In this document: one piece after another, positions 1 to 64,000 of the stretch
How the letters are laid out: each line of letters opens with the position of its first letter
How positions within the stretch are numbered: position 1 is the stretch's first letter
Virus record (IMG/VR): IMGVR_UViG_3300040801_005525
Location: 18,838-82,837 of that record
Strand: one strand, 5' to 3'
Source: a virus
DNA length: 64,000 nucleotides
Made by a program: the position numbers and the translations under genes
Notes under the pieces: model-generated
Told to the model about the DNA's origin: nothing
What the model saw: the letters and a program-made list of their open reading frames with translations, nothing else
Databases searched by the model: none

Positions 1-2
1 AC

Positions 3-1586
3 GCCGATCGCGAGGCCAAAGCCCTCCTCGAGAAGATGAAAAAGAACCCCTCCCCACCCCCCTCTGCACCCGTGATGCACGACGATGACGTGCGCACGAT
101 CGACCACACTCCCGATCTTGCCGAGCGCACCGCGCGCCCCAACCAGCCAAAATCCCCTACGCGCGACATGGCCTTTGCTGACGGGCCACCTCCACGCAAC
201 GTGAAGATGCGACTCATCGAGTTTGCACGCTACTTCACGATCACCGAGGGCGCGCTTCGATTTCGTGGCAAGAACCCTGATTGGCCCGAGTTCCACATCG
301 AGTCGAGCGGGAGGGGAGGCAAGCCTGCGCTCATCTGGTATGGCGATGCGATCATCCCTGACGAGGGGGATGGCGGCGATGCGCCGGAGCTCGACGACGA
401 CCTGGTCGCTGACGAGGGTCTGCTCGAGGACGTGGATGACGGCGCCGACGTGTCGAGCACCGCGTCAGGGGACGCATCGGAGGTGGCGGACCTGCGCAGG
501 CAGCTCGAGCAGCTCGAAGCCAAGGTCAAGGACTTCGAGAGCGTCAAGACATCGAGGGACGCGTGGCGCGCACAGTACGAGGAGGCCGATGCACGCGCCG
601 AGCAGCTCGAGGCGCGCGTCACCGCGCTCGAAGGGGAGGTGGCACGAGGTGAGGAGAGGCTCACCCAGAGGACAAAACGCCACGAGGACGATGTGCGCGA
701 CTTCGGCGCCGAGCGCGACCGATGGAAGAAGGATGCGCTCGCGCTGCAAGAGGACATCGACGCCTGCCACGACCTGCTCGATGAGGATGAGGATGCGGCG
801 ACTTGCAATGAGGCGAGGAGCCCGAAGCTCTCACGTCGCATCACGCTCACGCTTGGGATCTTCCAGAGCATGAAGCTCGTCAGGGATGGGGAGATCGAGA
901 AGCTGACCCGTGAGAAGACCGAGCACCTCGCGCAGCTCGACGAGGCACGACAGAGTGCAAATAACTGGAAGAGCGAGTGCGAACGTGTCAGCGCACACAT
1001 GCTCGCCTGTCACAAGTTGTTCGCGCGCGAGGGCGAGCCCAAGGATGATCGTTTGCTCGAGGAGAAGGTGCGCGAACTCCTCACCTCTTATGACCTCGTG
1101 AGCGATGCACTCACGCAGGCACGTGACGAGATCAACGCGATCGAGGCGCGCCACACGGAGAGGTTCGACACGTTGTGCGCGGCATATAGGGAGGCGTGCA
1201 CACGGCACGAGGAGGCGATGGCCACGCTCCGCCATGAACTCGATGAAGCTGAAGCGCGGTTGCGGGAGCACCAGGAGACAGAGACGAACGTGCACCAGGT
1301 CAAGGAGGCTCACGGGGCAACCGAGGTGTGCGCGAGCGGTGCAGAGGGGAGGGGTGGGGATCTTCTCTCTTCTCTGATCGAGGTCAACCCGAACGACATG
1401 GTGGACTGGACCATTCATCTGGACGCGCGAGTGCATGCAGTCAGACAGTGTGCCCCTGATGAGCTCGATCCGGGGCAGCTCGTCAAGCTCGTCAATGACC
1501 TGGCGCACATGCTCGGCGAGGAGAAGAGTTACAGCATGTGCAAGCTCGCCACGGTGTATGCACACATGATGAGGAAGAGGGTATGA
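3..1586 (+). CDS. Long coiled-coil hypothetical protein, probably 5'-truncated by the window
   Basis: ORF 36..1586 stays open upstream to the window edge (ADREAKALLEKM); heptad-rich, acidic. Confidence 0.75.
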   Translation, partial: ADREAKALLEKMKKNPSPPPSAPVMHDDDVRTIDHTPDLAERTARPNQPKSPTRDMAFADGPPPRNVKMRLIEFARYFTITEGALRFRGKNPDWPEFHIESSGRGGKPALIWYGDAIIPDEGDGGDAPELDDDLVADEGLLEDVDDGADVSSTASGDASEVADLRRQLEQLEAKVKDFESVKTSRDAWRAQYEEADARAEQLEARVTALEGEVARGEERLTQRTKRHEDDVRDFGAERDRWKKDALALQEDIDACHDLLDEDEDAATCNEARSPKLSRRITLTLGIFQSMKLVRDGEIEKLTREKTEHLAQLDEARQSANNWKSECERVSAHMLACHKLFAREGEPKDDRLLEEKVRELLTSYDLVSDALTQARDEINAIEARHTERFDTLCAAYREACTRHEEAMATLRHELDEAEARLREHQETETNVHQVKEAHGATEVCASGAEGRGGDLLSSLIEVNPNDMVDWTIHLDARVHAVRQCAPDELDPGQLVKLVNDLAHMLGEEKSYSMCKLATVYAHMMRKRV

Positions 1587-2323
1587 CGACATTCGGCGAT
1601 GTGAGGAGTGCCATTCAGAACGGGTCGCGTTGCCCGAGCCTCGGGAGGGTGCCCGAGGAAGACAGGGCGGCGTGCATCGCTTATGTGGAGCGGGCCGGGG
1701 AGAGGGCCGTGGTGGAGTCCTCGGTGTTCATCGGCCAGGTCAGGATGCCGAGCCCCTACGTGGGGTCAGATGAGGAGGACATCGATGTGCCGTGCACAGA
1801 CATCAGCAGGATCGGGGAGTGCCACTCATGGCGCGTGCACCGGCTCGGGCTAGAGAGTGTAGCCTCATCGGAGGAGATGGACACGCGGCTCATGATGAAC
1901 AGGTGGGTGTGCGACAAGCTGCTCGATCGGCTCGATGGATGGAAGGCCGTCATCGAAGGCGAGCCTGAATTGTCTGGACTTCGAGAGCGTCTCTTCGTTC
2001 TGCCTGAACGCCTGGTCAAGCTTCTTGTCTCCGACATGGATTGGCTCGACCTCGAGTACAGGATTCGGGGGCAGTTGCTGGGTCACGCTCAACTCCTTCG
2101 CCGTGTCGCATCTGGAAGTGCAGGAGCTCTATTCTGGGACACGCTCGAACTCATGGATGCGATGATGGAGAGCGCCATGCACGGAGATCCAGTGAGTTTG
2201 GACTTCGAGATGGTGCATCTCTTCGCCAAGACCGAGGAGGCCATCGAAGACCTGAAGCTCGATCTGATGCGGTTCATTCTATGGAGCGCTGAACGAAGTG
2301 ACTTCGTCCTGAGGCCTGCATGA
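1583..2323 (+). CDS. Hypothetical protein with N-terminal FGDVRS motif
   Basis: ATGA overlap with previous stop; begins MTTFGDVRSAIQ. Confidence 0.7.
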   Translation: MTTFGDVRSAIQNGSRCPSLGRVPEEDRAACIAYVERAGERAVVESSVFIGQVRMPSPYVGSDEEDIDVPCTDISRIGECHSWRVHRLGLESVASSEEMDTRLMMNRWVCDKLLDRLDGWKAVIEGEPELSGLRERLFVLPERLVKLLVSDMDWLDLEYRIRGQLLGHAQLLRRVASGSAGALFWDTLELMDAMMESAMHGDPVSLDFEMVHLFAKTEEAIEDLKLDLMRFILWSAERSDFVLRPA

Positions 2324-2880
2324 TGTTCAACGAGGTATTCGGAGAGGTACGCGCACTGTGTGCGGAGAGGGCATGGGCCAAGGCTTATCGCGCCACACAG
2401 CACGAGGCGTTCGCACAGCCACAACGCGAGGTGCTCATCTCCTATGTGGACGAGGCTCGCGCAGGCAAGAGGTTTGACCAGCAGCTCGTCGGGCCAAGGG
2501 TGCTTGCCGCTGGAGAGGAGCATGTGTACGAACCTCTCTACGTCCCCGAAGGTCCTGTCGAGTTGATGGCCCACGTGCGGGTGACGTTCCCACGTTTTGG
2601 GAATCGCGCGCACTCATTCCTTCCTGAACGCGCCAGGGTCAAACTCGAGATCCTCGTAGGCGGCTTGAGGATGGAAGCCTTCGAGGAGGTGGAGCCTCAC
2701 GCGCACTCTGACGAGCTCGCCGTCATGCTGCTGTGTGAGGGCACACTTCCCACGTTCTCTCATCTGGAGCCAAGGTGTACATGCGAGCTGAAGTTTCTCA
2801 TTGGAGAGAGGTTCATGAACTACAAGGACGCCACGCTCACAGCCGTCACGCTCTCGCTCAATTCGGGGAGGTTCTTCTGA
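2320..2880 (+). CDS. Hypothetical protein with N-terminal FGEVRA motif
   Basis: ATGA overlap; begins MMFNEVFGEVRALC. Confidence 0.7.
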   Translation: MMFNEVFGEVRALCAERAWAKAYRATQHEAFAQPQREVLISYVDEARAGKRFDQQLVGPRVLAAGEEHVYEPLYVPEGPVELMAHVRVTFPRFGNRAHSFLPERARVKLEILVGGLRMEAFEEVEPHAHSDELAVMLLCEGTLPTFSHLEPRCTCELKFLIGERFMNYKDATLTAVTLSLNSGRFF

Positions 2881-2895
2881 TGTGAACGAGTGAGG

Positions 2896-3141
2896 CTACT
2901 CTTCTTCGTTGCGATCAGCTTGAGTTCTGCTGTCCAGGTCTGCTCGAGCATCTGCTTCTGCCTCTTCTCTTGTTTCGAAGAAAATTGTATGAAGGCATGG
3001 CCCTACCGATCCCCCGTGTGGGTTTTCGTGCAAGGGGTATGAATAATACCAGCGTTCATCATCGTCCTGGATGATGTGAACCTTGACGGTGTTTCCCTTG
3101 GCGTCGAGCATGTCTATTTCGAGCGTCCTACGTGTCCCCAT
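2896..3141 (-). CDS. Small hypothetical protein
   Basis: 81 aa ORF with GAGGAG RBS upstream. Confidence 0.6.
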   Translation of the reverse strand: MGTRRTLEIDMLDAKGNTVKVHIIQDDDERWYYSYPLHENPHGGSVGPCLHTIFFETREEAEADARADLDSRTQADRNEEE

Positions 3142-3386
3142 GCTTAAATCTCCTCGAGAGTGTCACTATGGTCATTTTTGGAGAGGCCACGATCTCAAAA
3201 AGCGTGCCATGTGTAAAGCAACTCTGAATTCCGATAACACCTGTTATGTCCACTTTTCCTATTCACCCCTTTTATTTTGTTTTCTCTTTCTTTTTGAAGG
3301 GTTGTGCTCGACTTGAACGGTGATGAAGAGAGGCGCTGAGATGGAGCTCATCCTGAGCCCTTTTGTTTCATCGTATGACGAGCAGA

Positions 3387-3704
3387 TCATGAATCATCAT
3401 GCACGTCGTGCATGCCCGTCACATCGGAGAAGAGCTCCGGTCTGATTTCAACACGGAGGAGCTTCTCTCCAGTCGGGGTCTTTTGATAGATGGTCTTCTC
3501 AACCATCATGACACCCGGGACAAAATCCTCGAGCTCGTCACCAAAGGCACTGAACAACTCTGCTGAACTGTAACTGCGCGTGTGCTTCACGAATGTCGAG
3601 TTCGCCTCTTCCTTTGCAGCGTTGGCTTCCCTGAGCCTCTTACGTGCTCGAGGTCGTCTTCTATTCTTGTCGCGGTTACGCCTTGTGCCTCGCCGAGCTC
3701 CCAT
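3387..3704 (-). CDS. Hypothetical protein with basic N-terminus
   Basis: 105 aa ORF directly downstream of the RHH gene. Confidence 0.55.
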   Translation of the reverse strand: MGARRGTRRNRDKNRRRPRARKRLREANAAKEEANSTFVKHTRSYSSAELFSAFGDELEDFVPGVMMVEKTIYQKTPTGEKLLRVEIRPELFSDVTGMHDVHDDS

Positions 3705-3715
3705 GGGACCCCCTA

Positions 3716-3940
3716 TCAGAACACGAGCATGACTTCGCGCTCATTGCCTTCTTTGTCTCTGAGAATGACCGTGCTGCCCTGCTGTGTTTGCTCGAGCAAC
3801 GCATCGTAAAGCACCAGAGAATTGCGGATGACCTGAGTGAGAGACTCGGCCTGAGCGGTCTCTTTCACCCGCTCGAGCCGATCTCTGACGCTGGTCGAAA
3901 TACGCAGGTTGAGACGCACAGTCTCTGCGCTTTCTGCCAT
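3716..3940 (-). CDS. Ribbon-helix-helix (CopG/Arc-like) DNA-binding protein
   Basis: VRLNLRIS beta strand followed by two helices (VRDRLERVKE; LTQVIRNSLVLY); AAGAGG RBS. Confidence 0.75.
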   Translation of the reverse strand: MAESAETVRLNLRISTSVRDRLERVKETAQAESLTQVIRNSLVLYDALLEQTQQGSTVILRDKEGNEREVMLVF

Positions 3941-4768
3941 GGTTTTGCCTCTTTTCAGGAGCGCCTGTACCAGAGCATGGCGAGAATGAGGACTCCAAGA
4001 CCCATGTGATGTGTCCAATCCACGACCCCCTTGCAGACCAGGACGATCATCAGGATGATGAACATCGTGATCGAGATCCAGGGAGAATGTGAGATGTAGA
4101 AGCACGCTGTGAGTAGAGGATTTCGTTGTGAGACGACCTCCATCTCAAGGCCTTTTCTGTACGCTTCACGCTCACCTTTGCTCGGGTCAAAGGGCTCCAT
4201 ATGTGGGGTGCTCATGCTTGAGTCTCCATGGTCTATGGTGCTCTCCCTTGTCTGGGGAGAGTACCCCATGGAAACCAAGACAGAGCACGAGAGTCATCAC
4301 GAACATCATGATGAACTCTTGTGTCTGCAAGCTGGGTTTCCTTCGAAGGCGCGCCCGTCTGGTTTCTCTACTTCGATGGTTCAACGTGCATTATGTAGCG
4401 TTCTTTTTGCGAACTGAATCAGAAGTTAAGAGAGGTGACAGGGCGCCAGGCTCATCATCGAGCCACCAATGGAAACAAACTCTCTCTTACACTTTCTCCC
4501 CAAAGGGAGTGCTGCCGTCAGGCACATCACCAATTTAGGCGCCAGTTTTCTTCGCGTCAAGCTGTGTGAAGCAATTTGGCACCTGCTGAACAAATTAGCT
4601 CATTGAAGAGACAGAATGAGCAGGCAGGCTATGCACTAGTACGTCCCTTCCATGCCCATGATGTGACCATGTCTTCAGAAGAGCGAAGAGCCATAATTTA
4701 ACTTGACCGATGTTCAGTGTTTGGGGTGTCATGTGTCTCCATCTCGAACCCAAGCAAAGGAGCACGCC

Positions 4769-5140
4769 ATGAGCCAGGATCCCATCATGCCCCAGATCCA
4801 TACCCGCAAGAAGAAGAGCACACGCGGTGTCGTCATTACCGAAACCGAGGGGCGCGTGATCGTGTGTCCCATGCCCATGATGGATGTGAGGCTCGTGCTG
4901 CGCGCCAGGTGGGAGGATGAGCCTTACATCAAGGAGCTTGGCACCACGGGCAACGCGTGTTGGATGGGGCAGCTGTGGACAACTGGACCGGATGCGCGCG
5001 CACTGCGCGATGAATGGGGGGAGGTGCTCGAGTTTGGGGAGGAGACCATGGAGCGCCTGATGCAGCTCGGCCTCGATCTGTTCGCGGGGCACTACGACGA
5101 GGACCTTCAGTACAGAGAAGATGCAACCAAGCCAGAGTGA
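4769..5140 (+). CDS. Hypothetical protein
   Basis: AAGGAG RBS before ATG 4769; followed by a hairpin. Confidence 0.7.
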   Translation: MSQDPIMPQIHTRKKKSTRGVVITETEGRVIVCPMPMMDVRLVLRARWEDEPYIKELGTTGNACWMGQLWTTGPDARALRDEWGEVLEFGEETMERLMQLGLDLFAGHYDEDLQYREDATKPE

Positions 5141-5186
5141 GTAAGGGCGTGTGCCCTTCTCTACTCCCGCCTATTCAGGACCACAA

Positions 5187-5225
5187 AGAGGCTCCGAGCA
5201 TGACTGCTCGGGGCCTCTTTCATTT
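5187..5225. terminator. Intrinsic terminator between convergent genes
   Basis: AGAGGCTCCGAGCA-TGAC-TGCTCGGGGCCTCT hairpin with T-rich tail. Confidence 0.7.
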
Positions 5226-5564
5226 TACCTCGTGCCACATCGTCTTGGCCCGGTTCGTGTTGTTCTCCTTCTCCACGATCTCGAAGCCCCCTTCTACGCT
5301 GAACTCTCCGAGCGCCACGCGCTCGCCTTCACTAGGAGCGAGCACGAACACGCGCTCGCTCCTCTTCTCCCTGTGCACGAGCCGCACGTGCATCACGCTC
5401 CAGCCCGTCACACGCTTTGTGCGCCACGCGATGCGCGCACCCTCTCCGTCACGCTCCACGCCCTCATCGAGCAGCTCCTCGACGCCATCATGGCGCACCT
5501 CGAGCTTGAACAGGGGGCTTGTGCCCTCATGCACCTGGATGCTGTGGGGATCTTCGTCTTTCAT
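5220..5564 (-). CDS. Hypothetical protein
   Basis: 114 aa ORF, ATGA-coupled to the upstream gene. Confidence 0.65.
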   Translation of the reverse strand: MKDEDPHSIQVHEGTSPLFKLEVRHDGVEELLDEGVERDGEGARIAWRTKRVTGWSVMHVRLVHREKRSERVFVLAPSEGERVALGEFSVEGGFEIVEKENNTNRAKTMWHEVK

Positions 5565-6004
5565 ATCAACTCATCTCGATGCATGTCATACCTGTGAATG
5601 GCGCGCACGAGCTCGGGCCACTTGCGCATGCACACGCCCTCGCTCATCTGCTCGAGCACATCATAGGCCCAGCCGAAATGGTTTGCATAGACCACGTCGT
5701 CTTCGCACTCCTCGAGCAGCTCGAGCTCCTGCACCTCATAGGTGCCACCGAGCTCGCTGTTGAGGGTGAAGCTCACCCACCAGCCCTCCCCGTCTTGCTT
5801 TGGGGTGACGCACTCCATGAGCGTGCACTCGCGCCACGTGCGCACCAGGCGGGCGGTCATCCGCTCGAAGTTGATGACGCGCACGAGCTGCCCGGGGCCC
5901 TTTGGCGCGGTGAGCATGAACGCCCTGAACTCCTCCTGTTGTGCGGCGCGTCGCATGTGTGTGTCCTCGTCTCCTGTCATGATCTGTCGTGCGCGTGGGT
6001 GCAT
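5561..6004 (-). CDS. Hypothetical protein
   Basis: GAGAGGA RBS before ATG 6004. Confidence 0.65.
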   Translation of the reverse strand: MHPRARQIMTGDEDTHMRRAAQQEEFRAFMLTAPKGPGQLVRVINFERMTARLVRTWRECTLMECVTPKQDGEGWWVSFTLNSELGGTYEVQELELLEECEDDVVYANHFGWAYDVLEQMSEGVCMRKWPELVRAIHRYDMHRDELI

Positions 6005-6030
6005 GGTGTCCTCTCTTTGTGTGTGGGGTG

Positions 6031-6816
6031 TCAAGATGTGTGCAGGCGCTTGCCTGCGGCTGAAGCGAGCGTACGGTTCAAGCGCTCGCGCAAGTCCTCG
6101 TCGAGTCGAAGGTGGATCGTGCCCTTCTTGAAGGGCTTCAAGGCACACCATCCAAGCTCACGCCATACCCCGAACTCGAGCCCGAGCTCGTTCAACACGT
6201 CATACTCTTCGTGGAGCGTGCCCATCGACGCCACGGCGCCGTGCAGATGCCCGAGCCTTTTTAAGTCATAGAGCCGGTCCCTGAACTGGTAGCCGATGCG
6301 TGGCACATCGGTGTAGCTATACAGCGCGTGCTCGATGATGAGGCGTGGCCCAAAGCTGGGCGCGTCATTGCTCCTGTAGCCGCGGTGGAGCGCGCGCCAC
6401 ATGTCATACACGCTCTGTGTGAGCACCTCGGGCGCGCTCGCCCTGGCCTCGAAGAGCGTGGCCATGAGGTTGTCGTGTGTGAGATCGGGGAAGCGATCAG
6501 CATACAGATCGCTCGTGAGCTTGTCGCGCTGCTCGGCGCTCATTAGCTCACCGAGCGTACGTTCGAGCAGGTGCTGCCACAGCGCGCGATCGATGTGCAA
6601 CGCCTTGACGATCGCCTCGTCACTCTCCCAGGCGCTCGCCCAACCAAGCCGCTCACCCACGACATGCCCCGCTAACCCAGAGCCTGTGATCGCCTGCATG
6701 GCGCCGTTCATCTCGACATAGGCCTCGTGCATGCGCTTTGCGGCCTCGAGCGCGCGTGTGCGTGCGTCAAGGATGCGCGTCGTCTCGCGCTGCTCCTGTG
6801 TGGTCAAGTCATCCAT
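6031..6816 (-). CDS. DUF4942-family protein
   Basis: IDRALWQHLLE..ELMSAEQRD..NLMATL..YRSND..FGPRLII..FKKGTIHLR..RLNRTLA pattern. Confidence 0.75.
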   Translation of the reverse strand: MDDLTTQEQRETTRILDARTRALEAAKRMHEAYVEMNGAMQAITGSGLAGHVVGERLGWASAWESDEAIVKALHIDRALWQHLLERTLGELMSAEQRDKLTSDLYADRFPDLTHDNLMATLFEARASAPEVLTQSVYDMWRALHRGYRSNDAPSFGPRLIIEHALYSYTDVPRIGYQFRDRLYDLKRLGHLHGAVASMGTLHEEYDVLNELGLEFGVWRELGWCALKPFKKGTIHLRLDEDLRERLNRTLASAAGKRLHTS

Positions 6817-6891
6817 GTCATCCTCGTCGAAGTATGCGGTGCGTGTCTGTGAGTAAGGAAGAGAGAGAAGAAGATCCCCCCCTCCCCTCTG

Positions 6892-7284
6892 CTAGACCCC
6901 TTGTGGAGCGATGTGTCCCATCCATGCGGTGTCGATGCGGTGGAAGCTCGTGCCGTTGAAGCGGTAGAACTCGCCATCCACGCGGTAGAGGACGCCCTGA
7001 CACAGCTGCGCCCTGTGCGCATCAGCGAGCTCCCACATCGTCTCGTAGGGGTTCGAGATCTTGCGGTAGAGCCCGAGCGTGAGGAGTTGCCTTGTGGGGA
7101 GCGTGAAGCCCTGGCGTGTGGCCTCTTCGAGGTCGTGCGCGAGCGCCGTGGGGGCGAGCTCCGAGTCGAGCCACCCGGAGCGGGTGTGGTGGACATGGCC
7201 CGTGGCGTCCAGGCAGTCGAGCTGAAAGCCGCGGCCCTGTGAGGCGTGAGAGAGGCAAAGCGTTCGAGTCGTGAAGGTGTGCAT
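6892..7284 (-). CDS. Hypothetical protein
   Basis: GAGGA RBS; 130 aa. Confidence 0.65.
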   Translation of the reverse strand: MHTFTTRTLCLSHASQGRGFQLDCLDATGHVHHTRSGWLDSELAPTALAHDLEEATRQGFTLPTRQLLTLGLYRKISNPYETMWELADAHRAQLCQGVLYRVDGEFYRFNGTSFHRIDTAWMGHIAPQGV

Positions 7285-7358
7285 GATGTCCTCGCAGAGC
7301 AGAAGTCAGAGGGAGGGGGGAGAGTGGCGCCCTCCCCCCGTGTAAGAGAGGGAGAGGG

Positions 7359-7724
7359 TCAATATTGGCCGTGGAGCGCCTGCCACGCTTCGGGCTCTTC
7401 CTGCTGCCTCCTCTCCTCCTCTTCGACTTCATCCACACGCTTCTGCGTGGTCACGCCCATCCCCTCACACACTTCACAGTCCACGTCGAAGTCGTAGCCG
7501 CGCCAGTCCTGACCGCTCCAACCGCCCTTGCCCTGACAGCAGGGGCAGTCGATGACCCCGAAGCGCCTGACGATCTCGGCGAGCTGGATGTCACGGAGCG
7601 TCTCGCTCCAGAGCTCCTCTGTGGCGCGATAGTAGGCGCCCTCCCAGTCTCCCTGAGCCATGTCGCTGCGAATCTCACCGATCGTCAGGGCGTCCATCTC
7701 TTCTTGTTCTTTGTAGTCTGTCAT
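7359..7724 (-). CDS. Small protein with DnaJ-type CxxCxGxG zinc finger and IGEIRS motif
   Basis: CPCCQGKGG and CEVCEGMG; AAGGAG RBS. Confidence 0.7.
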   Translation of the reverse strand: MTDYKEQEEMDALTIGEIRSDMAQGDWEGAYYRATEELWSETLRDIQLAEIVRRFGVIDCPCCQGKGGWSGQDWRGYDFDVDCEVCEGMGVTTQKRVDEVEEEERRQQEEPEAWQALHGQY

Positions 7725-7809
7725 GAGGGGCTCCTTTGGAGCAGCGGGCCACGTTTTGTCACTCCGGGCCACGGGGGGAGGGTGGAGGGCGTCATGTCCT
7801 CCTCGCTAC

Positions 7810-7850
7810 ACCACCTATTATAGTCACCCCATCGATCACGGCAAGGTGGT
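7810..7850 (-). promoter_or_regulatory. Leftward sigma70-like promoter bracketed by an inverted repeat
   Basis: Minus strand TTGCCG-16 nt-TATAAT (7844-7817), flanked by ACCACCT (7810) and AGGTGGT (7844). Confidence 0.5.
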
Positions 7851-7943
7851 TTTGTAAATATTTTTTCTTTGATTTTTATTTCTTGTCAATATATTGTAGT
7901 CGTGCTCTCTGACCACTCACCTTACTTCAGACCAGGAGACCTC

Positions 7944-9014
7944 ATGAGTTCCCGCATTAAATACGACTCCGCACAGGCCGCTTCATGGCTCGAAATGCTT
8001 CAGACCACCAAGAAGGGGGCGAGCGACCTCATCGGTGTGAGCAGGCCACGCTTTGACAAGATCCTCGAGCAGGGAGCGAGCGACACCGAAGCGCTCGCCA
8101 TGAAGTTTGTCGAACGTGAGCATCTTCAAGCCGCAAGGCTCGCTTCACAGATGTCCCCGATGACCGCAGTCAAGCTTGCCTTCGAGAACATCGAATCCAT
8201 CTATCGTAAGGAGGAAGGCACGACCGATCATGACACGGGGATCGAGCTTGGAGATGAGGGGAGGCTCGTGTTGCCTTCACCTGGGTTGGTCGTCGTGACA
8301 GGACCACCCTCGAGTGGAAAGTCTTCCCTGCTGCGCCAGCTCGTCTCGCAGAAACCCATGGCGAGCCAACTTGCTTATCTCTGTCTCGAACAACCCATGA
8401 CCGAAGCCGTCATCAAGCTCATGTGCCAGGTCGCGCGTATCCACTCGAGTCACATCAAGACAGCGCGCCTCAGCGAGAATGACTGGGCACGACTCATCAA
8501 GGCTGCTGGCGATCTCTCCGAGGCAAACGTGAGCATGATCGGTCAAACCTGGGCGCTCGATGACATCATCGAGCATGTGCACGCCTTACACGCCACACGC
8601 GGACTCGATGCCTTCGTGCTCGACGGCCTTGGTCTCGTCGAAGTGCACGATGCGCGATCACGATCCGAGGAGCTCGCACGTGTGGTACGCAAGCTCAAAA
8701 AGCTTGCCTATGAGCTTGGCATTCTCGTCGTCACCAGCGCCCATACTCAGAGCCAAACAGCGCGCCACAAGCGACCATCGCTCGCAGACATCGAGCAAGC
8801 TCCCGGTCCTCTTCACTACGCAGACACGATCCTCGCATTGCACCGTGAAGAGCTCTTTGACCCAAACTCTGAACTCAGGGGGATCGCGGAGCTCCATACG
8901 CTCAAGCATCCTGACGGGCAACTCAGGACAACGCCCCTGCGCTTCTTCCCCCAATACGGACGCTTCGAGCCGCTCAGTGAGAAGGATCGGCAAGATGCAT
9001 TCTCCTTCCTCTGA
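7944..9014 (+). CDS. Xre/Cro-like HTH fused to a degenerate DnaB C-terminal (RecA-fold) domain
   Basis: N-term KKGASDLIGVSRPRFDKI; Walker A GPPSSGKS, CLEQ, VLDG, KRPSLADI, ADTILALHRE; CAGGAG RBS. Confidence 0.85.
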   Translation: MSSRIKYDSAQAASWLEMLQTTKKGASDLIGVSRPRFDKILEQGASDTEALAMKFVEREHLQAARLASQMSPMTAVKLAFENIESIYRKEEGTTDHDTGIELGDEGRLVLPSPGLVVVTGPPSSGKSSLLRQLVSQKPMASQLAYLCLEQPMTEAVIKLMCQVARIHSSHIKTARLSENDWARLIKAAGDLSEANVSMIGQTWALDDIIEHVHALHATRGLDAFVLDGLGLVEVHDARSRSEELARVVRKLKKLAYELGILVVTSAHTQSQTARHKRPSLADIEQAPGPLHYADTILALHREELFDPNSELRGIAELHTLKHPDGQLRTTPLRFFPQYGRFEPLSEKDRQDAFSFL

Positions 9015-9217
9015 GCCGGAGCGTAAATAAATTTACAAACCGATTGAGCGGTAGTGACTTGCACCTGGTCGCGTCGAGGACAAAACGTGATGGATTTGGT
9101 GGGCGCCCCAAACGTCCCAGCTTTTCTGTGTGGTAAAACGTGGCGGGAAAGTTTCACCCGATGTGATGGCTATTCTGGATTTTCATTCGGGAGGGATTTC
9201 GAGGACTTATCGGCAAA

Positions 9218-9270
9218 GGTGAAATAATTACACCAAATGCATTGACAGGTGAAATGATTGCACCTATATT
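9218..9270 (+). promoter_or_regulatory. Sigma70 promoter with two tandem palindromic operators
   Basis: TTGACA (9242)-17 nt-TATATT (9265); operators GGTGAAATAATTACACC (9218-9234) and AGGTGAAATGATTGCACCT (9247-9265). Confidence 0.8.
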
Positions 9271-9310
9271 GGGTTTCAGAAGGCAATGACGCCTACCACG
9301 GAGACTCGCC

Positions 9311-9892
9311 ATGCAGACCATCATCACCCTTACCGAAGTCCGCACCCTCACAAACGGCAGCAGACTCGCCCGCTACGAGCTGCGCGGCCAGCGCTGCGCT
9401 TCTTTCGTGCCACGCCAGGGTGACGCGCTCGCATGGCTCCTCTCCTCTCTCTCGCTTACTCAGGAGCCCGCCATGCAAGACGAGCTTGCCGAGGTGCGCA
9501 GCATCATCCACGCCGCAGGCTGGGATCGATGGCGCAAGGCCATCGACGCCGTTCACACCATCAAGGGCGATGCACAGCGCACCGCACAGCTCATGGTCGA
9601 GCAGGCGCTTCGTACCGAGTGGATCGCTACACTCGACCGCGCCGAAGCGCTGCTTCAGCAGCACCTCGACGAGGAGCTTACCGAGTGGGCTGCCGACATG
9701 ACCGACGCGATGCGCGCCGAGGTCGTCGAGGTCGTCGCAGAGCGCCAGGCCGCTTTCGCAGCGCGCCGCAGCGAGATCCGAAGCACGGCGGCCCACACCC
9801 TCATCGAGACCTTTCGTAAGCTCGAGGCGCTCGCGCAAGCAGTCCGCTTCGAGGAGAGCACACGCATCTGTGACGTGCTCGGCTGCCGCTAA
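9311..9892 (+). CDS. Helical hypothetical protein (contains LAEVRS motif)
   Basis: CGGAG RBS; first gene after the promoter. Confidence 0.75.
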   Translation: MQTIITLTEVRTLTNGSRLARYELRGQRCASFVPRQGDALAWLLSSLSLTQEPAMQDELAEVRSIIHAAGWDRWRKAIDAVHTIKGDAQRTAQLMVEQALRTEWIATLDRAEALLQQHLDEELTEWAADMTDAMRAEVVEVVAERQAAFAARRSEIRSTAAHTLIETFRKLEALAQAVRFEESTRICDVLGCR

Positions 9893-9927
9893 TCCCCACC
9901 TTGCCCCTCACTCTACAGGAGATCATC

Positions 9928-10359
9928 ATGACACACCGACTCTACGCCCCCACCGCTGCCGCGCTCACAGAGACCACCCACCAAGACATGCCCGACGACG
10001 CGCCAGAGGGTGCATTCCTCGCAAGCGGTGGACGCCTCGAGCTCGTCACCCCCCGCACCTTCTTCGTCCGTCAAGGCGGAGCATGGATCGAAATGGACCG
10101 AGACGCCTGGCACGAGGCGCGCCGAGCTGCGGTCTGGCAGGCTCGCGCCACGACACACACGAGCGAGTGGCTTGCCGAGTGGCGAGCACAGATGGGAGGA
10201 AGCGAAGCGCACCCCTTGACGCAAGAGCAGCTCGCCGAGATCCTCGGCGTCTCAGTGAGAGCCGTCAAGGGGTGGGAAAAGGACGGCTCACCTCAGCCCT
10301 ATCTGTGGCGCGCGCTCCGAGACTGGGAGGCGCACAGGTACGATGCGATCGAGGAGTAA
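9928..10359 (+). CDS. Xre-family HTH transcriptional regulator (C-terminal HTH)
   Basis: LTQEQLAEILGVSVRAVKGWEKDG; CAGGAG RBS. Confidence 0.85.
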   Translation: MTHRLYAPTAAALTETTHQDMPDDAPEGAFLASGGRLELVTPRTFFVRQGGAWIEMDRDAWHEARRAAVWQARATTHTSEWLAEWRAQMGGSEAHPLTQEQLAEILGVSVRAVKGWEKDGSPQPYLWRALRDWEAHRYDAIEE

Positions 10360-10393
10360 CCGTCAGCGAGACACCCCTCGCTGACTCCACCAA

Positions 10394-10424
10394 CAAAAAC
10401 GCCCCTCCGTGTGAGGGAGGGGCA
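10394..10424. terminator. Hairpin / terminator
   Basis: AAAAAC-GCCCCTCC-GTGTGAG-GGAGGGGC; the A-run gives a U-tail on the minus strand. Confidence 0.5.
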
Positions 10425-10502
10425 TCACTGCAATACGCCTCGCGGCATCACTGCAATGACTGGACTGTCAGTGTAGCGCGAGGCTCACACGAGGACAAGA
10501 CC

Positions 10503-11129
10503 ATGACTCATGAGATCATCACCCCGAACGGCACCACGTGGACCTTTACCATGGATGAGGAGACCGCGCGCGCTGGCGACGTGGATCACCATATCCTCAT
10601 CGACCCCGAAGCGCACACGGCCACCTATTCGTGGATCTCGAGGGGCTCCACAGCATCGAGCGTGTGGCATCGGCTTGAGCGATCGATCGCCGTGCCCGAA
10701 GGGTCAACCCGTGAGAGCGTCCTCGGTCTGCTCGAGGATGGCGCCTACTTCGACGCCGTGGAGGCTGCATGGCAGGGCGCGCAGTGGGATGGCTCGAATC
10801 ATCGCGGCATGTGGGACGAGGATGGCATTATGGCGCTCGCAGACTGGGAGGTGCATGGCCAGTTCGAGGTACTCTTTACCGGAGACGAGGCGCTCGACCA
10901 GCTCCTCTATGGCGCCTCCTCACGCGAACTCTTCGAGGAATGGCTCGAGCTTGGCCCCGCGAGCCACCAGAGCGACGACTTTGCCTATGACCCTGCCGAG
11001 TACGAGAAGAGCCTCTTTGCACACCTTGCGCAGCAGGATCAGGATGACTTGCGCATCGACGAAGAGGACGAGGAAGACATGGCGCTGTGGCGCGCACTCC
11101 AGAATCAGATCAATGTGCGACAATCCTGA
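10503..11129 (+). CDS. Acidic hypothetical protein
   Basis: GAGGA RBS before ATG 10503. Confidence 0.7.
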   Translation: MTHEIITPNGTTWTFTMDEETARAGDVDHHILIDPEAHTATYSWISRGSTASSVWHRLERSIAVPEGSTRESVLGLLEDGAYFDAVEAAWQGAQWDGSNHRGMWDEDGIMALADWEVHGQFEVLFTGDEALDQLLYGASSRELFEEWLELGPASHQSDDFAYDPAEYEKSLFAHLAQQDQDDLRIDEEDEEDMALWRALQNQINVRQS

Positions 11130-11153
11130 GTTTGCGCCTTGCACAAGAAACGC

Positions 11154-11190
11154 AAAGAGCCCGCGTCGTGATGACGCGGGCTCTTCTTAT
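11154..11190. terminator. Bidirectional terminator between the early block and the end of the late operon
   Basis: AAGAGCCCGCGTC-GTGAT-GACGCGGGCTCTT followed by CTTATT. Confidence 0.8.
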
Positions 11191-11295
11191 TCGCTGCAAC
11201 CCGGAACCGCCCCGGGACTCGTTTTCTCCGGCTCTCACGGAGCAAAATAGCTCTTCTCATTGAGGCTTATTGCAGCACAGTTTCATCCTATCGAG

Positions 11296-11751
11296 TCACC
11301 AGCGCCACACGGCAAAGCTCACCGCGGTCGTCACGGCCACGCTCACCCCACACGGCACCCGCGCATCGAGTTCGCCCTGCGCGGCAGGCACGCACAGCGC
11401 GGTCGCGGCGCCAAAGGACGCAGCAAGAAGCACGATGCCCCAAGTCGGACGGCGTGAGAGACTGGCGATCGTGTCGTCCTTCTGAGCTTCACGTGCCGCG
11501 CAGTCCTGGGCGCGCACTGTGCAGGCGTCTTTGTCTCGCTCGCACTTGTGCTTGTCAGCGCGGCACATGTGCACCTCGCGCGCGTCCTTGACGGCTTGTC
11601 GGTAGAAGTTCTTCGTGACGATCTTGGACTCGGGAGGGGGTGACTCACTCATCAACGGCGAGGAGCTCTGCGCGAAGCTCGGCCCACTCTTGATTGAGAG
11701 GATGATCAGGATCGCTAATGTCAGGAGGATCCGGCACTGTATCGATCTCAT
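11296..11751 (-). CDS. Secreted Cys-rich coiled-coil protein with hydrophobic C-terminus; spanin-like candidate
   Basis: Signal-peptide-like N-terminus; last gene of the lysis cassette; overlaps the upstream gene in another frame. Confidence 0.5.
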   Translation of the reverse strand: MRSIQCRILLTLAILIILSIKSGPSFAQSSSPLMSESPPPESKIVTKNFYRQAVKDAREVHMCRADKHKCERDKDACTVRAQDCAAREAQKDDTIASLSRRPTWGIVLLAASFGAATALCVPAAQGELDARVPCGVSVAVTTAVSFAVWRW

Positions 11752-12043
11752 GATGGTCCTCGGCGGTCATGATGGTCGGGTCGAGCACGATCGGAGGGAG
11801 TTCGATCGGAGGGAACTCGCCCTGCTCGGGACGTGGTGCTGTGGGGGGTGGGGAGGGGGTCTCTTTTCTGTCTTTGAGGAGCGTGAGCACGAACAGCGCG
11901 CCAAGTGGCGGGAGCAGGCAGGCCAAGAAGAGCTTCGCCGCCCACACACGCCTCGTCGTGGCCCACACCGTGGCGCTCATCACCACCAACACGCCCCACA
12001 GTACGAGCAGGATGAGGTGTGCCGTCGTCAGCTGGTCGATCAT
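11645..12043 (-). CDS. Membrane protein, 2 TM plus Pro-rich tail (lysis cassette)
   Basis: Two hydrophobic helices; AGGAGG RBS. Confidence 0.65.
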   Translation of the reverse strand: MIDQLTTAHLILLVLWGVLVVMSATVWATTRRVWAAKLFLACLLPPLGALFVLTLLKDRKETPSPPPTAPRPEQGEFPPIELPPIVLDPTIMTAEDHHEIDTVPDPPDISDPDHPLNQEWAELRAELLAVDE

Positions 12044-12705
12044 GGCGCCCTCCTGTAGCGCACGACCGCCCACAGCTGGGCCTCGCCCGTCAGGGTGAGT
12101 GGGTGCGCGTCCACGAGGATCTTGACGCCGTTGACCATGAGCTCGGCGCCGCGCACGACCTCGCCCCGCAAGGCGCGCGCGAGCGGCCAGGACCTCGGCG
12201 GGAGCTCGTGCCCCTCCCAGTCATAGACGGGGCCGATCTGCTCGGCGAGCTCGCGCAGGGTGTCCGCGTCGAGATCCCGGTCCGTGAGCATCAGGATGTG
12301 CAGCGCGCCGCCGTTGCTGATCACGTGGGTCAAGTCGTGCGCCCACACATCCACGCCCTCATCGAAGGTCTTCAAGACCTTCTCGAAGAGCTCCCTGAGC
12401 CTGGCGCGCTCGCGGCGCTCGACCGTCAAGTCCACCTCGAGCGCGTCGATCCTGTACTTGAAGCGCAGCACGGTGCGCTCGCAGTCCTCGTCCTTCTGCT
12501 CGAGCTCTGTGAGGTGCAGCTCGCGCAGCTCACGCACCAGGCGCTCGAGCTCCTCGATGCGGTGCTGCTTGATCCTCACCTGATCTTGCAGGTCCACGGC
12601 GAGATCCATGGCGCTCGTCTCCTCGCCAAGCCCTGGCTGGCTTGCCCTGAGCGCCGCGGCAAAGTCCTCTCCCCCCAGAATCGTCTTGGTGACGTCGTCG
12701 CTCAT
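12040..12705 (-). CDS. Coiled-coil plus PAS-like domain protein
   Basis: C-term EGHELPPRSWPLARALRGEVVRGAELMV..ILVDAHPL..G..WAVV. Confidence 0.65.
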   Translation of the reverse strand: MSDDVTKTILGGEDFAAALRASQPGLGEETSAMDLAVDLQDQVRIKQHRIEELERLVRELRELHLTELEQKDEDCERTVLRFKYRIDALEVDLTVERRERARLRELFEKVLKTFDEGVDVWAHDLTHVISNGGALHILMLTDRDLDADTLRELAEQIGPVYDWEGHELPPRSWPLARALRGEVVRGAELMVNGVKILVDAHPLTLTGEAQLWAVVRYRRAP

Positions 12706-13082
12706 CCATCTGCCTTTCTTGTCAGGGAGGGTGCCGCATCGGCGAGGTTGAGGGAGTCGGACACCTCGTCGAGCCCTCGCGCCTCGAGGGTGTGCCGCGT
12801 CTCGCGCAGCTTGTCTTGCAACTCCTCGACCTTCTGCTCGAGCGCCTTGCACCTGTCCTGATAGTAGAGCACGCGTGCCGTCTCCGAGTCCTCGAGCTCC
12901 TTGATGCGCGCAGCCTGCGCCTCGATGGTCTTGGCCTGGGTGTCGGTCGCATCCTTGGCGGAGCCACGTTTATAATCGAGCGTCCAACGCCAGCCATAGA
13001 CGAGCAAGGCCACAGCGCCACCAAGGGTCATCCCCTTTGGCGACATGATCAGTTCGAGGAGGTTTGGATCGGGCGTGGCCAT
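12702..13082 (-). CDS. Single-TM coiled-coil protein (holin or lysis accessory candidate)
   Basis: N-terminal TM (MTLGGAVALLVYGW) then coiled coil; AGGAGG RBS. Confidence 0.65.
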   Translation of the reverse strand: MATPDPNLLELIMSPKGMTLGGAVALLVYGWRWTLDYKRGSAKDATDTQAKTIEAQAARIKELEDSETARVLYYQDRCKALEQKVEELQDKLRETRHTLEARGLDEVSDSLNLADAAPSLTRKADG

Positions 13083-13489
13083 CGTGGAGCCTCCTGACTG
13101 GTGTAGAGGGTGAGGGCCGCGAGCAGCGCAGCGACCCCGTAGGAGGGTGTGGAGGTGAGCCACACGGAGGTCTCGCCAAAGGCCACCACGCAGGCACACC
13201 ACCACACCAGGCAGAATGCCAGGACGATCCAGCGCACACACAGCGCCACACGACCAGGGATGATGGCGAGGATCAGGTCACACACCCCGAGGAGGAGCGG
13301 CACGAGCCCTGCGGCGCCCTGGATGCCGCCATACTCCGCCCATTCGTACATGTCGCGCAGCTCGGGCGGCAGCAGGCGCGCGCCCACCAACACCCAGAGC
13401 CCCCACCATATGAGCCAGGTCGAGTGCGCGGCGGCAGCGGGGTTGCACGCCCGCAGAATGCGTCGAGGGGTCTGGAGTAGGCGTCTCAC
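13049..13489 (-). CDS. Multi-pass membrane protein (holin candidate)
   Basis: About 4 hydrophobic helices; downstream of the endolysin. Confidence 0.6.
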   Translation of the reverse strand: MRRLLQTPRRILRACNPAAAAHSTWLIWWGLWVLVGARLLPPELRDMYEWAEYGGIQGAAGLVPLLLGVCDLILAIIPGRVALCVRWIVLAFCLVWWCACVVAFGETSVWLTSTPSYGVAALLAALTLYTSQEAPRWPRPIQTSSN

Positions 13490-13785
13490 TTGTCCTCCTC
13501 CTTGATCGACACCTCGCCCGAGATCTCGAGCTTGGAGCCGCCCGGCCCCTCCGCACGCAGGCCCGCGTAGCGTCGCAGCCCCACGAGCGTCACCGTGCCC
13601 GCCACGCAGAGCACGGCGCCGATCAGGCCAAAGTACACATAGGGCATCAGATCCTCGCGCTGCTCTGTGGCGAGCTGGGTCAGGAGCAAGCCCGCACCGC
13701 TGGCGAGCACGACGAGGATCCCCGTGAGGATCAGGAGGTAGCCGCTTCGCTCGTGCGGCTCGTCAAGGGGTGATGGGGTGGCCAT
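13486..13785 (-). CDS. 2-TM membrane protein (holin candidate)
   Basis: Two TM helices and a charged C-terminus; GAGGAG RBS. Confidence 0.65.
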   Translation of the reverse strand: MATPSPLDEPHERSGYLLILTGILVVLASGAGLLLTQLATEQREDLMPYVYFGLIGAVLCVAGTVTLVGLRRYAGLRAEGPGGSKLEISGEVSIKEEDK

Positions 13786-13811
13786 GGAGTACTCCTCTGG
13801 TGAAGCGTGAA

Positions 13812-14444
13812 TCAGCGCAGCGCGCTGCCGGTGAAGTGATGGAGCTCGAAGCGGTACGCATGCAGGCAGTCCTTGAGGGGCCGCTCGTTACGCACCACAC
13901 CCTCGCCGCGTGTTCCATCGCCGAGGGTGCCGATGGCGTTGCCCTCCACACACGCGATGACCCCTCTCTCCAGATCAGGCGGTCCCTCGGCGAGCATGAT
14001 GTGATCCCCCTCGGGCCTGTTGGTCCTCGGCGTGTCGAGGATCACGATGTCCCCGCGGATCGCGTCCTTCGGGTCGAGGCGCTCCATCCTCGGCACCCCT
14101 GCGCGCCTGTATTGCCTGTCTGAGACGAGGCGTGTGCACGAGGGGATCACGAAGGTGGCCATCAGCGGGTTGATCGACACATCGAGGCATTGCCCCGGCA
14201 TGATGAAGTCCCCGACCTCCATGCCGCAGGCCGCCACGTGGATCCCACACCACATCGTGTCGCTCGTCTCCTTGTAGCCGCCGTGTTTGTCGATGGCCCA
14301 CCCCCATCTCACCAGACGAAAGAGGCGCTCGATCTCGAGCCTGTCGCCCACATAGCCGCGCTGGATGTCCCGAATGGTGAGCTCCCAGTTGGCAAGCGCT
14401 GCGTCGACGAGGGCGTCGCGCAGCTGTTCAATGGTGATCGTCAT
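13812..14444 (-). CDS. CHAP-type amidase/peptidase, putative endolysin
   Basis: WCGIHV (catalytic Cys), RGDIVIL, HIML (His), VEGN. Confidence 0.75.
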   Translation of the reverse strand: MTITIEQLRDALVDAALANWELTIRDIQRGYVGDRLEIERLFRLVRWGWAIDKHGGYKETSDTMWCGIHVAACGMEVGDFIMPGQCLDVSINPLMATFVIPSCTRLVSDRQYRRAGVPRMERLDPKDAIRGDIVILDTPRTNRPEGDHIMLAEGPPDLERGVIACVEGNAIGTLGDGTRGEGVVRNERPLKDCLHAYRFELHHFTGSALR

Positions 14445-14937
14445 GGGGCACCTCGTGATGGGGAGTGGGGTTAAAGCGCTCGAACAGCTGCCTGTACTGG
14501 TCAGGGAGTCGAAGTGGCATCGGCCCTTGTGACCACGCCACGCTCCCCACGAAGAAGTGAAAGATGAAGACGCAGGTCACGACCCAGTGGTGGCGAGGCT
14601 GGCCCACGCCGAGCGCCGCGCACGCAATGAGCCCTGCGCCATACACGGCGAGCGCCACGGTCACCTGCCACGGCGTGCGAAAAAGCTGGGGGCCAAACAA
14701 ATGCCCCGAGAGCACGCCGCAGCCTGCCGGGATGAACGCCACGAAAAGGCTCCACAGCGCAGTCTGTTCGCTGATGGTGTCGCCAAGCTTCGTGCTCACC
14801 GCAGGCAGGATGTCATAGAGGATCACGAGGATCGTGCCGAGGAGGAGCAGCCCGAGCGTAAACTCGAGGTAATCCCCCTTTTTGATGCGCTCCACGAGCT
14901 CTCGCTCGCTCGACTGCGTCGGGGTAGGTCTTTGCAT
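14428..14937 (-). CDS. Multi-pass membrane protein
   Basis: At least 4 TM helices; CGGAG RBS. Confidence 0.65.
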   Translation of the reverse strand: MQRPTPTQSSERELVERIKKGDYLEFTLGLLLLGTILVILYDILPAVSTKLGDTISEQTALWSLFVAFIPAGCGVLSGHLFGPQLFRTPWQVTVALAVYGAGLIACAALGVGQPRHHWVVTCVFIFHFFVGSVAWSQGPMPLRLPDQYRQLFERFNPTPHHEVPHDDHH

Positions 14938-15056
14938 GAAGTCTCCGCTGAGATAGGGGGGGATGGCGCCTCAAGGGAGGACACCTCGGACAAGCCACCC
15001 GATCAGGAGCCCTGCGAGCACACACCCCATGTGCGCTCGTAAGCCCCAAAGCCTGA

Positions 15057-15371
15057 TCAGGTAGGCCCGTTTGGGTCCGTCCAGGGCACGAGGTTGAAGG
15101 CGCCCGCGAGCTCCACGAGCGAGGCATACTCCTGCTGCCCCTCGCTCCCCTCGTCGACATACGCCCATACGAGCCCCGTGATGCCCCCGAGCTGCTCGAT
15201 CTGAGCGGCAGGGGCGCTGCCTTGCCCCCCATAGTGCGTGATGGTGTGTGAGCCTGAATTCAGGGCGAGCGCCACGGTCAGGCCCGCAAGATCCGGGGCC
15301 TGGTTGAGCACATCCTGTCTGATGCGTTGAATGTCTGCGGCTGGGCCGTACAGGGCGATTTCTCGTCTCAT
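15057..15371 (-). CDS. Hypothetical late protein
   Basis: GGAGAGG RBS before ATG 15371. Confidence 0.65.
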   Translation of the reverse strand: MRREIALYGPAADIQRIRQDVLNQAPDLAGLTVALALNSGSHTITHYGGQGSAPAAQIEQLGGITGLVWAYVDEGSEGQQEYASLVELAGAFNLVPWTDPNGPT

Positions 15372-15402
15372 GGTGTCCTCTCCATCATGGTGGTCAATAA
15401 GG

Positions 15403-15843
15403 TCAGATCGCGGGGATCGGCTCGTAGGGCTTGACGCCAAAGTCGCGCATCACCTCGCGGCGGTCATGCAGCACGACCCAGCGCCCCTCCTGCTTGATCT
15501 TGTGTGCGAAGAGCAGCGCGATGCACCGCCCCTCAGGCCCGAGTCGTGCGATAAACGTGTCCCCTCCTCGGAACACCTCCTTGACCCCGGAGTCGGGCAG
15601 AGGCTCCGGGTAGAGCTCGCGGTACACGATCGCGAGCGAGAAGCGCGTCACGACCTCCGAGGGGATCGCGAGCTCGGCGGCGTAGTGGGTGTGCGTGTGC
15701 CCCCCCTCGTTGCTCCACTCGGGGTCAAAGTTCACGAAGTGCTCCCCGAGCTCCTTGAACGCCTCGTTCACGATGCGTTGTGCGTCCTCCCTGTCCTCGC
15801 GTGGCACGAGCACAAAGAGCCTGGTGTCATTACGTGGGGTCAT
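15403..15843 (-). CDS. Hypothetical late protein
   Basis: 146 aa ORF within the operon. Confidence 0.65.
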   Translation of the reverse strand: MTPRNDTRLFVLVPREDREDAQRIVNEAFKELGEHFVNFDPEWSNEGGHTHTHYAAELAIPSEVVTRFSLAIVYRELYPEPLPDSGVKEVFRGGDTFIARLGPEGRCIALLFAHKIKQEGRWVVLHDRREVMRDFGVKPYEPIPAI

Positions 15844-17263
15844 CTTCTTTGCCTCCGCAGGTCCAGTTCATGTCATCGCAGTAGCGCTCCCAGCGCGTCA
15901 GCTCGGTCACCGTCATCTCGGCGCGCTTGACCCCAAAGCCCCTGAGGTCTCCCTCGAAGAAGAAGCCAAGCGAGGTGCCCCCCGAAATCCTCCTGCACCC
16001 GAGGGTGAAGGTGGTCATGGCCGTCTCGACAGAGCTCGAGCCGCTCTGTGTGACGATGGGCGTCACCTCATCAGGGGAGACCCATGCCGCGATGTCGACG
16101 CTGCGCGCGCCCGACCCCGTGGGGCCCTCGACCACCTCGATGACCGTCCAGTCGTCTGCCGGATCCACGCCAAAGAAGGTGTCGACTGTGGCGCCTGCGC
16201 GCCGAATGAAGGGGTAATGGTTGTTGAAGCGTGCATAGGCCGACACCCATGTGCCGCTGTCATCGTTGCCCGCGCTCCACATGTACCTGTAGCTCGAGGA
16301 GCCTGCGGTCATGTCGCTGTGCGCCATGGCGACCGTGTAGGTCTCCCCGGGGTTAAACCACGAGGCGATCGCGTCGATCTCGATCTTGTCGTCCACGCCA
16401 TCAGCCTCTGCGGCACCAGGCACGCCCCCTGCGTCCGCGCGATAGGTGTAGCGCGCGCTGCCCGTGCTCGTGCCGTCGATCCCGAGGTTTCGCCCGAGCC
16501 AGGAGGTGATCCCATCCCCGTCGACATAGCCCTGGTCCTCGAGATCCTGGTAGTCCCAGTACTCATCAAACAGCAGCTCGGGTGCCTGGCGCACGCTCGC
16601 CGTGGGGGCGCTCGTGGCGTCGTCGCTGCCTGCGCCATTTTCGGCAGTGACTGTACACGTCAGCTGCGCGCCCACGTCCTCGTACTGCACGACATAGGTC
16701 GAGAGCGTGGCGCCAGACAGGGCCACGCCATCACGCTTCCACTGGTAGGCATACGTGATGGGGGTGGTGCCCGTGACGCTCCCGTCGCTCACCGAGAGCG
16801 TCTGACCTTCCTTGGCCTCCCCCGAGATGACGGGGTCCACGATGAAGGCGGGCGCCTGCGCGCCCACGACCACATCCACGGGGTCACTCGTACCCGTCAC
16901 ATCGGGATCGATGCCGTTCGAGTACACCTCATTGAGGCGCACTTGCTTGCCCGCCTGGCCGCTCGAGGTCGAGAGCGTCAAGCTGTCGGTGCCATTGAGC
17001 TCGACCCACAGCCCCGAATCGAGCCGAAGCTCCCAGTAGCGCCGCACGAGGCTTGGCGCAGGTTGCCCCGCATAGGTGCCTCCTGTTCCAGTGACATCCT
17101 CCCCGGCATTGACCTCGTTCGGCGCGCTCGGGGGAGTGACGACGCTCGGCACCACGGTTTGTGCCCCGGGCACATAGTCCGTGAGCAGGACGTGGCGCGC
17201 GATGCGTGGCCCCATCGTGGATTGCGCGCTCGCCGCCCTGAATGTGCTCTGCTTGATGGTCAC
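15830..17263 (-). CDS. Tail or virion adhesin: tandem Ig-like repeats plus a LamG/concanavalin-like domain
   Basis: PVISGEAKEGQTLSVSDGSVTGTTPITYAYQWKRDG..LTCTVTAENGAG; C-term ADGVDD..FTLGCRR..FFEGDL. Confidence 0.7.
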   Translation of the reverse strand: MTIKQSTFRAASAQSTMGPRIARHVLLTDYVPGAQTVVPSVVTPPSAPNEVNAGEDVTGTGGTYAGQPAPSLVRRYWELRLDSGLWVELNGTDSLTLSTSSGQAGKQVRLNEVYSNGIDPDVTGTSDPVDVVVGAQAPAFIVDPVISGEAKEGQTLSVSDGSVTGTTPITYAYQWKRDGVALSGATLSTYVVQYEDVGAQLTCTVTAENGAGSDDATSAPTASVRQAPELLFDEYWDYQDLEDQGYVDGDGITSWLGRNLGIDGTSTGSARYTYRADAGGVPGAAEADGVDDKIEIDAIASWFNPGETYTVAMAHSDMTAGSSSYRYMWSAGNDDSGTWVSAYARFNNHYPFIRRAGATVDTFFGVDPADDWTVIEVVEGPTGSGARSVDIAAWVSPDEVTPIVTQSGSSSVETAMTTFTLGCRRISGGTSLGFFFEGDLRGFGVKRAEMTVTELTRWERYCDDMNWTCGGKEDDPT

Positions 17264-17267
17264 AGCC

Positions 17268-17651
17268 TTACCCCGCCAGCTCGATGATGGTCACAGGCTC
17301 TTCCTCGCTCGAGTAGACCTCGGCGGCGGAGAGCCTCACAGTGCACTGCACGAAGGCGGGCTCGGCATCGAGCGCCTGCGTCTGTGTGGGGGAGAGCGTC
17401 GCGCGCACATAGGGCCCCGTGCTCTGCGCCCCGTCCGTGTCGCGCAGACTGAAGATGTCGGCTTCAGGCGAGCCATTGGCCGAGTCGAACGAGACGAGCG
17501 CCTCGCCGCGCTCATCGACCACCACGAGCTTGAATGTGATGCCCGCACCTCCGGTCAACATGTCCTCACCAAAGGCATCCTTCGGGCGCCACTCGCGCGC
17601 CCAGGTGTTCCCCTTCTTGATGGTGTCTTCGGGGGCATAATAGCAGCTCAT
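17268..17651 (-). CDS. Small tail/baseplate beta-sandwich protein (BppU-N-like)
   Basis: IKKGNTW..VRATLSPTQTQAL pattern; position; AAGGAG RBS. Confidence 0.5.
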   Translation of the reverse strand: MSCYYAPEDTIKKGNTWAREWRPKDAFGEDMLTGGAGITFKLVVVDERGEALVSFDSANGSPEADIFSLRDTDGAQSTGPYVRATLSPTQTQALDAEPAFVQCTVRLSAAEVYSSEEEPVTIIELAG

Positions 17652-17744
17652 GGGGCTCCTCTTGGCGCAAAAAGGCCTTGGCGATCGTCACGTGTGCGAC
17701 GAATCGGTTCAGGTGTGCTGTGGGGGGTGGGATGGGGTCTTTTT

Positions 17745-18371
17745 CTAGTAGATCAGGGGGAGGTCGGCGGGCTGGTACCAGGCCTCGGTGAGGTAGCCCT
17801 GATCGAGGATGGCAGGGTTGCCGCTCTGGCTGAGGGAGACCTTGTAGCGCACCTCGAAGGGCAGCGGCACGAGCTCGCCTGTGTCCACATCGACATAGCG
17901 GGTCGAGGCCACAACCATCTCGAAATACCCCTCGACCCAGACCTCTCCAACGAGGGGCTGGTCGAGCACGATCGTGTCGAGCAGCCCCTCGCCATACACC
18001 GTGTCGGCGCCATCGTGGGCGATGTGGCGCGCGCGCCAGAGCTCCACTTCGAGCTTCATGTTCGACACATAGAACTCGCACAGGAGCGCGACGTGTGTCG
18101 CCTGCGTCTTGAAGGGGCGATGGGGCCGGATGTACGCGCTCTGGCTTGTGAGGTCCGGCGCGCTCCCTGCCACATCGGGGGCGGTGGTCCACCCCGCGCT
18201 CGTGGTGATGAAGGGCTCCCCTTCATAGAGAGAGGCGATGCTCCCTGATCGGGCGTGCCGGTGGTGAGCGCGTGAGGCGAGGCGTTGCGCGCTGCGGGCC
18301 GTGATGAGCCTGCCGGGGAGCCTGTCCCCGAGCGGTTCGGGCTCGTGATGGGTGGCCATGTCAAGGGGCAT
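17745..18371 (-). CDS. Minor tail protein
   Basis: Position in the tail module; start uncertain (18371 or 18359). Confidence 0.55.
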   Translation of the reverse strand: MPLDMATHHEPEPLGDRLPGRLITARSAQRLASRAHHRHARSGSIASLYEGEPFITTSAGWTTAPDVAGSAPDLTSQSAYIRPHRPFKTQATHVALLCEFYVSNMKLEVELWRARHIAHDGADTVYGEGLLDTIVLDQPLVGEVWVEGYFEMVVASTRYVDVDTGELVPLPFEVRYKVSLSQSGNPAILDQGYLTEAWYQPADLPLIY

Positions 18372-20079
18372 AGTAACTCGTCACCGAGGGGAAGATCTGT
18401 AGACCACAACGCGCCAGGGTCGCCTCCGGGCCGCTCGCGTTTTCGCTCACAGGCACAGGCACAGAGACAGGGGTCGCCGCGACACGCAGAGATAAGGGGC
18501 GGTCACGCTGGGCAAGCGTCATCGCGTCGAGCTTCAGGGTGAGCTTGAAGAGCGTGAGCAGCCCGAAGTCCACCTCGTAGAGCGCGCCTTCTTTCAGGGT
18601 GGGGAAGCGTCGCGTGGTCGCGTCCGCTTCATAGCGCCAGTAGAGCTGGATGAGCGCGGGCCACACGGGCGCGAGGCTCGTGGGCACATGCTCGAAGGTC
18701 TGCACCGCCTCCACGCTCTGGATCGTGGTGAAGGCGCCCCCATCTGCGGGGGCGCGCACATCGGCCACAAACTCCCAGTCGAGCGCATGGGCCTGCTCCC
18801 TGAGCGCCTCGAGGTGGTCGACGAGCGTGTCGGCCACGAAGTACGGGAGGCATTGCAGCCACACCTCCACGGTCTCACCTGGCTCGATGAGCTTCAGGCT
18901 GCGCGTGAGCACCCGGTCTCGCCCCTCGATGCTCGGGATGCCGTGCGTGCCATCGCCGAGCAGATAGACGGCGCGCTCCTCCCGGCGCCCCATCACCTCG
19001 CCATCGCTGTAGGTCTCGCTCACCCCGTGTGCGAAGAGCTGATGGACGCGTGGTCGCGCGACCACATGCTCGAGCGAGACGGGCGGCAGCTGCTCCACCA
19101 CGCTCTTCACAGGCACGTTCGGTCGGAGCTGTCCAGGCACAGGGGTGCGCGCCCTGTGCCGCTCGCGCACATGGATGTGGCGAAGCTGCACATAGCTCGA
19201 GAGGCCCCACATCACATCGAGGTCACGCTCCCAGTTGATGCCAGAGAGGTCCGGGTAGTCATCAGGCCACACCGCCACGGCGTTGACATCCCCCTTGCTG
19301 CTCGTGACCTCGTTGACGTTGAAGAGGCGCTGATGGATGTCTGGATAGCGCGCGTTGACGAGCGCCTGAGGGAGCTGCACGAGGGTCTCGGGGCCCACCG
19401 CGCCGCCAGGCAACCCGAAGGTGAGGCGCTGGGTGGTGTAGTTCGAGATGCTCCCCCAGGAGGCGGTGTGCGGGTGAATGAAGTCCTCGTCAGCAAAGAG
19501 CACACTTCGTCCAAACTTCGCCTCACGTCGTGCGATGAGCCCGAGCGGGGTGCGCGCCGCGAGCGTGCTCGTGCGGATCCACACCCGCAGCCCTGTGTAG
19601 AGCGTGCCGCGTGGAGGGGAGGTGATGGGCACACGCACGCGCACCCCCTCATAGAGGGCACTTCCCTCGACCTTGACCACGCCACTTGTCCCAAAGCCCA
19701 CGATCTCGACCTTGAGGTAGCCAAAGGCGAGCAGGCTCCCCACATAGATGTTCTGGGAGGTGGCGAGCGTGTTGCAGTGCAGGTGCACCATGCACTCGAG
19801 CTCGGTGAGTGTCGGGGTCACCGGGTGAATGCCGGTGCCGACGCACAGCCAGCGCTCACTCGAGTATGCCCTGTCGCCCGAAAAGTTCGAGCCGCTCTGG
19901 TTGGCCGTCGCCCAGCGGTGCGCGCACGCGTTGCCCCCCTCACGCTCGAGCCACAAGAGCTGGTTCTGGAGCATGTGCGCCGCGTGCGTGTCACACGGCT
20001 CCTCGCCCTCGAGCGCCTCGTCCCCGAACATGTCCGAGTCGATGGCCTGGAAGTGCGTGCCATCGAGCTGCTCATCCAT
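18361..20079 (-). CDS. Minor tail protein
   Basis: AAGGAG RBS before ATG 20079; position. Confidence 0.6.
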   Translation of the reverse strand: MDEQLDGTHFQAIDSDMFGDEALEGEEPCDTHAAHMLQNQLLWLEREGGNACAHRWATANQSGSNFSGDRAYSSERWLCVGTGIHPVTPTLTELECMVHLHCNTLATSQNIYVGSLLAFGYLKVEIVGFGTSGVVKVEGSALYEGVRVRVPITSPPRGTLYTGLRVWIRTSTLAARTPLGLIARREAKFGRSVLFADEDFIHPHTASWGSISNYTTQRLTFGLPGGAVGPETLVQLPQALVNARYPDIHQRLFNVNEVTSSKGDVNAVAVWPDDYPDLSGINWERDLDVMWGLSSYVQLRHIHVRERHRARTPVPGQLRPNVPVKSVVEQLPPVSLEHVVARPRVHQLFAHGVSETYSDGEVMGRREERAVYLLGDGTHGIPSIEGRDRVLTRSLKLIEPGETVEVWLQCLPYFVADTLVDHLEALREQAHALDWEFVADVRAPADGGAFTTIQSVEAVQTFEHVPTSLAPVWPALIQLYWRYEADATTRRFPTLKEGALYEVDFGLLTLFKLTLKLDAMTLAQRDRPLSLRVAATPVSVPVPVSENASGPEATLARCGLQIFPSVTSYYAP

Positions 20080-22495
20080 GGGGGTCTCCTTTGACCGCGC
20101 CACCTGGCTCGCGGATCTGGTCAGCGTCATTGGCGTAGTAGGCGTGCGCGCGCTCGAAGCATTCGACGTGCGCGGTGTTCGCATAGGTGTCCGAGCGTGC
20201 GAGCCGCACCACGCGCTTCCAGGACACGTTCGTCATGGTCTCGCCATAAGCGGGACTCTTCACATAGAGCGTGTCGCCCACAATGTGTGCGACCGTGGCG
20301 AGCACGTTCCCCGACCACCTCACGCCCCAGGGCTCCCAGATCTCGATCTCATCGCCCACCTTGAAGCTCTGCGCGTCCGGGTCATCGAGCCCATAGAGCG
20401 CCCCTCCTGTCAGCTGCCAGAAGCCGCCGGTCTCGACCGCGGCCTCGATGCGCATCGACGGGGCCCGAAGGCGCGCGAGCAGCGCGGTGTTCCAGCTGAT
20501 GAGCAGCATCTCGAGCGCGCAGGTCAGGTTCTTGATGCCAAACCCTCTGGCGATGAGCATCCCGGTGAACCGCACGCGTGTATCGAGGTCTTCGAGCGAG
20601 GGGTTCGTGATGAGCTTCGGGCGCGCGCCAGGCACGGGTACAGGAAGCCTTGGGTCCTCGGGGAGCCCTTGCGCGAGCGTGACGAAGCTCCCGATGTCAT
20701 AGGGGTCGAGATCGAGCGTCTTCGAGTCTGGCGCCACGACCGAGAGCCTTGGGAGCGAGAGGTAGGCGAGCGCCCCCTGGGCGCGAAGCTGGGCGGAGAG
20801 CAGATCCCCTGCATCGCCGTCACCGCGCGTGATGAGCGCGCTCTTCGGGATCGTGCGCAGGTCGAGTTCGATGGCGTAGGGGGAGGCCACCTCGAGCTTC
20901 TCGCTCCCCTCGTAGTCGCCTGCGGCGCCGAGCTTCACGATGATCTCCGAGGGCGCCTCCCATGGCAGACCTCCCACCTGGGCCCTGACCTCCTCGACGG
21001 CTTGCGTGTAGGCGTCCTCGATCTTCAGGGTGCCGCCCTGTGCGGGCGAAATGATGCGTAACCCCTGAGCCTGGGCAGCGCAGAAGGTGCGCACATCGAG
21101 CGCGGCGAACCCCTTGACGCTCAGCCGGTTTGCCTCGGTGACCGCCATGAACTGCCCGGCAGGGCCCATCACCATCTCGAAGGTGTCGAACACACTTGGC
21201 ACCTCGCCATCCCAGCCGAGCAGGATCTGCTCGAGCGGCAAGGCATCCTGGCATGCCTCGATCGCCTCAGCCCATGACGCATGATCGAGCAGGTAGGACA
21301 CATCCCTGCTCCACACCGGCGTGTGCACATCGAAGCGCTCGGCATCAAAGGAAATGAGGCCCTGCAAGCTCGTGCTCGTCAGGAGCGCATACATCACCGC
21401 GGCGCGGTTGTAGGGGTTGTAGAGGGCGCGTGCACTGCTCGCGAGCGCGCTCGACGCGCTCACGGGTTGGCCTGTGCGCGCGTCGAGCTCACGCGAGATG
21501 AGGTAGACCTCGCGCACCTCCAGGCCCGCGCTCGACACGTCCTCGATCACGCCACCTGTCTCGAGCATCTGTGGACCCGAGCCGAGCAGCGCGACGCCGC
21601 CTGCAAGCTCCTTCAGGTTCCCCAGCCGGATCTCGTCCTTGCCCGGCGTGTACTTGCCAAGGAAGAGCCCCTGGCCGATCTGCAAGGCGACGATGCTGTA
21701 CTGGGTGGAGATGGTCTTCTTGACGCCAGGGAGCGCGCCGGTCATGTCGATGAAGCCCGAGGCGTAGAGCGCGCCCGTGGCGCCGATGCGTGTGAGCTTG
21801 ATGTGCGCGCGCGCGGTGAGCGTCCCCATGGCGCGCGCCATGGGCATCTGCCCGAGCGCTTCGAACCCGCTGGAGCACTGCAAGGTGAGGGTCGTGCACG
21901 TGTCGTCTGTGGCCATGGCGGTGAGCACGCCATGCCAGCGCGGCACGTACGCATGCTCCACGGGGTCATACACCACGAGCTGCACATCACGCCCTTTCTT
22001 CTGAGGCGGCCCGAGGTAGACCCCCGCGCCCACAGGGTAGGCGCTCTTTTTGGACTCCCAGAAGCCTCGCACGCTCCCGATGTAGCCGACTCCTGGCGAA
22101 TAGGCGCCGAGCTTGATGGCCTCGCGTCCGATGAAGACGACCCTGTCCTGATGGCCCTCGACCCACAGGGGGATCGTGCCCCCCTCGCGCGTGGCGGGCG
22201 CGGAGAGTGTGGCAAAAGGGATGGGCTCCTGCCACTGGAGCATCTCGACGACTTTGGTGTGCCAGGGCATCTCGAAGGCGTAGGCGCTCGTCTGCATGGT
22301 GCGCGCGATGGGGTCGACCGCATCATTCACGCTCTCAGGCATCTGCTCGAGCGTGTAGTCCTCGAGCTCCACACCCCCTGGCGCAGGCGTGATCCTGTGC
22401 CACTTTCGAAAGCCGAAGATCGTGGCCGCGAGCAGGGTCTCATCCCGCCCGAGCCCCAGGATCTTCAAGCCGTACTGGAGGTCTTGATCGCTCAC
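20072..22495 (-). CDS. Tail tip / hub protein (Tal-like position)
   Basis: 807 aa; second gene after the tape measure. Confidence 0.6.
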   Translation of the reverse strand: MSDQDLQYGLKILGLGRDETLLAATIFGFRKWHRITPAPGGVELEDYTLEQMPESVNDAVDPIARTMQTSAYAFEMPWHTKVVEMLQWQEPIPFATLSAPATREGGTIPLWVEGHQDRVVFIGREAIKLGAYSPGVGYIGSVRGFWESKKSAYPVGAGVYLGPPQKKGRDVQLVVYDPVEHAYVPRWHGVLTAMATDDTCTTLTLQCSSGFEALGQMPMARAMGTLTARAHIKLTRIGATGALYASGFIDMTGALPGVKKTISTQYSIVALQIGQGLFLGKYTPGKDEIRLGNLKELAGGVALLGSGPQMLETGGVIEDVSSAGLEVREVYLISRELDARTGQPVSASSALASSARALYNPYNRAAVMYALLTSTSLQGLISFDAERFDVHTPVWSRDVSYLLDHASWAEAIEACQDALPLEQILLGWDGEVPSVFDTFEMVMGPAGQFMAVTEANRLSVKGFAALDVRTFCAAQAQGLRIISPAQGGTLKIEDAYTQAVEEVRAQVGGLPWEAPSEIIVKLGAAGDYEGSEKLEVASPYAIELDLRTIPKSALITRGDGDAGDLLSAQLRAQGALAYLSLPRLSVVAPDSKTLDLDPYDIGSFVTLAQGLPEDPRLPVPVPGARPKLITNPSLEDLDTRVRFTGMLIARGFGIKNLTCALEMLLISWNTALLARLRAPSMRIEAAVETGGFWQLTGGALYGLDDPDAQSFKVGDEIEIWEPWGVRWSGNVLATVAHIVGDTLYVKSPAYGETMTNVSWKRVVRLARSDTYANTAHVECFERAHAYYANDADQIREPGGAVKGDPHG

Positions 22496-22507
22496 ACACG
22501 CACCTGT

Positions 22508-23422
22508 TCAGGAGTGGACATAGGTCGAGGCGAGCACCTCACACCGGAGTTCGAGCTGGTAGAGCTCCCCTTTGGCCTCGACAGGGCGCTCGCCGATGCA
22601 GGCCGTGAACCTGTTGCGCTGCTCGGCATCATCGATCCTCAGGGCCTCGACCCCCGTGGCGGGGAGCTCGAGGGTGTGGGTCGAGGCCGCGTTGTGCACC
22701 ACGAGCATCGGCTCCATGCGGGAGAGCGTGTGGCGCCAGAGCTGCTGGAAGGTGTTGTTCCCATCGTAGCGCGCCGCGCACACCTTGCGCGCCATGGCCG
22801 GAAACTCGGCGTTCCTCGTGTGGCGCACCATCCCGCCTGGCATCTTCCTGTAGAGCAAGGTGCGCAGCACCTTCGTGCCCCAGCGCCAGTTGCCAAGGGC
22901 GTGGTCATACTGCTCGTGCACCTCGTCCTGGAGCTTGAACGAGGCGCGACGGTGCGTGGTGAGGTTCCCCTCGATGGCATAGGGCGTGAGGTAAGGCCCA
23001 CCAAACGCGACAATCACATCCTCGGGGTGCTCCGGCGTGAGCGCGCTCATGCCGAGCAGGCCCACAGGAAGCGTCCAGTTCGGGTGGGTCACAAACCAGG
23101 TGTAGGTCGGGTTCGCGGCGAGCGTGAGCGCGAAGCCGGTGCCAGGCATGCGTGAGAGGCGAGGGGTGCGCACGGCGATCTGCACGCTCGTCAGGTTCGA
23201 GTAGATCGCCTGGCTGATCGCCTGCACCAGCGCCTTGAAGAAGGAGGGGTAGGCGGTGCTCCACATCGGCGAGTTGCCGCGGTCCATCCACAGCCAGTAG
23301 CGCCCCACGGGGAGCGTGATGGTGAAGATCTGGCCGCCAAAGTCGATCACAAGAGTGTTGTTCGCGCTCGTCAGGAGCACGCTCCCCACGATCCAGTCAG
23401 CTTCAAAGGGCGCACGGGCCAT
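22508..23422 (-). CDS. Distal tail protein (Dit-like position)
   Basis: Immediately after the tape measure; AGGAGG RBS. Confidence 0.55.
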   Translation of the reverse strand: MARAPFEADWIVGSVLLTSANNTLVIDFGGQIFTITLPVGRYWLWMDRGNSPMWSTAYPSFFKALVQAISQAIYSNLTSVQIAVRTPRLSRMPGTGFALTLAANPTYTWFVTHPNWTLPVGLLGMSALTPEHPEDVIVAFGGPYLTPYAIEGNLTTHRRASFKLQDEVHEQYDHALGNWRWGTKVLRTLLYRKMPGGMVRHTRNAEFPAMARKVCAARYDGNNTFQQLWRHTLSRMEPMLVVHNAASTHTLELPATGVEALRIDDAEQRNRFTACIGERPVEAKGELYQLELRCEVLASTYVHS

Positions 23423-23439
23423 GAGGCAAAGCCCTCCTG

Positions 23440-26400
23440 TCAAGCCGAGCGCGCGAGCGTGCGGCGGGTGTCCTGATCGCTGGCTTGCCTGATCTCGCGC
23501 GCGATCTGCGGCGCGCTTTGCAGGAGCGTCGCGTTGTCAAAGCTGATCTGGTAGGTGATCGAGGTGGGCGCCTCGAGCTGGTCACGCAGCGCCCTGGCGT
23601 AGGCCTCGGCGCTCTTGGTGCGCTCGACTTCCAGGTCAAGCCGCGTGGCACGTGCAGCGCCCGCACCCGCCCCGCTCGCGCCCCCTCCGGAGCCTCCCGC
23701 CCCCGAGGCCCCGGCCACGCCCGCCACGATGCCATACTTGAGCGCGCTCGCCCCATGCAGCGCGGCGCCCTGCGCGAACGCAGGCACACCCGTCGTGGCG
23801 AACAGCGCGAGGTTCGCGAGCGCGGCGGCGCTCTCGATGAAGACCTGCGTCTTCGCGCGCTTCTTCGCATCCTTGATGAACACGTCGGCGAGCTCGCTGC
23901 CGATGCCTGCCACCGCAGACAGCGCGCTCTGGGTGAGCTTTGCCGCATCGGCCGCCGTCTTCTGGCTCGCCGCATACTCGAAGGTCTGCGCGGTCAGCGC
24001 ACCCACGCTCTCAGTCACGCTCGAGAGCACCCCGAGGCGCTCCTGAAGCTGGGCCTGGTTGCGCTGCTCGAGCTCGAACTCCTGCTCGAGCTGCTCGATC
24101 CTGCGGTCGAGGAAGTCCGTGCTCCCCCCGCGCGCAGCCACGTTGTCCCGGTTGGCGCGCAGCTCATCGATGCCCGATTGACGCTCGGCGAGCAGGTCTC
24201 GGCTCAAGCTCGAGGTGTCCACCGAGAACCCCTGCACGGCGCCCTGCGTGACCGCATCGGGGACGAGGCGAGCGCGCTGCTTCTCGATCTCGAAGAGCTC
24301 GCGCGTGGCGGTCATCTCGGCGTTCCGGATGCGGAGCGCTTGCTCCTCTTGCGTGAGCGCGCTCTGCCTGATCTGGGTGATCTGTTGCGCGAGTTCGAGA
24401 TCGATGAGGCGCATGGCCTGCGCTTCTCCCGCAAGCCGCGCCGATTCGATGCGCGCGCTCTGAAGCGCCTCGACCTCGGCGCGCTCCAGGGCGGCGAGCT
24501 CCGTGAGCCTCGCCTGGTTGACGAGGTACTCCTCCTCGACACGACCACGCGCGCCGAGCTCCTCGTTCTGCCTGATCTGGGCGATGCGGCTCCGGGTCTC
24601 GAGTTCGATGGCCTCGCGCTGCTTGCCCTGGGCGCGCAAGATCGCCACCTGGCGACGCGTGGACTCTTCGGCGCGCTCCTGCTCGATGGCCTCGAGTTCA
24701 TCGGTGAGCTCTCGCTCGATCCGCACACGCTCGGCCACGAACTCATCGTTCAAGAGCTTCAAGAACCTCTCCTGCTTCTCCTCCTTGACGCGCGCGAGCT
24801 CCTCCTCGTTGGCGAGGATCTTCTCGTCGAGTTCGAGCTGTTTCAAAGCGGCGCGTGCCCTGGCCTCCTCCTGCCGTGTGCTTGCCGAGGCCAACTCTCT
24901 GTTCAGGATGAGCAGCTGCTCGCGATGAAAGATCTCTGCGTCGGTGATGTAGTCGATGCGCGCGCGAGAGGACGCAGGGGGTGTATCCCCCTCATCGGGC
25001 ACCACAGGGGCTCTGGGCTGTCGCACCACGTTCCCGAAGCCCTCGAGCACGGCCGCCGAGCCTGAGGCCGTCAGGCTGGTCGTGAGCTCATATTGTGTGG
25101 CGAGCGCACGGTTCGAGGCGATGATGGCCTCCTCCATCTCGCGGTAGCGCTCGGAGAGCGTCGAGAGCGACTGCCCTGCCACAAACGCGATCTCGGGCTG
25201 GGTGCGAAGCCGCTCGTTCACACCGCTCACACGCTCACTTGCCGCGGCGAGCGCCTCGCCGAACTCATCCCCGATCTTCGCGCTCGCGGCGTACGCCCTG
25301 CCCGACTCATCGACGAGTCGGTTGGTGTCCTCGAGGACCACGCCGATGTCCTCGAGGTTGTCCTCGAAGTTCGTGGTGAAGTCGTCGATGTTCTGGGCGG
25401 CCTCGGAGAAGTCGAAGGTCAACGCGTTGAAGAAGGCGCGCGTGGCGAGCGTCCCGTTCTCGAGCGTGCGCAGGTAGATGCGCCCCGCGCGCGTCACGAC
25501 ACCAAGACCCTGCGCCACCTCGATGAGCCCGCCACCGAGGCGCGCGAGCACAGGGATGGCGAGGCTCCCCGCATCGAGCAGCGCGACGAGCACATCGACC
25601 CCCTCCTCGGCGAGCACGTCGAACTGCTCGAAGAGCGCGTTGTTCTTCTGGAGTTCCTGCCCTTGCCCGGAGAGCGCGATCGCGCTCTCCTTGACCACAG
25701 GCAAGAAGCGCTTGCCGATCGTGATGGCGTTGGCCTCCATGACGCTCAGGAAGATCCTGCCCTGTGCGCTCGCCGTGTCGTTGACCGTGGCGTTGAACTC
25801 GCGCGCGGTGCCCTCGGCGGCCTTGAAGCGCGCCGTGTAGCGATCGAGCACGCCCGTGCCCTGATTCAAGACGGTGATGAGCGAACGGCCCGCCACCTCC
25901 CCAAACAACCGAAGCACATCGGCGTTCGAGATGCCTGCGGCCTCGAGGTCGCGCAGCACATCGGCGAGCTGGCGCACGCTCCCGTCGCTGTTCTTGACCT
26001 CGACGTTGTACTTCTTCAGGACCGCCTGGCCCTCGGCCGTGGTCTTTTGCAGGCGAGAGAGCGCGTTGGCCGTGGCGCGGCCTGCGCGGGTGGACTTGAT
26101 GCCCGAGTTCGCGAGCGCGGCGAGGATCGCGGCGGTGCCCTCGAGCGTCTGGTTCGAGGCGCTCGCAATGCCCGCGGTGTAGCTAAACGCGTTGCCGAGC
26201 TCCTCGACGTTCGTGTTCGCCCCGGTCGACGCGCTCACGAGCACATCGTTGACGCGCGCGAGGTCTTTGACCTCGAGGTTCAAGCCCGTGAGGATGTTCG
26301 TGGAGATGTCTGCGGCGCGCGCGAGATCGAGGTTCCCTGCGGCGGCGAGCTCGAGGCTCCCGGGCAGCGCCCCCACGCTCTTCTGGGCGTCGAGCCCTGC

Positions 26401-26988
26401 CTGGGAGAGGAATTGCAGGGCGCTTGCGGCCTCACGTGCGGTGAAAAGCGTCCTCTGAGACTGCTCGAGCGCGGCCTCATCAAAGAGCGCGAAGTTCCCC
26501 CCTCCGCTGATGGCGTCGACACGCGCGAGCTGCTGGGTGTATTCGGCGGCCGTCTCCACGCTCGACTGCAAGGCGCGTCCCTGCACGAGCACCGCGTCGG
26601 TCAGGACGCGGATGCCCCCTTCGACGAGCTGAATGCCTGCGTAGACCCCCGTGTAGCGTCTGGCCACGATCCCGAGCGCGTCAGACTGCCCACGGTAGGC
26701 GCGCGTGCTCTGACGGATCGCGCGCACCTCGGCCTGGGAGAGCCTGTTCTTGGCCGTGGCGGTCTTCAAGAGCTCTTGCACGGCGCGGCGCTGGTCTCGC
26801 GCGGCCTTGAACTGTGCGTTCGCGGCGCGGGCGGCCTCCTGGCTCGAGCGCGTGACGCGCTTGTTCGCACGCGCCACGGTCGCCAGATCGCTCACCAACT
26901 CCCCGTACTCGCCCTTGAACGCGGCGAGCGTGCGCGTGGCCTGATCGGCATCGGCTGTGACCTCGAGCTCGAGGTATTCGGCGCGCAT
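23440..26988 (-). CDS. Tail tape measure protein (TP901-type core)
   Basis: FTAREAASALQFLSQAG..LELAAAGNLDLARAADI..ANTNVEELGNAF..LANSGIK..RLFG; long and helical. Confidence 0.95.
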   Translation of the reverse strand: MRAEYLELEVTADADQATRTLAAFKGEYGELVSDLATVARANKRVTRSSQEAARAANAQFKAARDQRRAVQELLKTATAKNRLSQAEVRAIRQSTRAYRGQSDALGIVARRYTGVYAGIQLVEGGIRVLTDAVLVQGRALQSSVETAAEYTQQLARVDAISGGGNFALFDEAALEQSQRTLFTAREAASALQFLSQAGLDAQKSVGALPGSLELAAAGNLDLARAADISTNILTGLNLEVKDLARVNDVLVSASTGANTNVEELGNAFSYTAGIASASNQTLEGTAAILAALANSGIKSTRAGRATANALSRLQKTTAEGQAVLKKYNVEVKNSDGSVRQLADVLRDLEAAGISNADVLRLFGEVAGRSLITVLNQGTGVLDRYTARFKAAEGTAREFNATVNDTASAQGRIFLSVMEANAITIGKRFLPVVKESAIALSGQGQELQKNNALFEQFDVLAEEGVDVLVALLDAGSLAIPVLARLGGGLIEVAQGLGVVTRAGRIYLRTLENGTLATRAFFNALTFDFSEAAQNIDDFTTNFEDNLEDIGVVLEDTNRLVDESGRAYAASAKIGDEFGEALAAASERVSGVNERLRTQPEIAFVAGQSLSTLSERYREMEEAIIASNRALATQYELTTSLTASGSAAVLEGFGNVVRQPRAPVVPDEGDTPPASSRARIDYITDAEIFHREQLLILNRELASASTRQEEARARAALKQLELDEKILANEEELARVKEEKQERFLKLLNDEFVAERVRIERELTDELEAIEQERAEESTRRQVAILRAQGKQREAIELETRSRIAQIRQNEELGARGRVEEEYLVNQARLTELAALERAEVEALQSARIESARLAGEAQAMRLIDLELAQQITQIRQSALTQEEQALRIRNAEMTATRELFEIEKQRARLVPDAVTQGAVQGFSVDTSSLSRDLLAERQSGIDELRANRDNVAARGGSTDFLDRRIEQLEQEFELEQRNQAQLQERLGVLSSVTESVGALTAQTFEYAASQKTAADAAKLTQSALSAVAGIGSELADVFIKDAKKRAKTQVFIESAAALANLALFATTGVPAFAQGAALHGASALKYGIVAGVAGASGAGGSGGGASGAGAGAARATRLDLEVERTKSAEAYARALRDQLEAPTSITYQISFDNATLLQSAPQIAREIRQASDQDTRRTLARSA

Positions 26989-27039
26989 GGGGAGGCGGCC
27001 TCCTGGCAAGGGGGTGCTGTGGGGGGGATAGGGAGGGGG

Positions 27040-27484
27040 TTATTTGTATTTTTTCTTGAGCTCGTCGTGGACCTCGGCTTCGGCCGCAAGCCAGATGTCA
27101 TCGCCGATGTCGGCAAGCTCGGTGATCCAGTAGGGCTTGTGGTAAAGGTCCCCCAGTCGACCTGGCCTGATGAGCTTGAGATAGGTGTGGGCCAGGTCCC
27201 CGGCTCGACCATAGTCATGAGGGCGCCGCTCGGGATCAGGCACATCAAAGCCTTCGGCCTGTCCGAGCTCGCGCCACAGGTCCATCTCAGGAAGCCTCAT
27301 GAGCTCGTCATGCAGCGCTTCACACTCCTCACAAGGGAAGAGGTCTGTGCCGCAGAAGGGGTCGTGGTCGTTTCGAAGGTGCGCCACATCCATGGCGAGG
27401 CGCTCCTTGCTCTGGGCGTGCTCCTCGGGGACCGACTTGCTCCTGAGGAGCGCGCGTTCAAGCAGGTCGGTCAGGTTTTTTTTT
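27040..27484 (-). CDS. Tail assembly chaperone gpT-like segment, read by -1 frameshift
   Basis: -1 frame is open from the A9 slippery run to just before the tape measure. Confidence 0.7.
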
Positions 27485-28250
27485 CCTCGGCATCGAGCCC
27501 TTCTGCAATGGCATACCCGAGCGACACGAGGTTCTTGAGCATCATGGCGCTGTCCCCGAGGCGCAGCAGCACGCCGTTCTGACGATACTCCTCGCTCTCC
27601 TCGCGCCAGATGACAGGCACGCGGTCGTTGCTGCCCTCCGAGCGCTTGGTGAAGTTCGACAGGCGGGTGACATACTTCATGGCGAGCGCGAGGTGGTGTT
27701 TGACATCCTCGAACTCGAGCACGTGGAATACACCACGACGCGGCGCCCATTGAACGTGTGCGTGACCATGCGCATCAAGCTCGACTTCCTCGAGGAAGAG
27801 GTCCGGATCTTCAAAGGCTTCCTCCTCCTCCTCGGACGGGTTGGGCTCCTGAGAGGGAGAGTCTGTCTCGGCATCCTCTTCGGCCTTTGCAGAGGCTTCG
27901 ACCTCGGCCTGATCCTCAGAAGGCGCTTCATCCTTTGGTGCGAAGTGGCTCCACGGTGCCACCTTGATTTTGATGCGTGCGCCCGGTTCGCCCTGCACCT
28001 CGATCTCCACGAAGCGCCCATGCAATAACTCGCTGAGACGCTCGAGCTCTCCATCAATGAGCTCCTCCTCCTTGCGCTGGACAATCTGGTCCTGCCGACG
28101 CCACTTCTGGCGATCCTCCAGCGTCACGGGATTGAACCAGATCTTGGGTACGCTGCGTTGGTCGTACTTCTCCGCATCGCGGTACTGCAACGGAACGAAG
28201 CTCTTCTCGTCATCGATAAAAAATTCAGCCATCACATCACGCAAATACAC
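27471..28250 (-). CDS. Tail assembly chaperone (gpG-like)
   Basis: Between tail tube and tape measure; ends GAG GAA AAA AAA ACC TGA; start uncertain. Confidence 0.75.
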   Translation of the reverse strand: MYLRDVMAEFFIDDEKSFVPLQYRDAEKYDQRSVPKIWFNPVTLEDRQKWRRQDQIVQRKEEELIDGELERLSELLHGRFVEIEVQGEPGARIKIKVAPWSHFAPKDEAPSEDQAEVEASAKAEEDAETDSPSQEPNPSEEEEEAFEDPDLFLEEVELDAHGHAHVQWAPRRGVFHVLEFEDVKHHLALAMKYVTRLSNFTKRSEGSNDRVPVIWREESEEYRQNGVLLRLGDSAMMLKNLVSLGYAIAEGLDAEEKKT

Positions 28251-28342
28251 ACGAGCAAGGAAGCGACAGACCTGATGGACATGCCGCTTCCTTGCCCATG
28301 CTTGTGGGGGTTATGGGGAGAGGGAGAGGGGCAGGGGGAGGA

Positions 28343-29374
28343 TCAGGCGAGCTTCTCGAAGCGCATCAGGTAGTTGTCATCGCCGTTCAGAGCCTGGGCG
28401 AGGTAGTCCACGGTGAACTGCTTTCTGGAGTTGCCGCTGCCCGGCTGCATCGTGGTCCAGCGCATGTTCGGGAAGCTGATGCGGAAGAGGTTCACGCCGT
28501 CGTTGATCTCGAGCACGAAGTCCAGATCGAGGTCGTTGTTGTGCACGCGCTTGACCCAGTTGCCAGGGCCGGTGTCCGCGATGAGCGTGTCGAGGAACTT
28601 CAGGGTGAGCTGGCCACCCATCTCGCCCGGGTCCATGATGATCTCGCTCACGCCCTCATCACACGCCTCGATGTCCTCGGTGTTGTCCTCGAACGTGTTG
28701 TTCGGCGAGAACGTGAACGCGTCGATCCCGAGGTCGAAGTACGCGTCCGCGCTGTCACGCTCCTTGACCTTGGCGCTGACGCACTTGCCCTTGAAGAATC
28801 CCACCCCAAGGCCCTTGGTGGCAGGCCCAGGGATCGTGGCCACCCCTGCAAACTCCTCATAGAACCCGTGCAGGGCACGCAGGGTCAGGTCGAGGATCAC
28901 AGCCCCCGTGCCCTGGATCTGAAGGTTGAAGGTGCCGCGCGTGCCGAGGTGTTTCTGGCGGGCGAGGTTCCCGTTGCCATCCTCTCGCCACAGCCCATAG
29001 AACACGGAGTCCGGCCAGTTCGCACTCGTCGGGCCATACTCGGCGTAGTTCCCCACGCCAGCAGACCCCTCGGTGTCCTTGATGATGGCGCCGCAGGCTT
29101 GCAAAGCGGCATCCGAGGCGCTGATGGCGGCGACCTGATCGACCAGGAACCCGAGCTTGTTCTGGAAGGTCAGCCCGAGGTAGCCATGTTCGCGATCGCC
29201 CGCACTCGAGGTGGGGTAGAGCTCGAACTCCTCGTCATTCTCGAAGGTGTCCTGGTGATCATAGCCAGGCTGCCCCGCGAGACGCATCGCGTCCACGGGC
29301 TCGGTGTCGGTGCCATAGGCCGCAGGGTTCGTGATGCCGAGCACCGCGCCGTATTCTTCATAGACTCTGCCCAT
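28343..29374 (-). CDS. Major tail tube protein
   Basis: 343 aa, acidic and beta-rich, upstream of chaperone and tape measure; AGAGG RBS. Confidence 0.7.
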   Translation of the reverse strand: MGRVYEEYGAVLGITNPAAYGTDTEPVDAMRLAGQPGYDHQDTFENDEEFELYPTSSAGDREHGYLGLTFQNKLGFLVDQVAAISASDAALQACGAIIKDTEGSAGVGNYAEYGPTSANWPDSVFYGLWREDGNGNLARQKHLGTRGTFNLQIQGTGAVILDLTLRALHGFYEEFAGVATIPGPATKGLGVGFFKGKCVSAKVKERDSADAYFDLGIDAFTFSPNNTFEDNTEDIEACDEGVSEIIMDPGEMGGQLTLKFLDTLIADTGPGNWVKRVHNNDLDLDFVLEINDGVNLFRISFPNMRWTTMQPGSGNSRKQFTVDYLAQALNGDDNYLMRFEKLA

Positions 29375-29417
29375 GGGGGTGTCCTCTGGTTCGTGGGGGA
29401 TGGTGGGGGAGGTGGGT

Positions 29418-30125
29418 TTAGAGGTTCGGGACGTACTGGTGCTGCTCGATGCGAAGCTCGAGGTAGACGATGTTGATGGCGAGCTGCTGCACCTGCCCCA
29501 CGGCGTTCCTCACGGAGGTGGAGAACTGCACGGTGAGGTCGTCGACGATCTTCAGGTCCTGGCACACAGGCGAGTGCTTGCAGCGCGCAAGGAGCATGTA
29601 TTTGAGCGCGCCGATGTAACACATCGCCCGGTGGGAGAGGATCTCCTCGTCCTCGAGTAGGCGCCCCACAAACACCTCGCCTGGCGGCAGCTGGTCAGGC
29701 GCCCTGCCCTGCGCGTCTTCCTCCTCATCACGCACGGGCTCGTGCCCTCCCGCAGACAGCATCAGCGCGACGCCAAAGGAGAGCTCCACGCGTGACTCGA
29801 ACGAGCCGCCGTTCGACAGGCTTCGCGCCCCCTCGTCTTCCTGGGTGGGCAGCGTGGGCCCCACGAACAGACACGTCGACTCGCTGCGGGGCGAGAGGTT
29901 GTCGGGCGTGGGCTGCACCTGCGTGATGATGCGCTTTGGCGCCGGGAGATAGAGCCCGTTTGTGGTGGAGTACGGCAGGCCGTCAGCGTTCTCCTCCACG
30001 TCATAGAGCGCGTGAAGGTCTGCCTCGAAGTGGTGGCGCAGCTGGTAGCGCAGGTAAGCATTCGTGCCCCTCCACCCCTCGTCCACGCCCACCTCATAAC
30101 CATTCTGTAAGGGGCTGGCGGGCAT
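29418..30125 (-). CDS. Tail terminator / completion protein (by position)
   Basis: Precedes the tail tube gene. Confidence 0.5.
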   Translation of the reverse strand: MPASPLQNGYEVGVDEGWRGTNAYLRYQLRHHFEADLHALYDVEENADGLPYSTTNGLYLPAPKRIITQVQPTPDNLSPRSESTCLFVGPTLPTQEDEGARSLSNGGSFESRVELSFGVALMLSAGGHEPVRDEEEDAQGRAPDQLPPGEVFVGRLLEDEEILSHRAMCYIGALKYMLLARCKHSPVCQDLKIVDDLTVQFSTSVRNAVGQVQQLAINIVYLELRIEQHQYVPNL

Positions 30126-30141
30126 CTGAACGGCTCACGGG

Positions 30142-30696
30142 TCAGGGGGTGAGTGCAGGGATGGGGGTGTTCGCGGGGAGGCCTCGCCTCAAGACATCCG
30201 TGAAGACGTCTTTGGCGAGCTCGCGCTTCTGTGCGGCGCGCATCGCAAACGGGTTTCTCCCCGGATAAGGCTCGCCAAACTGGTTGGTGCCCCCTCTGAA
30301 GAGCTTGACGATGTGGGGGTGCACGGCGCCAAACTTCACGCTGCGGTCGTTCACCTCGAACACGTGGCCGGGGTCATTGGGGTCGGTGAGCGCGGGGAAG
30401 AGCCTCTCCTTGCCCCCCTTCTCCCAGCGCAGAAGATCGAGGTGCCCGAGGATCGCGCGCTTGTAGGCGGCATACTTCGGGTTGTAGCCCGCCCAAGGGG
30501 TGCCGCCGTGGGCGCCTGCGGTGGCAAACTGGCGCCTCAGGTGCGCGAGCAGGTAGCGGTGGGTGTGCATGAGCGGGCGGCGCATCGACTTGAGCGCGCG
30601 GATCATGCGAGACAGGGTCCGCTGGGTGTGCGCGGTCTTCGCGCGGTCGATCTTGATATCGATGACAGGGAGGAAGGTGGCGTTGGCGAGGCTCAT
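30142..30696 (-). CDS. Phage virion morphogenesis (Mu gpG-like) protein
   Basis: RRQFATAG..GGTPWA..YAAYK..VKFG..PGRNPF pattern. Confidence 0.7.
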   Translation of the reverse strand: MSLANATFLPVIDIKIDRAKTAHTQRTLSRMIRALKSMRRPLMHTHRYLLAHLRRQFATAGAHGGTPWAGYNPKYAAYKRAILGHLDLLRWEKGGKERLFPALTDPNDPGHVFEVNDRSVKFGAVHPHIVKLFRGGTNQFGEPYPGRNPFAMRAAQKRELAKDVFTDVLRRGLPANTPIPALTP

Positions 30697-31106
30697 GACA
30701 GCCCCCTGCCAATCACGCGACGCGTGCGGCGTGCGCAGGGAGGCTCGGCATCGCCCATCTCACGAAGGTGCGCGTGCTCAAGCTCGGCTTCGAGTGCCTC
30801 GGCTTCCCTGCGCAGCCGCTCTGTGCTCTCCCCGCTCATGCCAAAGCGCCGATCCACCTCATAGGCGGCCGCGGCGATGATCCCGGCCTTGAGCTTCTCG
30901 TGGGCATCGGGGTGCTCATCGAGGTCACCGAGGATGAAATCTCGCGAGGTGAGGATCGTGTTGAAGCGCGCCGCAGCGCGCACAATGAGCCCCTCGACCT
31001 GCTCGAGGTTCAGGCGCTGTGAGGTCGCCGTGATGGTCGCCCCATCGACGTGGCTTGCCTCGAGGACCTGTGTGGCCGTGACGCCATGTGTCAAGACTTC
31101 GCCCAT
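30693..31106 (-). CDS. Head-tail joining protein (by position)
   Basis: 137 aa, helical, in the head completion block. Confidence 0.5.
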   Translation of the reverse strand: MGEVLTHGVTATQVLEASHVDGATITATSQRLNLEQVEGLIVRAAARFNTILTSRDFILGDLDEHPDAHEKLKAGIIAAAAYEVDRRFGMSGESTERLRREAEALEAELEHAHLREMGDAEPPCARRTRRVIGRGLS

Positions 31107-31107
31107 G

Positions 31108-31593
31108 CTAGAACCCCGGCGTCATGCGGTAGGGCGCCCAGAAGGTGCGCTTGATCTCGCGTTCGGTGTAGACACGTCGTCCCTTGTGTAAGGACTGCGC
31201 GCTCGTGTGGAACGAGGTCGTCTCTTTCGTGCCATCGCCAAGATCACGCGTGATCGACTTGATGGTCTGCCCCTCGCGTAGCTCACCCACGAGCTTCCCG
31301 CTCTCCGTGCTCGTGAAGTAGTGCCGGTCGGCATCTTCATCGATCTTGATGGCGTCAAAGCGTGTGCGCACCCACTCCACGACCCCGTTTCTGACGCGCG
31401 CGGGGATCTTCATCTCCACGCCATCTGCGTCGACAAAGGGGTTGTTGCAGTAGGTGTCTGCGACCTCCAGCGCCTCCTCGACGAACAGGGTGAGCTGCGC
31501 ATCCCACACGGCGTCATCCTTGGCGAGACGCAGCAGCGGCTTGACGAAGGCGAGGTCGATCCCCGAACGGTCTGTGACGGCGGTGCAGGGCAT
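31108..31593 (-). CDS. Head-tail connector (HK97 gp6-like)
   Basis: LAFVKPLLRL..DAQLTLFVEEALEVADTYCNNPF..IPARVRNGV. Confidence 0.75.
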   Translation of the reverse strand: MPCTAVTDRSGIDLAFVKPLLRLAKDDAVWDAQLTLFVEEALEVADTYCNNPFVDADGVEMKIPARVRNGVVEWVRTRFDAIKIDEDADRHYFTSTESGKLVGELREGQTIKSITRDLGDGTKETTSFHTSAQSLHKGRRVYTEREIKRTFWAPYRMTPGF

Positions 31594-31626
31594 GGGGTGC
31601 GCCTCGGTGTGTGCTGGGGTGATAAG

Positions 31627-31899
31627 CTACTTGGGGGCGTCTTCGCCCTGCGCGGCTTGTGCAGAAGGGGGTGGGGTCTCTTTTTTCTTCTTCTCGAGGG
31701 CGAGCTCTTTCTTGAGCGCCTCGGCCCTGGGCTTGAGCTCGGCGTAGCGCGCCTTGTCCTCGGGCGGGATCACGACACCCTCACGGATGAGCGCGGCGAC
31801 CTTGATGGGCTGTTTCAGGGTGCAGTACTCGTACTGCTCGAACACACGGCCCGAGACTTTGCGCTGCACGGTGAAGATGGGGAGAGAGGGGGTGGCCAT
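31627..31899 (-). CDS. Small hypothetical head-region protein
   Basis: GAGGA RBS. Confidence 0.6.
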   Translation of the reverse strand: MATPSLPIFTVQRKVSGRVFEQYEYCTLKQPIKVAALIREGVVIPPEDKARYAELKPRAEALKKELALEKKKKETPPPSAQAAQGEDAPK

Positions 31900-31980
31900 C
31901 GCATGTCCTCGCTGTGTAGGGGGAAAGGAGAGGGTGTGTCGTGAGAAGCCTTGAAGCTCAGGGCTTCTCACGACACGAGA

Positions 31981-32397
31981 TCAGATCAGCCCGTGCTCGG
32001 TGAGGAAGGCCTCACGGCGAGCCGCGAGCTCTTCTTGCGTGCCCTTGCCAGAGAGGCCCTCGACGGCGGCGACCGCGCTCCGCAAGGCGCCGAAGTCCTC
32101 GATGTCCACATCGATGAGCTTCTGGATCTCGGGGGTGACCACGAAGTCCTTGTCAGGCTCTCCCTTCTTATGCGCGCCTTCCTCGGACTGCGCGGGGGGT
32201 GCAGGCGGGGCCGTGGGCTCTGACCTCGAGGAGGTGGGCCTCGCCAGGAACTCGGCGGGGCAGTCGATGATGCCCTGCGCGTGAAGGTACATGAGCGTGG
32301 AGGGGTGGCGCTCTGGACACGCGTCGCCACTCTTGTACGAGACACCCTGCATGGTGTGCTTGGTGCGAAAGACAGGGCCAGTTTGCTTGGTCGTCAT
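31981..32397 (-). CDS. Small hypothetical head-region protein
   Basis: 138 aa ORF after the capsid gene. Confidence 0.6.
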   Translation of the reverse strand: MTTKQTGPVFRTKHTMQGVSYKSGDACPERHPSTLMYLHAQGIIDCPAEFLARPTSSRSEPTAPPAPPAQSEEGAHKKGEPDKDFVVTPEIQKLIDVDIEDFGALRSAVAAVEGLSGKGTQEELAARREAFLTEHGLI

Positions 32398-32439
32398 GGG
32401 GATGGACTCTTCTTTTAAGGGAGGGGGAAAGGGGACTCA

Positions 32440-32474
32440 TGACGAGGCAGGCGATGGTCTCACCTGCCTCGTCA
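32440..32474 (-). terminator. Hairpin downstream of the major capsid gene
   Basis: TGACGAGGCAGG / CCTGCCTCGTCA inverted repeat. Confidence 0.55.
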
Positions 32475-32494
32475 CGTTCGGCGAGCGCGCGGCA

Positions 32495-34015
32495 TCAACC
32501 CGCCTGAGGCGCCTCGTTGAAGCTGCCGCGACGGAAGGCCTGGGGCTGCTCGACGATGAGCACCTCGAGCTGCTCGGCGAGCATGACGACCATGTTCTTC
32601 ACGAAGAAGTCCGCGTGCTGCTCGGCGACCCTCAGGGTCATCTCCTCGTTGTAATAGACAGGCGCCTGGTTGAAGTCCCCCACGAGGAAGTCACCACGCT
32701 TCAGGAGCCCGCACAGGATCACGCGCACGTTCCAGAGCATCATCTGCCCGTTCTGGTTGGTGTAGCTCATGCCCATGATGTACTGCCCGTGGTCATCCTT
32801 GGCGAGCTCGATGTCCTCGGCATCGAACGGGTTCAGGACCACGTAGTTCGGCATCACGCCGAGGTCATACAGGCCGGTCATCGCGCGGCGCACCGCGTCA
32901 CGCTTGGTGTCGCCCACGACCCCATTGCTCCACAGGTAGGCCGGGATGTTCGTGTTCGAGAAGAACCCGAGCATGTTCCCGTTCTGCCCGTCGCCATAGA
33001 GGTAGTTGTACACGGCGCTCTTGCGCACCTTGACGGGGAGCTTGCGCTCGATGGAGTCGACGATGGTCGAGGCGGTCTTGAGCAGACGATTCGAGACAGG
33101 GATCCAGCCTGCGATCGTCTCGAGTTGAGAGCTCTTCTCCTCGTACTTCGCCTCGAGCTCGGGCTTGAGCTCGGTCTCTGCGGTGTACGCAAACTTGTCC
33201 GCGGTGACCTCCACGCCCTGGGCATGGGCGGCGGTGAACGCGTCGACGGTGATGACGTTCGTCGCCACGTTGATGGCGGAGATGGTACGCTCCTCGCCCC
33301 CGACGCTGATCTTTGTGCCCACCACGAAGGCGCGCGCGTTGCTCACCGTGAGCGTCGTGTCGGCGATGGCCACGGCGGCGGCGAGCTTGTCGATGAGCTT
33401 GATGGGGGTGGTCTCCTCGATCCACTGCACCTCGCCTGCGCTGGTCTCGATGCGGGGGAGGATGTCATCCAGGCCGATCATCGTCTCTAGTGCGTCGACG
33501 ACCTTGCCGGTGCGCTCCACGTCCTCGATGGGGTTGCCGTTTGCATCCGTGCTCGTGAGCGCGGCGCGGGTCACCGGCTTGCGAGGCATGTCACGGGTCT
33601 TGATGGTGATGGCGCCGCTTCGCTGACCTGACTTCAGGCTCTCGAACAGCTCGCTCTCGACCATGATCTGGCCTGCGCGCTTGCGCTGACCTGCCTCGGG
33701 CGTGCGGGCGTGCTTCTGGATGAGCTTCTCGAGGTCATCAAGACGCGTCATCACCTCGCCGCCTGCCTTCTCGTCGTCGAGCTCGGCAAGCCGGGTCTTC
33801 AATGTCTCGACCTCCGAGGAGAGCTTGGTGACCTGCTCGGTGGACAGCGTGCTCGCCTCCTGGGCAGCGCGGCTCGACTCCGCGGCCTTTTCGCTTGCCT
33901 CACGAGCCTGGGTGAGCTGGGTGGTGACGGTGGTGGACAGGGTGGTCACGCTCGCGAGGATCGTGTCCATGTCTGCGTTTCGGGTCGAAGTGGGTGCGGT
34001 GTTGGTGTCGCCCAT
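32495..34015 (-). CDS. Major capsid protein, HK97 fold, with coiled-coil delta domain
   Basis: ETELKP..TIAGWIPVS..YLYGDG..VLNPFDAEDIELAKDDHGQYI..GDFLVGDF..DFFVKNMVVMLAE. Confidence 0.95.
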   Translation of the reverse strand: MGDTNTAPTSTRNADMDTILASVTTLSTTVTTQLTQAREASEKAAESSRAAQEASTLSTEQVTKLSSEVETLKTRLAELDDEKAGGEVMTRLDDLEKLIQKHARTPEAGQRKRAGQIMVESELFESLKSGQRSGAITIKTRDMPRKPVTRAALTSTDANGNPIEDVERTGKVVDALETMIGLDDILPRIETSAGEVQWIEETTPIKLIDKLAAAVAIADTTLTVSNARAFVVGTKISVGGEERTISAINVATNVITVDAFTAAHAQGVEVTADKFAYTAETELKPELEAKYEEKSSQLETIAGWIPVSNRLLKTASTIVDSIERKLPVKVRKSAVYNYLYGDGQNGNMLGFFSNTNIPAYLWSNGVVGDTKRDAVRRAMTGLYDLGVMPNYVVLNPFDAEDIELAKDDHGQYIMGMSYTNQNGQMMLWNVRVILCGLLKRGDFLVGDFNQAPVYYNEEMTLRVAEQHADFFVKNMVVMLAEQLEVLIVEQPQAFRRGSFNEAPQAG

Positions 34016-34144
34016 GATGTGTGATCTCCGTGGGGTTTGTACGAAAAAACCCCACGTCCTGGACCTGAACGCGGTCCGGGAGGTGAGGCGGCTGGGGTGA
34101 AGGAAGGAAGAAAGAGAGGTGGGTGAAAGAGAGGTGAGGGTGGC

Positions 34145-34948
34145 CTACATGATGGCGAGCTGCGCGTGCGCGAGCTCGAGCGAGAGCAAGACCTTCTTGG
34201 CGGCCTGATCTCGAGCGCGCTCATCCATCTGCGCGACCTCGGCGCGCACGGCGGGGGGCACGGCGGGCACCTCGATGGGCACATCCTTGCCCGACTTGAT
34301 GGCGTCGAGCTCGGCCTTCAAGGTCTGCATCATCTCGAAGAGCTGCGCGTGGGCCTGCTCGGGGGCATGCGCCGCGAGCGCGGCGAAGCGCGCGCCCTTG
34401 TCGCGAAGGCTTCGCACGCTCTCCACGGTCGCCTGATCGTTGGCGGGGTAGGTCACCACGCTGTACTCGGCAAGGCGCGCCACGAGGATCTCCTCGGTGG
34501 CGTTCTGGTAGATGGGGTTGAACCACATGTCCCACCAGTCCTCGGGCGGCTCGATGAGATCCCCTGTGGTGTCATCACGCCACCGTGAGACGAGCGTCCA
34601 GAACCCGATCGAGAGCCCGTCGATGCTGCCATCGTTCAGGAGGATCAAGGCGTCCTTGCCGCGCGTCGTCTGGCTGACCTTCGCCTCGCCGAGCAGGCCC
34701 TTGTCGTCCTCCTCGAGCGAGAGGATCTTGCCGATGGGCTCATCGGTCTTGTGCTGCCACAGGAACTTGACCTTCCCCTCCTTGAACTCCTTGTCGATCG
34801 TCTCGGTGAAGGCGCCCTTGATGAGCTTCGTGCCCCAGGAGTCCTTGACGTCGAACACGCTCGCGTAGCCCGAGACGATGCCCTCCTTGAGCTTCTCGAG
34901 CCCATCGGGCGCGAGTCTGCAATTCCACTGTCGCTGGTGGTCGATCAT
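34145..34948 (-). CDS. HK97-family prohead protease
   Basis: GYASVFDVKDSWG..GAF..LWQH..PIGK..DGLSIGF..EYSVVTYPAN. Confidence 0.95.
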   Translation of the reverse strand: MIDHQRQWNCRLAPDGLEKLKEGIVSGYASVFDVKDSWGTKLIKGAFTETIDKEFKEGKVKFLWQHKTDEPIGKILSLEEDDKGLLGEAKVSQTTRGKDALILLNDGSIDGLSIGFWTLVSRWRDDTTGDLIEPPEDWWDMWFNPIYQNATEEILVARLAEYSVVTYPANDQATVESVRSLRDKGARFAALAAHAPEQAHAQLFEMMQTLKAELDAIKSGKDVPIEVPAVPPAVRAEVAQMDERARDQAAKKVLLSLELAHAQLAIM

Positions 34949-34983
34949 GATGACGTCATCCTGTGAGGAGAGAAGAGGAGCGC

Positions 34984-36309
34984 TCAGGGCGCGATCGAGG
35001 GGAGCCCGAGCTCGAGGTAGTCGTTGATCTGGTCGTTGGTGTACCCGAGCTTCTTGAGCCGAAGCGCGCTGTTGAGCTTGGCGTCGAGCACCGCTTGCAT
35101 CGCGGGGATGCGGGTCTCATCGGGCACGATCACCAGGTCCTCGCCGAACTCGTAGGCGAGGTCCGAGGTGAGCATCTGGCAGATGCGGCGCAGGTAGGCC
35201 ATGACCGTCTGGAGCCAGAAGATGTCGAAGGCGCCCTGCACGTTCGAGTAGTTGGCGTTCTCGAAGTAGGTGGCCACAGGGGGCGGCACGTGGAAGAGCG
35301 CGAGCAGGTCATGGCGGTAGTGCACGCGCTGCTCGAGGAACTGCATCTCGCGCGGGGACAGAGAGAGCCCGTGGATCGTGGCCCCGTTATCGAGGATCAG
35401 GACCTTGCCGTCCTGCTCCGCGTCGGTCGTGGCATCGAGCCGCTCACGACGCTCGTTGTAGGCGAACTCGTTGAGCTCCTCTTCGAACATCACCGCGGCG
35501 CTTGGCCTGCCCTGGCGCCCTGCGACCTTCTTCTGGTAGCCGAGCGCCTCGGTGTCCGAGTCGACGGCGAGCGCCGCGCTCCGCAGCACGCTCGAACCCC
35601 ACCACGGGTTGCACGGGTCAGGGAGCATGATGTGCCCGACATCCTCGGGGTTCCAGCGCTCGACGACCTGGCTCCTCGCGATGGTCGAGCGGCGCCTGTA
35701 GTGGTCGAGGATGGCGCGTGAGCCCTGGCGCGCCTCGATGGGCGTCATGTCATCGGGGCTCACCTGATCGAGCTCGATGGGCAGCCCGTCGCTGCTTCGC
35801 AGGGCCTTCAAGAAGAGCCCGTTTCCCGCGAGCAGGATGTGCTGGACCATGCGCTCGATGAAGTCGGACTGGGGCTGGTAGGTGTTGGGCTGGTCGATCA
35901 CGTGTTGCAGGCGCTGCGCGCTGACCTTGTTCGTGGTGATGACCTTGCCATCACGCTGGCGCCGGCGCACGACGAGCGGCACCGTGGCGACGTTCTGCGC
36001 GATCAGATCGACGCACAGCCTCACCACCGCGGCCTTGTGAAAGCCGTCACGCGTGGCAAGCTTCAGGCTCATCGCCCCATCCCTGTGGGAGAGCGAGGAG
36101 GTGGTCGACGAGGAGACCGGGCGATGGGCCGTCAGGCTCAGGCCGAGCGTCCCCGTGCCGATCGGGGGGTTCAAGTCCGAGCGCAGCCGGGCGGGGCCAG
36201 CTTCCGCATGCACGGAGGGAGAAGATGCCCCGTCTGCGAGCTGGCGCGCCCTGTAGGCCCACACCGACTCCCCCTGTCGCCACGCCGCGATACGCTCTGA
36301 AAAGCTCAT
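34984..36309 (-). CDS. Portal protein (HK97 family)
   Basis: VRLCVDLIAQNVATVP..PNTYQ..LLAGNG..MQFLEQR..FHVPP..NYSN. Confidence 0.92.
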   Translation of the reverse strand: MSFSERIAAWRQGESVWAYRARQLADGASSPSVHAEAGPARLRSDLNPPIGTGTLGLSLTAHRPVSSSTTSSLSHRDGAMSLKLATRDGFHKAAVVRLCVDLIAQNVATVPLVVRRRQRDGKVITTNKVSAQRLQHVIDQPNTYQPQSDFIERMVQHILLAGNGLFLKALRSSDGLPIELDQVSPDDMTPIEARQGSRAILDHYRRRSTIARSQVVERWNPEDVGHIMLPDPCNPWWGSSVLRSAALAVDSDTEALGYQKKVAGRQGRPSAAVMFEEELNEFAYNERRERLDATTDAEQDGKVLILDNGATIHGLSLSPREMQFLEQRVHYRHDLLALFHVPPPVATYFENANYSNVQGAFDIFWLQTVMAYLRRICQMLTSDLAYEFGEDLVIVPDETRIPAMQAVLDAKLNSALRLKKLGYTNDQINDYLELGLPSIAP

Positions 36310-36352
36310 GGTGCCCTGGGCAAAAGAAGGAGAGGTGAGAGAGGGGCGCGAT

Positions 36353-37969
36353 CTAAGTCCAGCCGATGTGTGCGGTGCGCCTCGGCGCGATGACGTCATC
36401 GGCGAACGCGTAGACGAGCGCATCGGCGTGATCAGGAGACTGCGAGGAGCCACGGCGGCGCTTCATCTCATCCTTGCGCTCGACCTGGATGAGCCCTGCC
36501 GTGCTGCGCTTCTCCTTGAGCCAGGAGAGCTGGTCGATGAGCTTGGGGTCATTCGGGATGCTGATGCACTCCTCGAGCGGGTAGCCTGCGCCCCGGGTCA
36601 CGTTCTCATAGGTCTTTCGGAAGCGCTCGCGCACGTTCCAATAGAGCTCGGCCCTCAGGTTCACAAAGAGCTCGTGACTGCGGCGCCCGTCAGGCCACCT
36701 TCGCCGCGTGGCCTTCGCCGAGAACTTGATGCCCTGCGCCTTGAAGTGCGCGGGGAGGTCGTGCAGGGCGAGCTGATGGGGCGGGAGATCCCCGAGCGCC
36801 ACGCGCAGCGCCTCACCCACGCCGAGCACGTCATAGGAGAGGCAGGAGGCCCCCTCCTCCCCGCAACGCTGCAAGATCCGCTCGGCGCTCTCCTCAGGCA
36901 AGAGTCCATGCCAGCTCTCCCCCTCGAAGACGAGCGGCCCGCAGCGTGGGTAGAGCACGTTCGAGTCTCCTGTCAGGCCCACGTCGAAGCCTGCCGAGAT
37001 GTGCGCGCCGCCCGAGACCTTGAACCCCACGGCCGCCTTGACCCAGGCTGGCGGGATGACGCTCCCCTCGGCGCTCCCGAGGAAGTCCATCATGACCTCC
37101 TGGGCAAAGCCTCTGGGGTCATGGGCGCTCTCTTGCCTCATGCGCTCGAGCCAGTGCGCATCCCTCCAGGGCACACAGTCCCAGGGCATCTCGAAGAGGC
37201 GGGTGACGCCCTGCTTGATGCGCTGGGCAAAGGGATTATCGAGCCCGTTGGGGGTCGAGATCTCGATCAGGACCTCGGTGTTGTTCAGGATCCCGCGCAG
37301 GCGCTCCAAAGGGTTGTCGCTCTTGGCGGCCTCGTCCCACACGTAGATCGAGGCGCGGCCCCCCACGCCCATGTTCTTGCCGATCTCGCCGGTGATCGAG
37401 CTGCCGGTGTCCGGGAACACGATCGCGAGCTTCTTGGAGTGGTCATCGCGCTTGAAGCCTGGCGCGACCACGGCCATGAACCACTTGGGCAAGCGCGCCA
37501 TGAGGATGCGCGCCTTCTCGAACAGGCTGTCGGGATCCCCCAGGACATCGAGGCTCTTCTCGGTGCGTGACCCGAAGGTGGCCTTGAAGCCCTTCTGGAA
37601 GAGCCCGGCCCACACCGAGTAGGCGATGAGCACCCAGGAGGCGCCCACGCCGCGGCATTTGAGGATCGAGGCGTTCAATTTGTCGCGGCGCCACAGCCCG
37701 ATCTCGATGAGGAGCTCGCGCTGGCGCTCATAGAGCTCGAAGGGCACATAGCCCGGGACATCCTTGCCGGGGTTGCGTGGGTCATAGGTCCAGGCGAAGT
37801 GATCGATGAAGAAGGCCACATCCCTGCGACACTTCTCGATGACCTTGGCCTGGAAGTCGGGATCCCCCTCGCAGCGCCTCTGGAACTTCAGGCGTTTTTC
37901 TGCGGCCTGTCGCCAGAGGTCATGCGCACGCGCATCGCTCGTCTTGAGGCTCGCGAGCTCCTGCACCAT
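36353..37969 (-). CDS. terL: Terminase large subunit
   Basis: KCRGVGAS (Walker A), YVWDEAA (Walker B), ISTPNG, GFDVG, SPDHADAL. Confidence 0.93.
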   Translation of the reverse strand: MVQELASLKTSDARAHDLWRQAAEKRLKFQRRCEGDPDFQAKVIEKCRRDVAFFIDHFAWTYDPRNPGKDVPGYVPFELYERQRELLIEIGLWRRDKLNASILKCRGVGASWVLIAYSVWAGLFQKGFKATFGSRTEKSLDVLGDPDSLFEKARILMARLPKWFMAVVAPGFKRDDHSKKLAIVFPDTGSSITGEIGKNMGVGGRASIYVWDEAAKSDNPLERLRGILNNTEVLIEISTPNGLDNPFAQRIKQGVTRLFEMPWDCVPWRDAHWLERMRQESAHDPRGFAQEVMMDFLGSAEGSVIPPAWVKAAVGFKVSGGAHISAGFDVGLTGDSNVLYPRCGPLVFEGESWHGLLPEESAERILQRCGEEGASCLSYDVLGVGEALRVALGDLPPHQLALHDLPAHFKAQGIKFSAKATRRRWPDGRRSHELFVNLRAELYWNVRERFRKTYENVTRGAGYPLEECISIPNDPKLIDQLSWLKEKRSTAGLIQVERKDEMKRRRGSSQSPDHADALVYAFADDVIAPRRTAHIGWT

Positions 37970-37976
37970 GGTGGAC

Positions 37977-38483
37977 TCACTTCAACCCGTCAGCGAGCTC
38001 ACGGTCGAGCTCGTCATCAGTGAGCTCGGCGGCAGCCTTCTGCTGGGCGAGCGTGGCGCTCGCGATCGCCCCGGAGTGCTCGACCTTGTAGGAGGAGCGA
38101 AGGTGCGGGAAGAGCCTCTCACCAAGCCACGCATCGGCCTTCCAGTCCACGAGCGCCTTGGCGTGGGACTTCTCGAGGATCTTTGCGGTGAGGTGTTGCT
38201 CGGCGACGGCTCGCGCGTGCGCGCAGCTGTAATAAAACTCGAGGTAGACGGCTTCACTGGCGGCCTCGGGCGTCGCACACACGACCTCTTCATCGAGGGT
38301 GGGGTCGGCTTCAAAGAGCGCCATGAGGCGCTCGGCCTCCTTCTTGCCTCGCGACATCCAGCGGTGGTAGGCCTGGCGGGTGATGCGATGGAGCCCACAC
38401 ACGACCTCGATGCTCACGGTCTTCTTGAGCTCCTCGGCGATCGCCGAGGTCAGCTCGGGGGTGCATTTGGTGGGTCGGGCCAT
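37977..38483 (-). CDS. terS: Terminase small subunit
   Basis: MARPTKCTPE HTH start; WKADAWLGER; directly upstream of terL. Confidence 0.8.
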   Translation of the reverse strand: MARPTKCTPELTSAIAEELKKTVSIEVVCGLHRITRQAYHRWMSRGKKEAERLMALFEADPTLDEEVVCATPEAASEAVYLEFYYSCAHARAVAEQHLTAKILEKSHAKALVDWKADAWLGERLFPHLRSSYKVEHSGAIASATLAQQKAAAELTDDELDRELADGLK

Positions 38484-38515
38484 GGTGGTGTGAGGGGGTG
38501 TGGAGGAGAGGGGTT

Positions 38516-38710
38516 TTAGTCGCAGAGGATGTCGCGGGTGTCGAGGTAGTCCCGCACCCTCTCGCTGTGGGGGGGTGGGGGTCCTTTTTTCTTGATCCAG
38601 TGAAGGAGCACATCACGGGAGAGGCCAAGCGAGGCAGCCAGATCATCGAGGTCAAGGAGCCCTAACCGATGAGCCCTGCGCACTCTGCATACAAGACAGC
38701 ACGAGCTCAT
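38516..38710 (-). CDS. Small HTH protein
   Basis: LDDLAASLGLSRDVLLHWIKK; AAGGAG RBS. Confidence 0.55.
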   Translation of the reverse strand: MSSCCLVCRVRRAHRLGLLDLDDLAASLGLSRDVLLHWIKKKGPPPPHSERVRDYLDTRDILCD

Positions 38711-39101
38711 GGCGGTCAGCGCTCCTTTTTGGTCTTCGATGATGAAGAGGAGGGAGATCGAGCGTGAGCATCCTATGGGGAGGGGAACCACGTCACGAGG
38801 GTCACAGGTGGAGAACCCTGTGCGCAAAAGGCTCTGGCTCGTGTAGAGAGAAGGAAGCCAAAGCCCTGAAGAAATGTGACGCGAGGCCCTTGCCCGCAAG
38901 ATGTTCAGCACGATCCTTTCTAAGGAGAGAGATGGCATGGTGAGTCCGTATCGCCTGGCCTGCTCATCCCGTGGTGTGTGAGGTCTGCGCCTCTACCCTA
39001 CTGCAACACACCCACGCGTCACGTGCATAATTAATCCATAAAAATCAAAAACTTACACAAATAAACAAGACTTCTTTGTGCCGTCTAGATTCCTGACGGC
39101 A

Positions 39102-39407
39102 TCAGGGAGGCGGGGGGCTCTGCGGCGTGAGCTCGAGCGAGAGCTCCAGGATGCTGATCAGGGCGCGAGTGCGATCGAGCTCGTCCACGAGCCGGGCCTC
39201 TTCGGCCTTCAACACCTCGAGATCACGCTGCGTCTGGCGGGGGCCATAACCGAGCACACGCTCGGTGCGCTTCCAGTCGAGCACCTTGCTCACCAGGTCA
39301 CGCACACTCTTTGGGGGGTTGCGGTGCAGATAGCCCGCCCAGAGTCGCGCGGGTTGAGTGCGCAGCTTCAGGACGACGCGCGCGTAAAGGTAGCGGTCTT
39401 TCTTCAT
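39102..39407 (-). CDS. Hypothetical protein
   Basis: Coupled to the upstream ORF; last early/middle gene. Confidence 0.55.
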   Translation of the reverse strand: MKKDRYLYARVVLKLRTQPARLWAGYLHRNPPKSVRDLVSKVLDWKRTERVLGYGPRQTQRDLEVLKAEEARLVDELDRTRALISILELSLELTPQSPPPP

Positions 39408-39988
39408 CTCACATCCTCTCTTCGTTGCCGGGCAAGGCGTCTTCGCTCCTCGGCGAGCGCGTCATCGAGCAGCGCCATCACTTCATCGCTCCATCCAAGG
39501 ATCTCCTCATCGGGGAGGTGCGCGAGCTCGGGGTGCCGTGTGCGGTGGTTCTTGAGCACGCGCCCCCTCGTGCAGAAGGTCTGCTTGGGAAAGGGAGGGG
39601 CGAGCTTGGCGTGGTCGCTCAACCCGAGCCGACGGCGCTCCTTGCGCCACTCATCGAGCGTGCCCTGCTGGTGGTTCTCACGCAGCTCCCTGGGAAGCCT
39701 TGGCCGATCGCGCAGCCCGTGCACCCAGTCATCGGCGAAGACCTGCCCCTTGTGGGGAGGGATGGTCCTGGCGAAGCGCGCGAAGAAGTGGGAGAAGTCA
39801 GCCAGGTCAGGCGCCCACCACGGCTCGGGGTCAGGCGGCGTGGAGGTGTCGATCTTCTGGCGCGCGGTGTCGAACGCGTTGATGGCGCACTGCTCCTGCA
39901 AGAGCAGGTACACCAGGACGAAGTGCAGGCCGTTGTGGATGTCTGCGAGCGCGCAGATCTTGACGTCATCGTGCATGGGGCATGTCAC
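39404..39988 (-). CDS. Hypothetical protein
   Basis: 194 aa ORF. Confidence 0.6.
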   Translation of the reverse strand: MTCPMHDDVKICALADIHNGLHFVLVYLLLQEQCAINAFDTARQKIDTSTPPDPEPWWAPDLADFSHFFARFARTIPPHKGQVFADDWVHGLRDRPRLPRELRENHQQGTLDEWRKERRRLGLSDHAKLAPPFPKQTFCTRGRVLKNHRTRHPELAHLPDEEILGWSDEVMALLDDALAEERRRLARQRREDVR

Positions 39989-40220
39989 ATGAGGGAGGAG
40001 TGAGAGTCAGGGCAAGGGCGCGCATCCAGCGCGGGCAAGAAGATGGGCACAGTGATCGACGGCCTCGGCGAGGCTGCACAGCCCGAGGGTCGCAGCGCGG
40101 GACGATTCAGCGAGCTGCTCGAGCACAAAGAGGGTGCGCGCCCAGCGCACATCAGGGCGCCTGTCGATCCATCGCGCAAGCCCTTCGCGCAAGAGTGGCT
40201 CTCTCCAGTGATGTCTCGTG

Positions 40221-41021
40221 TCAATCATCGAACTCTCCCTGTGCCACGAGCAAGAGCAAGTCTCTGTGCTGTTGATGTGCTTCATCGACGGTCAAACACT
40301 GAACTTGTTCCACAAGGCATCCTCCATGCTTTGTGCCCAGGCCACCTCGCCATACAGATGAGCTGTACACGTACACATCACGAGTTCGAGAGGTGAAGGG
40401 GGTGTAGTCACGTGCGTCTCGGACGCATCGAAGCGTGGACACTGTCAGATCACCCACGCGAAACCTCCAACCAGGATATTTGACTCGCGAGAGATCCGCA
40501 GGATCGTGCATCCGCAGCATCGGGGGCTGGCGCTGAGCTCGAGCTTTCACCCATTCAATAAGTCGCACGCTCTTTTCTCTGCCATGGTCTGGACTGCGAA
40601 GCCTCCTACAGAGCGCACATGACCTTTCACACTCACGGCCCGGCACATGCTTGAGATGAAGCACAGCATCAAGGCGCTGAGGTTTCACGAAGACCCTGAT
40701 ATACACGGATGCGCCGCGCTCTTCATCGAACGTCCTAACATCTTCGACGAGTTCCACGGTCACGCCGAGATACGCATCGAGGTAAGGCTCGATGTGTGCG
40801 ATCAACCAGCGAATGGCATCATCACGCTCATCAGACCACGCGATCTCAAGATAGCCCCCGTGCACGTCTCGCTCTTCATCCCACGTCACCTCACAGGTCA
40901 AGACATCCAGGCCCTGCCCACCACACGCATGCATGAGCGCCTGCCTGACCTGCATCGCATCTACAGACGTGACAACATAGGGCACGTTATCGATGACCTT
41001 CACGATACGCTTCACACCCAC
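40221..41021 (-). CDS. Hypothetical protein
   Basis: 266 aa ORF in a coupled array. Confidence 0.55.
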   Translation of the reverse strand: MGVKRIVKVIDNVPYVVTSVDAMQVRQALMHACGGQGLDVLTCEVTWDEERDVHGGYLEIAWSDERDDAIRWLIAHIEPYLDAYLGVTVELVEDVRTFDEERGASVYIRVFVKPQRLDAVLHLKHVPGRECERSCALCRRLRSPDHGREKSVRLIEWVKARAQRQPPMLRMHDPADLSRVKYPGWRFRVGDLTVSTLRCVRDARDYTPFTSRTRDVYVYSSSVWRGGLGTKHGGCLVEQVQCLTVDEAHQQHRDLLLLVAQGEFDD

Positions 41022-41551
41022 CCTCCCCGCTCACAAGCCTCGCCGCTGACACGCCTTCGCATCCACGCGATCGCGCGCCCATCACACTCCACCTTTCGAA
41101 GGGTGGTGCAGCGATGCCTCGCGAGGAATCCCTTGATGCCCTCGACCCATTCGCCTGGCGTCTCGTCATAGAAGATCGAGCCCCCACCCACGTACTCGAT
41201 GCACTCGTGGGAGAGGCCTATCCCCTCCTCTTCGCCGTTGATGACCACGCAGGACGAACCAGACACAGACTCATCCTCGGGCCACCACGTCACGTCGAAC
41301 GGGATGCCACGACGCACCGCGTCGATGAGGAGCTCGCACACGATGGCGAGCTCGCGCTCTGCTGCGCTCTGTGGCCAGGGCGTGCAGGTACGCCAAGGGG
41401 TGGGGAAGGTCGCACATCTGCCATCCCACGCATGCCCACATACCTGGAGTCGTGCACACCGCATGACCACGGCGTCACGAGGGCAGGGTTGAGGCACAGG
41501 TTCACTCAGCACACCACAGTCCCCTTGAATGCGACACACTACCCCCATCAC
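41012..41551 (-). CDS. Hypothetical protein
   Basis: AAGGAGGAG RBS. Confidence 0.55.
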   Translation of the reverse strand: MMGVVCRIQGDCGVLSEPVPQPCPRDAVVMRCARLQVCGHAWDGRCATFPTPWRTCTPWPQSAAERELAIVCELLIDAVRRGIPFDVTWWPEDESVSGSSCVVINGEEEGIGLSHECIEYVGGGSIFYDETPGEWVEGIKGFLARHRCTTLRKVECDGRAIAWMRRRVSGEACERGGWV

Positions 41552-41973
41552 TCCTCCTTCACGCTCGACAAAGAACCCGACTCGGGCCTCTCCTTGTGAG
41601 CACGAACCATTGCCTCATAGCGCGCAATGACTTTCTCCCTGGTACCGTTGTCCTCCAAACCCCGAAGCGTCACAAACTTCCTGGCGTGCCACCACGCTAC
41701 CCAGGACATCAGCAATGCGAACCCAACGCAAATCAATGTCGAGATGAGCCTTGCTGTATGGTTGGGCGCAAAGGGACACACCACAAGCCCGGCTACCCAT
41801 AGGATCAGAGCAAAGAGGCTCGCAAAGATCATGTCTCCAGCAAGACCCCCCTCCCATCCGATCCACCAACGCACCCACCACACCGGATGGACCTGACGCG
41901 CTGTGTCGAGAGCCACCCCGCGCTCGAGCTTCTTGAGGCGCCTTGTCGTGCGCCATGCCTGCCACAAATTCAC
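41548..41973 (-). CDS. 2-TM membrane protein
   Basis: GTG start with GGAGG RBS; two hydrophobic helices. Confidence 0.6.
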   Translation of the reverse strand: MNLWQAWRTTRRLKKLERGVALDTARQVHPVWWVRWWIGWEGGLAGDMIFASLFALILWVAGLVVCPFAPNHTARLISTLICVGFALLMSWVAWWHARKFVTLRGLEDNGTREKVIARYEAMVRAHKERPESGSLSSVKEE

Positions 41974-42424
41974 TCTTCCTCCTTGATGTGTTCGAGCTCG
42001 CCGCACGCTGTCTCATGCGTCGCAGCGTGAAGGTGTTCGTTATGCTCCTGATTCTGCTCTTGTTTCAGAACCTTCGCGTTCCTCTTTCTTCCTCGGGAGC
42101 GTGGCCTGTCCCGACTCCTCCTTTTCTTTCGTCGTGTCGCCATCTATTCCTCCTCTCGATAGGCGAGGATCGTCCTGTGCGTCTCCTCGCTCGATGTATC
42201 AGGAGTCACCTCGGCGTGCTCATCGAGCACCTCACGGGGACTCGCACTCATGACCTCCCAGGGATCGGTCGCATAGCGTGCGGTGACATACTCGGGCGTG
42301 ATGCTCAGCTCGGCGCTCGGCCAGCGCCTCGCCATGTACGCCACCACGGCCTCTTGCGAGGTACACAGGGCAAGGAGCCCACCCTCCCGCGTCGCCGAGT
42401 TGTAGACAGTCACAGGCCAGATCT

Positions 42425-42925
42425 TCACATCCCCTCCTCGATCTGCACGAGCACGGGCTGTCGTGTCACAGGGCACATCGTGTAGTGCGTATGCGGCATG
42501 GGCACATGACCGAGCAACGCGAACACCTCGAGGTCTGAGTGATCCTCACCACATCGCGCGCAGCATCGAATGCCCATCTTGTGCGTGGCAACGGGCATCT
42601 TGTGCACCTCGGGCAACTTCATGTGGTCGATCAACTGCCCGCCACGCTCCCTGATGTACCCCATCATGAGGGTGGCGAGCCCTCCTGACATGGCCGCACG
42701 ACTCAGAGGCTCTGGCGGATGAGGCTCGATGCGCGCGATGAGCTCGAGCGCATCGCGCATTCTGTTGATGCAGGAAGCCACCTCCTGCCACGCGAGCTCG
42801 ACCTGGTCACTCGTCTTGGGCCACAACCGGCTCTTGGTCTTGAAGCCGCACGCCGTGCACTGGCTATCCCCATCAGGGCGCCTCTCCATCACGATCTGGT
42901 CACTCCCACACTCCGGACAATTCAT
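42425..42925 (-). CDS. Zn-ribbon hypothetical protein
   Basis: CPECG..CTACG and a second C/H cluster. Confidence 0.6.
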   Translation of the reverse strand: MNCPECGSDQIVMERRPDGDSQCTACGFKTKSRLWPKTSDQVELAWQEVASCINRMRDALELIARIEPHPPEPLSRAAMSGGLATLMMGYIRERGGQLIDHMKLPEVHKMPVATHKMGIRCCARCGEDHSDLEVFALLGHVPMPHTHYTMCPVTRQPVLVQIEEGM

Positions 42926-43320
42926 GCGGTCTTCTCCTCTTCCATGTCTTTCCCGAGCCCTTCCTCGAGCTGTTCAATGACCCGTGAGAGCGTCCAGTGC
43001 GCCTCTTTGAGATCTTGCAGCGCGCCCTTCCCGCCTGAGCGCTTACCAAGGCACAAGAGCTTCTTGATGGCATGCGCCACGCCATAGTCTGTCACGTGAT
43101 AGGCCGCGCACACGTCGTACACATCGATCTGCACGCCACGAATGATCTTGTTGTACGGGTTCTGCTTCTTTGCCCGGTCGATGTCGAACCCCACAGGGGC
43201 AGGCTGTGCAGGCACCGCTTCCGCGAACAAGGGGCGGTTGCATTGATGACACACCTCACCCTCCTCGCCCATCAAGGGCGGCGCGCCGCACCCCGCGCAA
43301 CGGATCTTGAACTCACTCAT
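42922..43320 (-). CDS. Zn-ribbon plus DUF3310/T7 gp1.7-like domain
   Basis: IDVYDV..HAIKKLLCLGKRSGGKGALQDLKEA. Confidence 0.6.
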   Translation of the reverse strand: MSEFKIRCAGCGAPPLMGEEGEVCHQCNRPLFAEAVPAQPAPVGFDIDRAKKQNPYNKIIRGVQIDVYDVCAAYHVTDYGVAHAIKKLLCLGKRSGGKGALQDLKEAHWTLSRVIEQLEEGLGKDMEEEKTA

Positions 43321-43709
43321 CCCTTCACCTTTCCAAAGATCGTCCTGTCATCGATGTCTTGAGCTGCAAACCAGTCTCGAAGACGCCCTGCTGACGCACA
43401 CGAGAGGGGCGCGTGGAGCTTGAAGCACCCGCTCACGAGCTCCATCGTGAATGCCACCCCCTCCCCCACCTGCACCCGGCGCATCACGAGCACGTCCCCG
43501 TTGCCAAGTGGGAGCTTGATCTCGCCCTCGGGCTGGGGCGCAAGCCAGGGCTCAGGGTCATACGTGAACCCGTGTGGGAGGTTCAGCCTGGCGAGCGCTT
43601 GCGCGGGGGTCTCCCAGAGGTGATCACACGCGCTGCATTCACAGTGCATCTCATGGTCGTGGTCCCCCACCGCCCCACACTCTGGGCATGTCATCATGTG
43701 CGGAGTCAT
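43317..43709 (-). CDS. Zn-ribbon hypothetical protein
   Basis: CPECG..CSACDH. Confidence 0.55.
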   Translation of the reverse strand: MTPHMMTCPECGAVGDHDHEMHCECSACDHLWETPAQALARLNLPHGFTYDPEPWLAPQPEGEIKLPLGNGDVLVMRRVQVGEGVAFTMELVSGCFKLHAPLSCASAGRLRDWFAAQDIDDRTIFGKVKG

Positions 43710-43939
43710 GCACTATCCCTCGCTGAGCCTTCGAAACTCTGCCTTGAATGCCAAGAAATCGAACGCCTCCTTGGTCTTGTCTGGATGCACGACGAGTACG
43801 CCTGTCATCGTGAACTTGAGCCGGGTGAGACACGTCGTGATGTAGATGAACCTTTCGATCACCACGCGCTCTCCCGTACTCCTGCACTCGTACTCCCCAC
43901 CCTCCTCGAGGAAGTTCAAGGGATCTGGCACACCGCGAT

Positions 43940-45181
43940 TCATGCATCCTCCCTGGGCGGGCACATCGCCCTGAACCCCTTGCAGGGCTCGAAGCGACAC
44001 GCCACGTCATGGAGCGTCACGTGCTTGCCGCGCGCCATGTCCATCACGACAGGGAGAAGCTCAGCGTGCGCCTCCTTGCACCTGAGCGCGAGGCCCTTGA
44101 AGTAGTCATGATCGCGTGGCGCATCACCCCACAGAGTGTCCCAGCGAAGGAGCATGCCTCCCGCACACGCTTTCAAGCCCGTCACGCCGATCTTCCACAC
44201 CTTGAACGCCTCGAAGTGCGCGGCGTACTCCGCCATGAGCTCCTCCTCGTGCAACCCCTGCTCGAGCAGGTAGGTCTTGAACGCCTCCCATGTGTCGAGC
44301 TGGGCGTTCCAGCACGTCTCCACCACGCGCTTGTAGGAGCAGTCGAACTTGAGCGCATGCATGCGCACGTAGGCTTGCGTCTTGACCTTGACCCGGTGCA
44401 CGACCTCGCCGTTTTGCTCGAGCTGCACGACGAGCCCCTCGTGCAAGCCGCTCTTCATCTCGACTGAAAAGATGGCATCCTCGATGCTGCCGCTGTAACG
44501 CTCGGGCAAGGGAAGGGCGAGGTGCACGCTCAACCCCTCCATCGCCTCAAAGCCCATGTAGTGACCCCATGGATGCTCGGCGTCAGGGTGCACATAGACG
44601 GCATGGAGCACGAGCCCCGTCAACTGCCCGTAGCGCGTGATGATCCTGTTCTCGGGGTGAATGAGCTCACAGATGAGCGTCTTGCCGTACACGTACCTGG
44701 GGTCGAGCGCGCTCGCGTCATGCGAGGTGAGGATCGCGCGCGCCGCTTCCACGAAGCTCCACCCGGTCAAACCCTGTGTGCCCTCCCCTGCCCCGCGTGT
44801 GGCGAGCAGCACCTCTCCCTCATGCTCGAAGATCTGGATCATCGTGCCATCGAGCTTCTCGCAGAGCACGGCCTGGGCGCCCTCGTCGAGCAGGGTGTCG
44901 TGCAGGGTCGTGGCCGCCTGATGCAGCCCCAGGTTGTACATCTTGACGAGCGGGAGGCTCACCACGCGGTAGGGATCGCGCGCGTACACGATGCCCTTTG
45001 AGAGCAGCTCGTGAGGCTTCGCTGGCTCGGGGAGTTGCGGGCCACAGGTCGCCACGATCAGGCCATGGGCCATCTCGCGCTTCTTGATGCGGGGATCGGC
45101 GTCGATCTCGCGGAGCACACCGTGAGGGCACTCGGTCAAGGTCCTGAGCAGGTAGGGGATGTGCAGGGGGTGGAAGTCCAT
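43940..45181 (-). CDS. T4 Rnl1-like RNA ligase
   Basis: KMYN, EKLDGTM (motif I), ATRG, ELIHPENRII, EGLVV, RVKVK. Confidence 0.85.
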   Translation of the reverse strand: MDFHPLHIPYLLRTLTECPHGVLREIDADPRIKKREMAHGLIVATCGPQLPEPAKPHELLSKGIVYARDPYRVVSLPLVKMYNLGLHQAATTLHDTLLDEGAQAVLCEKLDGTMIQIFEHEGEVLLATRGAGEGTQGLTGWSFVEAARAILTSHDASALDPRYVYGKTLICELIHPENRIITRYGQLTGLVLHAVYVHPDAEHPWGHYMGFEAMEGLSVHLALPLPERYSGSIEDAIFSVEMKSGLHEGLVVQLEQNGEVVHRVKVKTQAYVRMHALKFDCSYKRVVETCWNAQLDTWEAFKTYLLEQGLHEEELMAEYAAHFEAFKVWKIGVTGLKACAGGMLLRWDTLWGDAPRDHDYFKGLALRCKEAHAELLPVVMDMARGKHVTLHDVACRFEPCKGFRAMCPPREDA

Positions 45182-45245
45182 GATGACCGTGGTGTAAGTG
45201 GGAGGGGGTGTGGGGGGGTGGGGTTCTTTTTTCTTGTCAGGGGAT

Positions 45246-47666
45246 TTAGCGCTTGCGCTGCTGCTTTCTCGCCTGTCTGGCTTTTCTCTTCTTCTCCCGA
45301 CGCTTCCTCTTCCTGTTCGAGCCATGGAGCGCGCAGTCAACTCTGGCGATCTGCTCACGGTGTGCGCCGAGCGTCTCGAGGCCCTTCGCCACGCTCGAAA
45401 GCGCCGCAGAGAACGCCTCGCCGATGGAGGGGATGCGCTCATCCCCTGTCCTGTCCTGGGGGATGGGTTCGACGCGCTCCATGTGATCGAGGGCAGCCAT
45501 GATGCGTCTCCCGGTATCGGTGATGGCCGGGGTCATGAGCGCACGCTGGGTCATGATCCTGTGTGGGCCTGGCTGACGGAGCTTGGCGAACGCGTTCCCC
45601 AGCGCAGTGACCTGGTCGTTTGTGCGTGTGGAGGTGTCAGCGAGCACCTGACTCATCCGGGCTGCGTCTTCCTCGGAGATGGGGTTGGCGAGATGGCGAA
45701 GTCGCGCTATGGGGTCATCACTCCCGGGCGGAGTCTGGATGCCCACACTCACAAAGGAGGGGCCAGCAACACGCCCCTGGATGTACCTGACCCCCTCCTC
45801 GTTGAGCTTCACCTCGGCGCTCATGCCATGCTCATCCTGGCGCACACTCGTCACCTCACCAAGCGGTTCTCCCTGCCCGTTGAGCTGCCTGACGACTCGA
45901 GGATGCTCTCGAGAGCCATCCAGATGAAGGATGTCCACCTCATCACCGGGCTCGACATGGTGGGCACGTCCTGCGACGCCACGAAGCTCGAAGGTGCCTT
46001 GTTCGGGGTCGAGTCGGCAGAAGAACACCTGCCCCTGTGCGCTCACGAACTCCAGCTCGTCTTTGGCAAGCTCTTGCGAGCTTCGTATATCGGCGCCGAG
46101 CATGGCCCCGTGGACATCGAGCGTCGTCCCCTCACCCACGCGCACCTCGGTGATGCGTGCCTCGGCAAGTCGCCTCGCCCTGGTTAGCGCGAGCGCCGCG
46201 AGTGAGGAAGTGTCATGGGCGTGCGTGGCCTCCAGATAGGTGCCTTCGACCTCATCCTCGTCGAAGACATACACGCCAGGCAGAGGACGGTCCGCTCTTG
46301 TCAGCTGCTCGACATGCATGTCCGGACCCGAAGCAAAATCAAGGTCACAGGTCAGGGGCTCGTCGCCATCGATCACGTCGCGCAAAGCATGTGCATAGGC
46401 TCGTGCCGATGCCTCGCGTTGCTCTGAAGACGAGGGCAACTTTGGCCCAACCTCATCCCACACGAGCCGGTGATGCATATCGAGAGGCGTGGTCCGCAGA
46501 TCCGTTTTATCCTGAACATAAAGCTCCAGGAGGAGGAGGCGGCGCAGCGGTGCAAGATGATCTCGACACTGTATGAACGCACGACCTGGTCTTGTGCCGA
46601 ACAGGCGGATCAGGTGTGCATCGCTCACGCGCTCTCGCACCGTATCGATGAGCAGGTCGGTCAGGTCGCGCAGATGTCCATTGCGACGAAACAGGCGCAC
46701 ACCAAGCGCCTCGAACTCACGAGTGAGAGGAGAACTCGGGGTGATGCCGAGGAACCTCTTATGGGCATCTCGCCACACACCTCTGAGCGAGCGCCCGTGA
46801 CGTCCCATGTCAGCAAGCGCGCCCATCAACACCCCTGCACCCTCCGCGCTGTCTGCAAGAGGCGCAACGCCCACATCGCTGCGCTCAAAGACATCGACCA
46901 TCTCCTCGGTTGAGATGTTCGCCCCCCTCGAGATGATGTCGATGACGCGGCGCTCATGCGCAAGGGATCTGGCAGGGCTCACGTGCTCTCTTACATCGAG
47001 CTCTTGGGCACGCACTGGAATTCCGCTGTGCAGAAGCGCGGCGTGCAAATGTCCCGCCATGGCATCGTCAGGGCTGTGCCAGGTCGAACCCATGGCACGC
47101 ACGGTGAGCATACGTCCCTCGTCCCATCCATCGAGTTCATTCATGATGGCCTTGATGCGTGTCACCACAGCGAGCGGCACATAGCCATGGTGAGTCACCT
47201 CACCTGCGCCCTCCATGAACGCGAGGCCATCGCGTGTCTCGACGATGTCCACGGGCAGCCGGCCCGACCTGGTCATCGAGGCGCCCTGAAGCTCACACGC
47301 ATCCCAGACATCGAGCACCTCACGACGACCACGGGGGAGGTTCGAACCCGTGCTTTCGGCCTCGGCGCGTGCGCTCCGCACCTCTCCGGCGAGCTGCGCG
47401 ATCACCCCATCGAGGCTCGCGCAGGCACACACCTGACCATCCTGACCTGTGACCTGCCATGCCCCTTCCGACACGGACACCGTGCAGCTGCGCCGGGCAG
47501 GCAGGGCGAGGCGCGCCCACATCTCACCTGTGTCGGCGAGGTAGGGGTCATCCTTCCTGCGCGCGAGCCGGTGCGCTTGCCACGAGACGAGCAGCGCGGG
47601 AAGCCTCGTGAGCAGGTCATCGAACAGGAGCGCGTCACGCTCATGATGTGTGGGGTCACAGGTCAA
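45246..47666 (-). CDS. 806-aa mosaic protein with degenerate tape-measure and prohead-protease fragments
   Basis: Segments align by eye with this phage's TMP and protease (see findings); basic C-terminal tail. Confidence 0.7.
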   Translation of the reverse strand: MTCDPTHHERDALLFDDLLTRLPALLVSWQAHRLARRKDDPYLADTGEMWARLALPARRSCTVSVSEGAWQVTGQDGQVCACASLDGVIAQLAGEVRSARAEAESTGSNLPRGRREVLDVWDACELQGASMTRSGRLPVDIVETRDGLAFMEGAGEVTHHGYVPLAVVTRIKAIMNELDGWDEGRMLTVRAMGSTWHSPDDAMAGHLHAALLHSGIPVRAQELDVREHVSPARSLAHERRVIDIISRGANISTEEMVDVFERSDVGVAPLADSAEGAGVLMGALADMGRHGRSLRGVWRDAHKRFLGITPSSPLTREFEALGVRLFRRNGHLRDLTDLLIDTVRERVSDAHLIRLFGTRPGRAFIQCRDHLAPLRRLLLLELYVQDKTDLRTTPLDMHHRLVWDEVGPKLPSSSEQREASARAYAHALRDVIDGDEPLTCDLDFASGPDMHVEQLTRADRPLPGVYVFDEDEVEGTYLEATHAHDTSSLAALALTRARRLAEARITEVRVGEGTTLDVHGAMLGADIRSSQELAKDELEFVSAQGQVFFCRLDPEQGTFELRGVAGRAHHVEPGDEVDILHLDGSREHPRVVRQLNGQGEPLGEVTSVRQDEHGMSAEVKLNEEGVRYIQGRVAGPSFVSVGIQTPPGSDDPIARLRHLANPISEEDAARMSQVLADTSTRTNDQVTALGNAFAKLRQPGPHRIMTQRALMTPAITDTGRRIMAALDHMERVEPIPQDRTGDERIPSIGEAFSAALSSVAKGLETLGAHREQIARVDCALHGSNRKRKRREKKRKARQARKQQRKR

Positions 47667-48085
47667 AAGAGCTCCTCGAGTTCATCATCGAGTGCCGCAC
47701 CAAAGGTCTGATCCCACAACCAGCCATCACGTTCTTCGTCCTCTCGCTCGATACGATCGCGGTGCGTGGAAGGATGATCCTCCTCGGCGAGTTCAAAGCT
47801 CACATACCGAAACCCGCGCGTGACGCGTTGTGTTCCAGGGTCGAAGGGCTCCTCGAAGACGACCGCGTCGATGCACTCCCACTCGATGCGGCCAAGCTCG
47901 ACATACTTGATCTCGGCACACCCGACGACCATGCCATCGAGTTGGAAGAAGATGAGGTCGCCCGGGTGGACGCCCCTGGGCAGTCGGCCCATCTCCCACC
48001 ATGCGTAACCCTCATCGGGCTCGAGCTTGTCCTCGATCAGATGGGTGCCCTCGTCTTTCGGGCAGATGACACAGATGTCACTCAT
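47663..48085 (-). CDS. ASCH/PUA-like domain protein
   Basis: PGDLIFFQLDGMVVGCAEI..RGFRYV. Confidence 0.5.
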   Translation of the reverse strand: MSDICVICPKDEGTHLIEDKLEPDEGYAWWEMGRLPRGVHPGDLIFFQLDGMVVGCAEIKYVELGRIEWECIDAVVFEEPFDPGTQRVTRGFRYVSFELAEEDHPSTHRDRIEREDEERDGWLWDQTFGAALDDELEELF

Positions 48086-48348
48086 CGCTCCTCTCCTCTC
48101 TTGCTGTCAGGTGGAAAGTCCTCGTCATCGCGCACGTTGCGCGCCGCCAGAAACCACGTCATCGTCCACAGCCATGTCATGGCGGCGAGCAGGAAAGTGA
48201 GCACAGCCCAGATGAGCCATGAGGTCACGTGCGCATAGACGAGCAGCCCCGTGCCGACGAACACGGGCACAGCACTCACACACGTCACGCCGAGACTCAC
48301 GCTCCGGCGCACGAACTCCCTTGTCTCCTCGTTGGTCATCGTCTCCAC
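48082..48348 (-). CDS. Small membrane protein
   Basis: 2 TM helices; AAGGA RBS. Confidence 0.55.
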   Translation of the reverse strand: METMTNEETREFVRRSVSLGVTCVSAVPVFVGTGLLVYAHVTSWLIWAVLTFLLAAMTWLWTMTWFLAARNVRDDEDFPPDSKRGEER

Positions 48349-48357
48349 GTCCTTCTT

Positions 48358-48549
48358 TCAGCCCTGTTCACGGTAGCGCCTGTGCAGCGCGCCAAAGGTC
48401 CATATCCACGCCAGACACAGGCAAGAGAGGATCCCGGTGCCAAGCAACGAGCATAGCCAGTGCAGATCGAATCTCGCTACAAAGAGCGCACACAACATGC
48501 CCACAGGCAACGTCTCCATGTAGGCGTACAGCCATGCTCGCCAACTCAT
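48358..48549 (-). CDS. Small membrane protein
   Basis: ATGA-coupled; 2 TM helices. Confidence 0.5.
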   Translation of the reverse strand: MSWRAWLYAYMETLPVGMLCALFVARFDLHWLCSLLGTGILSCLCLAWIWTFGALHRRYREQG

Positions 48550-49019
48550 GCCATCTTCCCTTCTAGCCTCGCCCTGAGCACCGGATCCACGACATCCTGT
48601 CCCTCGGCTATCCCGAGCACAGCTCTGTACCTCGCGATGAACCCCGCGAGCACACGGCGTGGGTCATCCGAGTCCGCACACGCGGCGAGGATGTCCCCGT
48701 GACACGCCTGTGGCGCGCAAAAGCACGCGAGCAGCTGGCCGCGCAGCTCATGGACTTCATCGATCAGGCCCGTGCGCTTCACATGCTCACAGTAGGGCCA
48801 CAGGCACCTCGCCTCGCTCACCGGCGTACGCGGCTTCTCGAGGGGGAAGGGGTTTCCCCAACGGGTCGGGCGCCCTCCCCTACCGCGTCCGATGTAGAGA
48901 TGTGACGCCTTCTCGTGGCGCGCCCTATGAACCGTGGTGACGCGTGTGGCCTCTTGCGGCACACAGGCGGCGCACGCTCGAGACGCGTGAGCCGTCACGT
49001 TGACCTGCTCGGTGCTCAT
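48546..49019 (-). CDS. DUF4326-family protein
   Basis: YIGRG..WGNPF..ELRGQLLACFCAPQACHGDIL. Confidence 0.85.
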   Translation of the reverse strand: MSTEQVNVTAHASRACAACVPQEATRVTTVHRARHEKASHLYIGRGRGGRPTRWGNPFPLEKPRTPVSEARCLWPYCEHVKRTGLIDEVHELRGQLLACFCAPQACHGDILAACADSDDPRRVLAGFIARYRAVLGIAEGQDVVDPVLRARLEGKMA

Positions 49020-49057
49020 GATGGATGCTCCGTATGTGCTTGAAATTCACAGGGATC

Positions 49058-49145
49058 ATTCGATCAAAATCAGCCCTGTGTGTCAATGATGAACTGAGCA
49101 TAATGCTCAGTTTACACAGAGTTCACACTGTAAATGATTTACAGT
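49058..49145 (-). promoter_or_regulatory. Middle promoter 1 with two upstream palindromes
   Basis: TTGACA-17 nt-TCGAAT (49086-49058); AACTGAGCAT-A-ATGCTCAGTT (49092-49112); ACTGTAAAT-G-ATTTACAGT (49127-49145). Confidence 0.75.
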
Positions 49146-49415
49146 ATGTGTAAGCCTTGCAAAGCCCTGTATCGCCTCCCGAACGCGATGCACATCATCC
49201 CAAGGCAGCGCTCGAACCAGCTCGAGCTCGATCCCTGGACACCTCGCGAGCACCGTCTCGACAAACTCCTCGACCTCCTCGAAGGTGTTCATCAGAAACA
49301 CCTCCCCTTCCCTCCCATCGCGCAGCGCCATGAGCGCCTCCTTGCCCTGAAGGATCACGCCATCAGGGGTGAGGAACGCGCTGATCGTGCTCCTGAGCTC
49401 ACCACCCTGCATCAT
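49107..49415 (-). CDS. Hypothetical protein
   Basis: AGGAGG RBS; stop lies inside the palindrome. Confidence 0.55.
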   Translation of the reverse strand: MMQGGELRSTISAFLTPDGVILQGKEALMALRDGREGEVFLMNTFEEVEEFVETVLARCPGIELELVRALPWDDVHRVREAIQGFARLTHTVNHLQCELCVN

Positions 49416-49764
49416 CGACCTCCTGCACGCGTATCTCGACGCGTGGTGTATCCGCTCGCGTGAAGCGCCTGACCCGCAGTTCGCACACCTGCCTGTCGTT
49501 GTCATAGAGCACACCTTCGAGCGCGTCCTGGATCCCCTTGGCGTAGTTGTCCACATCGCCCATGCGGCTCCGGTTCGTAAGGTACACATCGATGTGCAGG
49601 GTCACGAACGCCTTGCCCCAGGAGCGCGCGCCCTCACACAGCGCCGCACCCCCGACCGTGCGCTTCCACACCGTATAGGCAGCCGTGTTTCTTCGCCCCT
49701 TGCCCGCGGTGCGATCCCAGGTCTTTGGGCGCCCTGGGAGTGTCATCTGGAAGGTGCGCATCAC
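49399..49764 (-). CDS. rusA: RusA-like Holliday junction resolvase
   Basis: GDVDNYAKGIQDALEGVLYDNDRQV..PRVEIRV. Confidence 0.9.
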   Translation of the reverse strand: MMRTFQMTLPGRPKTWDRTAGKGRRNTAAYTVWKRTVGGAALCEGARSWGKAFVTLHIDVYLTNRSRMGDVDNYAKGIQDALEGVLYDNDRQVCELRVRRFTRADTPRVEIRVQEVDDAGW

Positions 49765-50315
49765 ATGCTCACATCGCCATAGGGGAGAAAGAGCTCGCGG
49801 AAGCGCAGCCGCCCCAGTGTGCCGCCAATGTAGGTGACCTGCGTCTCGTGCGGCACGCGCTTGAACTGACGCTCGCCCTCATGCTCGGTATAGAACTCCA
49901 CGCGCTCTGAGAGCTTGCAGTGCGCAAACCCCGCGAGCACGCGCCCCCAGCGCGTCGCGTTCACGCTCTTGGTGACGAGGATGAGCTCGTTGACCTCCCC
50001 GTTGATGTAGGCCTCGACCGCGCGCGCGAGCCACACGCCCATGGAGCTCTTCTTGACGCCAAAGCGCGTGGTCATCCGGCAGTAGGGCGGGTTCAGGAAC
50101 ACGGTCGTCTCCCGCCCATGGGTCTGCCAGCACTTCGTGAGGCCATCGTCCTCGGCGGTGAAGAACGTGCGCGCCCCGACGACCTCCTGGGCCTTTTTGC
50201 AGCTCGCCGGGTCGAGGTCGATGCGTCCACCGAGCGCCTCACGGCTCAGGGTCACGAGCCAGGCGGGGGTGTACCACTCGATGTCTTTGGAGAGGTGTTG
50301 GGCGTTGGCGGCCAA
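49761..50315 (-). CDS. Phage DNA N6-adenine methyltransferase
   Basis: EWYTP..IDLDPAS..DDGL..W..VFLNPPY; probable TTG start. Confidence 0.85.
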   Translation of the reverse strand: MAANAQHLSKDIEWYTPAWLVTLSREALGGRIDLDPASCKKAQEVVGARTFFTAEDDGLTKCWQTHGRETTVFLNPPYCRMTTRFGVKKSSMGVWLARAVEAYINGEVNELILVTKSVNATRWGRVLAGFAHCKLSERVEFYTEHEGERQFKRVPHETQVTYIGGTLGRLRFRELFLPYGDVSM

Positions 50316-50406
50316 GGGGATCTCGTGTGCTGTGGGGGGAAGGGAGTGCAGGGGTGACACCGTCGCGAAGGCATCGGTGCGGGGGGTGCAGAGGGGAGGA
50401 GGGGTC

Positions 50407-50850
50407 TTACTCTTCTTCTTTTTTGGGGTCGGGTTTCTGGGCAGGATGGGGTGGCGCGGGGGAGGGCGCAGGCGGCACGGCCTGAGGAGGGCCGGGGAGC
50501 ACATGGCGACGAAAGGGTGGGGGAGAGGGGCGCTGGGGTCGGGGTGTCGTCTTCACGTCGGCATCCTTTGAGGAGAAGGACTCGCGCGCGGCGAGGCCGT
50601 GGAGATCAGAGCAGGGAGGGAGGTGATGAAAGCGCTGCACGGCAGCGAGCTCGCGGGTCAGGTAGGTCACCTGGGCACACAGGGCGTCGTGGGTGGCGCC
50701 GAGCTCCTCGACGAGCTTCAGGATGTGCTTGCAGGTGTAGGCGATGCCTGGCTCACGCCGCTCGAGCACGCGCAGGTCTTGCTTGATGCGCTCGCCTGGG
50801 GTCATCGATGCGTCAGGGGTTGTGTCGGACAAAGCGAGGTATCGATCCAT
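50407..50850 (-). CDS. Hypothetical protein
   Basis: CAGGAG RBS; Pro-rich C-terminus. Confidence 0.55.
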   Translation of the reverse strand: MDRYLALSDTTPDASMTPGERIKQDLRVLERREPGIAYTCKHILKLVEELGATHDALCAQVTYLTRELAAVQRFHHLPPCSDLHGLAARESFSSKDADVKTTPRPQRPSPPPFRRHVLPGPPQAVPPAPSPAPPHPAQKPDPKKEEE

Positions 50851-51034
50851 CGAGCAGCTCCTGCCAGCGGGTCAGCGGTTGGTTGTAGGTCTTGCCGGTC
50901 TGGATGTCGTGGTAGATGACCTCCTTCTGACCGTCTTCATTCGTCGAGAGCATCCACACCCGGTAGAGCCTGCCCTTGTAGTGGCGCCAGAGCTCGTTGC
51001 GATGAGGGGGAATGGGGGTGTCCGGTGTGATCAT
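50813..51034 (-). CDS. DUF1653-family protein
   Basis: WRHYKGRLYRV..VIY..YNQPLTRW. Confidence 0.75.
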   Translation of the reverse strand: MITPDTPIPPHRNELWRHYKGRLYRVWMLSTNEDGQKEVIYHDIQTGKTYNQPLTRWQELLDGSIPRFVRHNP

Positions 51035-51750
51035 GACTCCTCATCGCGTGCAGGGGGTGCCTCGCGCGTATCGATCATCCCATCGCAACCCATTGAGTCG
51101 ACCGTCCATACAACAGGGAGTGGCTCGAGGATGGTCCCATGTGAACACTCCAGGTAGCCGCCTTCAGTGCCGAGGTTGATGATATGGCCCTCGAGCTTCG
51201 CAGGCGCGAGGTCGACGCGCATGAAGTTCAACTCAGGCATATCGGGTTCTGTGTCCCACAGACTCTTCTCATGGATGCGCTCGAAGCGGAACTCATAGGC
51301 GTCTTCGATGCTCTGTGACAGGAGCTCAGCCGCCTGGTCGAGTTGGGCATCCGTCATGTGCGCAACAGGGTTGTATGGTCCCACGAGCGCACACTCCGGA
51401 TACAGCGTGCGGCCCCATTCGAGGGTGCAGGACAGGGGCGTGGCATCGTGCTTGATCTCGAACTCGTGCACGCCCGTCGACTCGTGCTCGAGGTCAGACA
51501 CGCGCGCCTTGAGCGCCTCGATCTCTTCAGCGAGCGTGGGCATCGCGCGCGTCACCCCGAGTGGTACGAACCGCTCGCGGAACGCATGTACCGGGAGCAC
51601 GTGCTTGCCGCCATGCTCGTCCTCATAGAGCACACCGATGTGCGAGCGCAGGCCGCCGTGGATGAGCGGCGCGTCGACGAGCTCGAGCGCGGTGACAATC
51701 AGGCCCGTGGAAGACTCCTTCCACGCCTCGTTTTCCGTGAAGCTGAACAT
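51031..51750 (-). CDS. Hypothetical protein (N-terminus DUF1653-like)
   Basis: GAGG RBS; VLYED..HVLPVHAFRERF. Confidence 0.6.
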   Translation of the reverse strand: MFSFTENEAWKESSTGLIVTALELVDAPLIHGGLRSHIGVLYEDEHGGKHVLPVHAFRERFVPLGVTRAMPTLAEEIEALKARVSDLEHESTGVHEFEIKHDATPLSCTLEWGRTLYPECALVGPYNPVAHMTDAQLDQAAELLSQSIEDAYEFRFERIHEKSLWDTEPDMPELNFMRVDLAPAKLEGHIINLGTEGGYLECSHGTILEPLPVVWTVDSMGCDGMIDTREAPPARDEES

Positions 51751-51771
51751 GGTGGGTTTCCTCTCGTGGAG

Positions 51772-52428
51772 TCAGTCGACCCACACGATGCGGCTCTTGC
51801 CGCCGTGTAGGTGGTTGTGCTCGAGGTCTTTCATGCTGTCGTACACGCTCACGCTCGCGGCCCTGGTGCGCCAGCGCATCACGCACTTCCCGTCCCCGAA
51901 CTTCACGCCCTCGGCGATCAAACCTGTCCCGCTCACGCCGCTCACGTCGTCATCACGCCACAGCTCGAAGCGCGTGCAGGGCGCATCCTGCATGAAGTCG
52001 GGGAAGCTCTGGATGACACGCGGCTTGCCGAGGTCATTCGCCCATCTGGCCGCGGCCGAGACGACACGCTCACGAAGCATCTTCCAGTCCTCGGGGTCAT
52101 AGGGCTTCGAGTCTGTGCGACCCACCCTGAACTTGCCGTTACTGGGCGCGCTCACGTACCAGTTCTTGAAGCGCCCCTCCTCGCACGGCTCGATGACCTC
52201 GAGCGTGCCTCCATACAGCTTGCCCATCCAGCCAAGCGTCACCCAGCAGGGGTGATCATCTGGGGTGCGCCACACGAGCGCGCGCCACGCAGGCAGCTTG
52301 AGCTCGATGAAGGCGTGCAGTGGGATCGACTTCATCTTCGACCCACGCGGCATATAGTGCACCTGACCGTCCTCATCCAGGACCCCCTGTATGGTCGGGG
52401 TGGCGAACTTGAGCAAGATCCTGGTCAT
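51772..52428 (-). CDS. Phage hypothetical protein
   Basis: C-term FELWRDDDVSGVSGTGLIAEGVKFGDG..HGGKSRIVW, a pattern typical of small phage proteins. Confidence 0.65.
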   Translation of the reverse strand: MTRILLKFATPTIQGVLDEDGQVHYMPRGSKMKSIPLHAFIELKLPAWRALVWRTPDDHPCWVTLGWMGKLYGGTLEVIEPCEEGRFKNWYVSAPSNGKFRVGRTDSKPYDPEDWKMLRERVVSAAARWANDLGKPRVIQSFPDFMQDAPCTRFELWRDDDVSGVSGTGLIAEGVKFGDGKCVMRWRTRAASVSVYDSMKDLEHNHLHGGKSRIVWVD

Positions 52429-52823
52429 GTCAAAACCTGTACGCTGACCCAGATGCACACGAGGTGCAGGGTGTTGTCGACGACGATGACGCTCCATGGC
52501 GCCATGTGCTGCTTGAATCCCTTCTGGCCAATACGGTCCATGAGCTTTGGAGCCAGGTCGAAGCGGTCGATGATGAAATGAGGCACGAGGATCGAGAGGT
52601 AGAACCAGGGCGAAAGCGCAGCCTTCGTGCACACCACGAAAGCGAGCGTGTAGAGCAACACGTGCAGCCCACACACGAGCGAGATACGGCGAAGCTTCTT
52701 CGCGCGCAGCACGTCATCACCCTCCATCATCACAGCGCGGCGATGTTTGCCCTGGGCGATGAAGTCGTTCTGAAGCAGGTAGTCCCCTGCCATGTGTGCC
52801 ACGATGAGTTCGAATCCAAGCAT
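52425..52823 (-). CDS. DUF3307-family membrane protein
   Basis: AHMAGDYLLQ..HVLLY..HFIIDR..DNTLH. Confidence 0.8.
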   Translation of the reverse strand: MLGFELIVAHMAGDYLLQNDFIAQGKHRRAVMMEGDDVLRAKKLRRISLVCGLHVLLYTLAFVVCTKAALSPWFYLSILVPHFIIDRFDLAPKLMDRIGQKGFKQHMAPWSVIVVDNTLHLVCIWVSVQVLT

Positions 52824-53915
52824 CAGGTCTCCTTCTTTTCTTTGGGTACCGGGCGATAGCGCACGGGCCTGACGGGCTCCACGACACGACAAAGGACGGT
52901 GCCTTTCTCATCGATGAGCCTTCGCACGCCCATCGTGACGCCCTGTCCTGTGGTGGGGTTCACGAGCTGGAGCTTGCCCTCGATGAGCACGGGGTAGAGC
53001 CCGTCGAGCGGTTTGGTCGTGTCGTAGTAGCGTGGCTTCTCATCACTCAATGCAGACCTCCTTGTGGTGCAGGCTCGAGCCTCTCAAGACGGGCGAGCAG
53101 CACCTTGATGGCGGCATGGTCCTCCTTGTGACGCGCGATGAGCTGGTTGATGTAGATCGGCACGTCGAGCCCGATGAGCTCCACGCTCACCCACCCGAGG
53201 CACACCTGGAGCTGGCGCTCGTGCGTGGCCACAAAACACCCGGCGAAGTGCGCGCCGAGACAGACATGGAGCGTGACGCCTTTTTGTGGGTCAGCATCCT
53301 TTGGAGCAGGCCTCGTGTATCCAAGAATCCGCCCCATCACGCAGACTCCTCGAGCAAGGCGAGCACGCGGCCATGAATGGCCATGGCCCTGTACTCCTCG
53401 CGCTCACTGAGCTGCGCGTGGATGCGGCGGAGCACATCGAGCAGCGCCTCGCCACGGATGATGAGCCCCTCGCGCTGACAGCGCTCGATCTCGACGACGA
53501 GCGCCTCCACATCGAGCATGGACACGGTGTCTCCCTCGACCTCGAGGAACACGTGCCCCTTGCACCACAGCTCGGCGCTCACCTCGTCCATGTGGCGCGA
53601 CTTGACGCGCACCCCTCGGTGCGTGTCGCGCCTGAAAGGACCGAGGGTCGAGTCACGCAGGGAAGCGCCAGCGAGCGCGCCAAGGAGAAGTGTACGGGAG
53701 GATGAGTGCATCTAGAGGGCTCCACGGAAGGCAAGGATGAGTTCGAGGGCACACAGGGCGATCAGCGTGAACACGCACACCGCGATCCACCCGCCCCAGA
53801 TGACAAACCCCTGGTCTCGAGGCAGGGCATAGAGTGTCAGACCAATGAGCGTGGCGCTCACCACGCACTGTGAGACGATGAGCGCAGACTTGAGGGTCGA
53901 AGGGGAGGCCATCAC
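52823..53915 (-). CDS. Four small coupled hypothetical ORFs (52823-53050, 53047-53340, 53337-53711, 53712-53915)
   Basis: Stop/start overlaps in a continuous array. Confidence 0.5.
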
Positions 53916-54505
53916 CGCAAACCTCCCTTGATGTGCCGGTAGCGCTCCACCTCGCGCAGCACATCAGGCACGGCGCGGTGCGTGGAGAGCTCTTCGGTGT
54001 GTTCGACCTGGTAGGGTGTTTCTCGAGCAAGGGTCTCGCAGCTCGTGATGTCCACGTGGCGATAGCTCATGTGCTCGAGCACGCGCGGCATGTGGGCAGC
54101 GAGGAAGCGGCGCTCGAAGTCCGGGTTTCTCCCCCCGAGGTGCACGCGCGACAGGGGCACGTCACATTGCAGGATGGCGCCGAGGAGGCGCTGCTCGACG
54201 ACGCGGCACGAGAGGGTGGGTTGGGTGGCGAGGGCGTCGAGCAGGCCAGAGCGTGTGTGCGTCTCCTTGACCCAGGGGTTATGTTCGACGCGTGCGCGGC
54301 CTGCCTTCGAGAGGGGGAGCCAGGCGTGGAGGTGCACGCCCTGGTCGCCAAGATGTGGGGCACCGGGCATGCTCACGGGCTCGCCCCACACGTCGGTCAA
54401 CAGGAGCGCCACCTCGAGGATCTCGTCGAGCTCGGCGTCAAGTCCTGTGGTCTCGACATCGAGCCACGCGATCAGCGCGCAGGTCTTGTCCTCACTCCCC
54501 TTCAT
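53912..54505 (-). CDS. orn: Oligoribonuclease-like DEDDh exonuclease
   Basis: WLDVETTGLD..ILEVA..HTRSGLL..FERRFLAAHMP..YRHVDITS..HRAVPDV. Confidence 0.85.
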   Translation of the reverse strand: MKGSEDKTCALIAWLDVETTGLDAELDEILEVALLLTDVWGEPVSMPGAPHLGDQGVHLHAWLPLSKAGRARVEHNPWVKETHTRSGLLDALATQPTLSCRVVEQRLLGAILQCDVPLSRVHLGGRNPDFERRFLAAHMPRVLEHMSYRHVDITSCETLARETPYQVEHTEELSTHRAVPDVLREVERYRHIKGGLR

Positions 54506-54884
54506 CGCACGCTCCAGACAAGCGGGGCACCTCGTTGTACTCGAGGTGGCCGAGCAGCGCGCCGAGGCGCTCGAAGCGGCGAATCGGATGCACAGGCTCC
54601 CCATCGACCATGCGCGACACCTCCCAGGCCTTGAGCTCGTTGTGGGTGATGAAGAACTCGAGCCCGGAGAGCTCCACCATAGCGAGCACCTCGGCCTCGT
54701 CATCTGGCTTCCCCATCTCACGCAGCGCGGGCATCGCCCGCATGTGCCAGCTGAGCTCCTCACGCGGGGTGTTGTAGTTCACGTTGTAGGTGTTGGGCTC
54801 GAGCAGCGCATACCCCTTGGGCCAGAGTCCGGACGCTGTACTCGGCTTGCCGGTGGGTGCAGAGGGGGGTGGGGTTTTACTCAT
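54492..54884 (-). CDS. Hypothetical protein
   Basis: Coupled ORF, 130 aa. Confidence 0.6.
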   Translation of the reverse strand: MSKTPPPSAPTGKPSTASGLWPKGYALLEPNTYNVNYNTPREELSWHMRAMPALREMGKPDDEAEVLAMVELSGLEFFITHNELKAWEVSRMVDGEPVHPIRRFERLGALLGHLEYNEVPRLSGACDEGE

Positions 54885-55186
54885 GGATTTTTCTCTTTTG
54901 AGCCTGCACCAGACGTGACAGCTATTCTGGATGGGACAAAGTGAGCACGGCGACGGGAGGCGTCCTCGCGAGAGGGGAAGCTGTGGAGGCAGAAGATGTG
55001 ATGGGCCTGACCGAGCACATAGGGGGCAGTCCTCTCGCCCTTGAGCAGGGTCTTCAGGGTGCCAGCCTGGCAGTCGAGCAGACCTGCCACAGCGTCTTCG
55101 CCCCAGAGCGTGACGGCGCGGCGCGTGGCGAGCGCGACCTCACGGCGATAGGGGCTCGTGCTGGGATGAAGGGGTGGAAAGGTCAT
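54881..55186 (-). CDS. Small HTH-like protein
   Basis: GEDAVAGLLDCQAGTLKTLLKGER. Confidence 0.5.
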   Translation of the reverse strand: MTFPPLHPSTSPYRREVALATRRAVTLWGEDAVAGLLDCQAGTLKTLLKGERTAPYVLGQAHHIFCLHSFPSREDASRRRAHFVPSRIAVTSGAGSKEKNP

Positions 55187-55613
55187 GGAGAGTGTGCCGA
55201 CTTTGAAGAGAGGGTCTCTCGTGGCGACGCCCACGATTCGTGATGAAAGGGAACCTGTCGTGGTGTGCGAGGGGGTGATTCATGCTGGCCAAAGCACAAG
55301 GAGGGTTGTGGTTTGGTGTCCCTTGCACGTTCACGAAGACCTTGCTGTGGCACGAGTCCGAGGGCTCATCGCCGGAGAGAGGCCTCTCTCTTCAAAGAGG
55401 CTACCGAAGTATGTGTGGTGTGATTACTTCATGAGTGTGCTCCGTATGGGTTGCTGCACGCTTGACCGCTGGCGTGTACAGGGCCGTCATGGGTTCACAC
55501 CTGGCCTTGACCTCTTCTCCCCTCGAAAGGGGAGGCTCATGAACGAAAGAGGCGACGGACGCACAGGATACGCTGACGAGGGATGGATTGTGTCGTGTCC
55601 GAAGTACCCCTCC

Positions 55614-55709
55614 ATTCGATCAAAAATGGGGATCGGTGTCAACGGTGAACTGAGCATTATGCTCAGTTCACCGTTGAGCCATGATGAACTGTAAACCGTT
55701 TACAGTTCA
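55614..55709 (-). promoter_or_regulatory. Middle promoter 2 with two upstream palindromes
   Basis: TTGACA-17 nt-TCGAAT (55642-55614); 39-bp palindrome 55639-55677; TGAACTGTAAAC-C-GTTTACAGTTCA (55685-55709). Confidence 0.75.
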
Positions 55710-56762
55710 CATGCCCATCGCGAGCGCGGTCACGACCATCTTGAGCACCTCGAACGCGAGGTTCACACCGATCCCCTGAGCGAGCACAGGCCAGTTCTCC
55801 ATGTGCTTGTAGTAGTGGAACGCGTTCTTGATTGCCTGCATGCTCATGCCATCGTTTTGAGCGTGGGCCACGCACTCCCTGGCCACATCGATGGAGGTCT
55901 TGTTCGTCACATCGACTCGCTCGAGGTAACTCAGGAGCTTGATCATGTCCGCATGAGAGCCATCCTCTTGGCGGTCATTCATCGTGCCCTGCATCAAGTG
56001 CACAAGGTGTCCTTGATAAATGCTGGGATCTTCGATCTTCTCGAATGGAGAGTAGTGTACGGATTGCACCTGAGATACATCACCCAAAGCGCTGGCAACC
56101 TGAAATGTGTTGTGTGATGCGCTATTCTCTATGGTGATGGTCTGAGACTGGTCGATATGAGAGCGCTGTTCACGACGCAACTCATGAGCGATGTACTCAT
56201 CGGCATCCCAACCCTCCTCAACATGCTGGGCAATATCTCGAATCATAAGGCCCAAACCATGCAGCTTTGAAAAACGAAATGGAGCTGTGCCAGCCGCAGA
56301 GAGAACCTTCACTGCGCCTATCCCTTCAAGAACTTCAACAGAGTCATGGATATGATTGATATGATCCTGGCTGAGCTCATCGACCTTCAGATTGAGTGCT
56401 CGGACGATATCACGGCGGTCTACATATCCGCCGTGACGATCACGCAAAGCAATCACAATGGCGTTGAGGATCTCCACAGCAGGGTCAATGGCAGGTCGAC
56501 CGAAAGCTTCTACCCCCTCCATGGTGATTTGATAGCTTCCTTTTCCCTTGATGATAAGCCTTTCCTCAACCAGTTGGGCGAGAGCCCACGAGAGCACCTG
56601 GGGAGCATCAGGGCCATCATCAGGGTCTGGCCTGACCACACTCCAACCGTTGCCCGCTTGGACAAACTCCTCAAGGAGTTCTCGCTTCTTTGCTTTGACT
56701 CGACGTCGAATGGGTTCAACTGACTCCTCTCCACCCTGTTCCTGTTTCACACTCATGCCCAC
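55707..56762 (-). CDS. Lower-GC hypothetical protein with winged-helix-like segments
   Basis: 351 aa; codon usage differs from flanking genes. Confidence 0.65.
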   Translation of the reverse strand: MGMSVKQEQGGEESVEPIRRRVKAKKRELLEEFVQAGNGWSVVRPDPDDGPDAPQVLSWALAQLVEERLIIKGKGSYQITMEGVEAFGRPAIDPAVEILNAIVIALRDRHGGYVDRRDIVRALNLKVDELSQDHINHIHDSVEVLEGIGAVKVLSAAGTAPFRFSKLHGLGLMIRDIAQHVEEGWDADEYIAHELRREQRSHIDQSQTITIENSASHNTFQVASALGDVSQVQSVHYSPFEKIEDPSIYQGHLVHLMQGTMNDRQEDGSHADMIKLLSYLERVDVTNKTSIDVARECVAHAQNDGMSMQAIKNAFHYYKHMENWPVLAQGIGVNLAFEVLKMVVTALAMGM

Positions 56763-57361
56763 CCCTTTCGCGTCTTGCCAGCCTGAGGCCAGCTTTTGTT
56801 TCGCTTGTCAGCCCAGTGCCGAATCCCTCCTGTCTCGTGCTCGACAAAGATCTCACCCTCATCGATCAGGGCAATCAGGGACTTGTGGAACCGATCGAGG
56901 TGACGCCCCTCTGGCCATCCACACGCCTGCATCAGGCGCCCTGTCGTGGGCGCTGAAGGAGCCTGCGCAATGGCTTCGAGGATCAGCGCCCTGAAGCGTG
57001 CGCGCTCCTCACGTCTTGCTCGAGCAGCCTCGCGCCTGAGGCGGCGAACGCGCTGCTTGTCCGTCTCCTCCTCGTCTTCCTGGGACTTGACCTCCCACGC
57101 CCGCCAACTTCTTGCGCCGAGCTTGATGACGAGGCCTTGCTCGGCGAGCTGCTGAACCTCACGGTGCAGGGCAATCAACCCCACCCCACGACGATCGATC
57201 TTTTGAATTTGACGAAGGGTCAGTGTCTCGGGCGCAGCCGTGCGCAAGATCTCCAGCACAATCCGTGTGCCGGGGGAATCGGGTGAGTCCTGCATCATGC
57301 CTTCTCTCTTGCTCATGATGTGTATGTCATATCCCATGCCAGGCAGGCGCCATCTCTCCAA
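56753..57361 (-). CDS. Tandem winged-helix-like DNA-binding protein
   Basis: IVLEILR..LTLRQI..LHREVQQLAEQGLVIK and a second similar unit. Confidence 0.5.
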   Translation of the reverse strand: MERWRLPGMGYDIHIMSKREGMMQDSPDSPGTRIVLEILRTAAPETLTLRQIQKIDRRGVGLIALHREVQQLAEQGLVIKLGARSWRAWEVKSQEDEEETDKQRVRRLRREAARARREERARFRALILEAIAQAPSAPTTGRLMQACGWPEGRHLDRFHKSLIALIDEGEIFVEHETGGIRHWADKRNKSWPQAGKTRKGWA

Positions 57362-57477
57362 AAATGGAGCCCGCCTGGCATGGGTGCGTAGTCCACAAGA
57401 CTACTGTACATATTATCAGATGCGCAAGAGGCTTATCGTCAAGGGACGAAAGATGGGGATGTGCCCTCGACACCTCC

Positions 57478-57801
57478 TCACTCTTTGACGCGCCCCGTGG
57501 CGCGGTTGTACGCCTCGCGCAGCTCGGCGTGAATGCGGCCAGGGTGTGCAGGATTACTCGGATCGATGAGGTAATAGGTCGAATGCACGCCATAGTCCGA
57601 GTCGATGGCGTCACGACGAAGCATCAGGATGACGCGGTCGCCATCGAGTCCAAAGCGCCTGATCTCGCTCACGGGGATGTCCTGAATCTGGTCGTCTTCG
57701 GCCTCGAACGTGATGACCACGAGGTCGCCCTCGTTGGTGATGCAGCGCACAGGGTCGCTCATCCTCTCGATGTGCTCGAACGTGTCTTCAAGGGTGTGCA
57801 T
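57478..57801 (-). CDS. Hypothetical protein
   Basis: AAGGAG RBS. Confidence 0.6.
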   Translation of the reverse strand: MHTLEDTFEHIERMSDPVRCITNEGDLVVITFEAEDDQIQDIPVSEIRRFGLDGDRVILMLRRDAIDSDYGVHSTYYLIDPSNPAHPGRIHAELREAYNRATGRVKE

Positions 57802-57905
57802 GGCTCTCTTCTCCTTTGCATGCTCCCGCCATGCACGGCGTGTGCAGAGGGGGGAGGGGGGTAGTTTTCTTCAGGATGCTCAAGCACGCTGGCGCGCAAG
57901 CGCTC

Positions 57906-59441
57906 TCACATCCAATCGTTGTCATCCTGCACCACGTTGAGGTGCAGCACGTGTTTTCCTTGTTCATTTTGCTGAACACGGTCAGCGCGAAAGTCTGAGC
58001 CATAGCGCCCATCGAGGTCTGCGATCTTGCCGGTCTTGCCATCGAAGAAGAGCTTCGTGGTGCCGATGGCGCCTTCTCGATACTTGCGGGTGATGATCTC
58101 CATCACGCCCACGTCCTCGGTGTTCGGGTCATACACCTCATCACGGTAGATGAAGCTGATGATGTCGCCATCCTGCTCGAGCTGACCGGCTGCTTTCAGG
58201 TCAGACATCCAGGGGCGCTTGTCGGTGCGATCCTCACACTTCCTGTTGGGCTGGGCGAGCGCCGTGATGTTGCACTCGAACTCGCCAGCGAGCTCTTTCA
58301 AGGTGCGTGAGGTGTTCGCCACGAGGTCCACATCAGAGGCATTCGGCATGGCCCTGTTGCGCACGATCTGGGCGTAGTCGATGAACACGACATCGAGCCC
58401 TCCTGGCATCTCGGCCACCTTCCGGATCTGACGTCGAATCCTTGAGATGTCACACCCCGGAGCATAGTCGATGGCGACCTGAGCCTCGATGAGCTTGCCT
58501 GTCTCGTGCACGAACTTCGTCCACTGTTGCCTGCTCACGCTCTTGTTTTTGAGCGCGCTCCTCGAGAGTCCCGAACGTGAGTAGAGGATGCGCTGATACC
58601 ACTGCGACGGCTTCATCTCGAGCGAGAAGATGAGCACGCGCTTGCCCTGATCGAGCGCGAGGTTTGCCGCAAGCGTACCCGCGAGCGCGCTCTTTCCCAT
58701 CGAAGGTCTCCCACCAAGGTAGATGAGCTCGGTGGGCACGAACATGCCGTCATCAAAGAACTCATCGAGCGTCTTGATGCCTGTCGGCAAGCCTCGCATG
58801 ATGTGGGTCTGCTCACCCTTGTAGGTCGCTTCAGTGTCCTCGAACACGATCTTTGCGCCCTGCTTCCCCCAGCACAACTCCTCCTTGCCGTCATGCTCGG
58901 CGAGCAGCTCGACGAGCTTCCCCACGAGTTCCACAAAGCCCGGGTAGTCGTTCAAGTTGTCTGCGGCCTTCTGGATCAGACGCCTCGCCGCTTTGATGAA
59001 TTGCCAGAGCTTGGCTTTGCGTGAGATGATCGTGGCGTAGTAGCTGACATTCGTGGCGCTGGGAATCTCCGAGGAGAGGCGCGCCAGATAGTTTGGCCCA
59101 CCCACCGCATCAGAGAGCCCGTCAGCCTTGAGGTGATCGTGGACCGTGATGACGTCGATGGCTTCCTGCTTGTGGTAGAGTTCGAGCATCGCCCGGTAGA
59201 TGTGGCGATGACTCTCACGGTAGAACATCGTGGGGTCGAGCTCGCTCTCACAATACTCCATGACCGTATTATCAAGGAAAATCGCGCCGAGCGCGCTGCG
59301 CTCGGCCTCCTCGTTGTGGGGAGGGATGATGAGCTCGCCATCCCCGAGCGCCTGCTCGAGCGAGGCGATTTTCTTCTTGGCCTGCTCGAGGTCTTTCAAG
59401 ACGTGCTCGAGCTTGGGCTGGGGTGTCGCAGTCTGGTTCAT
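57906..59441 (-). CDS. dnaB: Replicative DNA helicase DnaB (intact)
   Basis: PPHNEEAERSALGA N-domain; GRPSMGKS, FSLEM, IDYAQ, AQPNR, RPWMSDL, EQDGD, KYREG. Confidence 0.95.
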   Translation of the reverse strand: MNQTATPQPKLEHVLKDLEQAKKKIASLEQALGDGELIIPPHNEEAERSALGAIFLDNTVMEYCESELDPTMFYRESHRHIYRAMLELYHKQEAIDVITVHDHLKADGLSDAVGGPNYLARLSSEIPSATNVSYYATIISRKAKLWQFIKAARRLIQKAADNLNDYPGFVELVGKLVELLAEHDGKEELCWGKQGAKIVFEDTEATYKGEQTHIMRGLPTGIKTLDEFFDDGMFVPTELIYLGGRPSMGKSALAGTLAANLALDQGKRVLIFSLEMKPSQWYQRILYSRSGLSRSALKNKSVSRQQWTKFVHETGKLIEAQVAIDYAPGCDISRIRRQIRKVAEMPGGLDVVFIDYAQIVRNRAMPNASDVDLVANTSRTLKELAGEFECNITALAQPNRKCEDRTDKRPWMSDLKAAGQLEQDGDIISFIYRDEVYDPNTEDVGVMEIITRKYREGAIGTTKLFFDGKTGKIADLDGRYGSDFRADRVQQNEQGKHVLHLNVVQDDNDWM

Positions 59442-60247
59442 GACTTCCCTCCTGGCACGAGTTCGAGGCGCCATGCACGGGCGAGCCTGATGTCTTGATC
59501 TGGCTTTGCTGCCATCTCTCCACGAATACGGTCGTGATACTGCCCATCAATGGCGAAGTGTCCAGCCTGCTTCAGGTCACCAAAGGACGCGTTCGACACG
59601 ATCATCACGCTCACCCCGAGGTCATAGAGTTCGGCGAGCAGCCCCCGCCAGCGCGACTTGGCCCACTCGGGCTGCTCGCCCCGCCCCATCTCGTCGATGC
59701 ACACCAGGTGGTGGCGCTTGATGTCCTGTTCGAACGCGTCGGCATCCTTTGACCCGAGGACCCTCATGGCCTGAGGTTCGGTGATGTACATCATCCTCGG
59801 CGCGCCGAGGTGGGGCACCTCATGAGCGCTGTTTCGTTTGATGTGAGCTCTGGCAATGAGCTCGATGCACTTGAGCATCGCCATGGTCTTGCCTGTGCCG
59901 TAGTCGCCCTGGATCCATGTGATGCGTGGCGGGTCCTCGCTGCCAAAAGCCTTGGCGTACGCGTAGGCCATGTGCTCAGGCTTGAACGGAATGCCACGCA
60001 TCTTGGCGAGCAGTTTCGCAGGCGCTTTGCTCTGTGCGAGCACGTGGGCAAGGCTTGCGTTGCAGCGCTCGACGCGCTTTGCGGCAAGAAAACCCGTCTC
60101 GCATGGCTCACATGACCCGAACACATACCATCCTCCTGTCAGCGGATCAGGCATCGGCTCGATGTACTCACGCTCACACACAGGACAGAGCTGTGGTGCA
60201 GGCTTGGGCTGGAGTTTGGGGAGGATGTCTTGCTTGTCTTCAATCAC
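59438..60247 (-). CDS. DnaC/IstB-like AAA+ helicase loader
   Basis: Zn-binding CxxC pairs; GDYGTGKT; CIDEMG; IVSN; DRI. Confidence 0.85.
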   Translation of the reverse strand: MIEDKQDILPKLQPKPAPQLCPVCEREYIEPMPDPLTGGWYVFGSCEPCETGFLAAKRVERCNASLAHVLAQSKAPAKLLAKMRGIPFKPEHMAYAYAKAFGSEDPPRITWIQGDYGTGKTMAMLKCIELIARAHIKRNSAHEVPHLGAPRMMYITEPQAMRVLGSKDADAFEQDIKRHHLVCIDEMGRGEQPEWAKSRWRGLLAELYDLGVSVMIVSNASFGDLKQAGHFAIDGQYHDRIRGEMAAKPDQDIRLARAWRLELVPGGKS

Positions 60248-61560
60248 TGCACACCCCCTTTGAGCGCTTCGATGCGCGCGAGCACAGCCTCCCGAGCCTC
60301 GAGCCAACGTGCATTGATGGCATATGGCTCAAGCCAATCCCACGCCTCATCATTGTCCTTGAAGCCTGCTTCACCAAGCAATTCATGGACCTCATACCGC
60401 AGGTGCGAGCCGCCCTCGATGGCCTCGATGGTGACGTCTGCGGCATCGAGGCAGCGCTTGGGCGCGGATGATGGTGTGACGCTCACCTTGTTCCAGCTCG
60501 CCGGGTTCGCCAGCCGCTTCTTGGCGTAGTTGAACAAATGACGGGTGGCACGCTCCCGACAGGTCGCGATCTGCTCCTCGACCTGCGCGAAGAACGCCTC
60601 CTCCCCGAGCAGCGCCACGATGGATGCGATGCCTTGCTCGAACTCCTCGAGGTCTTTGCATGTCTGGCTCCTCAGCACACACCCGTGCCAGGCGAGCAGC
60701 GCCAACGCGTAGCGTGCAGGGTGTCCAATCGCTTCGATGCGCGCTCTGCACCCAGGCTTGTTCGGTACGATCCAATCAAAGTCCTCTGGGCGCACACTTT
60801 GCTCATCCGGCGCCGCGGCACCTTTCACCGACTCATCCAGGCTCGACGGTGCTGTCGCCTGATACGCGGCCTGGGGGACCACTTCATCGACGTCGATGGT
60901 CCTTCGGTCTTCACGAAGGGTCAGCTCGATGACCTCTGCCTTCATGTCCTCGTGATGAAGCTCGAAAGAAGAATCAGAAGAAAATCCATCCCCACCCCCA
61001 TCAGCACACTCGTCGGGTTTTGCACTCCCCCTCGATTCTGTTGTGGGGGGTAGGGGGGGATTATTGATCTGTTTTACTGATCTGTTTATTGGATCGGTTA
61101 TGTCCGAAACTGAGTTTCGCACTCTCCGAAGCTCAGTTTCAGTCCTCTCCGAAACTGAGCTTCGCACTTCGGAAGGATCAGAGGTGCGAAACTGAGTTTC
61201 GCACTCTCCGAAGCTCAGTTTCGCACCCTCCGAAACTAAGCTTCGGACATGTTCGGGTATGGTGAGTGTGTATTGGTAGCGTTCGCCTGGCATACGTGCC
61301 ACGCGAATCCACCCCTCTTCGATGAGGCGTTTTCTGACTTTGGTGAGGTAGCGGGGGTTGCAGCGTACGGCCTTGGCGAGCTGCTTGTCGGAGGGGTAAC
61401 ATTTTCCTCCGGTCTTCCAGTCTGCCCAAAAATTTATCAGACAGTAGAGCACCGTTGTATCGGTGGTGCTCGATGGCCCGTGGTCACGCACGGCCATCAA
61501 ATAATTGTCTCTGAACATCGTCGTTCCTTCGAGTTTTTCGTTTCTCTTCATGCCCAGCAT
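60244..61560 (-). CDS. Replication initiator (N-terminal winged HTH, lambda O-like layout)
   Basis: CYPSDKQLAKAVRCN..LIEEGWI; internal iterons; upstream of loader and helicase. Confidence 0.85.
   Translation of the reverse strand: MLGMKRNEKLEGTTMFRDNYLMAVRDHGPSSTTDTTVLYCLINFWADWKTGGKCYPSDKQLAKAVRCNPRYLTKVRKRLIEEGWIRVARMPGERYQYTLTIPEHVRSLVSEGAKLSFGECETQFRTSDPSEVRSSVSERTETELRRVRNSVSDITDPINRSVKQINNPPLPPTTESRGSAKPDECADGGGDGFSSDSSFELHHEDMKAEVIELTLREDRRTIDVDEVVPQAAYQATAPSSLDESVKGAAAPDEQSVRPEDFDWIVPNKPGCRARIEAIGHPARYALALLAWHGCVLRSQTCKDLEEFEQGIASIVALLGEEAFFAQVEEQIATCRERATRHLFNYAKKRLANPASWNKVSVTPSSAPKRCLDAADVTIEAIEGGSHLRYEVHELLGEAGFKDNDEAWDWLEPYAINARWLEAREAVLARIEALKGGVQ
61103..61249. repeat. Replication origin iterons
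   Basis: Six copies of quasi-palindromic CGAA(A/G)CTNAG(T/C)TTC(G) at about 22-bp spacing inside the initiator gene; AT-rich tract at 61060-61100. Confidence 0.85.
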
Positions 61561-61658
61561 CTCCTCCACCCGAGTCAACAGGTGGTTTCTACAGGAGGTT
61601 GCTGCGCGCTTCTGGTCTTACCTTAAAGTCAAGTTGCGATTTCTGCAACTTGGAAAGT

Positions 61659-62060
61659 CTAACCATCTTCCTCCTTCGCGTTGGTCCAGTGGTACACATT
61701 GACACCTGCCGACCTGATATGCCGACCTCTGCTCGTCACAGAAATAATTCCAAGTGATTGACATTCCTTGGTTTTTACATCGACGGTCCTCTTTGAAATC
61801 CGTGCCATTGGAGCAAGATTACTTTGCGTGATCGAGGCGAGATCCTCGTCGCCCATCTCCAAAATCAGTGCGATCAGGAATGTGATGGTCGACGCACTGG
61901 TGATTCGCTCATCAGACACAACTTGACCTATGCGCTCCCAGACCTTATTCTTTCCAGGAGCGTTGTTCCAGACGCCGAGTTTTTCAAAGCCGCCGCCTTC
62001 TTCCACAGAGGCGGCGGTCTTGTTTTCTTGGCCAGCAAGATCGTCGGATTCGTGACTCAT
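61659..62060 (-). CDS. Winged-HTH protein (replication or regulatory)
   Basis: ITQSNLAPMARISKRTV..LGIISV; AGGAGG RBS. Confidence 0.7.
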   Translation of the reverse strand: MSHESDDLAGQENKTAASVEEGGGFEKLGVWNNAPGKNKVWERIGQVVSDERITSASTITFLIALILEMGDEDLASITQSNLAPMARISKRTVDVKTKECQSLGIISVTSRGRHIRSAGVNVYHWTNAKEEDG

Positions 62061-62219
62061 CTGACCTCCTTCAAGCCTAAAAACGCCCAAAAACGCTGCC
62101 AAGTAGTTTTTGAAATTTCGTTCAAAAAAATTTTCCGATAGCCGATTTTCCGAGGAAACACTTTTGGTTGGAACGTGACCATCCTCGGTTTTGAAAGTTT
62201 TGATCGTGATACGAGCGTG

Positions 62220-62258
62220 AAAAAGGGCGCCGATCGGGATGATCGGCGCCCTTTTTTG
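62220..62258. terminator. Bidirectional intrinsic terminator downstream of parAB
   Basis: AAAAAGGGCGCCGATC-GGGAT-GATCGGCGCCCTTTTT. Confidence 0.85.
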
Positions 62259-62388
62259 GATCGGTCTGGATCGATGTGGTGCGTGAGTCGTGTGGCTTGC
62301 CGAGATCGGTGCCTCGGATCACCTGGCCGCTCTGGCGCGCGCCTCGCTCGTGCTGTGACGTGTCCCCCATGCCTGTTCATGGGTCGTG

Positions 62389-63474
62389 TCATAGCAGGCC
62401 CTCCATGCTCTTGATGAGCGCGGACAGGCTCTTTGCTTCGACAGGGGTCTCGGCAGGGAGCGGCTTGATGGACCACAACACCCAGAGCTTGCCTTCAGCC
62501 TGGCAGTACTCGCGCGCGGGCACCTTCTGTTGCTCGAAGAGCGCGACCTTGCTCCCGAGCTCCGCGGGGGAGGGGAGCGGCGTGATGACACACTGCCCCT
62601 TCAGGGCAGCCTGTACGGCCTTTCGCCAGGCCGAGTCCGAGGGCTCCCTGAACGCGTTGACGGGCGGGAGAGGAGAGGTCGTCTCGTGCACCTCCTCCTC
62701 CTGTGCCTGTGTGCCAGGTTCGGAGCTCACCGGCGCGTCGAGCGGCACGAGCTGCTCGCCCTGATCGGCGCGCTTGAACACGCCAGTGGGCTGTGCATTG
62801 ACCTCGACCAAAGTGTCAGGCGTCTGAGCATTATGCTCAGATTCCACAGAGGCCGATTTCCTGTTCGACTCTCTGATCCCTGAGACATCGCGTGCCGTCC
62901 CATCCGCGCTCATGACCTTGTCGCGCTCGGGGATGATGTCCTGGTCGACCATCTCGCGGCGCACCTTGCTCACGAAGGTCTGAGACACGCGGCACTTCTG
63001 CGCGATCATGCGGTCAGACCACTTCCTCCACTCCTTGTCGCCAAGCGCCTTCTCCACCACACGGCGCTTATCAGAGCGCGTGCGACGAAGGCCGTGCTTG
63101 TCGTTGACCTGGAAGCTGTAGAGCAGCGCGTCGCGCAGCGTGCCTCGGTGACGCTTGACCTGGAAGTGCGTGATGCCCTTCTTCTTGGCGGCCTTGTAGC
63201 GGTGCCACCCATCCACGAGCCAGATCGTGTCACCCTTCTCGAACACCACGAGCGAGGGCCACTCGTCGCCAGACTGGTCGACGACGATCCCGTCGCTCCT
63301 GACCTTCATGTTCTGGGCGTACTCCTTGACGGCGTTGTCATCCTCGCTGACGCGCGGCTGGAGCTGGCGCTTCAGGGTCACCTCCTCGAGCGCGACCCTG
63401 TCTCGTTTGTCGCGCCCTGCCATCTGACCCACCACCCCGAGGCCCTTGTCACTCTTCTTGCGTGTTGCACCCAT
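62389..63474 (-). CDS. parB: ParB/Srx-domain protein with HTH
   Basis: LQPR..LVDGWHRYKAA..NDKHGLRRTRSDKRR..WSDRMIAQKCRVSQTFVSKVR; downstream of parA. Confidence 0.8.
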   Translation of the reverse strand: MGATRKKSDKGLGVVGQMAGRDKRDRVALEEVTLKRQLQPRVSEDDNAVKEYAQNMKVRSDGIVVDQSGDEWPSLVVFEKGDTIWLVDGWHRYKAAKKKGITHFQVKRHRGTLRDALLYSFQVNDKHGLRRTRSDKRRVVEKALGDKEWRKWSDRMIAQKCRVSQTFVSKVRREMVDQDIIPERDKVMSADGTARDVSGIRESNRKSASVESEHNAQTPDTLVEVNAQPTGVFKRADQGEQLVPLDAPVSSEPGTQAQEEEVHETTSPLPPVNAFREPSDSAWRKAVQAALKGQCVITPLPSPAELGSKVALFEQQKVPAREYCQAEGKLWVLWSIKPLPAETPVEAKSLSALIKSMEGLL

Positions 63475-63481
63475 AATGTCT

Positions 63482-64000
63482 TTAAATCCTTTGCGAAAAC
63501 CATTCGCTGACTGTGCGGTAATCCTGCGCGCCCTTGCTGTCCGGGGCATACTGGTAGATCGGTGTGGCATAGCCCATCGACTCGGCGAACACAATCGAGT
63601 GGTTGATTGGCGGGCTCGTCTGGCCCTCGTACTCGGTGTTCAGGTGTTCGACGACCTGGCTGGCGTGGTTCGTGCGCCCGTGGAGCATCGTCGGCACGAA
63701 CCCGAGCGTGAAGAGGTCGGGGTTCTCATGCTCCCTGACCTCCTCGATGGTCTGAAGCAAGTCATACATGCCGAGCAGCGCGATCGACATGCACTGCACC
63801 GGGATGATCACGGCGTCACTTGCAATCAACACGTTCTGCGTGATCACGCCGAGCTCGGGCGGGGAGTCGATGATGATGTGGTCATACTGCGTGGTGAAGC
63901 CTCGCAGAGTGTCACGCAGGCGTGTGAGCGCCACAGGCCTCTGCGCGAGCTCCGTGGAGACGCGCGCGAGCTGCCTGCCGCCTTCGATCAGGTCCACGCC
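63482..64000 (-). CDS. parA: ParA/Soj-family ATPase, 5'-truncated by the window
   Basis: YDHIIIDSPPELG..IASDAVIIPVQC..FAES..PIYQYAPDSKGAQDY. Confidence 0.92.
   Translation of the reverse strand, partial: GVDLIEGGRQLARVSTELAQRPVALTRLRDTLRGFTTQYDHIIIDSPPELGVITQNVLIASDAVIIPVQCMSIALLGMYDLLQTIEEVREHENPDLFTLGFVPTMLHGRTNHASQVVEHLNTEYEGQTSPPINHSIVFAESMGYATPIYQYAPDSKGAQDYRTVSEWFSQRI

Follow-up and report, generated by a model that had tools for sequence, protein, structure and literature searches.

The gene analysed here encodes a 356-amino-acid protein (P0001) built from four parts. A predicted Xre-like HTH comes first and is joined by a long helix to a linker helix as in DnaB, which is followed by a RecA-fold domain of the DnaB type. 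The gene lies within a 64,000-nucleotide stretch (the window) of a circular phage-plasmid genome that also carries an intact dnaB gene. The DnaB-type domain has lost its trans-acting arginine finger, two distant homologs share this loss, and its ancestry is not host-like. We tentatively read the protein as a DNA-bound regulator.

Domain layout and catalytic motifs

The open frame extends over positions 7869-9014 on the plus strand, and we took the ATG at 7944 as the true start, since it is preceded at 5 nt by AGGAGA and corresponds to the N-terminal residue of both homologs. The preliminary description had proposed an HTH in place of the DnaB N-terminal domain, and this layout was recovered. 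Pfam gave DnaB_C alone (PF03796, 111.5 bits against a cut-off of 27), and the N-terminal, primase-binding domain (PF00772) was not found by Pfam in P0001 or in its two homologs, P0002 and P0025. The AF2 model (pLDDT 86) places a three-helix HTH-like head before the linker helix, which is itself modelled at pLDDT ~85-91 and retains the canonical K-x-x-F-x-x-x-E pattern.

The N-terminal helices were predicted at residues 9-19, 23-30, and 34-42 (AF2, pLDDT 60-72), and the ESM-Atlas structure neighbours of this segment were HTH_3/HTH_31 domains (TM 0.7-0.83). Using hhalign, we aligned it in register with two Pfam-verified HTH_3 segments from the same phage (E=0.003 and 0.2). HTH_8 was weakly matched in P0002 (E=0.077), and in a fold search the P0001 N-terminus weakly resembled the N-terminal domain of MuB (Z=3.9). 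Residues 1-70 gave no Pfam or PHROG match at E<=10 and no match in a PDB sequence search, and no stand-alone homologs of them were found among shorter proteins. Foldseek and VIA searches with the isolated N-terminal model (single-sequence, pLDDT 64) returned non-significant rows only; HTH proteins were common among these weak rows.

We checked the motif readings by comparison with 58 other DnaB_C sequences and with the numbering of Geobacillus (Bst) DnaB. The alignment confirmed both what had been described as retained and what had been described as altered. Besides Walker A, the catalytic Glu (H1a; E149 within a retained LEQ, equivalent to Bst E241) and the Walker B Asp (D227, Bst D320) are present. 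The sequence around D227 has changed from DYLQL to DGLGL, the H3 gamma-phosphate sensor from SQL(N/S)R to SAHTQS (Q362 to H267), and the H4 loop and the arginine finger now read DIEQAP and KHPDG. The Arg of the canonical GRP is Pro in P0001, P0002, and P0025. At the arginine-finger position P0001 and P0002 have P and P0025 has D, whereas R occurs in 96% of 56 comparison DnaB_C sequences and also in the sister proteins described below and in the phage DnaB. In RadA, the K/R of K-x-R act as a 'piston' and finger, and mutating the homologous Arg reduces ATPase and helicase activity (PMC5512693). Because the primase-binding head is replaced by a predicted HTH and the catalytic arginine is lost, P0001 is, as judged from its sequence, almost certainly not a helicase. 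Profile scores were low: DnaB_C reached 111 bits in P0001 versus 171-180 in its relatives and 225 in the phage DnaB, and TIGR00665 scored 126 bits against a cut-off of 385, other NCBIfam DnaB models likewise falling far under their cut-offs.

DnaB and T7 gp4 form hexamers by way of the linker helix and the pocket, and we took the pocket as defined in the literature (PMC1950529). Pocket residues E178, W181, A182, L184, I185, K186, L191, E193, and A194 are invariant across the three family members.

Table 1. Features of the P0001 locus and of the phage dnaB gene (positions in the window)
Feature	Position	Strand	Basis or remark
AAAACGTG copy 1, candidate binding site	7750..7757	-
7-bp inverted repeat ACCACCT/AGGTGGT	7810..7850		Brackets TTGCCG-16-TATAAT on the minus strand
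Most AT-rich 50-bp tract of the 82.8-kb genome	7830..7914		16% GC; divergent intergenic region
Unique 10-bp palindrome CAATATATTG, candidate binding site	7887-7896		Within the AT-rich tract
Ribosome-binding site AGGAGA	7934..7939	+	Sequence; 5 nt 5' of the ATG
CDS of the 356-aa HTH-DnaB_C protein (P0001)	7944..9014	+	ORF list, translation, RBS, homolog N-termini
Predicted Xre-like HTH, residues ~9-43	7968..8072	+	AF2 helices, A3 alignment, Atlas structure neighbours, hhalign
DnaB linker helix, residues 72-88	8157..8207	+	Canonical K77, F80, E84; AF2, TIGR00665 and PDB DnaB alignment
DnaB_C RecA-fold domain, residues 114-342	8283..8969	+	Pfam PF03796 E=5.7e-32; Foldseek top matches DnaB, E~1e-22
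Walker A GPPSSGKS, retained, residues 120-127	8301..8324	+	K126/S127 = Bst K216/T217
Residues 151-194, homologous to the hexamerisation pocket of DnaB	8394..8525	+	Taq DnaB 240-283
Degenerate H4 ssDNA-binding loop, DLRESG to DIEQAP	8787..8804	+	R381 to E284, G384 to P287
Arginine finger lost, K-x-R-x-G to KHPDG	8904..8918	+	P323 = Bst R420; sequence alignment
AAAACGTG copies 2 and 3, 3' of the stop codon	9082-9089, 9135-9142	+
Weak terminator-like hairpin and T-run 3' of the gene	9101..9127	+
Strong TTGACA-17-TATATT site opening the next unit	9242-9270
Intact phage DnaB, N-terminal domain and DnaB_C, all motifs	57906..59474	-	DnaB N E=3.6e-32; DnaB_C E=1.2e-66

A rare family and its ancestry

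The preliminary description had considered that conserved homologs might be lacking. In two huge protein libraries we found the HTH plus DnaB_C architecture elsewhere in two proteins only, P0002 and P0025, which share the ends of P0001 and are 46% and 35% identical to it (values not listed by protein). The members are 356-360 aa long and constitute three singleton clusters among ~5.8 billion 90%-identity clusters (~15 billion proteins). GPPxxGKSSL and D227 are invariant in all three. In P0002 the catalytic Glu position holds Lys, and H4-like loops remain in P0002 and P0025 (RDSG and KDAG), which suggests that contact with ssDNA may matter in these relatives. The finger is absent from all three members and its loss is thus old, H3 and H4 having additionally been lost in P0001. 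The putative recognition helix of the HTH (GVSRPRFDK, residues 31-39) is 9/9 invariant, as are 17 of the 25 residues at positions 29-53. The shared absence of the finger and the invariant helix favour an old non-helicase maintained by selection over a duplicate in decay. Full length, P-loop, linker helix, and HTH are all conserved in the family, and the earlier proposal of an exapted helicase derivative is upheld on these grounds.

Searches of other collections added no members. None was found in viral contigs. The single match in metagenome contigs (L003) was a PilT-type ATPase that fitted the short pattern, a false positive, and the only match in genome contigs (L004) was a distant Lachnospiraceae DnaB_C. 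A tblastn search of INPHARED and PLSDB returned canonical DnaBs only, at no more than 31% identity; one hit with seemingly 99% query coverage (H2) was an ordinary 454-aa DnaB.

In a quick tree, P0001 grouped with short DnaB_C-only proteins (SH-aLRT 99), the family lying on long branches. The nearest Atlas clusters are 57-100% viral. The DnaB domain had been called host-like, a view that this placement contradicts. The phage's own DnaB is indeed encoded separately, on the minus strand with both Pfam domains, as had been noted. P0001 shares 26% CTD identity with it and falls in a separate clade, and these two observations support the view that P0001 is not a recent decaying duplicate of the phage dnaB. 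The claim that one segment is nearer to cellular DnaB than to the phage copy proved true in direction but modest in size (30% to the phage copy versus a median of 39% to 55 DnaB_C sequences). The pocket segment behaves similarly, with a median of 30% and a maximum of 41% to generic DnaB_C versus 18% to the phage DnaB, whose pocket is itself unusually divergent (median 18% versus 35% over its whole CTD).

Genomic setting and candidate roles

In this phage-plasmid, parAB adjoins a replicon with an O-like initiator and DnaB, and a 22-bp x 6.8 iteron array lies inside the O-like gene. The P0001 gene is ~50 kb from this replication module, in an early, accessory, lower-GC region. No integrase and no DnaC/IstB-type loader were found in the genome, and no S24 repressor (PF00717) was found anywhere in it; two Xre genes are present besides P0001. 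The 806-aa ORF that the preliminary description had grouped with P0001 under a suggested theme of dead copies of essential proteins had no Pfam or PHROG match. PADLOC defence models matched P0001 at the P-loop level only (mad8, E=2e-5 over 40 residues), the two genes flanking it had no relatives in IMG/VR, and a 20-kb part of the window had no megablast match among phages.

The AT-rich tract upstream of the gene holds minus-strand promoter-like sites, with three sigma70-like sites in the tract, and five of five AT-rich islands in the genome coincide with promoter regions. The inverted-repeat-flanked promoter reported earlier is present as a pair of arms, but these are only 7 bp long and may have arisen by chance. 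The intergenic region further contains short AT-rich near-repeats and two copies of the direct repeat CGGGCCACG; k-mers common to this region and the rest of the genome were mostly at chance level. Three of the four genomic copies of AAAACGTG flank the P0001 gene, a clustering that was recognised post hoc and by span alone is unexceptional (32 of 5967 8-mers equal it). We found no convincing operator array near the gene and no iteron array at the locus. The repressor-like position claimed previously therefore stands in part: the gene and a leftward operon diverge from the most AT-rich island, but there are two other Xre genes and no convincing operators.

Our preferred reading, which we hold as possible rather than probable, is that P0001 is a nucleotide-binding, self-assembling, DNA-bound regulator acting at the promoter island with the highest AT content in the genome. 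Lacking the arginine finger, it could not sustain ATP hydrolysis cycling between subunits as in a hexameric helicase, and it would most likely still bind nucleotide. We infer that it assembles in the DnaB manner, the linker helix entering the pocket of the neighbouring subunit, to give an oligomer presenting several HTH heads. This oligomer might then regulate the divergent early promoter island adjoining its own gene, in a phage-plasmid without an S24-type CI. We counted in favour of the regulator the divergent position across the AT-rich tract, the absence of an S24 repressor and of an integrase, the gene's own RBS and terminator-like site, the flanking AAAACGTG copies, and the distance from the replication module. 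Counted against it were an N-terminus that HTH models did not recognise, the non-significant fold searches with the isolated domain, the absence of a clear operator array, the two other Xre genes, which are equally good repressor candidates, and the H4-like loops kept in P0002 and P0025. A recognition helix that is invariant at 35-46% identity is unusual for phage repressors and could point instead to a conserved host or protein target.

Such a target would also suit the main rival to the regulator, a DnaB mimic that would bind host or phage DnaB subunits through its linker helix and pocket, which we consider doubtful. The protein might be a dominant-negative poison subunit or a decoy that shuts off host replication or excludes other phages, or else a ring-cracking loader, with the HTH as a tether to DNA. 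The canonical linker pattern would fit, as would a pocket nearer to generic DnaB_C than to the phage DnaB, the early accessory location, and the lack of a DnaC/IstB-type loader. By inference from T7 gp4 and RadA work, sequential hydrolysis would be blocked in any mixed ring that contains a finger-less subunit. The phage helicase would be insulated from such a mimic because its own pocket is so divergent. A more specific version, in which P0001 inserts into or caps host DnaB rings and the HTH tethers the trapped helicase while the phage DnaB is immune, seems unlikely. However, an HTH would be superfluous for a poison subunit, one would look for a loader next to the O-like initiator and dnaB, and the canonical-looking pocket also occurs in the catalytically intact sister proteins and is thus inherited rather than adapted. 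Improbable, in our judgement, is a role as initiator of a second (e.g., lytic) replicon, with the HTH binding beside an unwinding element at 7830-7914. In P1, the plasmid and lytic replicons are separate, and by analogy with them the DnaB-like domain would serve to bring in or organise the actual helicase, which we likewise think improbable. The phage-plasmid-like genome, the adjoining AT-rich tract, the near-repeats, and the CGGGCCACG copies speak for this role, but the iterons lie in the O-like gene and not here, all five AT-rich islands fall at promoter regions, and a promoter reading of 7830-7914 suffices given its sigma70-like sites.

That P0001 is still an active helicase or translocase, using a substitute basic residue or needing no arginine finger, is very unlikely. 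It keeps Walker A, the catalytic Glu, and the Walker B Asp, R328 lies near the finger site, and P0025 has an Arg one position ahead of that site (KRDMG). Yet R328 is Q and D in the other two members, the H322-P323-D324 segment is without a basic residue in P0001 and P0002, and H3 and H4 are missing from P0001; the Lys at the catalytic Glu position of P0002 and the low DnaB_C score weigh in the same direction. We find it hardly credible that the gene is a duplicate or acquired fragment that has no function and is decaying. Neither of the other two members is as degenerate as P0001, and the family is extremely rare and on long branches, but the frame is intact and full length with the ends of its distant homologs, the gene has a good RBS, the residues of the HTH helix, P-loop, and pocket do not vary within the family, and the genes persist despite the old loss of the finger.

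Comparison with known systems

DnaB-family proteins are known as motors (DnaB, T7 gp4, RadA, Twinkle). P0001 shares the linker helix and the RecA-fold C-terminal domain with the DnaB helicases (E. coli DnaB, Geobacillus DnaB, P1 Ban, and SPP1 G40P), at 22-26% identity and with Walker A, the catalytic Glu, the Walker B Asp, and the hexamerisation pocket in common; it differs from them in having an HTH for the primase-binding domain and in having lost the arginine finger, H3, and H4. Its sister group, the short phage DnaB_C-only proteins (P0026, P0027), has the same DxxH Walker B variant and WARLIKAAG-type pocket as P0001, and the nearest Atlas clusters (0.93) are viral proteins of 285-328 aa named 'AAA/KaiC/DnaB-like'. 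Unlike P0001, P0026 and P0027 retain the arginine finger, NR, and RDSG and have no HTH. RadA/Sms is also a DnaB-like RecA-fold hexamer in which the collar is swapped for a small nucleic-acid- or partner-binding domain, an arrangement that P0001 would resemble as an oligomer. RadA, however, keeps KNRFG, is an active helicase, and carries a C4 zinc finger and a Lon-like domain, whereas P0001 has lost the finger and has an HTH as its head.

Our literature search found no paper on a conserved finger-less DnaB derivative with an HTH for the collar alongside an intact dnaB in one phage. If P0001 is a regulator, it would represent a new route to a transcription factor that oligomerises and possibly senses nucleotide or ssDNA. 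Binding to DnaB would instead amount to a new principle of anti-replication or of loading, and a helicase-handling role to a replication hijack or shut-off (or loader) of a new class, with the helicase itself as its source. Its general impact is limited by the extreme rarity of the family, which is still a clean target for biochemistry.

Compared with the lambdoid CI/Xre repressors, P0001 has the same G-V-S-R-P...E-x-G pattern in its predicted HTH and the same divergent-promoter position. In contrast to them, it has no S24 peptidase or dimerisation domain and no Pfam HTH_3 match, ends in a DnaB_C domain, keeps its recognition helix invariant in distant homologs, and lies where no operator array was found. 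KaiC is a classic exaptation of the wider fold. Type Ia ParA proteins (P1 ParA, F SopA) and Mu MuB join an HTH-like domain at the N-terminus to a nucleotide-switch ATPase. Their ATPase folds (deviant Walker A, AAA+) are unrelated to that of P0001 and we claim no homology, but the principle may be similar by analogy: an HTH head on an oligomerising ATPase, with the nucleotide state gating DNA binding or repression.

Domain layout and catalytic motifs of the HTH-DnaB_C protein

The HTH-DnaB_C gene lies within a longer plus-strand open frame, and the ATG at 7944 proposed previously proved to be the correct start: AGGAGA stands 5 nt upstream, and the two full-length homologs start at the corresponding residue. 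A start at TTG 7869 would append residues that the AT-rich promoter tract encodes. The 356-aa product, P0001, matched Pfam DnaB_C at residues 114-342 (E=5.7e-32), with no DnaB N-terminal domain found in the Pfam search, and NCBIfam DnaB models matched from the linker region on (residues ~65-344) with 126 bits against a cut-off of 385. The separate complete dnaB gene of the preliminary description was present, its strand being minus, and its product matched both Pfam domains (DnaB N, E=3.6e-32; DnaB_C, E=1.2e-66).

The N-terminal HTH read earlier from the sequence was borne out in part: no sequence model (Pfam, PHROG or PDB) matched residues 1-70, whereas helices, structural neighbours and alignment register agreed with it. 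The AlphaFold2 model (pLDDT 86 overall, about 60-72 in the N-terminal part) placed helices at 9-19, 23-30 and 34-42, followed by a long helix (45-67) and the linker helix (72-88). HTH_3/HTH_31 clusters were structural neighbours of residues 1-70 in an ESM-Atlas model (TM 0.7-0.83), and hhalign gave in-register alignments of the family stretch ...LIGVSRPRFDKILEQG... to HTH_3 segments, verified with Pfam, in two further proteins of this phage (E=0.003 and 0.2). Fold searches with an isolated single-sequence model of the N-terminus were non-significant. The N-terminal head is a probable, not a proven, HTH.

Motifs were read from an alignment of P0001 with 60 DnaB_C proteins and the solved Geobacillus and Thermus DnaBs, which confirmed every motif statement made earlier. 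P0001 keeps Walker A (GPPSSGKS; K126 = K216 in Geobacillus numbering), the catalytic Glu (LEQ; E149 = E241) and the Walker B Asp (D227 = D320), and has DGLGL where DYLQL is expected. Lost are the H3 sensor (SQL(N/S)R to SAHTQS; Q362 to H267), the H4 ssDNA loop (DLRESG to DIEQAP; R381 to E, G384 to P) and the arginine finger (K-x-R-x-G to KHPDG; R420 to P323). Arg occupied the finger position in 96% of 56 comparison sequences, and also in the sister proteins P0026 and P0027 and the phage DnaB. The Lys and Arg of K-x-R-x-G, the 'piston' and arginine finger, act on the ATP site of the adjacent subunit, and in RadA, a DnaB-type helicase, K/R mutations lower ATPase and helicase activity (PMC5512693).

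Family conservation and ancestry

A phmmer search of 1.84 billion cluster representatives and word-indexed searches of 5.8 billion clusters yielded only two further proteins matching P0001 in length and architecture (HTH plus DnaB_C without DnaB N). These conserved homologs were P0002 (357 aa, 46% identity to P0001, 3.7-kb Logan contig) and P0025 (360 aa, 35% identity, 2.4-kb ENA contig). The three share GVSRPRFDK (residues 31-39) without change, and invariant positions make up 17 of the 25 in residues 29-53, against about 26% of the RecA domain. Also invariant were GPPxxGKSSL, D227, the linker-helix residues K77, F80 and E84, and E178, W181, A182, L184, I185 and K186. The E178-K186 block belongs to a segment whose homolog in Taq DnaB (240-283) is the 'hexamerisation pocket', into which the linker helix of the adjacent subunit fits (PMC1950529). 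The finger Arg was missing from all three members (KHPDG, KHPDG and KRDMG in P0001, P0002 and P0025), while their remaining lesions differed: in P0002, NR and RDSG are kept and Lys replaces the catalytic Glu, and P0025 keeps the catalytic Glu and a KDAG loop. This pattern indicates that the arginine-finger loss is old and common to the family. Of the three copies P0001 is the most eroded as judged by sequence, with a DnaB_C score of 111 bits versus 171-180 for P0002 and P0025.

A quick ML tree built on the linker-plus-CTD region grouped P0001 with P0002 (SH-aLRT 97), and P0025 joined them at 88. The sister group of the family (support 99) consisted of P0026 and P0027, DnaB_C-only proteins of 273-282 aa with intact motifs, whose distant relatives were common on IMG/VR contigs (26-37% identity). 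With DnaB-N-containing clusters left out, the ESM-Atlas feature clusters nearest P0001 were DnaB_C-only and 57-100% viral. These placements speak against the host-like origin suggested earlier; combined with the 26% identity between P0001 and the CTD of the phage's own DnaB, they indicate that P0001 is neither a recent dnaB duplicate nor demonstrably host-derived. The segment RLSEND...SEA is, as had been noted, nearer to generic DnaB_C (median 39%) than to the phage copy (30%). The main reason is that the phage DnaB has itself diverged unusually far in its 'hexamerisation pocket', where its median identity to 55 DnaB_C sequences is 18%, versus 35% for the whole CTD.

Genomic setting

The ParA (AAA_31) gene was split over the two ends of the record, one end coding for profile positions 82-175 and the other for 2-70; the record, classed as 'linear, 82% complete', is therefore in effect a closed circle. 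A ParB-like gene adjoins ParA, and an O-like initiator gene lies near both and near dnaB; the iterons within it probably form a lambda-type origin. No tyrosine integrase, S24 repressor or DnaC/IstB loader was detected in the genome. Circularity, the presence of ParB and the absence of an integrase make the genome look like a phage-plasmid. Elsewhere, we observed an 806-aa ORF with no Pfam or PHROG match. Two genes of the left arm encode a DNA methyltransferase of 585 aa (phrog_116, E=5e-51) and a thymidylate synthase that is extended by ~125 aa at its N-terminus (phrog_160, E=7e-120).

About 50 kb separate the HTH-DnaB_C gene from the parAB/O-like/dnaB replicon, and the gene belongs to an early or accessory region of lower GC content. 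A leftward operon, from which the gene diverges, encodes among others a CxxCxGxG zinc protein of 121 aa and a DUF4942 protein. On the gene's right, a weak terminator-like site is followed by a strong promoter-like site, and of the three small genes there one encodes an HTH_3 protein. In the 219-bp upstream intergenic region lie the 50 bp with the highest AT content of the genome (16% GC), three sigma70-like sites on the minus strand, the unique 10-bp palindrome CAATATATTG and a 7-bp inverted pair, probably the inverted repeat seen previously. The 8-mer AAAACGTG/CACGTTTT has only four copies in 82.8 kb, three of them in the intergenic regions on either side of the gene, a clustering that is post hoc and by span alone not exceptional. 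Besides the HTH-DnaB_C gene, the genome has two Xre-type (HTH_3) genes, which are alternative repressor candidates.

Other repeats included a second inverted pair (TTTGTAAAT and ATTTACAAA), a palindrome after the HTH-DnaB_C stop codon, and a 13-bp perfect inverted repeat enclosing the CxxCxGxG (DnaJ-like zinc finger) gene. A dispersed motif, in which an A-rich run is followed by CCCC[TA]CCCCACCCCCC and then [TA]C[TA]GCAC, mostly takes the orientation of the local genes, and its copies agree with the consensus when checked by eye.

Features of the phage genome. Positions refer to the window (bases 18838-82837 of the 82,837-bp IMG/VR virus record) or, where marked G000:C1, to the whole record.
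Feature	Position	Strand	Remark
Dispersed motif	38-61007		13 sites, e.g. 6861-6892, 11836-11869, 57842-57872
8-mer AAAACGTG/CACGTTTT	7750-7757, 9082-9089, 9135-9142; 2591		three flanking copies; fourth copy
13-bp inverted repeat	7330-7342, 7770-7782		CACGGGGGGAGGG
CxxCxGxG gene	7359-7724
Leftward operon	from 7724	-
C-rich run resembling dispersed motif	7773-7789	-	upstream intergenic region
7-bp inverted pair	7810-7850
Second inverted pair	7851, 9031
Open frame with P0001 CDS	7869-9014	+
14-bp palindrome	9026-9039		GTAAAT-AA-ATTTAC
Promoter-like site	9242-9270
HTH_3 gene	9901-10359	+	152 aa, two genes downstream of HTH-DnaB_C gene
806-aa ORF	45246-47666	-
dnaB	57906-59474	-
O-like initiator gene	60244-61578
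13-bp x 2 repeat	61061-61091		beside iteron array
Iteron array	61103-61245		22-bp x 6.8, consensus TCCGAAACTCAGTTTCGCACTC
ParB-like gene	62389-63594
ParA gene	63713-63994; G000:C1:16-225		second part outside window
HTH_3 gene	G000:C1:1475-1723	-	82 aa, just upstream of parA, by AT-rich island (genome 1906-1979)
DNA methyltransferase gene	G000:C1:10622-12379		outside window
Thymidylate synthase gene	G000:C1:16140-17315		outside window

Possible function and comparison with known systems

At the level of sequence, P0001 carries the DnaB assembly elements, the P-loop and a conserved HTH-like head and is missing the trans-catalytic and ssDNA-contact residues; residual helicase activity is very unlikely. 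Frame, P-loop, assembly elements and HTH appear to be under constraint across the three members despite the old, family-wide finger loss, which argues for exaptation and not decay and upholds the earlier view of an exapted helicase derivative. That P0001 is a product of decay is very improbable.

We tentatively favour a nucleotide-binding, multi-HTH regulator that self-assembles in the style of DnaB and acts on the divergent early promoter island. P0001 would bind nucleotide and self-assemble, its assembly would display several HTH heads, and its control would extend over this island and its own gene, in a phage-plasmid lacking a classical CI. The main rival, a DnaB mimic docking on host or phage DnaB by the linker-helix/pocket interface, as poison subunit, decoy or loader, is less likely: the invariant HTH helix fits, as does a canonical-looking pocket set against the divergent one of the phage DnaB, but the pocket resemblance is an inheritance from intact relatives, and neither the HTH nor the distance to the replicon would be explained. 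P0001 is unlikely to be the initiator for a second origin located at the AT-rich tract, where no iterons occur.

Having no N-terminal domain, arginine finger, H3 or H4 and scoring below the cut-off, P0001 is a DnaB_C-fold protein outside replicative DnaB. Searches of the literature for DnaB derivatives that are HTH-fused or pseudo-helicases brought up nothing relevant; the HTH-DnaB_C family is real, conserved and rare. P0001 resembles RadA/Sms, in which the collar is likewise swapped for another small domain. Type Ia ParA and MuB are HTH-ATPase fusions, and P0001 may be likened to them in principle.

Follow-up and report, generated by a model that had tools for sequence, protein, structure and literature searches.

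We find that an 806-residue open reading frame of an uncultured phage from a microbial-mat metagenome encodes a protein that sequence comparison shows to descend from a TP901-type tape-measure protein (TMP), from which it has diverged strongly and in which segments have been rearranged. The frame (ORF806, P0001; 45246..47666, minus strand) is an orphan protein-coding gene within the analysed stretch of 64,000 nucleotides, here called the window. The best overall explanation, to which we assign a probability of about 55%, is an early/middle TMP-derived paralogue located outside the tail module, with a possible role as TMP mimic. An open TMP-derived gene at such a location shows that phages can copy and truncate a structural gene and possibly redeploy it in their non-structural programme.

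The frame was found on the minus strand at the position reported by a first-pass annotation of the window, and the coordinates of the four segments (a to d) singled out there are likewise correct. Its TTG start codon (47666-47664, minus) overlaps the TGA stop of an upstream 140-aa ORF (TTGA) and is preceded at a distance of 5 nt by a ribosome-binding site, read from the sequence as GAGGAG (47672..47677, minus). No stop occurs in the 806 codons compared with 10.7 expected from the gene's own position-specific composition (P about 2e-5), and the other five frames across the gene contain 4-33 stops each. When scored with codon models of the phage, the ORF806 frame ranks top of six, albeit narrowly, at 0.24 bits per codon against 0.20 in the mirror frame. 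GC3 is 0.71, inside the range found for early genes nearby, while the large head and tail genes reach 0.84-0.92. Based on the ribosome-binding site with stop/start overlap, the missing stops, the best-scoring codon frame and the early-like GC3, we take ORF806 to be a real gene; it looks translated, as a genuine and translationally coupled member of the early/middle array. The possibility that ORF806 is a shadow of plus-strand genes was considered and rejected, as the plus-strand ORFs have no family matches, the plus frame is interrupted by 4 stops and it is the minus frame that carries the TMP homology. In agreement with the first-pass annotation, the gene lies outside the structural genes: its neighbours are replication and methylase genes and an RNA ligase gene, with terS and terL downstream. 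ORF806 is directly adjoined by a Dam-type methylase on one side and the RNA ligase on the other, both gene types that are often used in counter-defence. Its position upstream of the packaging and late genes suggests early expression, before the late genes.

Three segments of ORF806 (a, b and d) were assigned to the TMP family because pairwise comparison, profiles built without the phage's own TMP and shuffle controls point in this direction. In segment a (aa ~191-380; 46527..47096, minus), BLASTP, profiles and the ESM Atlas detect a diverged core of the TP901 type. Its likeness to the phage's own TMP, first noticed by eye, was borne out by BLASTP with 29% identity over 139 columns (E 4e-9 pairwise, E 4e-7 when searched among all 761 six-frame ORFs of the genome). 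Unrelated TMPs (P0002, G001 and G002) were matched as well, and the TMP loci fetched for comparison yielded about 39 matches to this segment. A profile of 72 foreign TMP cores recognised segment a with an E-value of 6.7e-10, with profile support extending over aa 250-365 (46572-46919, minus), and 29 of the 30 matches in an ESM Atlas feature search were PF10145 clusters. Using hhalign, ORF806 aligned with a 6-sequence TMP alignment in segment a alone (E 8e-4, probability 25%). Coverage of ORF806 by the core profile is restricted to profile positions 118-231 of 290, plus positions 101-129 in segment d. The PF10145 model gave no match to ORF806 at E<=10, neither with the protein nor in the six-frame genome search. 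By sequence, the core is a TMP homologue, yet it is not a PF10145 member by the curated model. This missing recognition fits decay as well as a new function.

Segment d (aa 666-694; 45585..45671, minus) is a second, out-of-order copy of a TMP core motif as judged by BLASTP, profile and shuffles. Its TMP-like character, also proposed in the first-pass annotation, is confirmed by the foreign-core profile, which matches at the homologous positions 101-129 with 10.3 bits (i-E 0.0018 genome-wide), compared with 5.8 bits for the best of 2000 shuffles. Segment b (aa 413-445; 46332..46430, minus) resembles, in both BLASTP and profile comparisons, the motif conserved at the C-terminus of TMPs in this clade. 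A profile of four foreign TMP C-termini scored it at 7.9 bits (E 0.0097 genome-wide), ranking it second in the genome after the TMP itself, while the maximum of 2000 shuffles was 5.1 bits. The BLASTP score of 27.3 bits was reached by 0 of 400 shuffles. Further, segment b agrees with the columns that are invariant across the family (R, A, R and F), and the motif is internal in ORF806 rather than C-terminal. Marginal when taken alone but above every control, the match of segment b to the TMP C-terminal motif is probably real. The pieces had been described as out of order, which is correct for segment d; segments a and b keep the TMP order. All TMP-like pieces are confined to the ORF806 frame in a six-frame comparison. 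The central observation of the first-pass annotation thus holds for TMP pieces: a single uninterrupted frame, lying away from the structural genes, carries divergent parts of a late virion protein.

The true TMP of this phage (23440..27009, minus), which served as reference, is a 1189-aa protein with a PF10145 domain and hydrophobic segments. ORF806 shares with TP901-family TMPs the homologous core, probably followed in TMP order by a motif resembling the C-terminus of the clade, as well as another copy of one core motif. While TP901-family TMPs carry a long helical ruler after the core, ORF806 has no ruler and keeps only part of the core, and about 50 residues separate the core from the C-terminus-like motif in ORF806, compared with about 750 in the TMP. 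Hydrophobic segments are absent (maximum 19-residue Kyte-Doolittle value of 1.15 vs 1.98 in the TMP). In addition, ORF806 sits in the early/middle array 18 kb off the tail module, which contains its own intact TMP. Family-model recognition, location in the tail module, a ruler and hydrophobic segments, all expected of a functional TMP, are therefore missing; ORF806 is not a working TMP and would not measure tails. Comparison of ORF806 with the TMP gene at the DNA level yielded random short matches only, indicating that the divergence is old, yet the frame stayed open. TMP genes are known to evolve via internal duplication and loss of units, as described for what seem to be working TMPs (PMC3271669). 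ORF806 likewise combines loss of the ruler with duplication of a motif, whereas it is a separate gene and a TMP no longer.

Homologues were sought with a word-indexed search of 5.8e9 proteins, with full HMMER on 1.84e9 representative sequences, with tblastn on phages and by scanning IMG/VR. No relatives of ORF806 emerged from about 15 billion proteins, with TMPs matching at the core only; by sequence, ORF806 is a singleton without homologue in the collections searched. No close related phages were recovered with RNA ligase and protease queries, and the nearest matches to terL are only about 33% identical, while a TMP relative at 73% identity exists (P0004). Two DNA runs from one microbial-mat sample contain low-depth contigs identical to the window, with no variants. 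A search of RNA runs found none holding ORF806, and a single metatranscriptome contig meets the window, at 43900-43972 only.

Two regions that together make up over half of ORF806, aa 1-190 and aa 446-665, show no TMP similarity. The C-terminus carries a polybasic tail of 24 aa (45249..45320, minus; by composition, K/R 16/24, net charge +15), and the middle region is predicted to be strand-rich in a low-confidence model. AlphaFold2 without alignment gave a mean pLDDT of 41.8 for the whole of ORF806 and for aa 445-665 alike, and the ESM Atlas model has a pLDDT of 0.41; these models are uninformative and too poor for fold searches. Neither the whole protein nor four sub-segments matched a significant family in Pfam or PHROGs, and a PDB sequence search returned nothing. 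The only family matches were weak ones to Caf4, RcpC and two PHROGs without known function, at E 0.015-0.25. A degenerate peptidase in the middle region was considered as a candidate and dropped, as there was no family match.

An alternative to a maintained gene would be a decaying relic, namely a TMP piece that was moved to the early region by illegitimate recombination and is drifting without function, its frame still open simply because the move was fairly recent. The singleton status, a core that is no longer recognised by the Pfam model, the partial core (positions 118-231 of 290) accompanied by a stray duplicate motif, the weak codon signal and the very low confidence of both the AlphaFold2 and ESM models would all fit such a relic. 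However, about 11 stops would be expected in 806 codons and none is present, the ribosome-binding site is good and combined with stop/start coupling, GC3 has equilibrated to the early-gene level, and the TMP-like pieces still share one frame despite the absence of DNA-level TMP similarity. We therefore consider a relic possible but rather unlikely; if it were one, ORF806 would represent a clear example of an orphan phage gene arising from an old structural gene. A different fate, which we judge to be distinctly improbable, is exaptation of the domain for an unrelated job, e.g. as nucleic-acid-associated scaffold working with the neighbouring RNA ligase, the TMP similarity being an evolutionary footprint. 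Such a role would suit the net charge of +15 in the 24-aa polybasic C-terminal tail, the lack of TMP similarity in more than half of the protein and the location directly upstream of the RNA ligase in the same gene array. It would, however, leave the probable retention of the TMP C-terminal motif and that of a second core motif unexplained, and no nucleic-acid-binding or enzymatic family was detected in ORF806.

ORF806 might also be a virion or tail-assembly component, that is, one more internal protein, short and TMP-like, whose gene stands apart from the tail module. The TMP core and, probably, the C-terminal motif are kept, and the protein has a basic tail of the kind that occurs in some DNA-associated virion proteins. 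With the gene outside the late operon, an intact and typical 1189-aa TMP in the tail module, neither ruler nor hydrophobic segments in ORF806 and a GC3 of 0.71 vs 0.84-0.92 in the large head and tail genes, this seems very improbable. Least credible of all is the reading initially put forward, a multi-epitope decoy pieced together from fragments of different virion proteins of this phage (TMP, prohead protease and tail tip). Its TMP-derived segments are real, but all supported pieces come from this one family. In case of segment c (aa 600-642; 45741..45870, minus), the claimed prohead-protease likeness was not supported: BLASTP gave an E-value of 0.14, 6.5% of shuffles scored equally well and a leucine stands where the protease's catalytic histidine, presumed from family knowledge, aligns. 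There was also no Pfam match to Peptidase_S78 (PF04586) in ORF806, and a small custom S78 profile scored -1.2 bits. Two shorter resemblances are likewise explained by chance. For IGEAFSAAL and the TMP, about 191 nine-residue windows with >=5 identities are expected, and for EPGDEVDI about 41 comparable 8-residue windows are expected against the 807-aa tail protein holding the 'tail-tip' motif (20072-22495). A six-frame ORF comparison found no match between ORF806 and any of the genome's other virion proteins. A multi-epitope patchwork thus fails because the protease and tail-tip pieces are at chance level. Since foreign TMPs are at least as close to the core as the TMP of this phage itself, an origin from its 'own' TMP is not supported either.

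TMPs function as tail-length rulers and injection aids and have recently also been recognised as targets of bacterial and prophage defences. Under our preferred reading, that of a TMP-derived paralogue and possible TMP mimic, ORF806 keeps a degenerate TMP core (aa ~190-380), a C-terminus-like motif (aa 413-445) and an extra core-motif copy (aa 666-694). It has lost the hydrophobic segments and the extended helical ruler of TMPs and has gained the polybasic tail, an N-terminal region of unrelated sequence and a middle region predicted to be rich in strands. The product would be soluble and cytoplasmic and would be synthesised ahead of late gene expression. It may mimic TMP interaction surfaces and bind something that normally binds TMP, candidate partners being a TMP-recognising defence protein or the tail-assembly partners of a competing phage. 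We infer this mechanism, a soluble early protein binding a TMP partner, only tentatively, with the odds against it. The polybasic tail suggests nucleic-acid binding and is left unexplained by the mimic idea.

Precedents for TMP recognition exist in the form of Tab, which recognises the C-terminal part of the TMP and blocks tail assembly and is itself sequestered by anti-Tab (PMC10884400), and of SNIPE, which associates with TMPs during injection (bioRxiv 10.1101/2025.11.03.685801). Because such TMP-recognising defences exist, a decoy or a dominant-negative assembly inhibitor, as suggested in the first-pass annotation, is by analogy a possible function of ORF806. The Tab/anti-Tab system of Pseudomonas phage JBD26 is phage-encoded and centred on recognition of the TMP C-terminus, and its genes, as ORF806, are found away from the tail module and close to the terminase genes (PMC10884400). 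Anti-Tab is not reported to be TMP-like (PMC10884400). No sequence relation of ORF806 to this system is known, and the likeness would be a functional analogy only. The specific scenario in which an early soluble TMP mimic titrates Tab-like or SNIPE-like TMP-recognising immunity, or poisons the tail assembly of competitors, appears doubtful and, in our estimate, quite improbable. In that scenario, ORF806 would be the first anti-defence or inter-phage weapon derived from a copied part of the tail of the phage itself. If ORF806 is a mimic, it would define a novel class of proteins acting in counter-defence or in competition between phages, whose further members could be sought in early regions as diverged virion-protein pieces.

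Around ORF806, no Rfam family was detected and promoter and terminator patterns did not rise above background. Just past the TAA stop of the gene, a C-rich intergenic motif can be read from the sequence (45197..45235, minus). The ligase domain begins at about residue 143 of the long RNA ligase ORF, and the RNA ligase start is most likely the ATG at 45181, rather than 45442; with this start, the ORF806 and ligase genes would lie side by side without overlap.

The first-pass annotation had read the 806-aa ORF at 45246-47666 (-) (ORF806) as a patchwork of virion-protein fragments. On sequence grounds, it is most likely a paralogue derived from a tape measure protein (TMP), cut down, rearranged and placed outside the tail module, which most likely stayed open while diverging past the reach of the curated family model. 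The window belongs to a linear IMG/VR virus record of 82.8 kb (completeness estimate ca. 82%), and a microbial-mat metagenome contains reads identical to the window. Most recognisable genes of the window, including all those listed next, are carried by the minus strand. The gene array comprises a ParB-like protein, replication initiator, DnaC-like loader, DnaB helicase and exonuclease, followed by a Dam-type methylase (49761-50504 (-)), a DUF4326 protein and small unknown ORFs. ORF806 comes next, then an RNA ligase and more small ORFs, followed by terS, terL, portal, S78 prohead protease, capsid and, after further tail genes, the phage's own 1189-aa TP901-type TMP (23440-27009 (-)). No terminase in the phage collection came closer than ca. 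33% identity, which marks this uncultured, siphovirus-like phage as a distant one. As a near relative, only a phage on a 20-kb Logan contig was seen; its TMP (P0004) is 73% identical to the own TMP over its full length.

The ORF806 frame is open over 806 codons, for which 10.7 stops would be expected from its own codon-position base composition (P about 2e-5), and the remaining five frames contain 4 to 33 stops. Its first in-frame start, a TTG at 47666, shares bases with the TGA that ends the upstream 140-aa ORF (TTGA) and lies five bases downstream of GAGGAG, an arrangement that indicates translational coupling. Using codon models trained on confident early or late genes of the phage, the ORF806 frame was the best of six with 0.24 vs 0.20 bits per codon for the mirror frame, a small margin similar to that of other unknown early ORFs. 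GC3 was 0.71, inside the early-gene range (0.58-0.87) and well under the large head and tail genes (0.84-0.92), and a family search with the plus-strand shadow ORFs over ORF806 gave no match. Based on the open frame, coupled start, codon-model rank, GC3 and the plus-strand ORFs without families, we conclude that ORF806 is translated, or was very recently. Protein, phage and IMG/VR searches found no relatives apart from TMPs at the core, and no sequence variants were seen in the sole sample containing the gene. Just past its TAA stop (45248-45246) lies a C-rich intergenic motif (45197-45235). The longest RNA ligase ORF (43940-45442 (-)) overlaps ORF806 by 197 nt; the ligase domain begins at about residue 143 and the true start is likely the ATG at 45181, past the C-rich motif. 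One metatranscriptome-library contig from the same microbial-mat sample lies at 43900-43972, at the RNA ligase 3' end and beyond, and is too little for any statement on expression.

The first-pass annotation had likened three stretches of ORF806 (a, b and d) to the TMP, and the strongest of these held up clearly. Segment a (aa ca. 240-370) aligns with residues 252-383 of the own TMP (29% identity; E 4e-9 pairwise by BLASTP, 4e-7 against all 761 six-frame genome ORFs). Among 1.84 billion representative proteins, full HMMER matched ORF806 (aa 171-377) to a single other protein, an unrelated 906-aa TMP with PF10145 (P0002). TMPs of other IMG/VR phages are matched as well, with foreign loci equalling the own TMP in score (50.4, 49.3 and 47.0 bits), and by these scores segment a resembles foreign TMPs no less than the own one. 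With a profile of 72 TMP cores of other phages, the own TMP left out, ORF806 was the genome's sole non-TMP match (31.4 bits, E 6.7e-10), against 3.3 bits for the next-best protein and at most 5.8 bits for ORF806 shuffles (n=2000). In an ESM Atlas feature search with the N-terminal half, 29 of the 30 matches were PF10145 clusters. The curated Pfam PF10145 model itself gave no match to ORF806. Since the TMP matches hold, yet the curated model misses the core, profile comparison identifies the latter as a real but degenerate TMP homologue. Some Atlas clusters consist of short proteins (170-315 aa) with little beyond the PF10145 core, which may be stand-alone core proteins or pieces of TMP genes from short contigs.

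Segment d (aa 666-694) was likewise borne out, as a second domain for the 72-core profile at homologous positions 101-129 (10.3 bits, i-E 0.0018 genome-wide). BLASTP against own TMP residues 248-276 gave 28.9 bits (shuffle maximum 25.8 bits, n=400), and the best sub-threshold matches to three unrelated TMP loci fall at the same motif. With profile, BLASTP and foreign-locus matches all at one motif, segment d is a second, out-of-order copy of that core motif. Segment b (aa 413-445), compared with own TMP residues 1129-1157, scored 27.3 bits, above every shuffle. A profile built on the C-termini of four foreign TMPs placed it second in the genome behind the TMP itself (7.9 bits, E 0.0097 genome-wide; shuffle maximum 5.1), and all four family-invariant columns of the stretch are matched. 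The proposed likeness to the TMP C-terminus is marginal taken alone and, together with segments a and d, probably real. All-against-all comparison of 114 ORFs yielded only ca. 5 twilight pairs of at least 27 bits, two of them ORF806-TMP pairs. Segment c, claimed as a prohead protease fragment, failed every test (BLASTP, Pfam, shuffle and custom profile), and two short, weaker matches belong to a class that chance alone would produce tens to hundreds of times. The observation is confirmed in part. Because the real pieces come from the TMP only, a multi-protein epitope patchwork is unsupported; the interpretation is supported in part.

Across 39-53 kb, every TMP-like piece lies in the ORF806 frame. 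DNA comparison found no similarity left to the TMP gene and the divergence is therefore old. Residues 1-190 resemble nothing and are followed by the degenerate core (aa ca. 190-380), the C-terminus-like motif (aa 413-445), an acidic, predicted strand-rich region without similarity (aa ca. 450-660), the extra core motif with predicted helices behind it (aa 666-694 onwards) and a polybasic tail (aa 783-806, net charge +15). Strands and helices come from low-confidence models, and confidence of the structure predictions was too low for use. Core and C-terminal motif are ordered as in the TMP, without the ca. 750 residues between them, ruler included. ORF806 lacks a hydrophobic segment (hydropathy peaks at 1.15 vs 1.98 in the TMP) and is predicted to be soluble. 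In contrast to a working TMP, it is missed by the curated model, lies outside the tail module and lacks ruler and hydrophobic segments, and for these reasons we do not class it as a TMP.

ORF806 would be made before the late genes, mimic the interaction surfaces of TMPs in soluble form and bind a partner of TMPs. We prefer this mechanism at a probability of about 1 in 4. Such binding is conceivable because partners of this kind exist: Tab, a prophage protein, blocks tail assembly and recognises TMPs by their C-terminal part, with anti-Tab acting as its antidote by sequestration (PMC10884400), and SNIPE, a membrane nuclease, associates with TMPs while DNA is being injected (bioRxiv 10.1101/2025.11.03.685801). 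As weak context, the methylase and RNA ligase nearby would fit a neighbourhood of counter-defence genes. Nearly as likely is a drifting relic, as the singleton status and degenerate core would suggest, although the frame is still open and the start coupled despite the old divergence. Exaptation to an unrelated role also remains, with the polybasic tail hinting at possible nucleic-acid binding.

Other likenesses were seen within the genome. A second DnaB-like protein (7869-9014 (+)) shares 26% identity over 284 aa with the replicative DnaB (57906-59474 (-); E 1.6e-18 in the all-against-all comparison). The N-terminus of the latter (aa 3-78) resembles aa 293-367 of the ParB-like protein (62389-63594 (-)) over a 78-aa stretch (29% identity; 32 bits; genome-wide E 0.002), which may reflect a small domain common to both or a chance match. 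Directly upstream of the TMP, the overlapping ORFs 27471-28250 (-) and 27040-27750 (-) are arranged like a candidate tail-chaperone pair with programmed frameshift.
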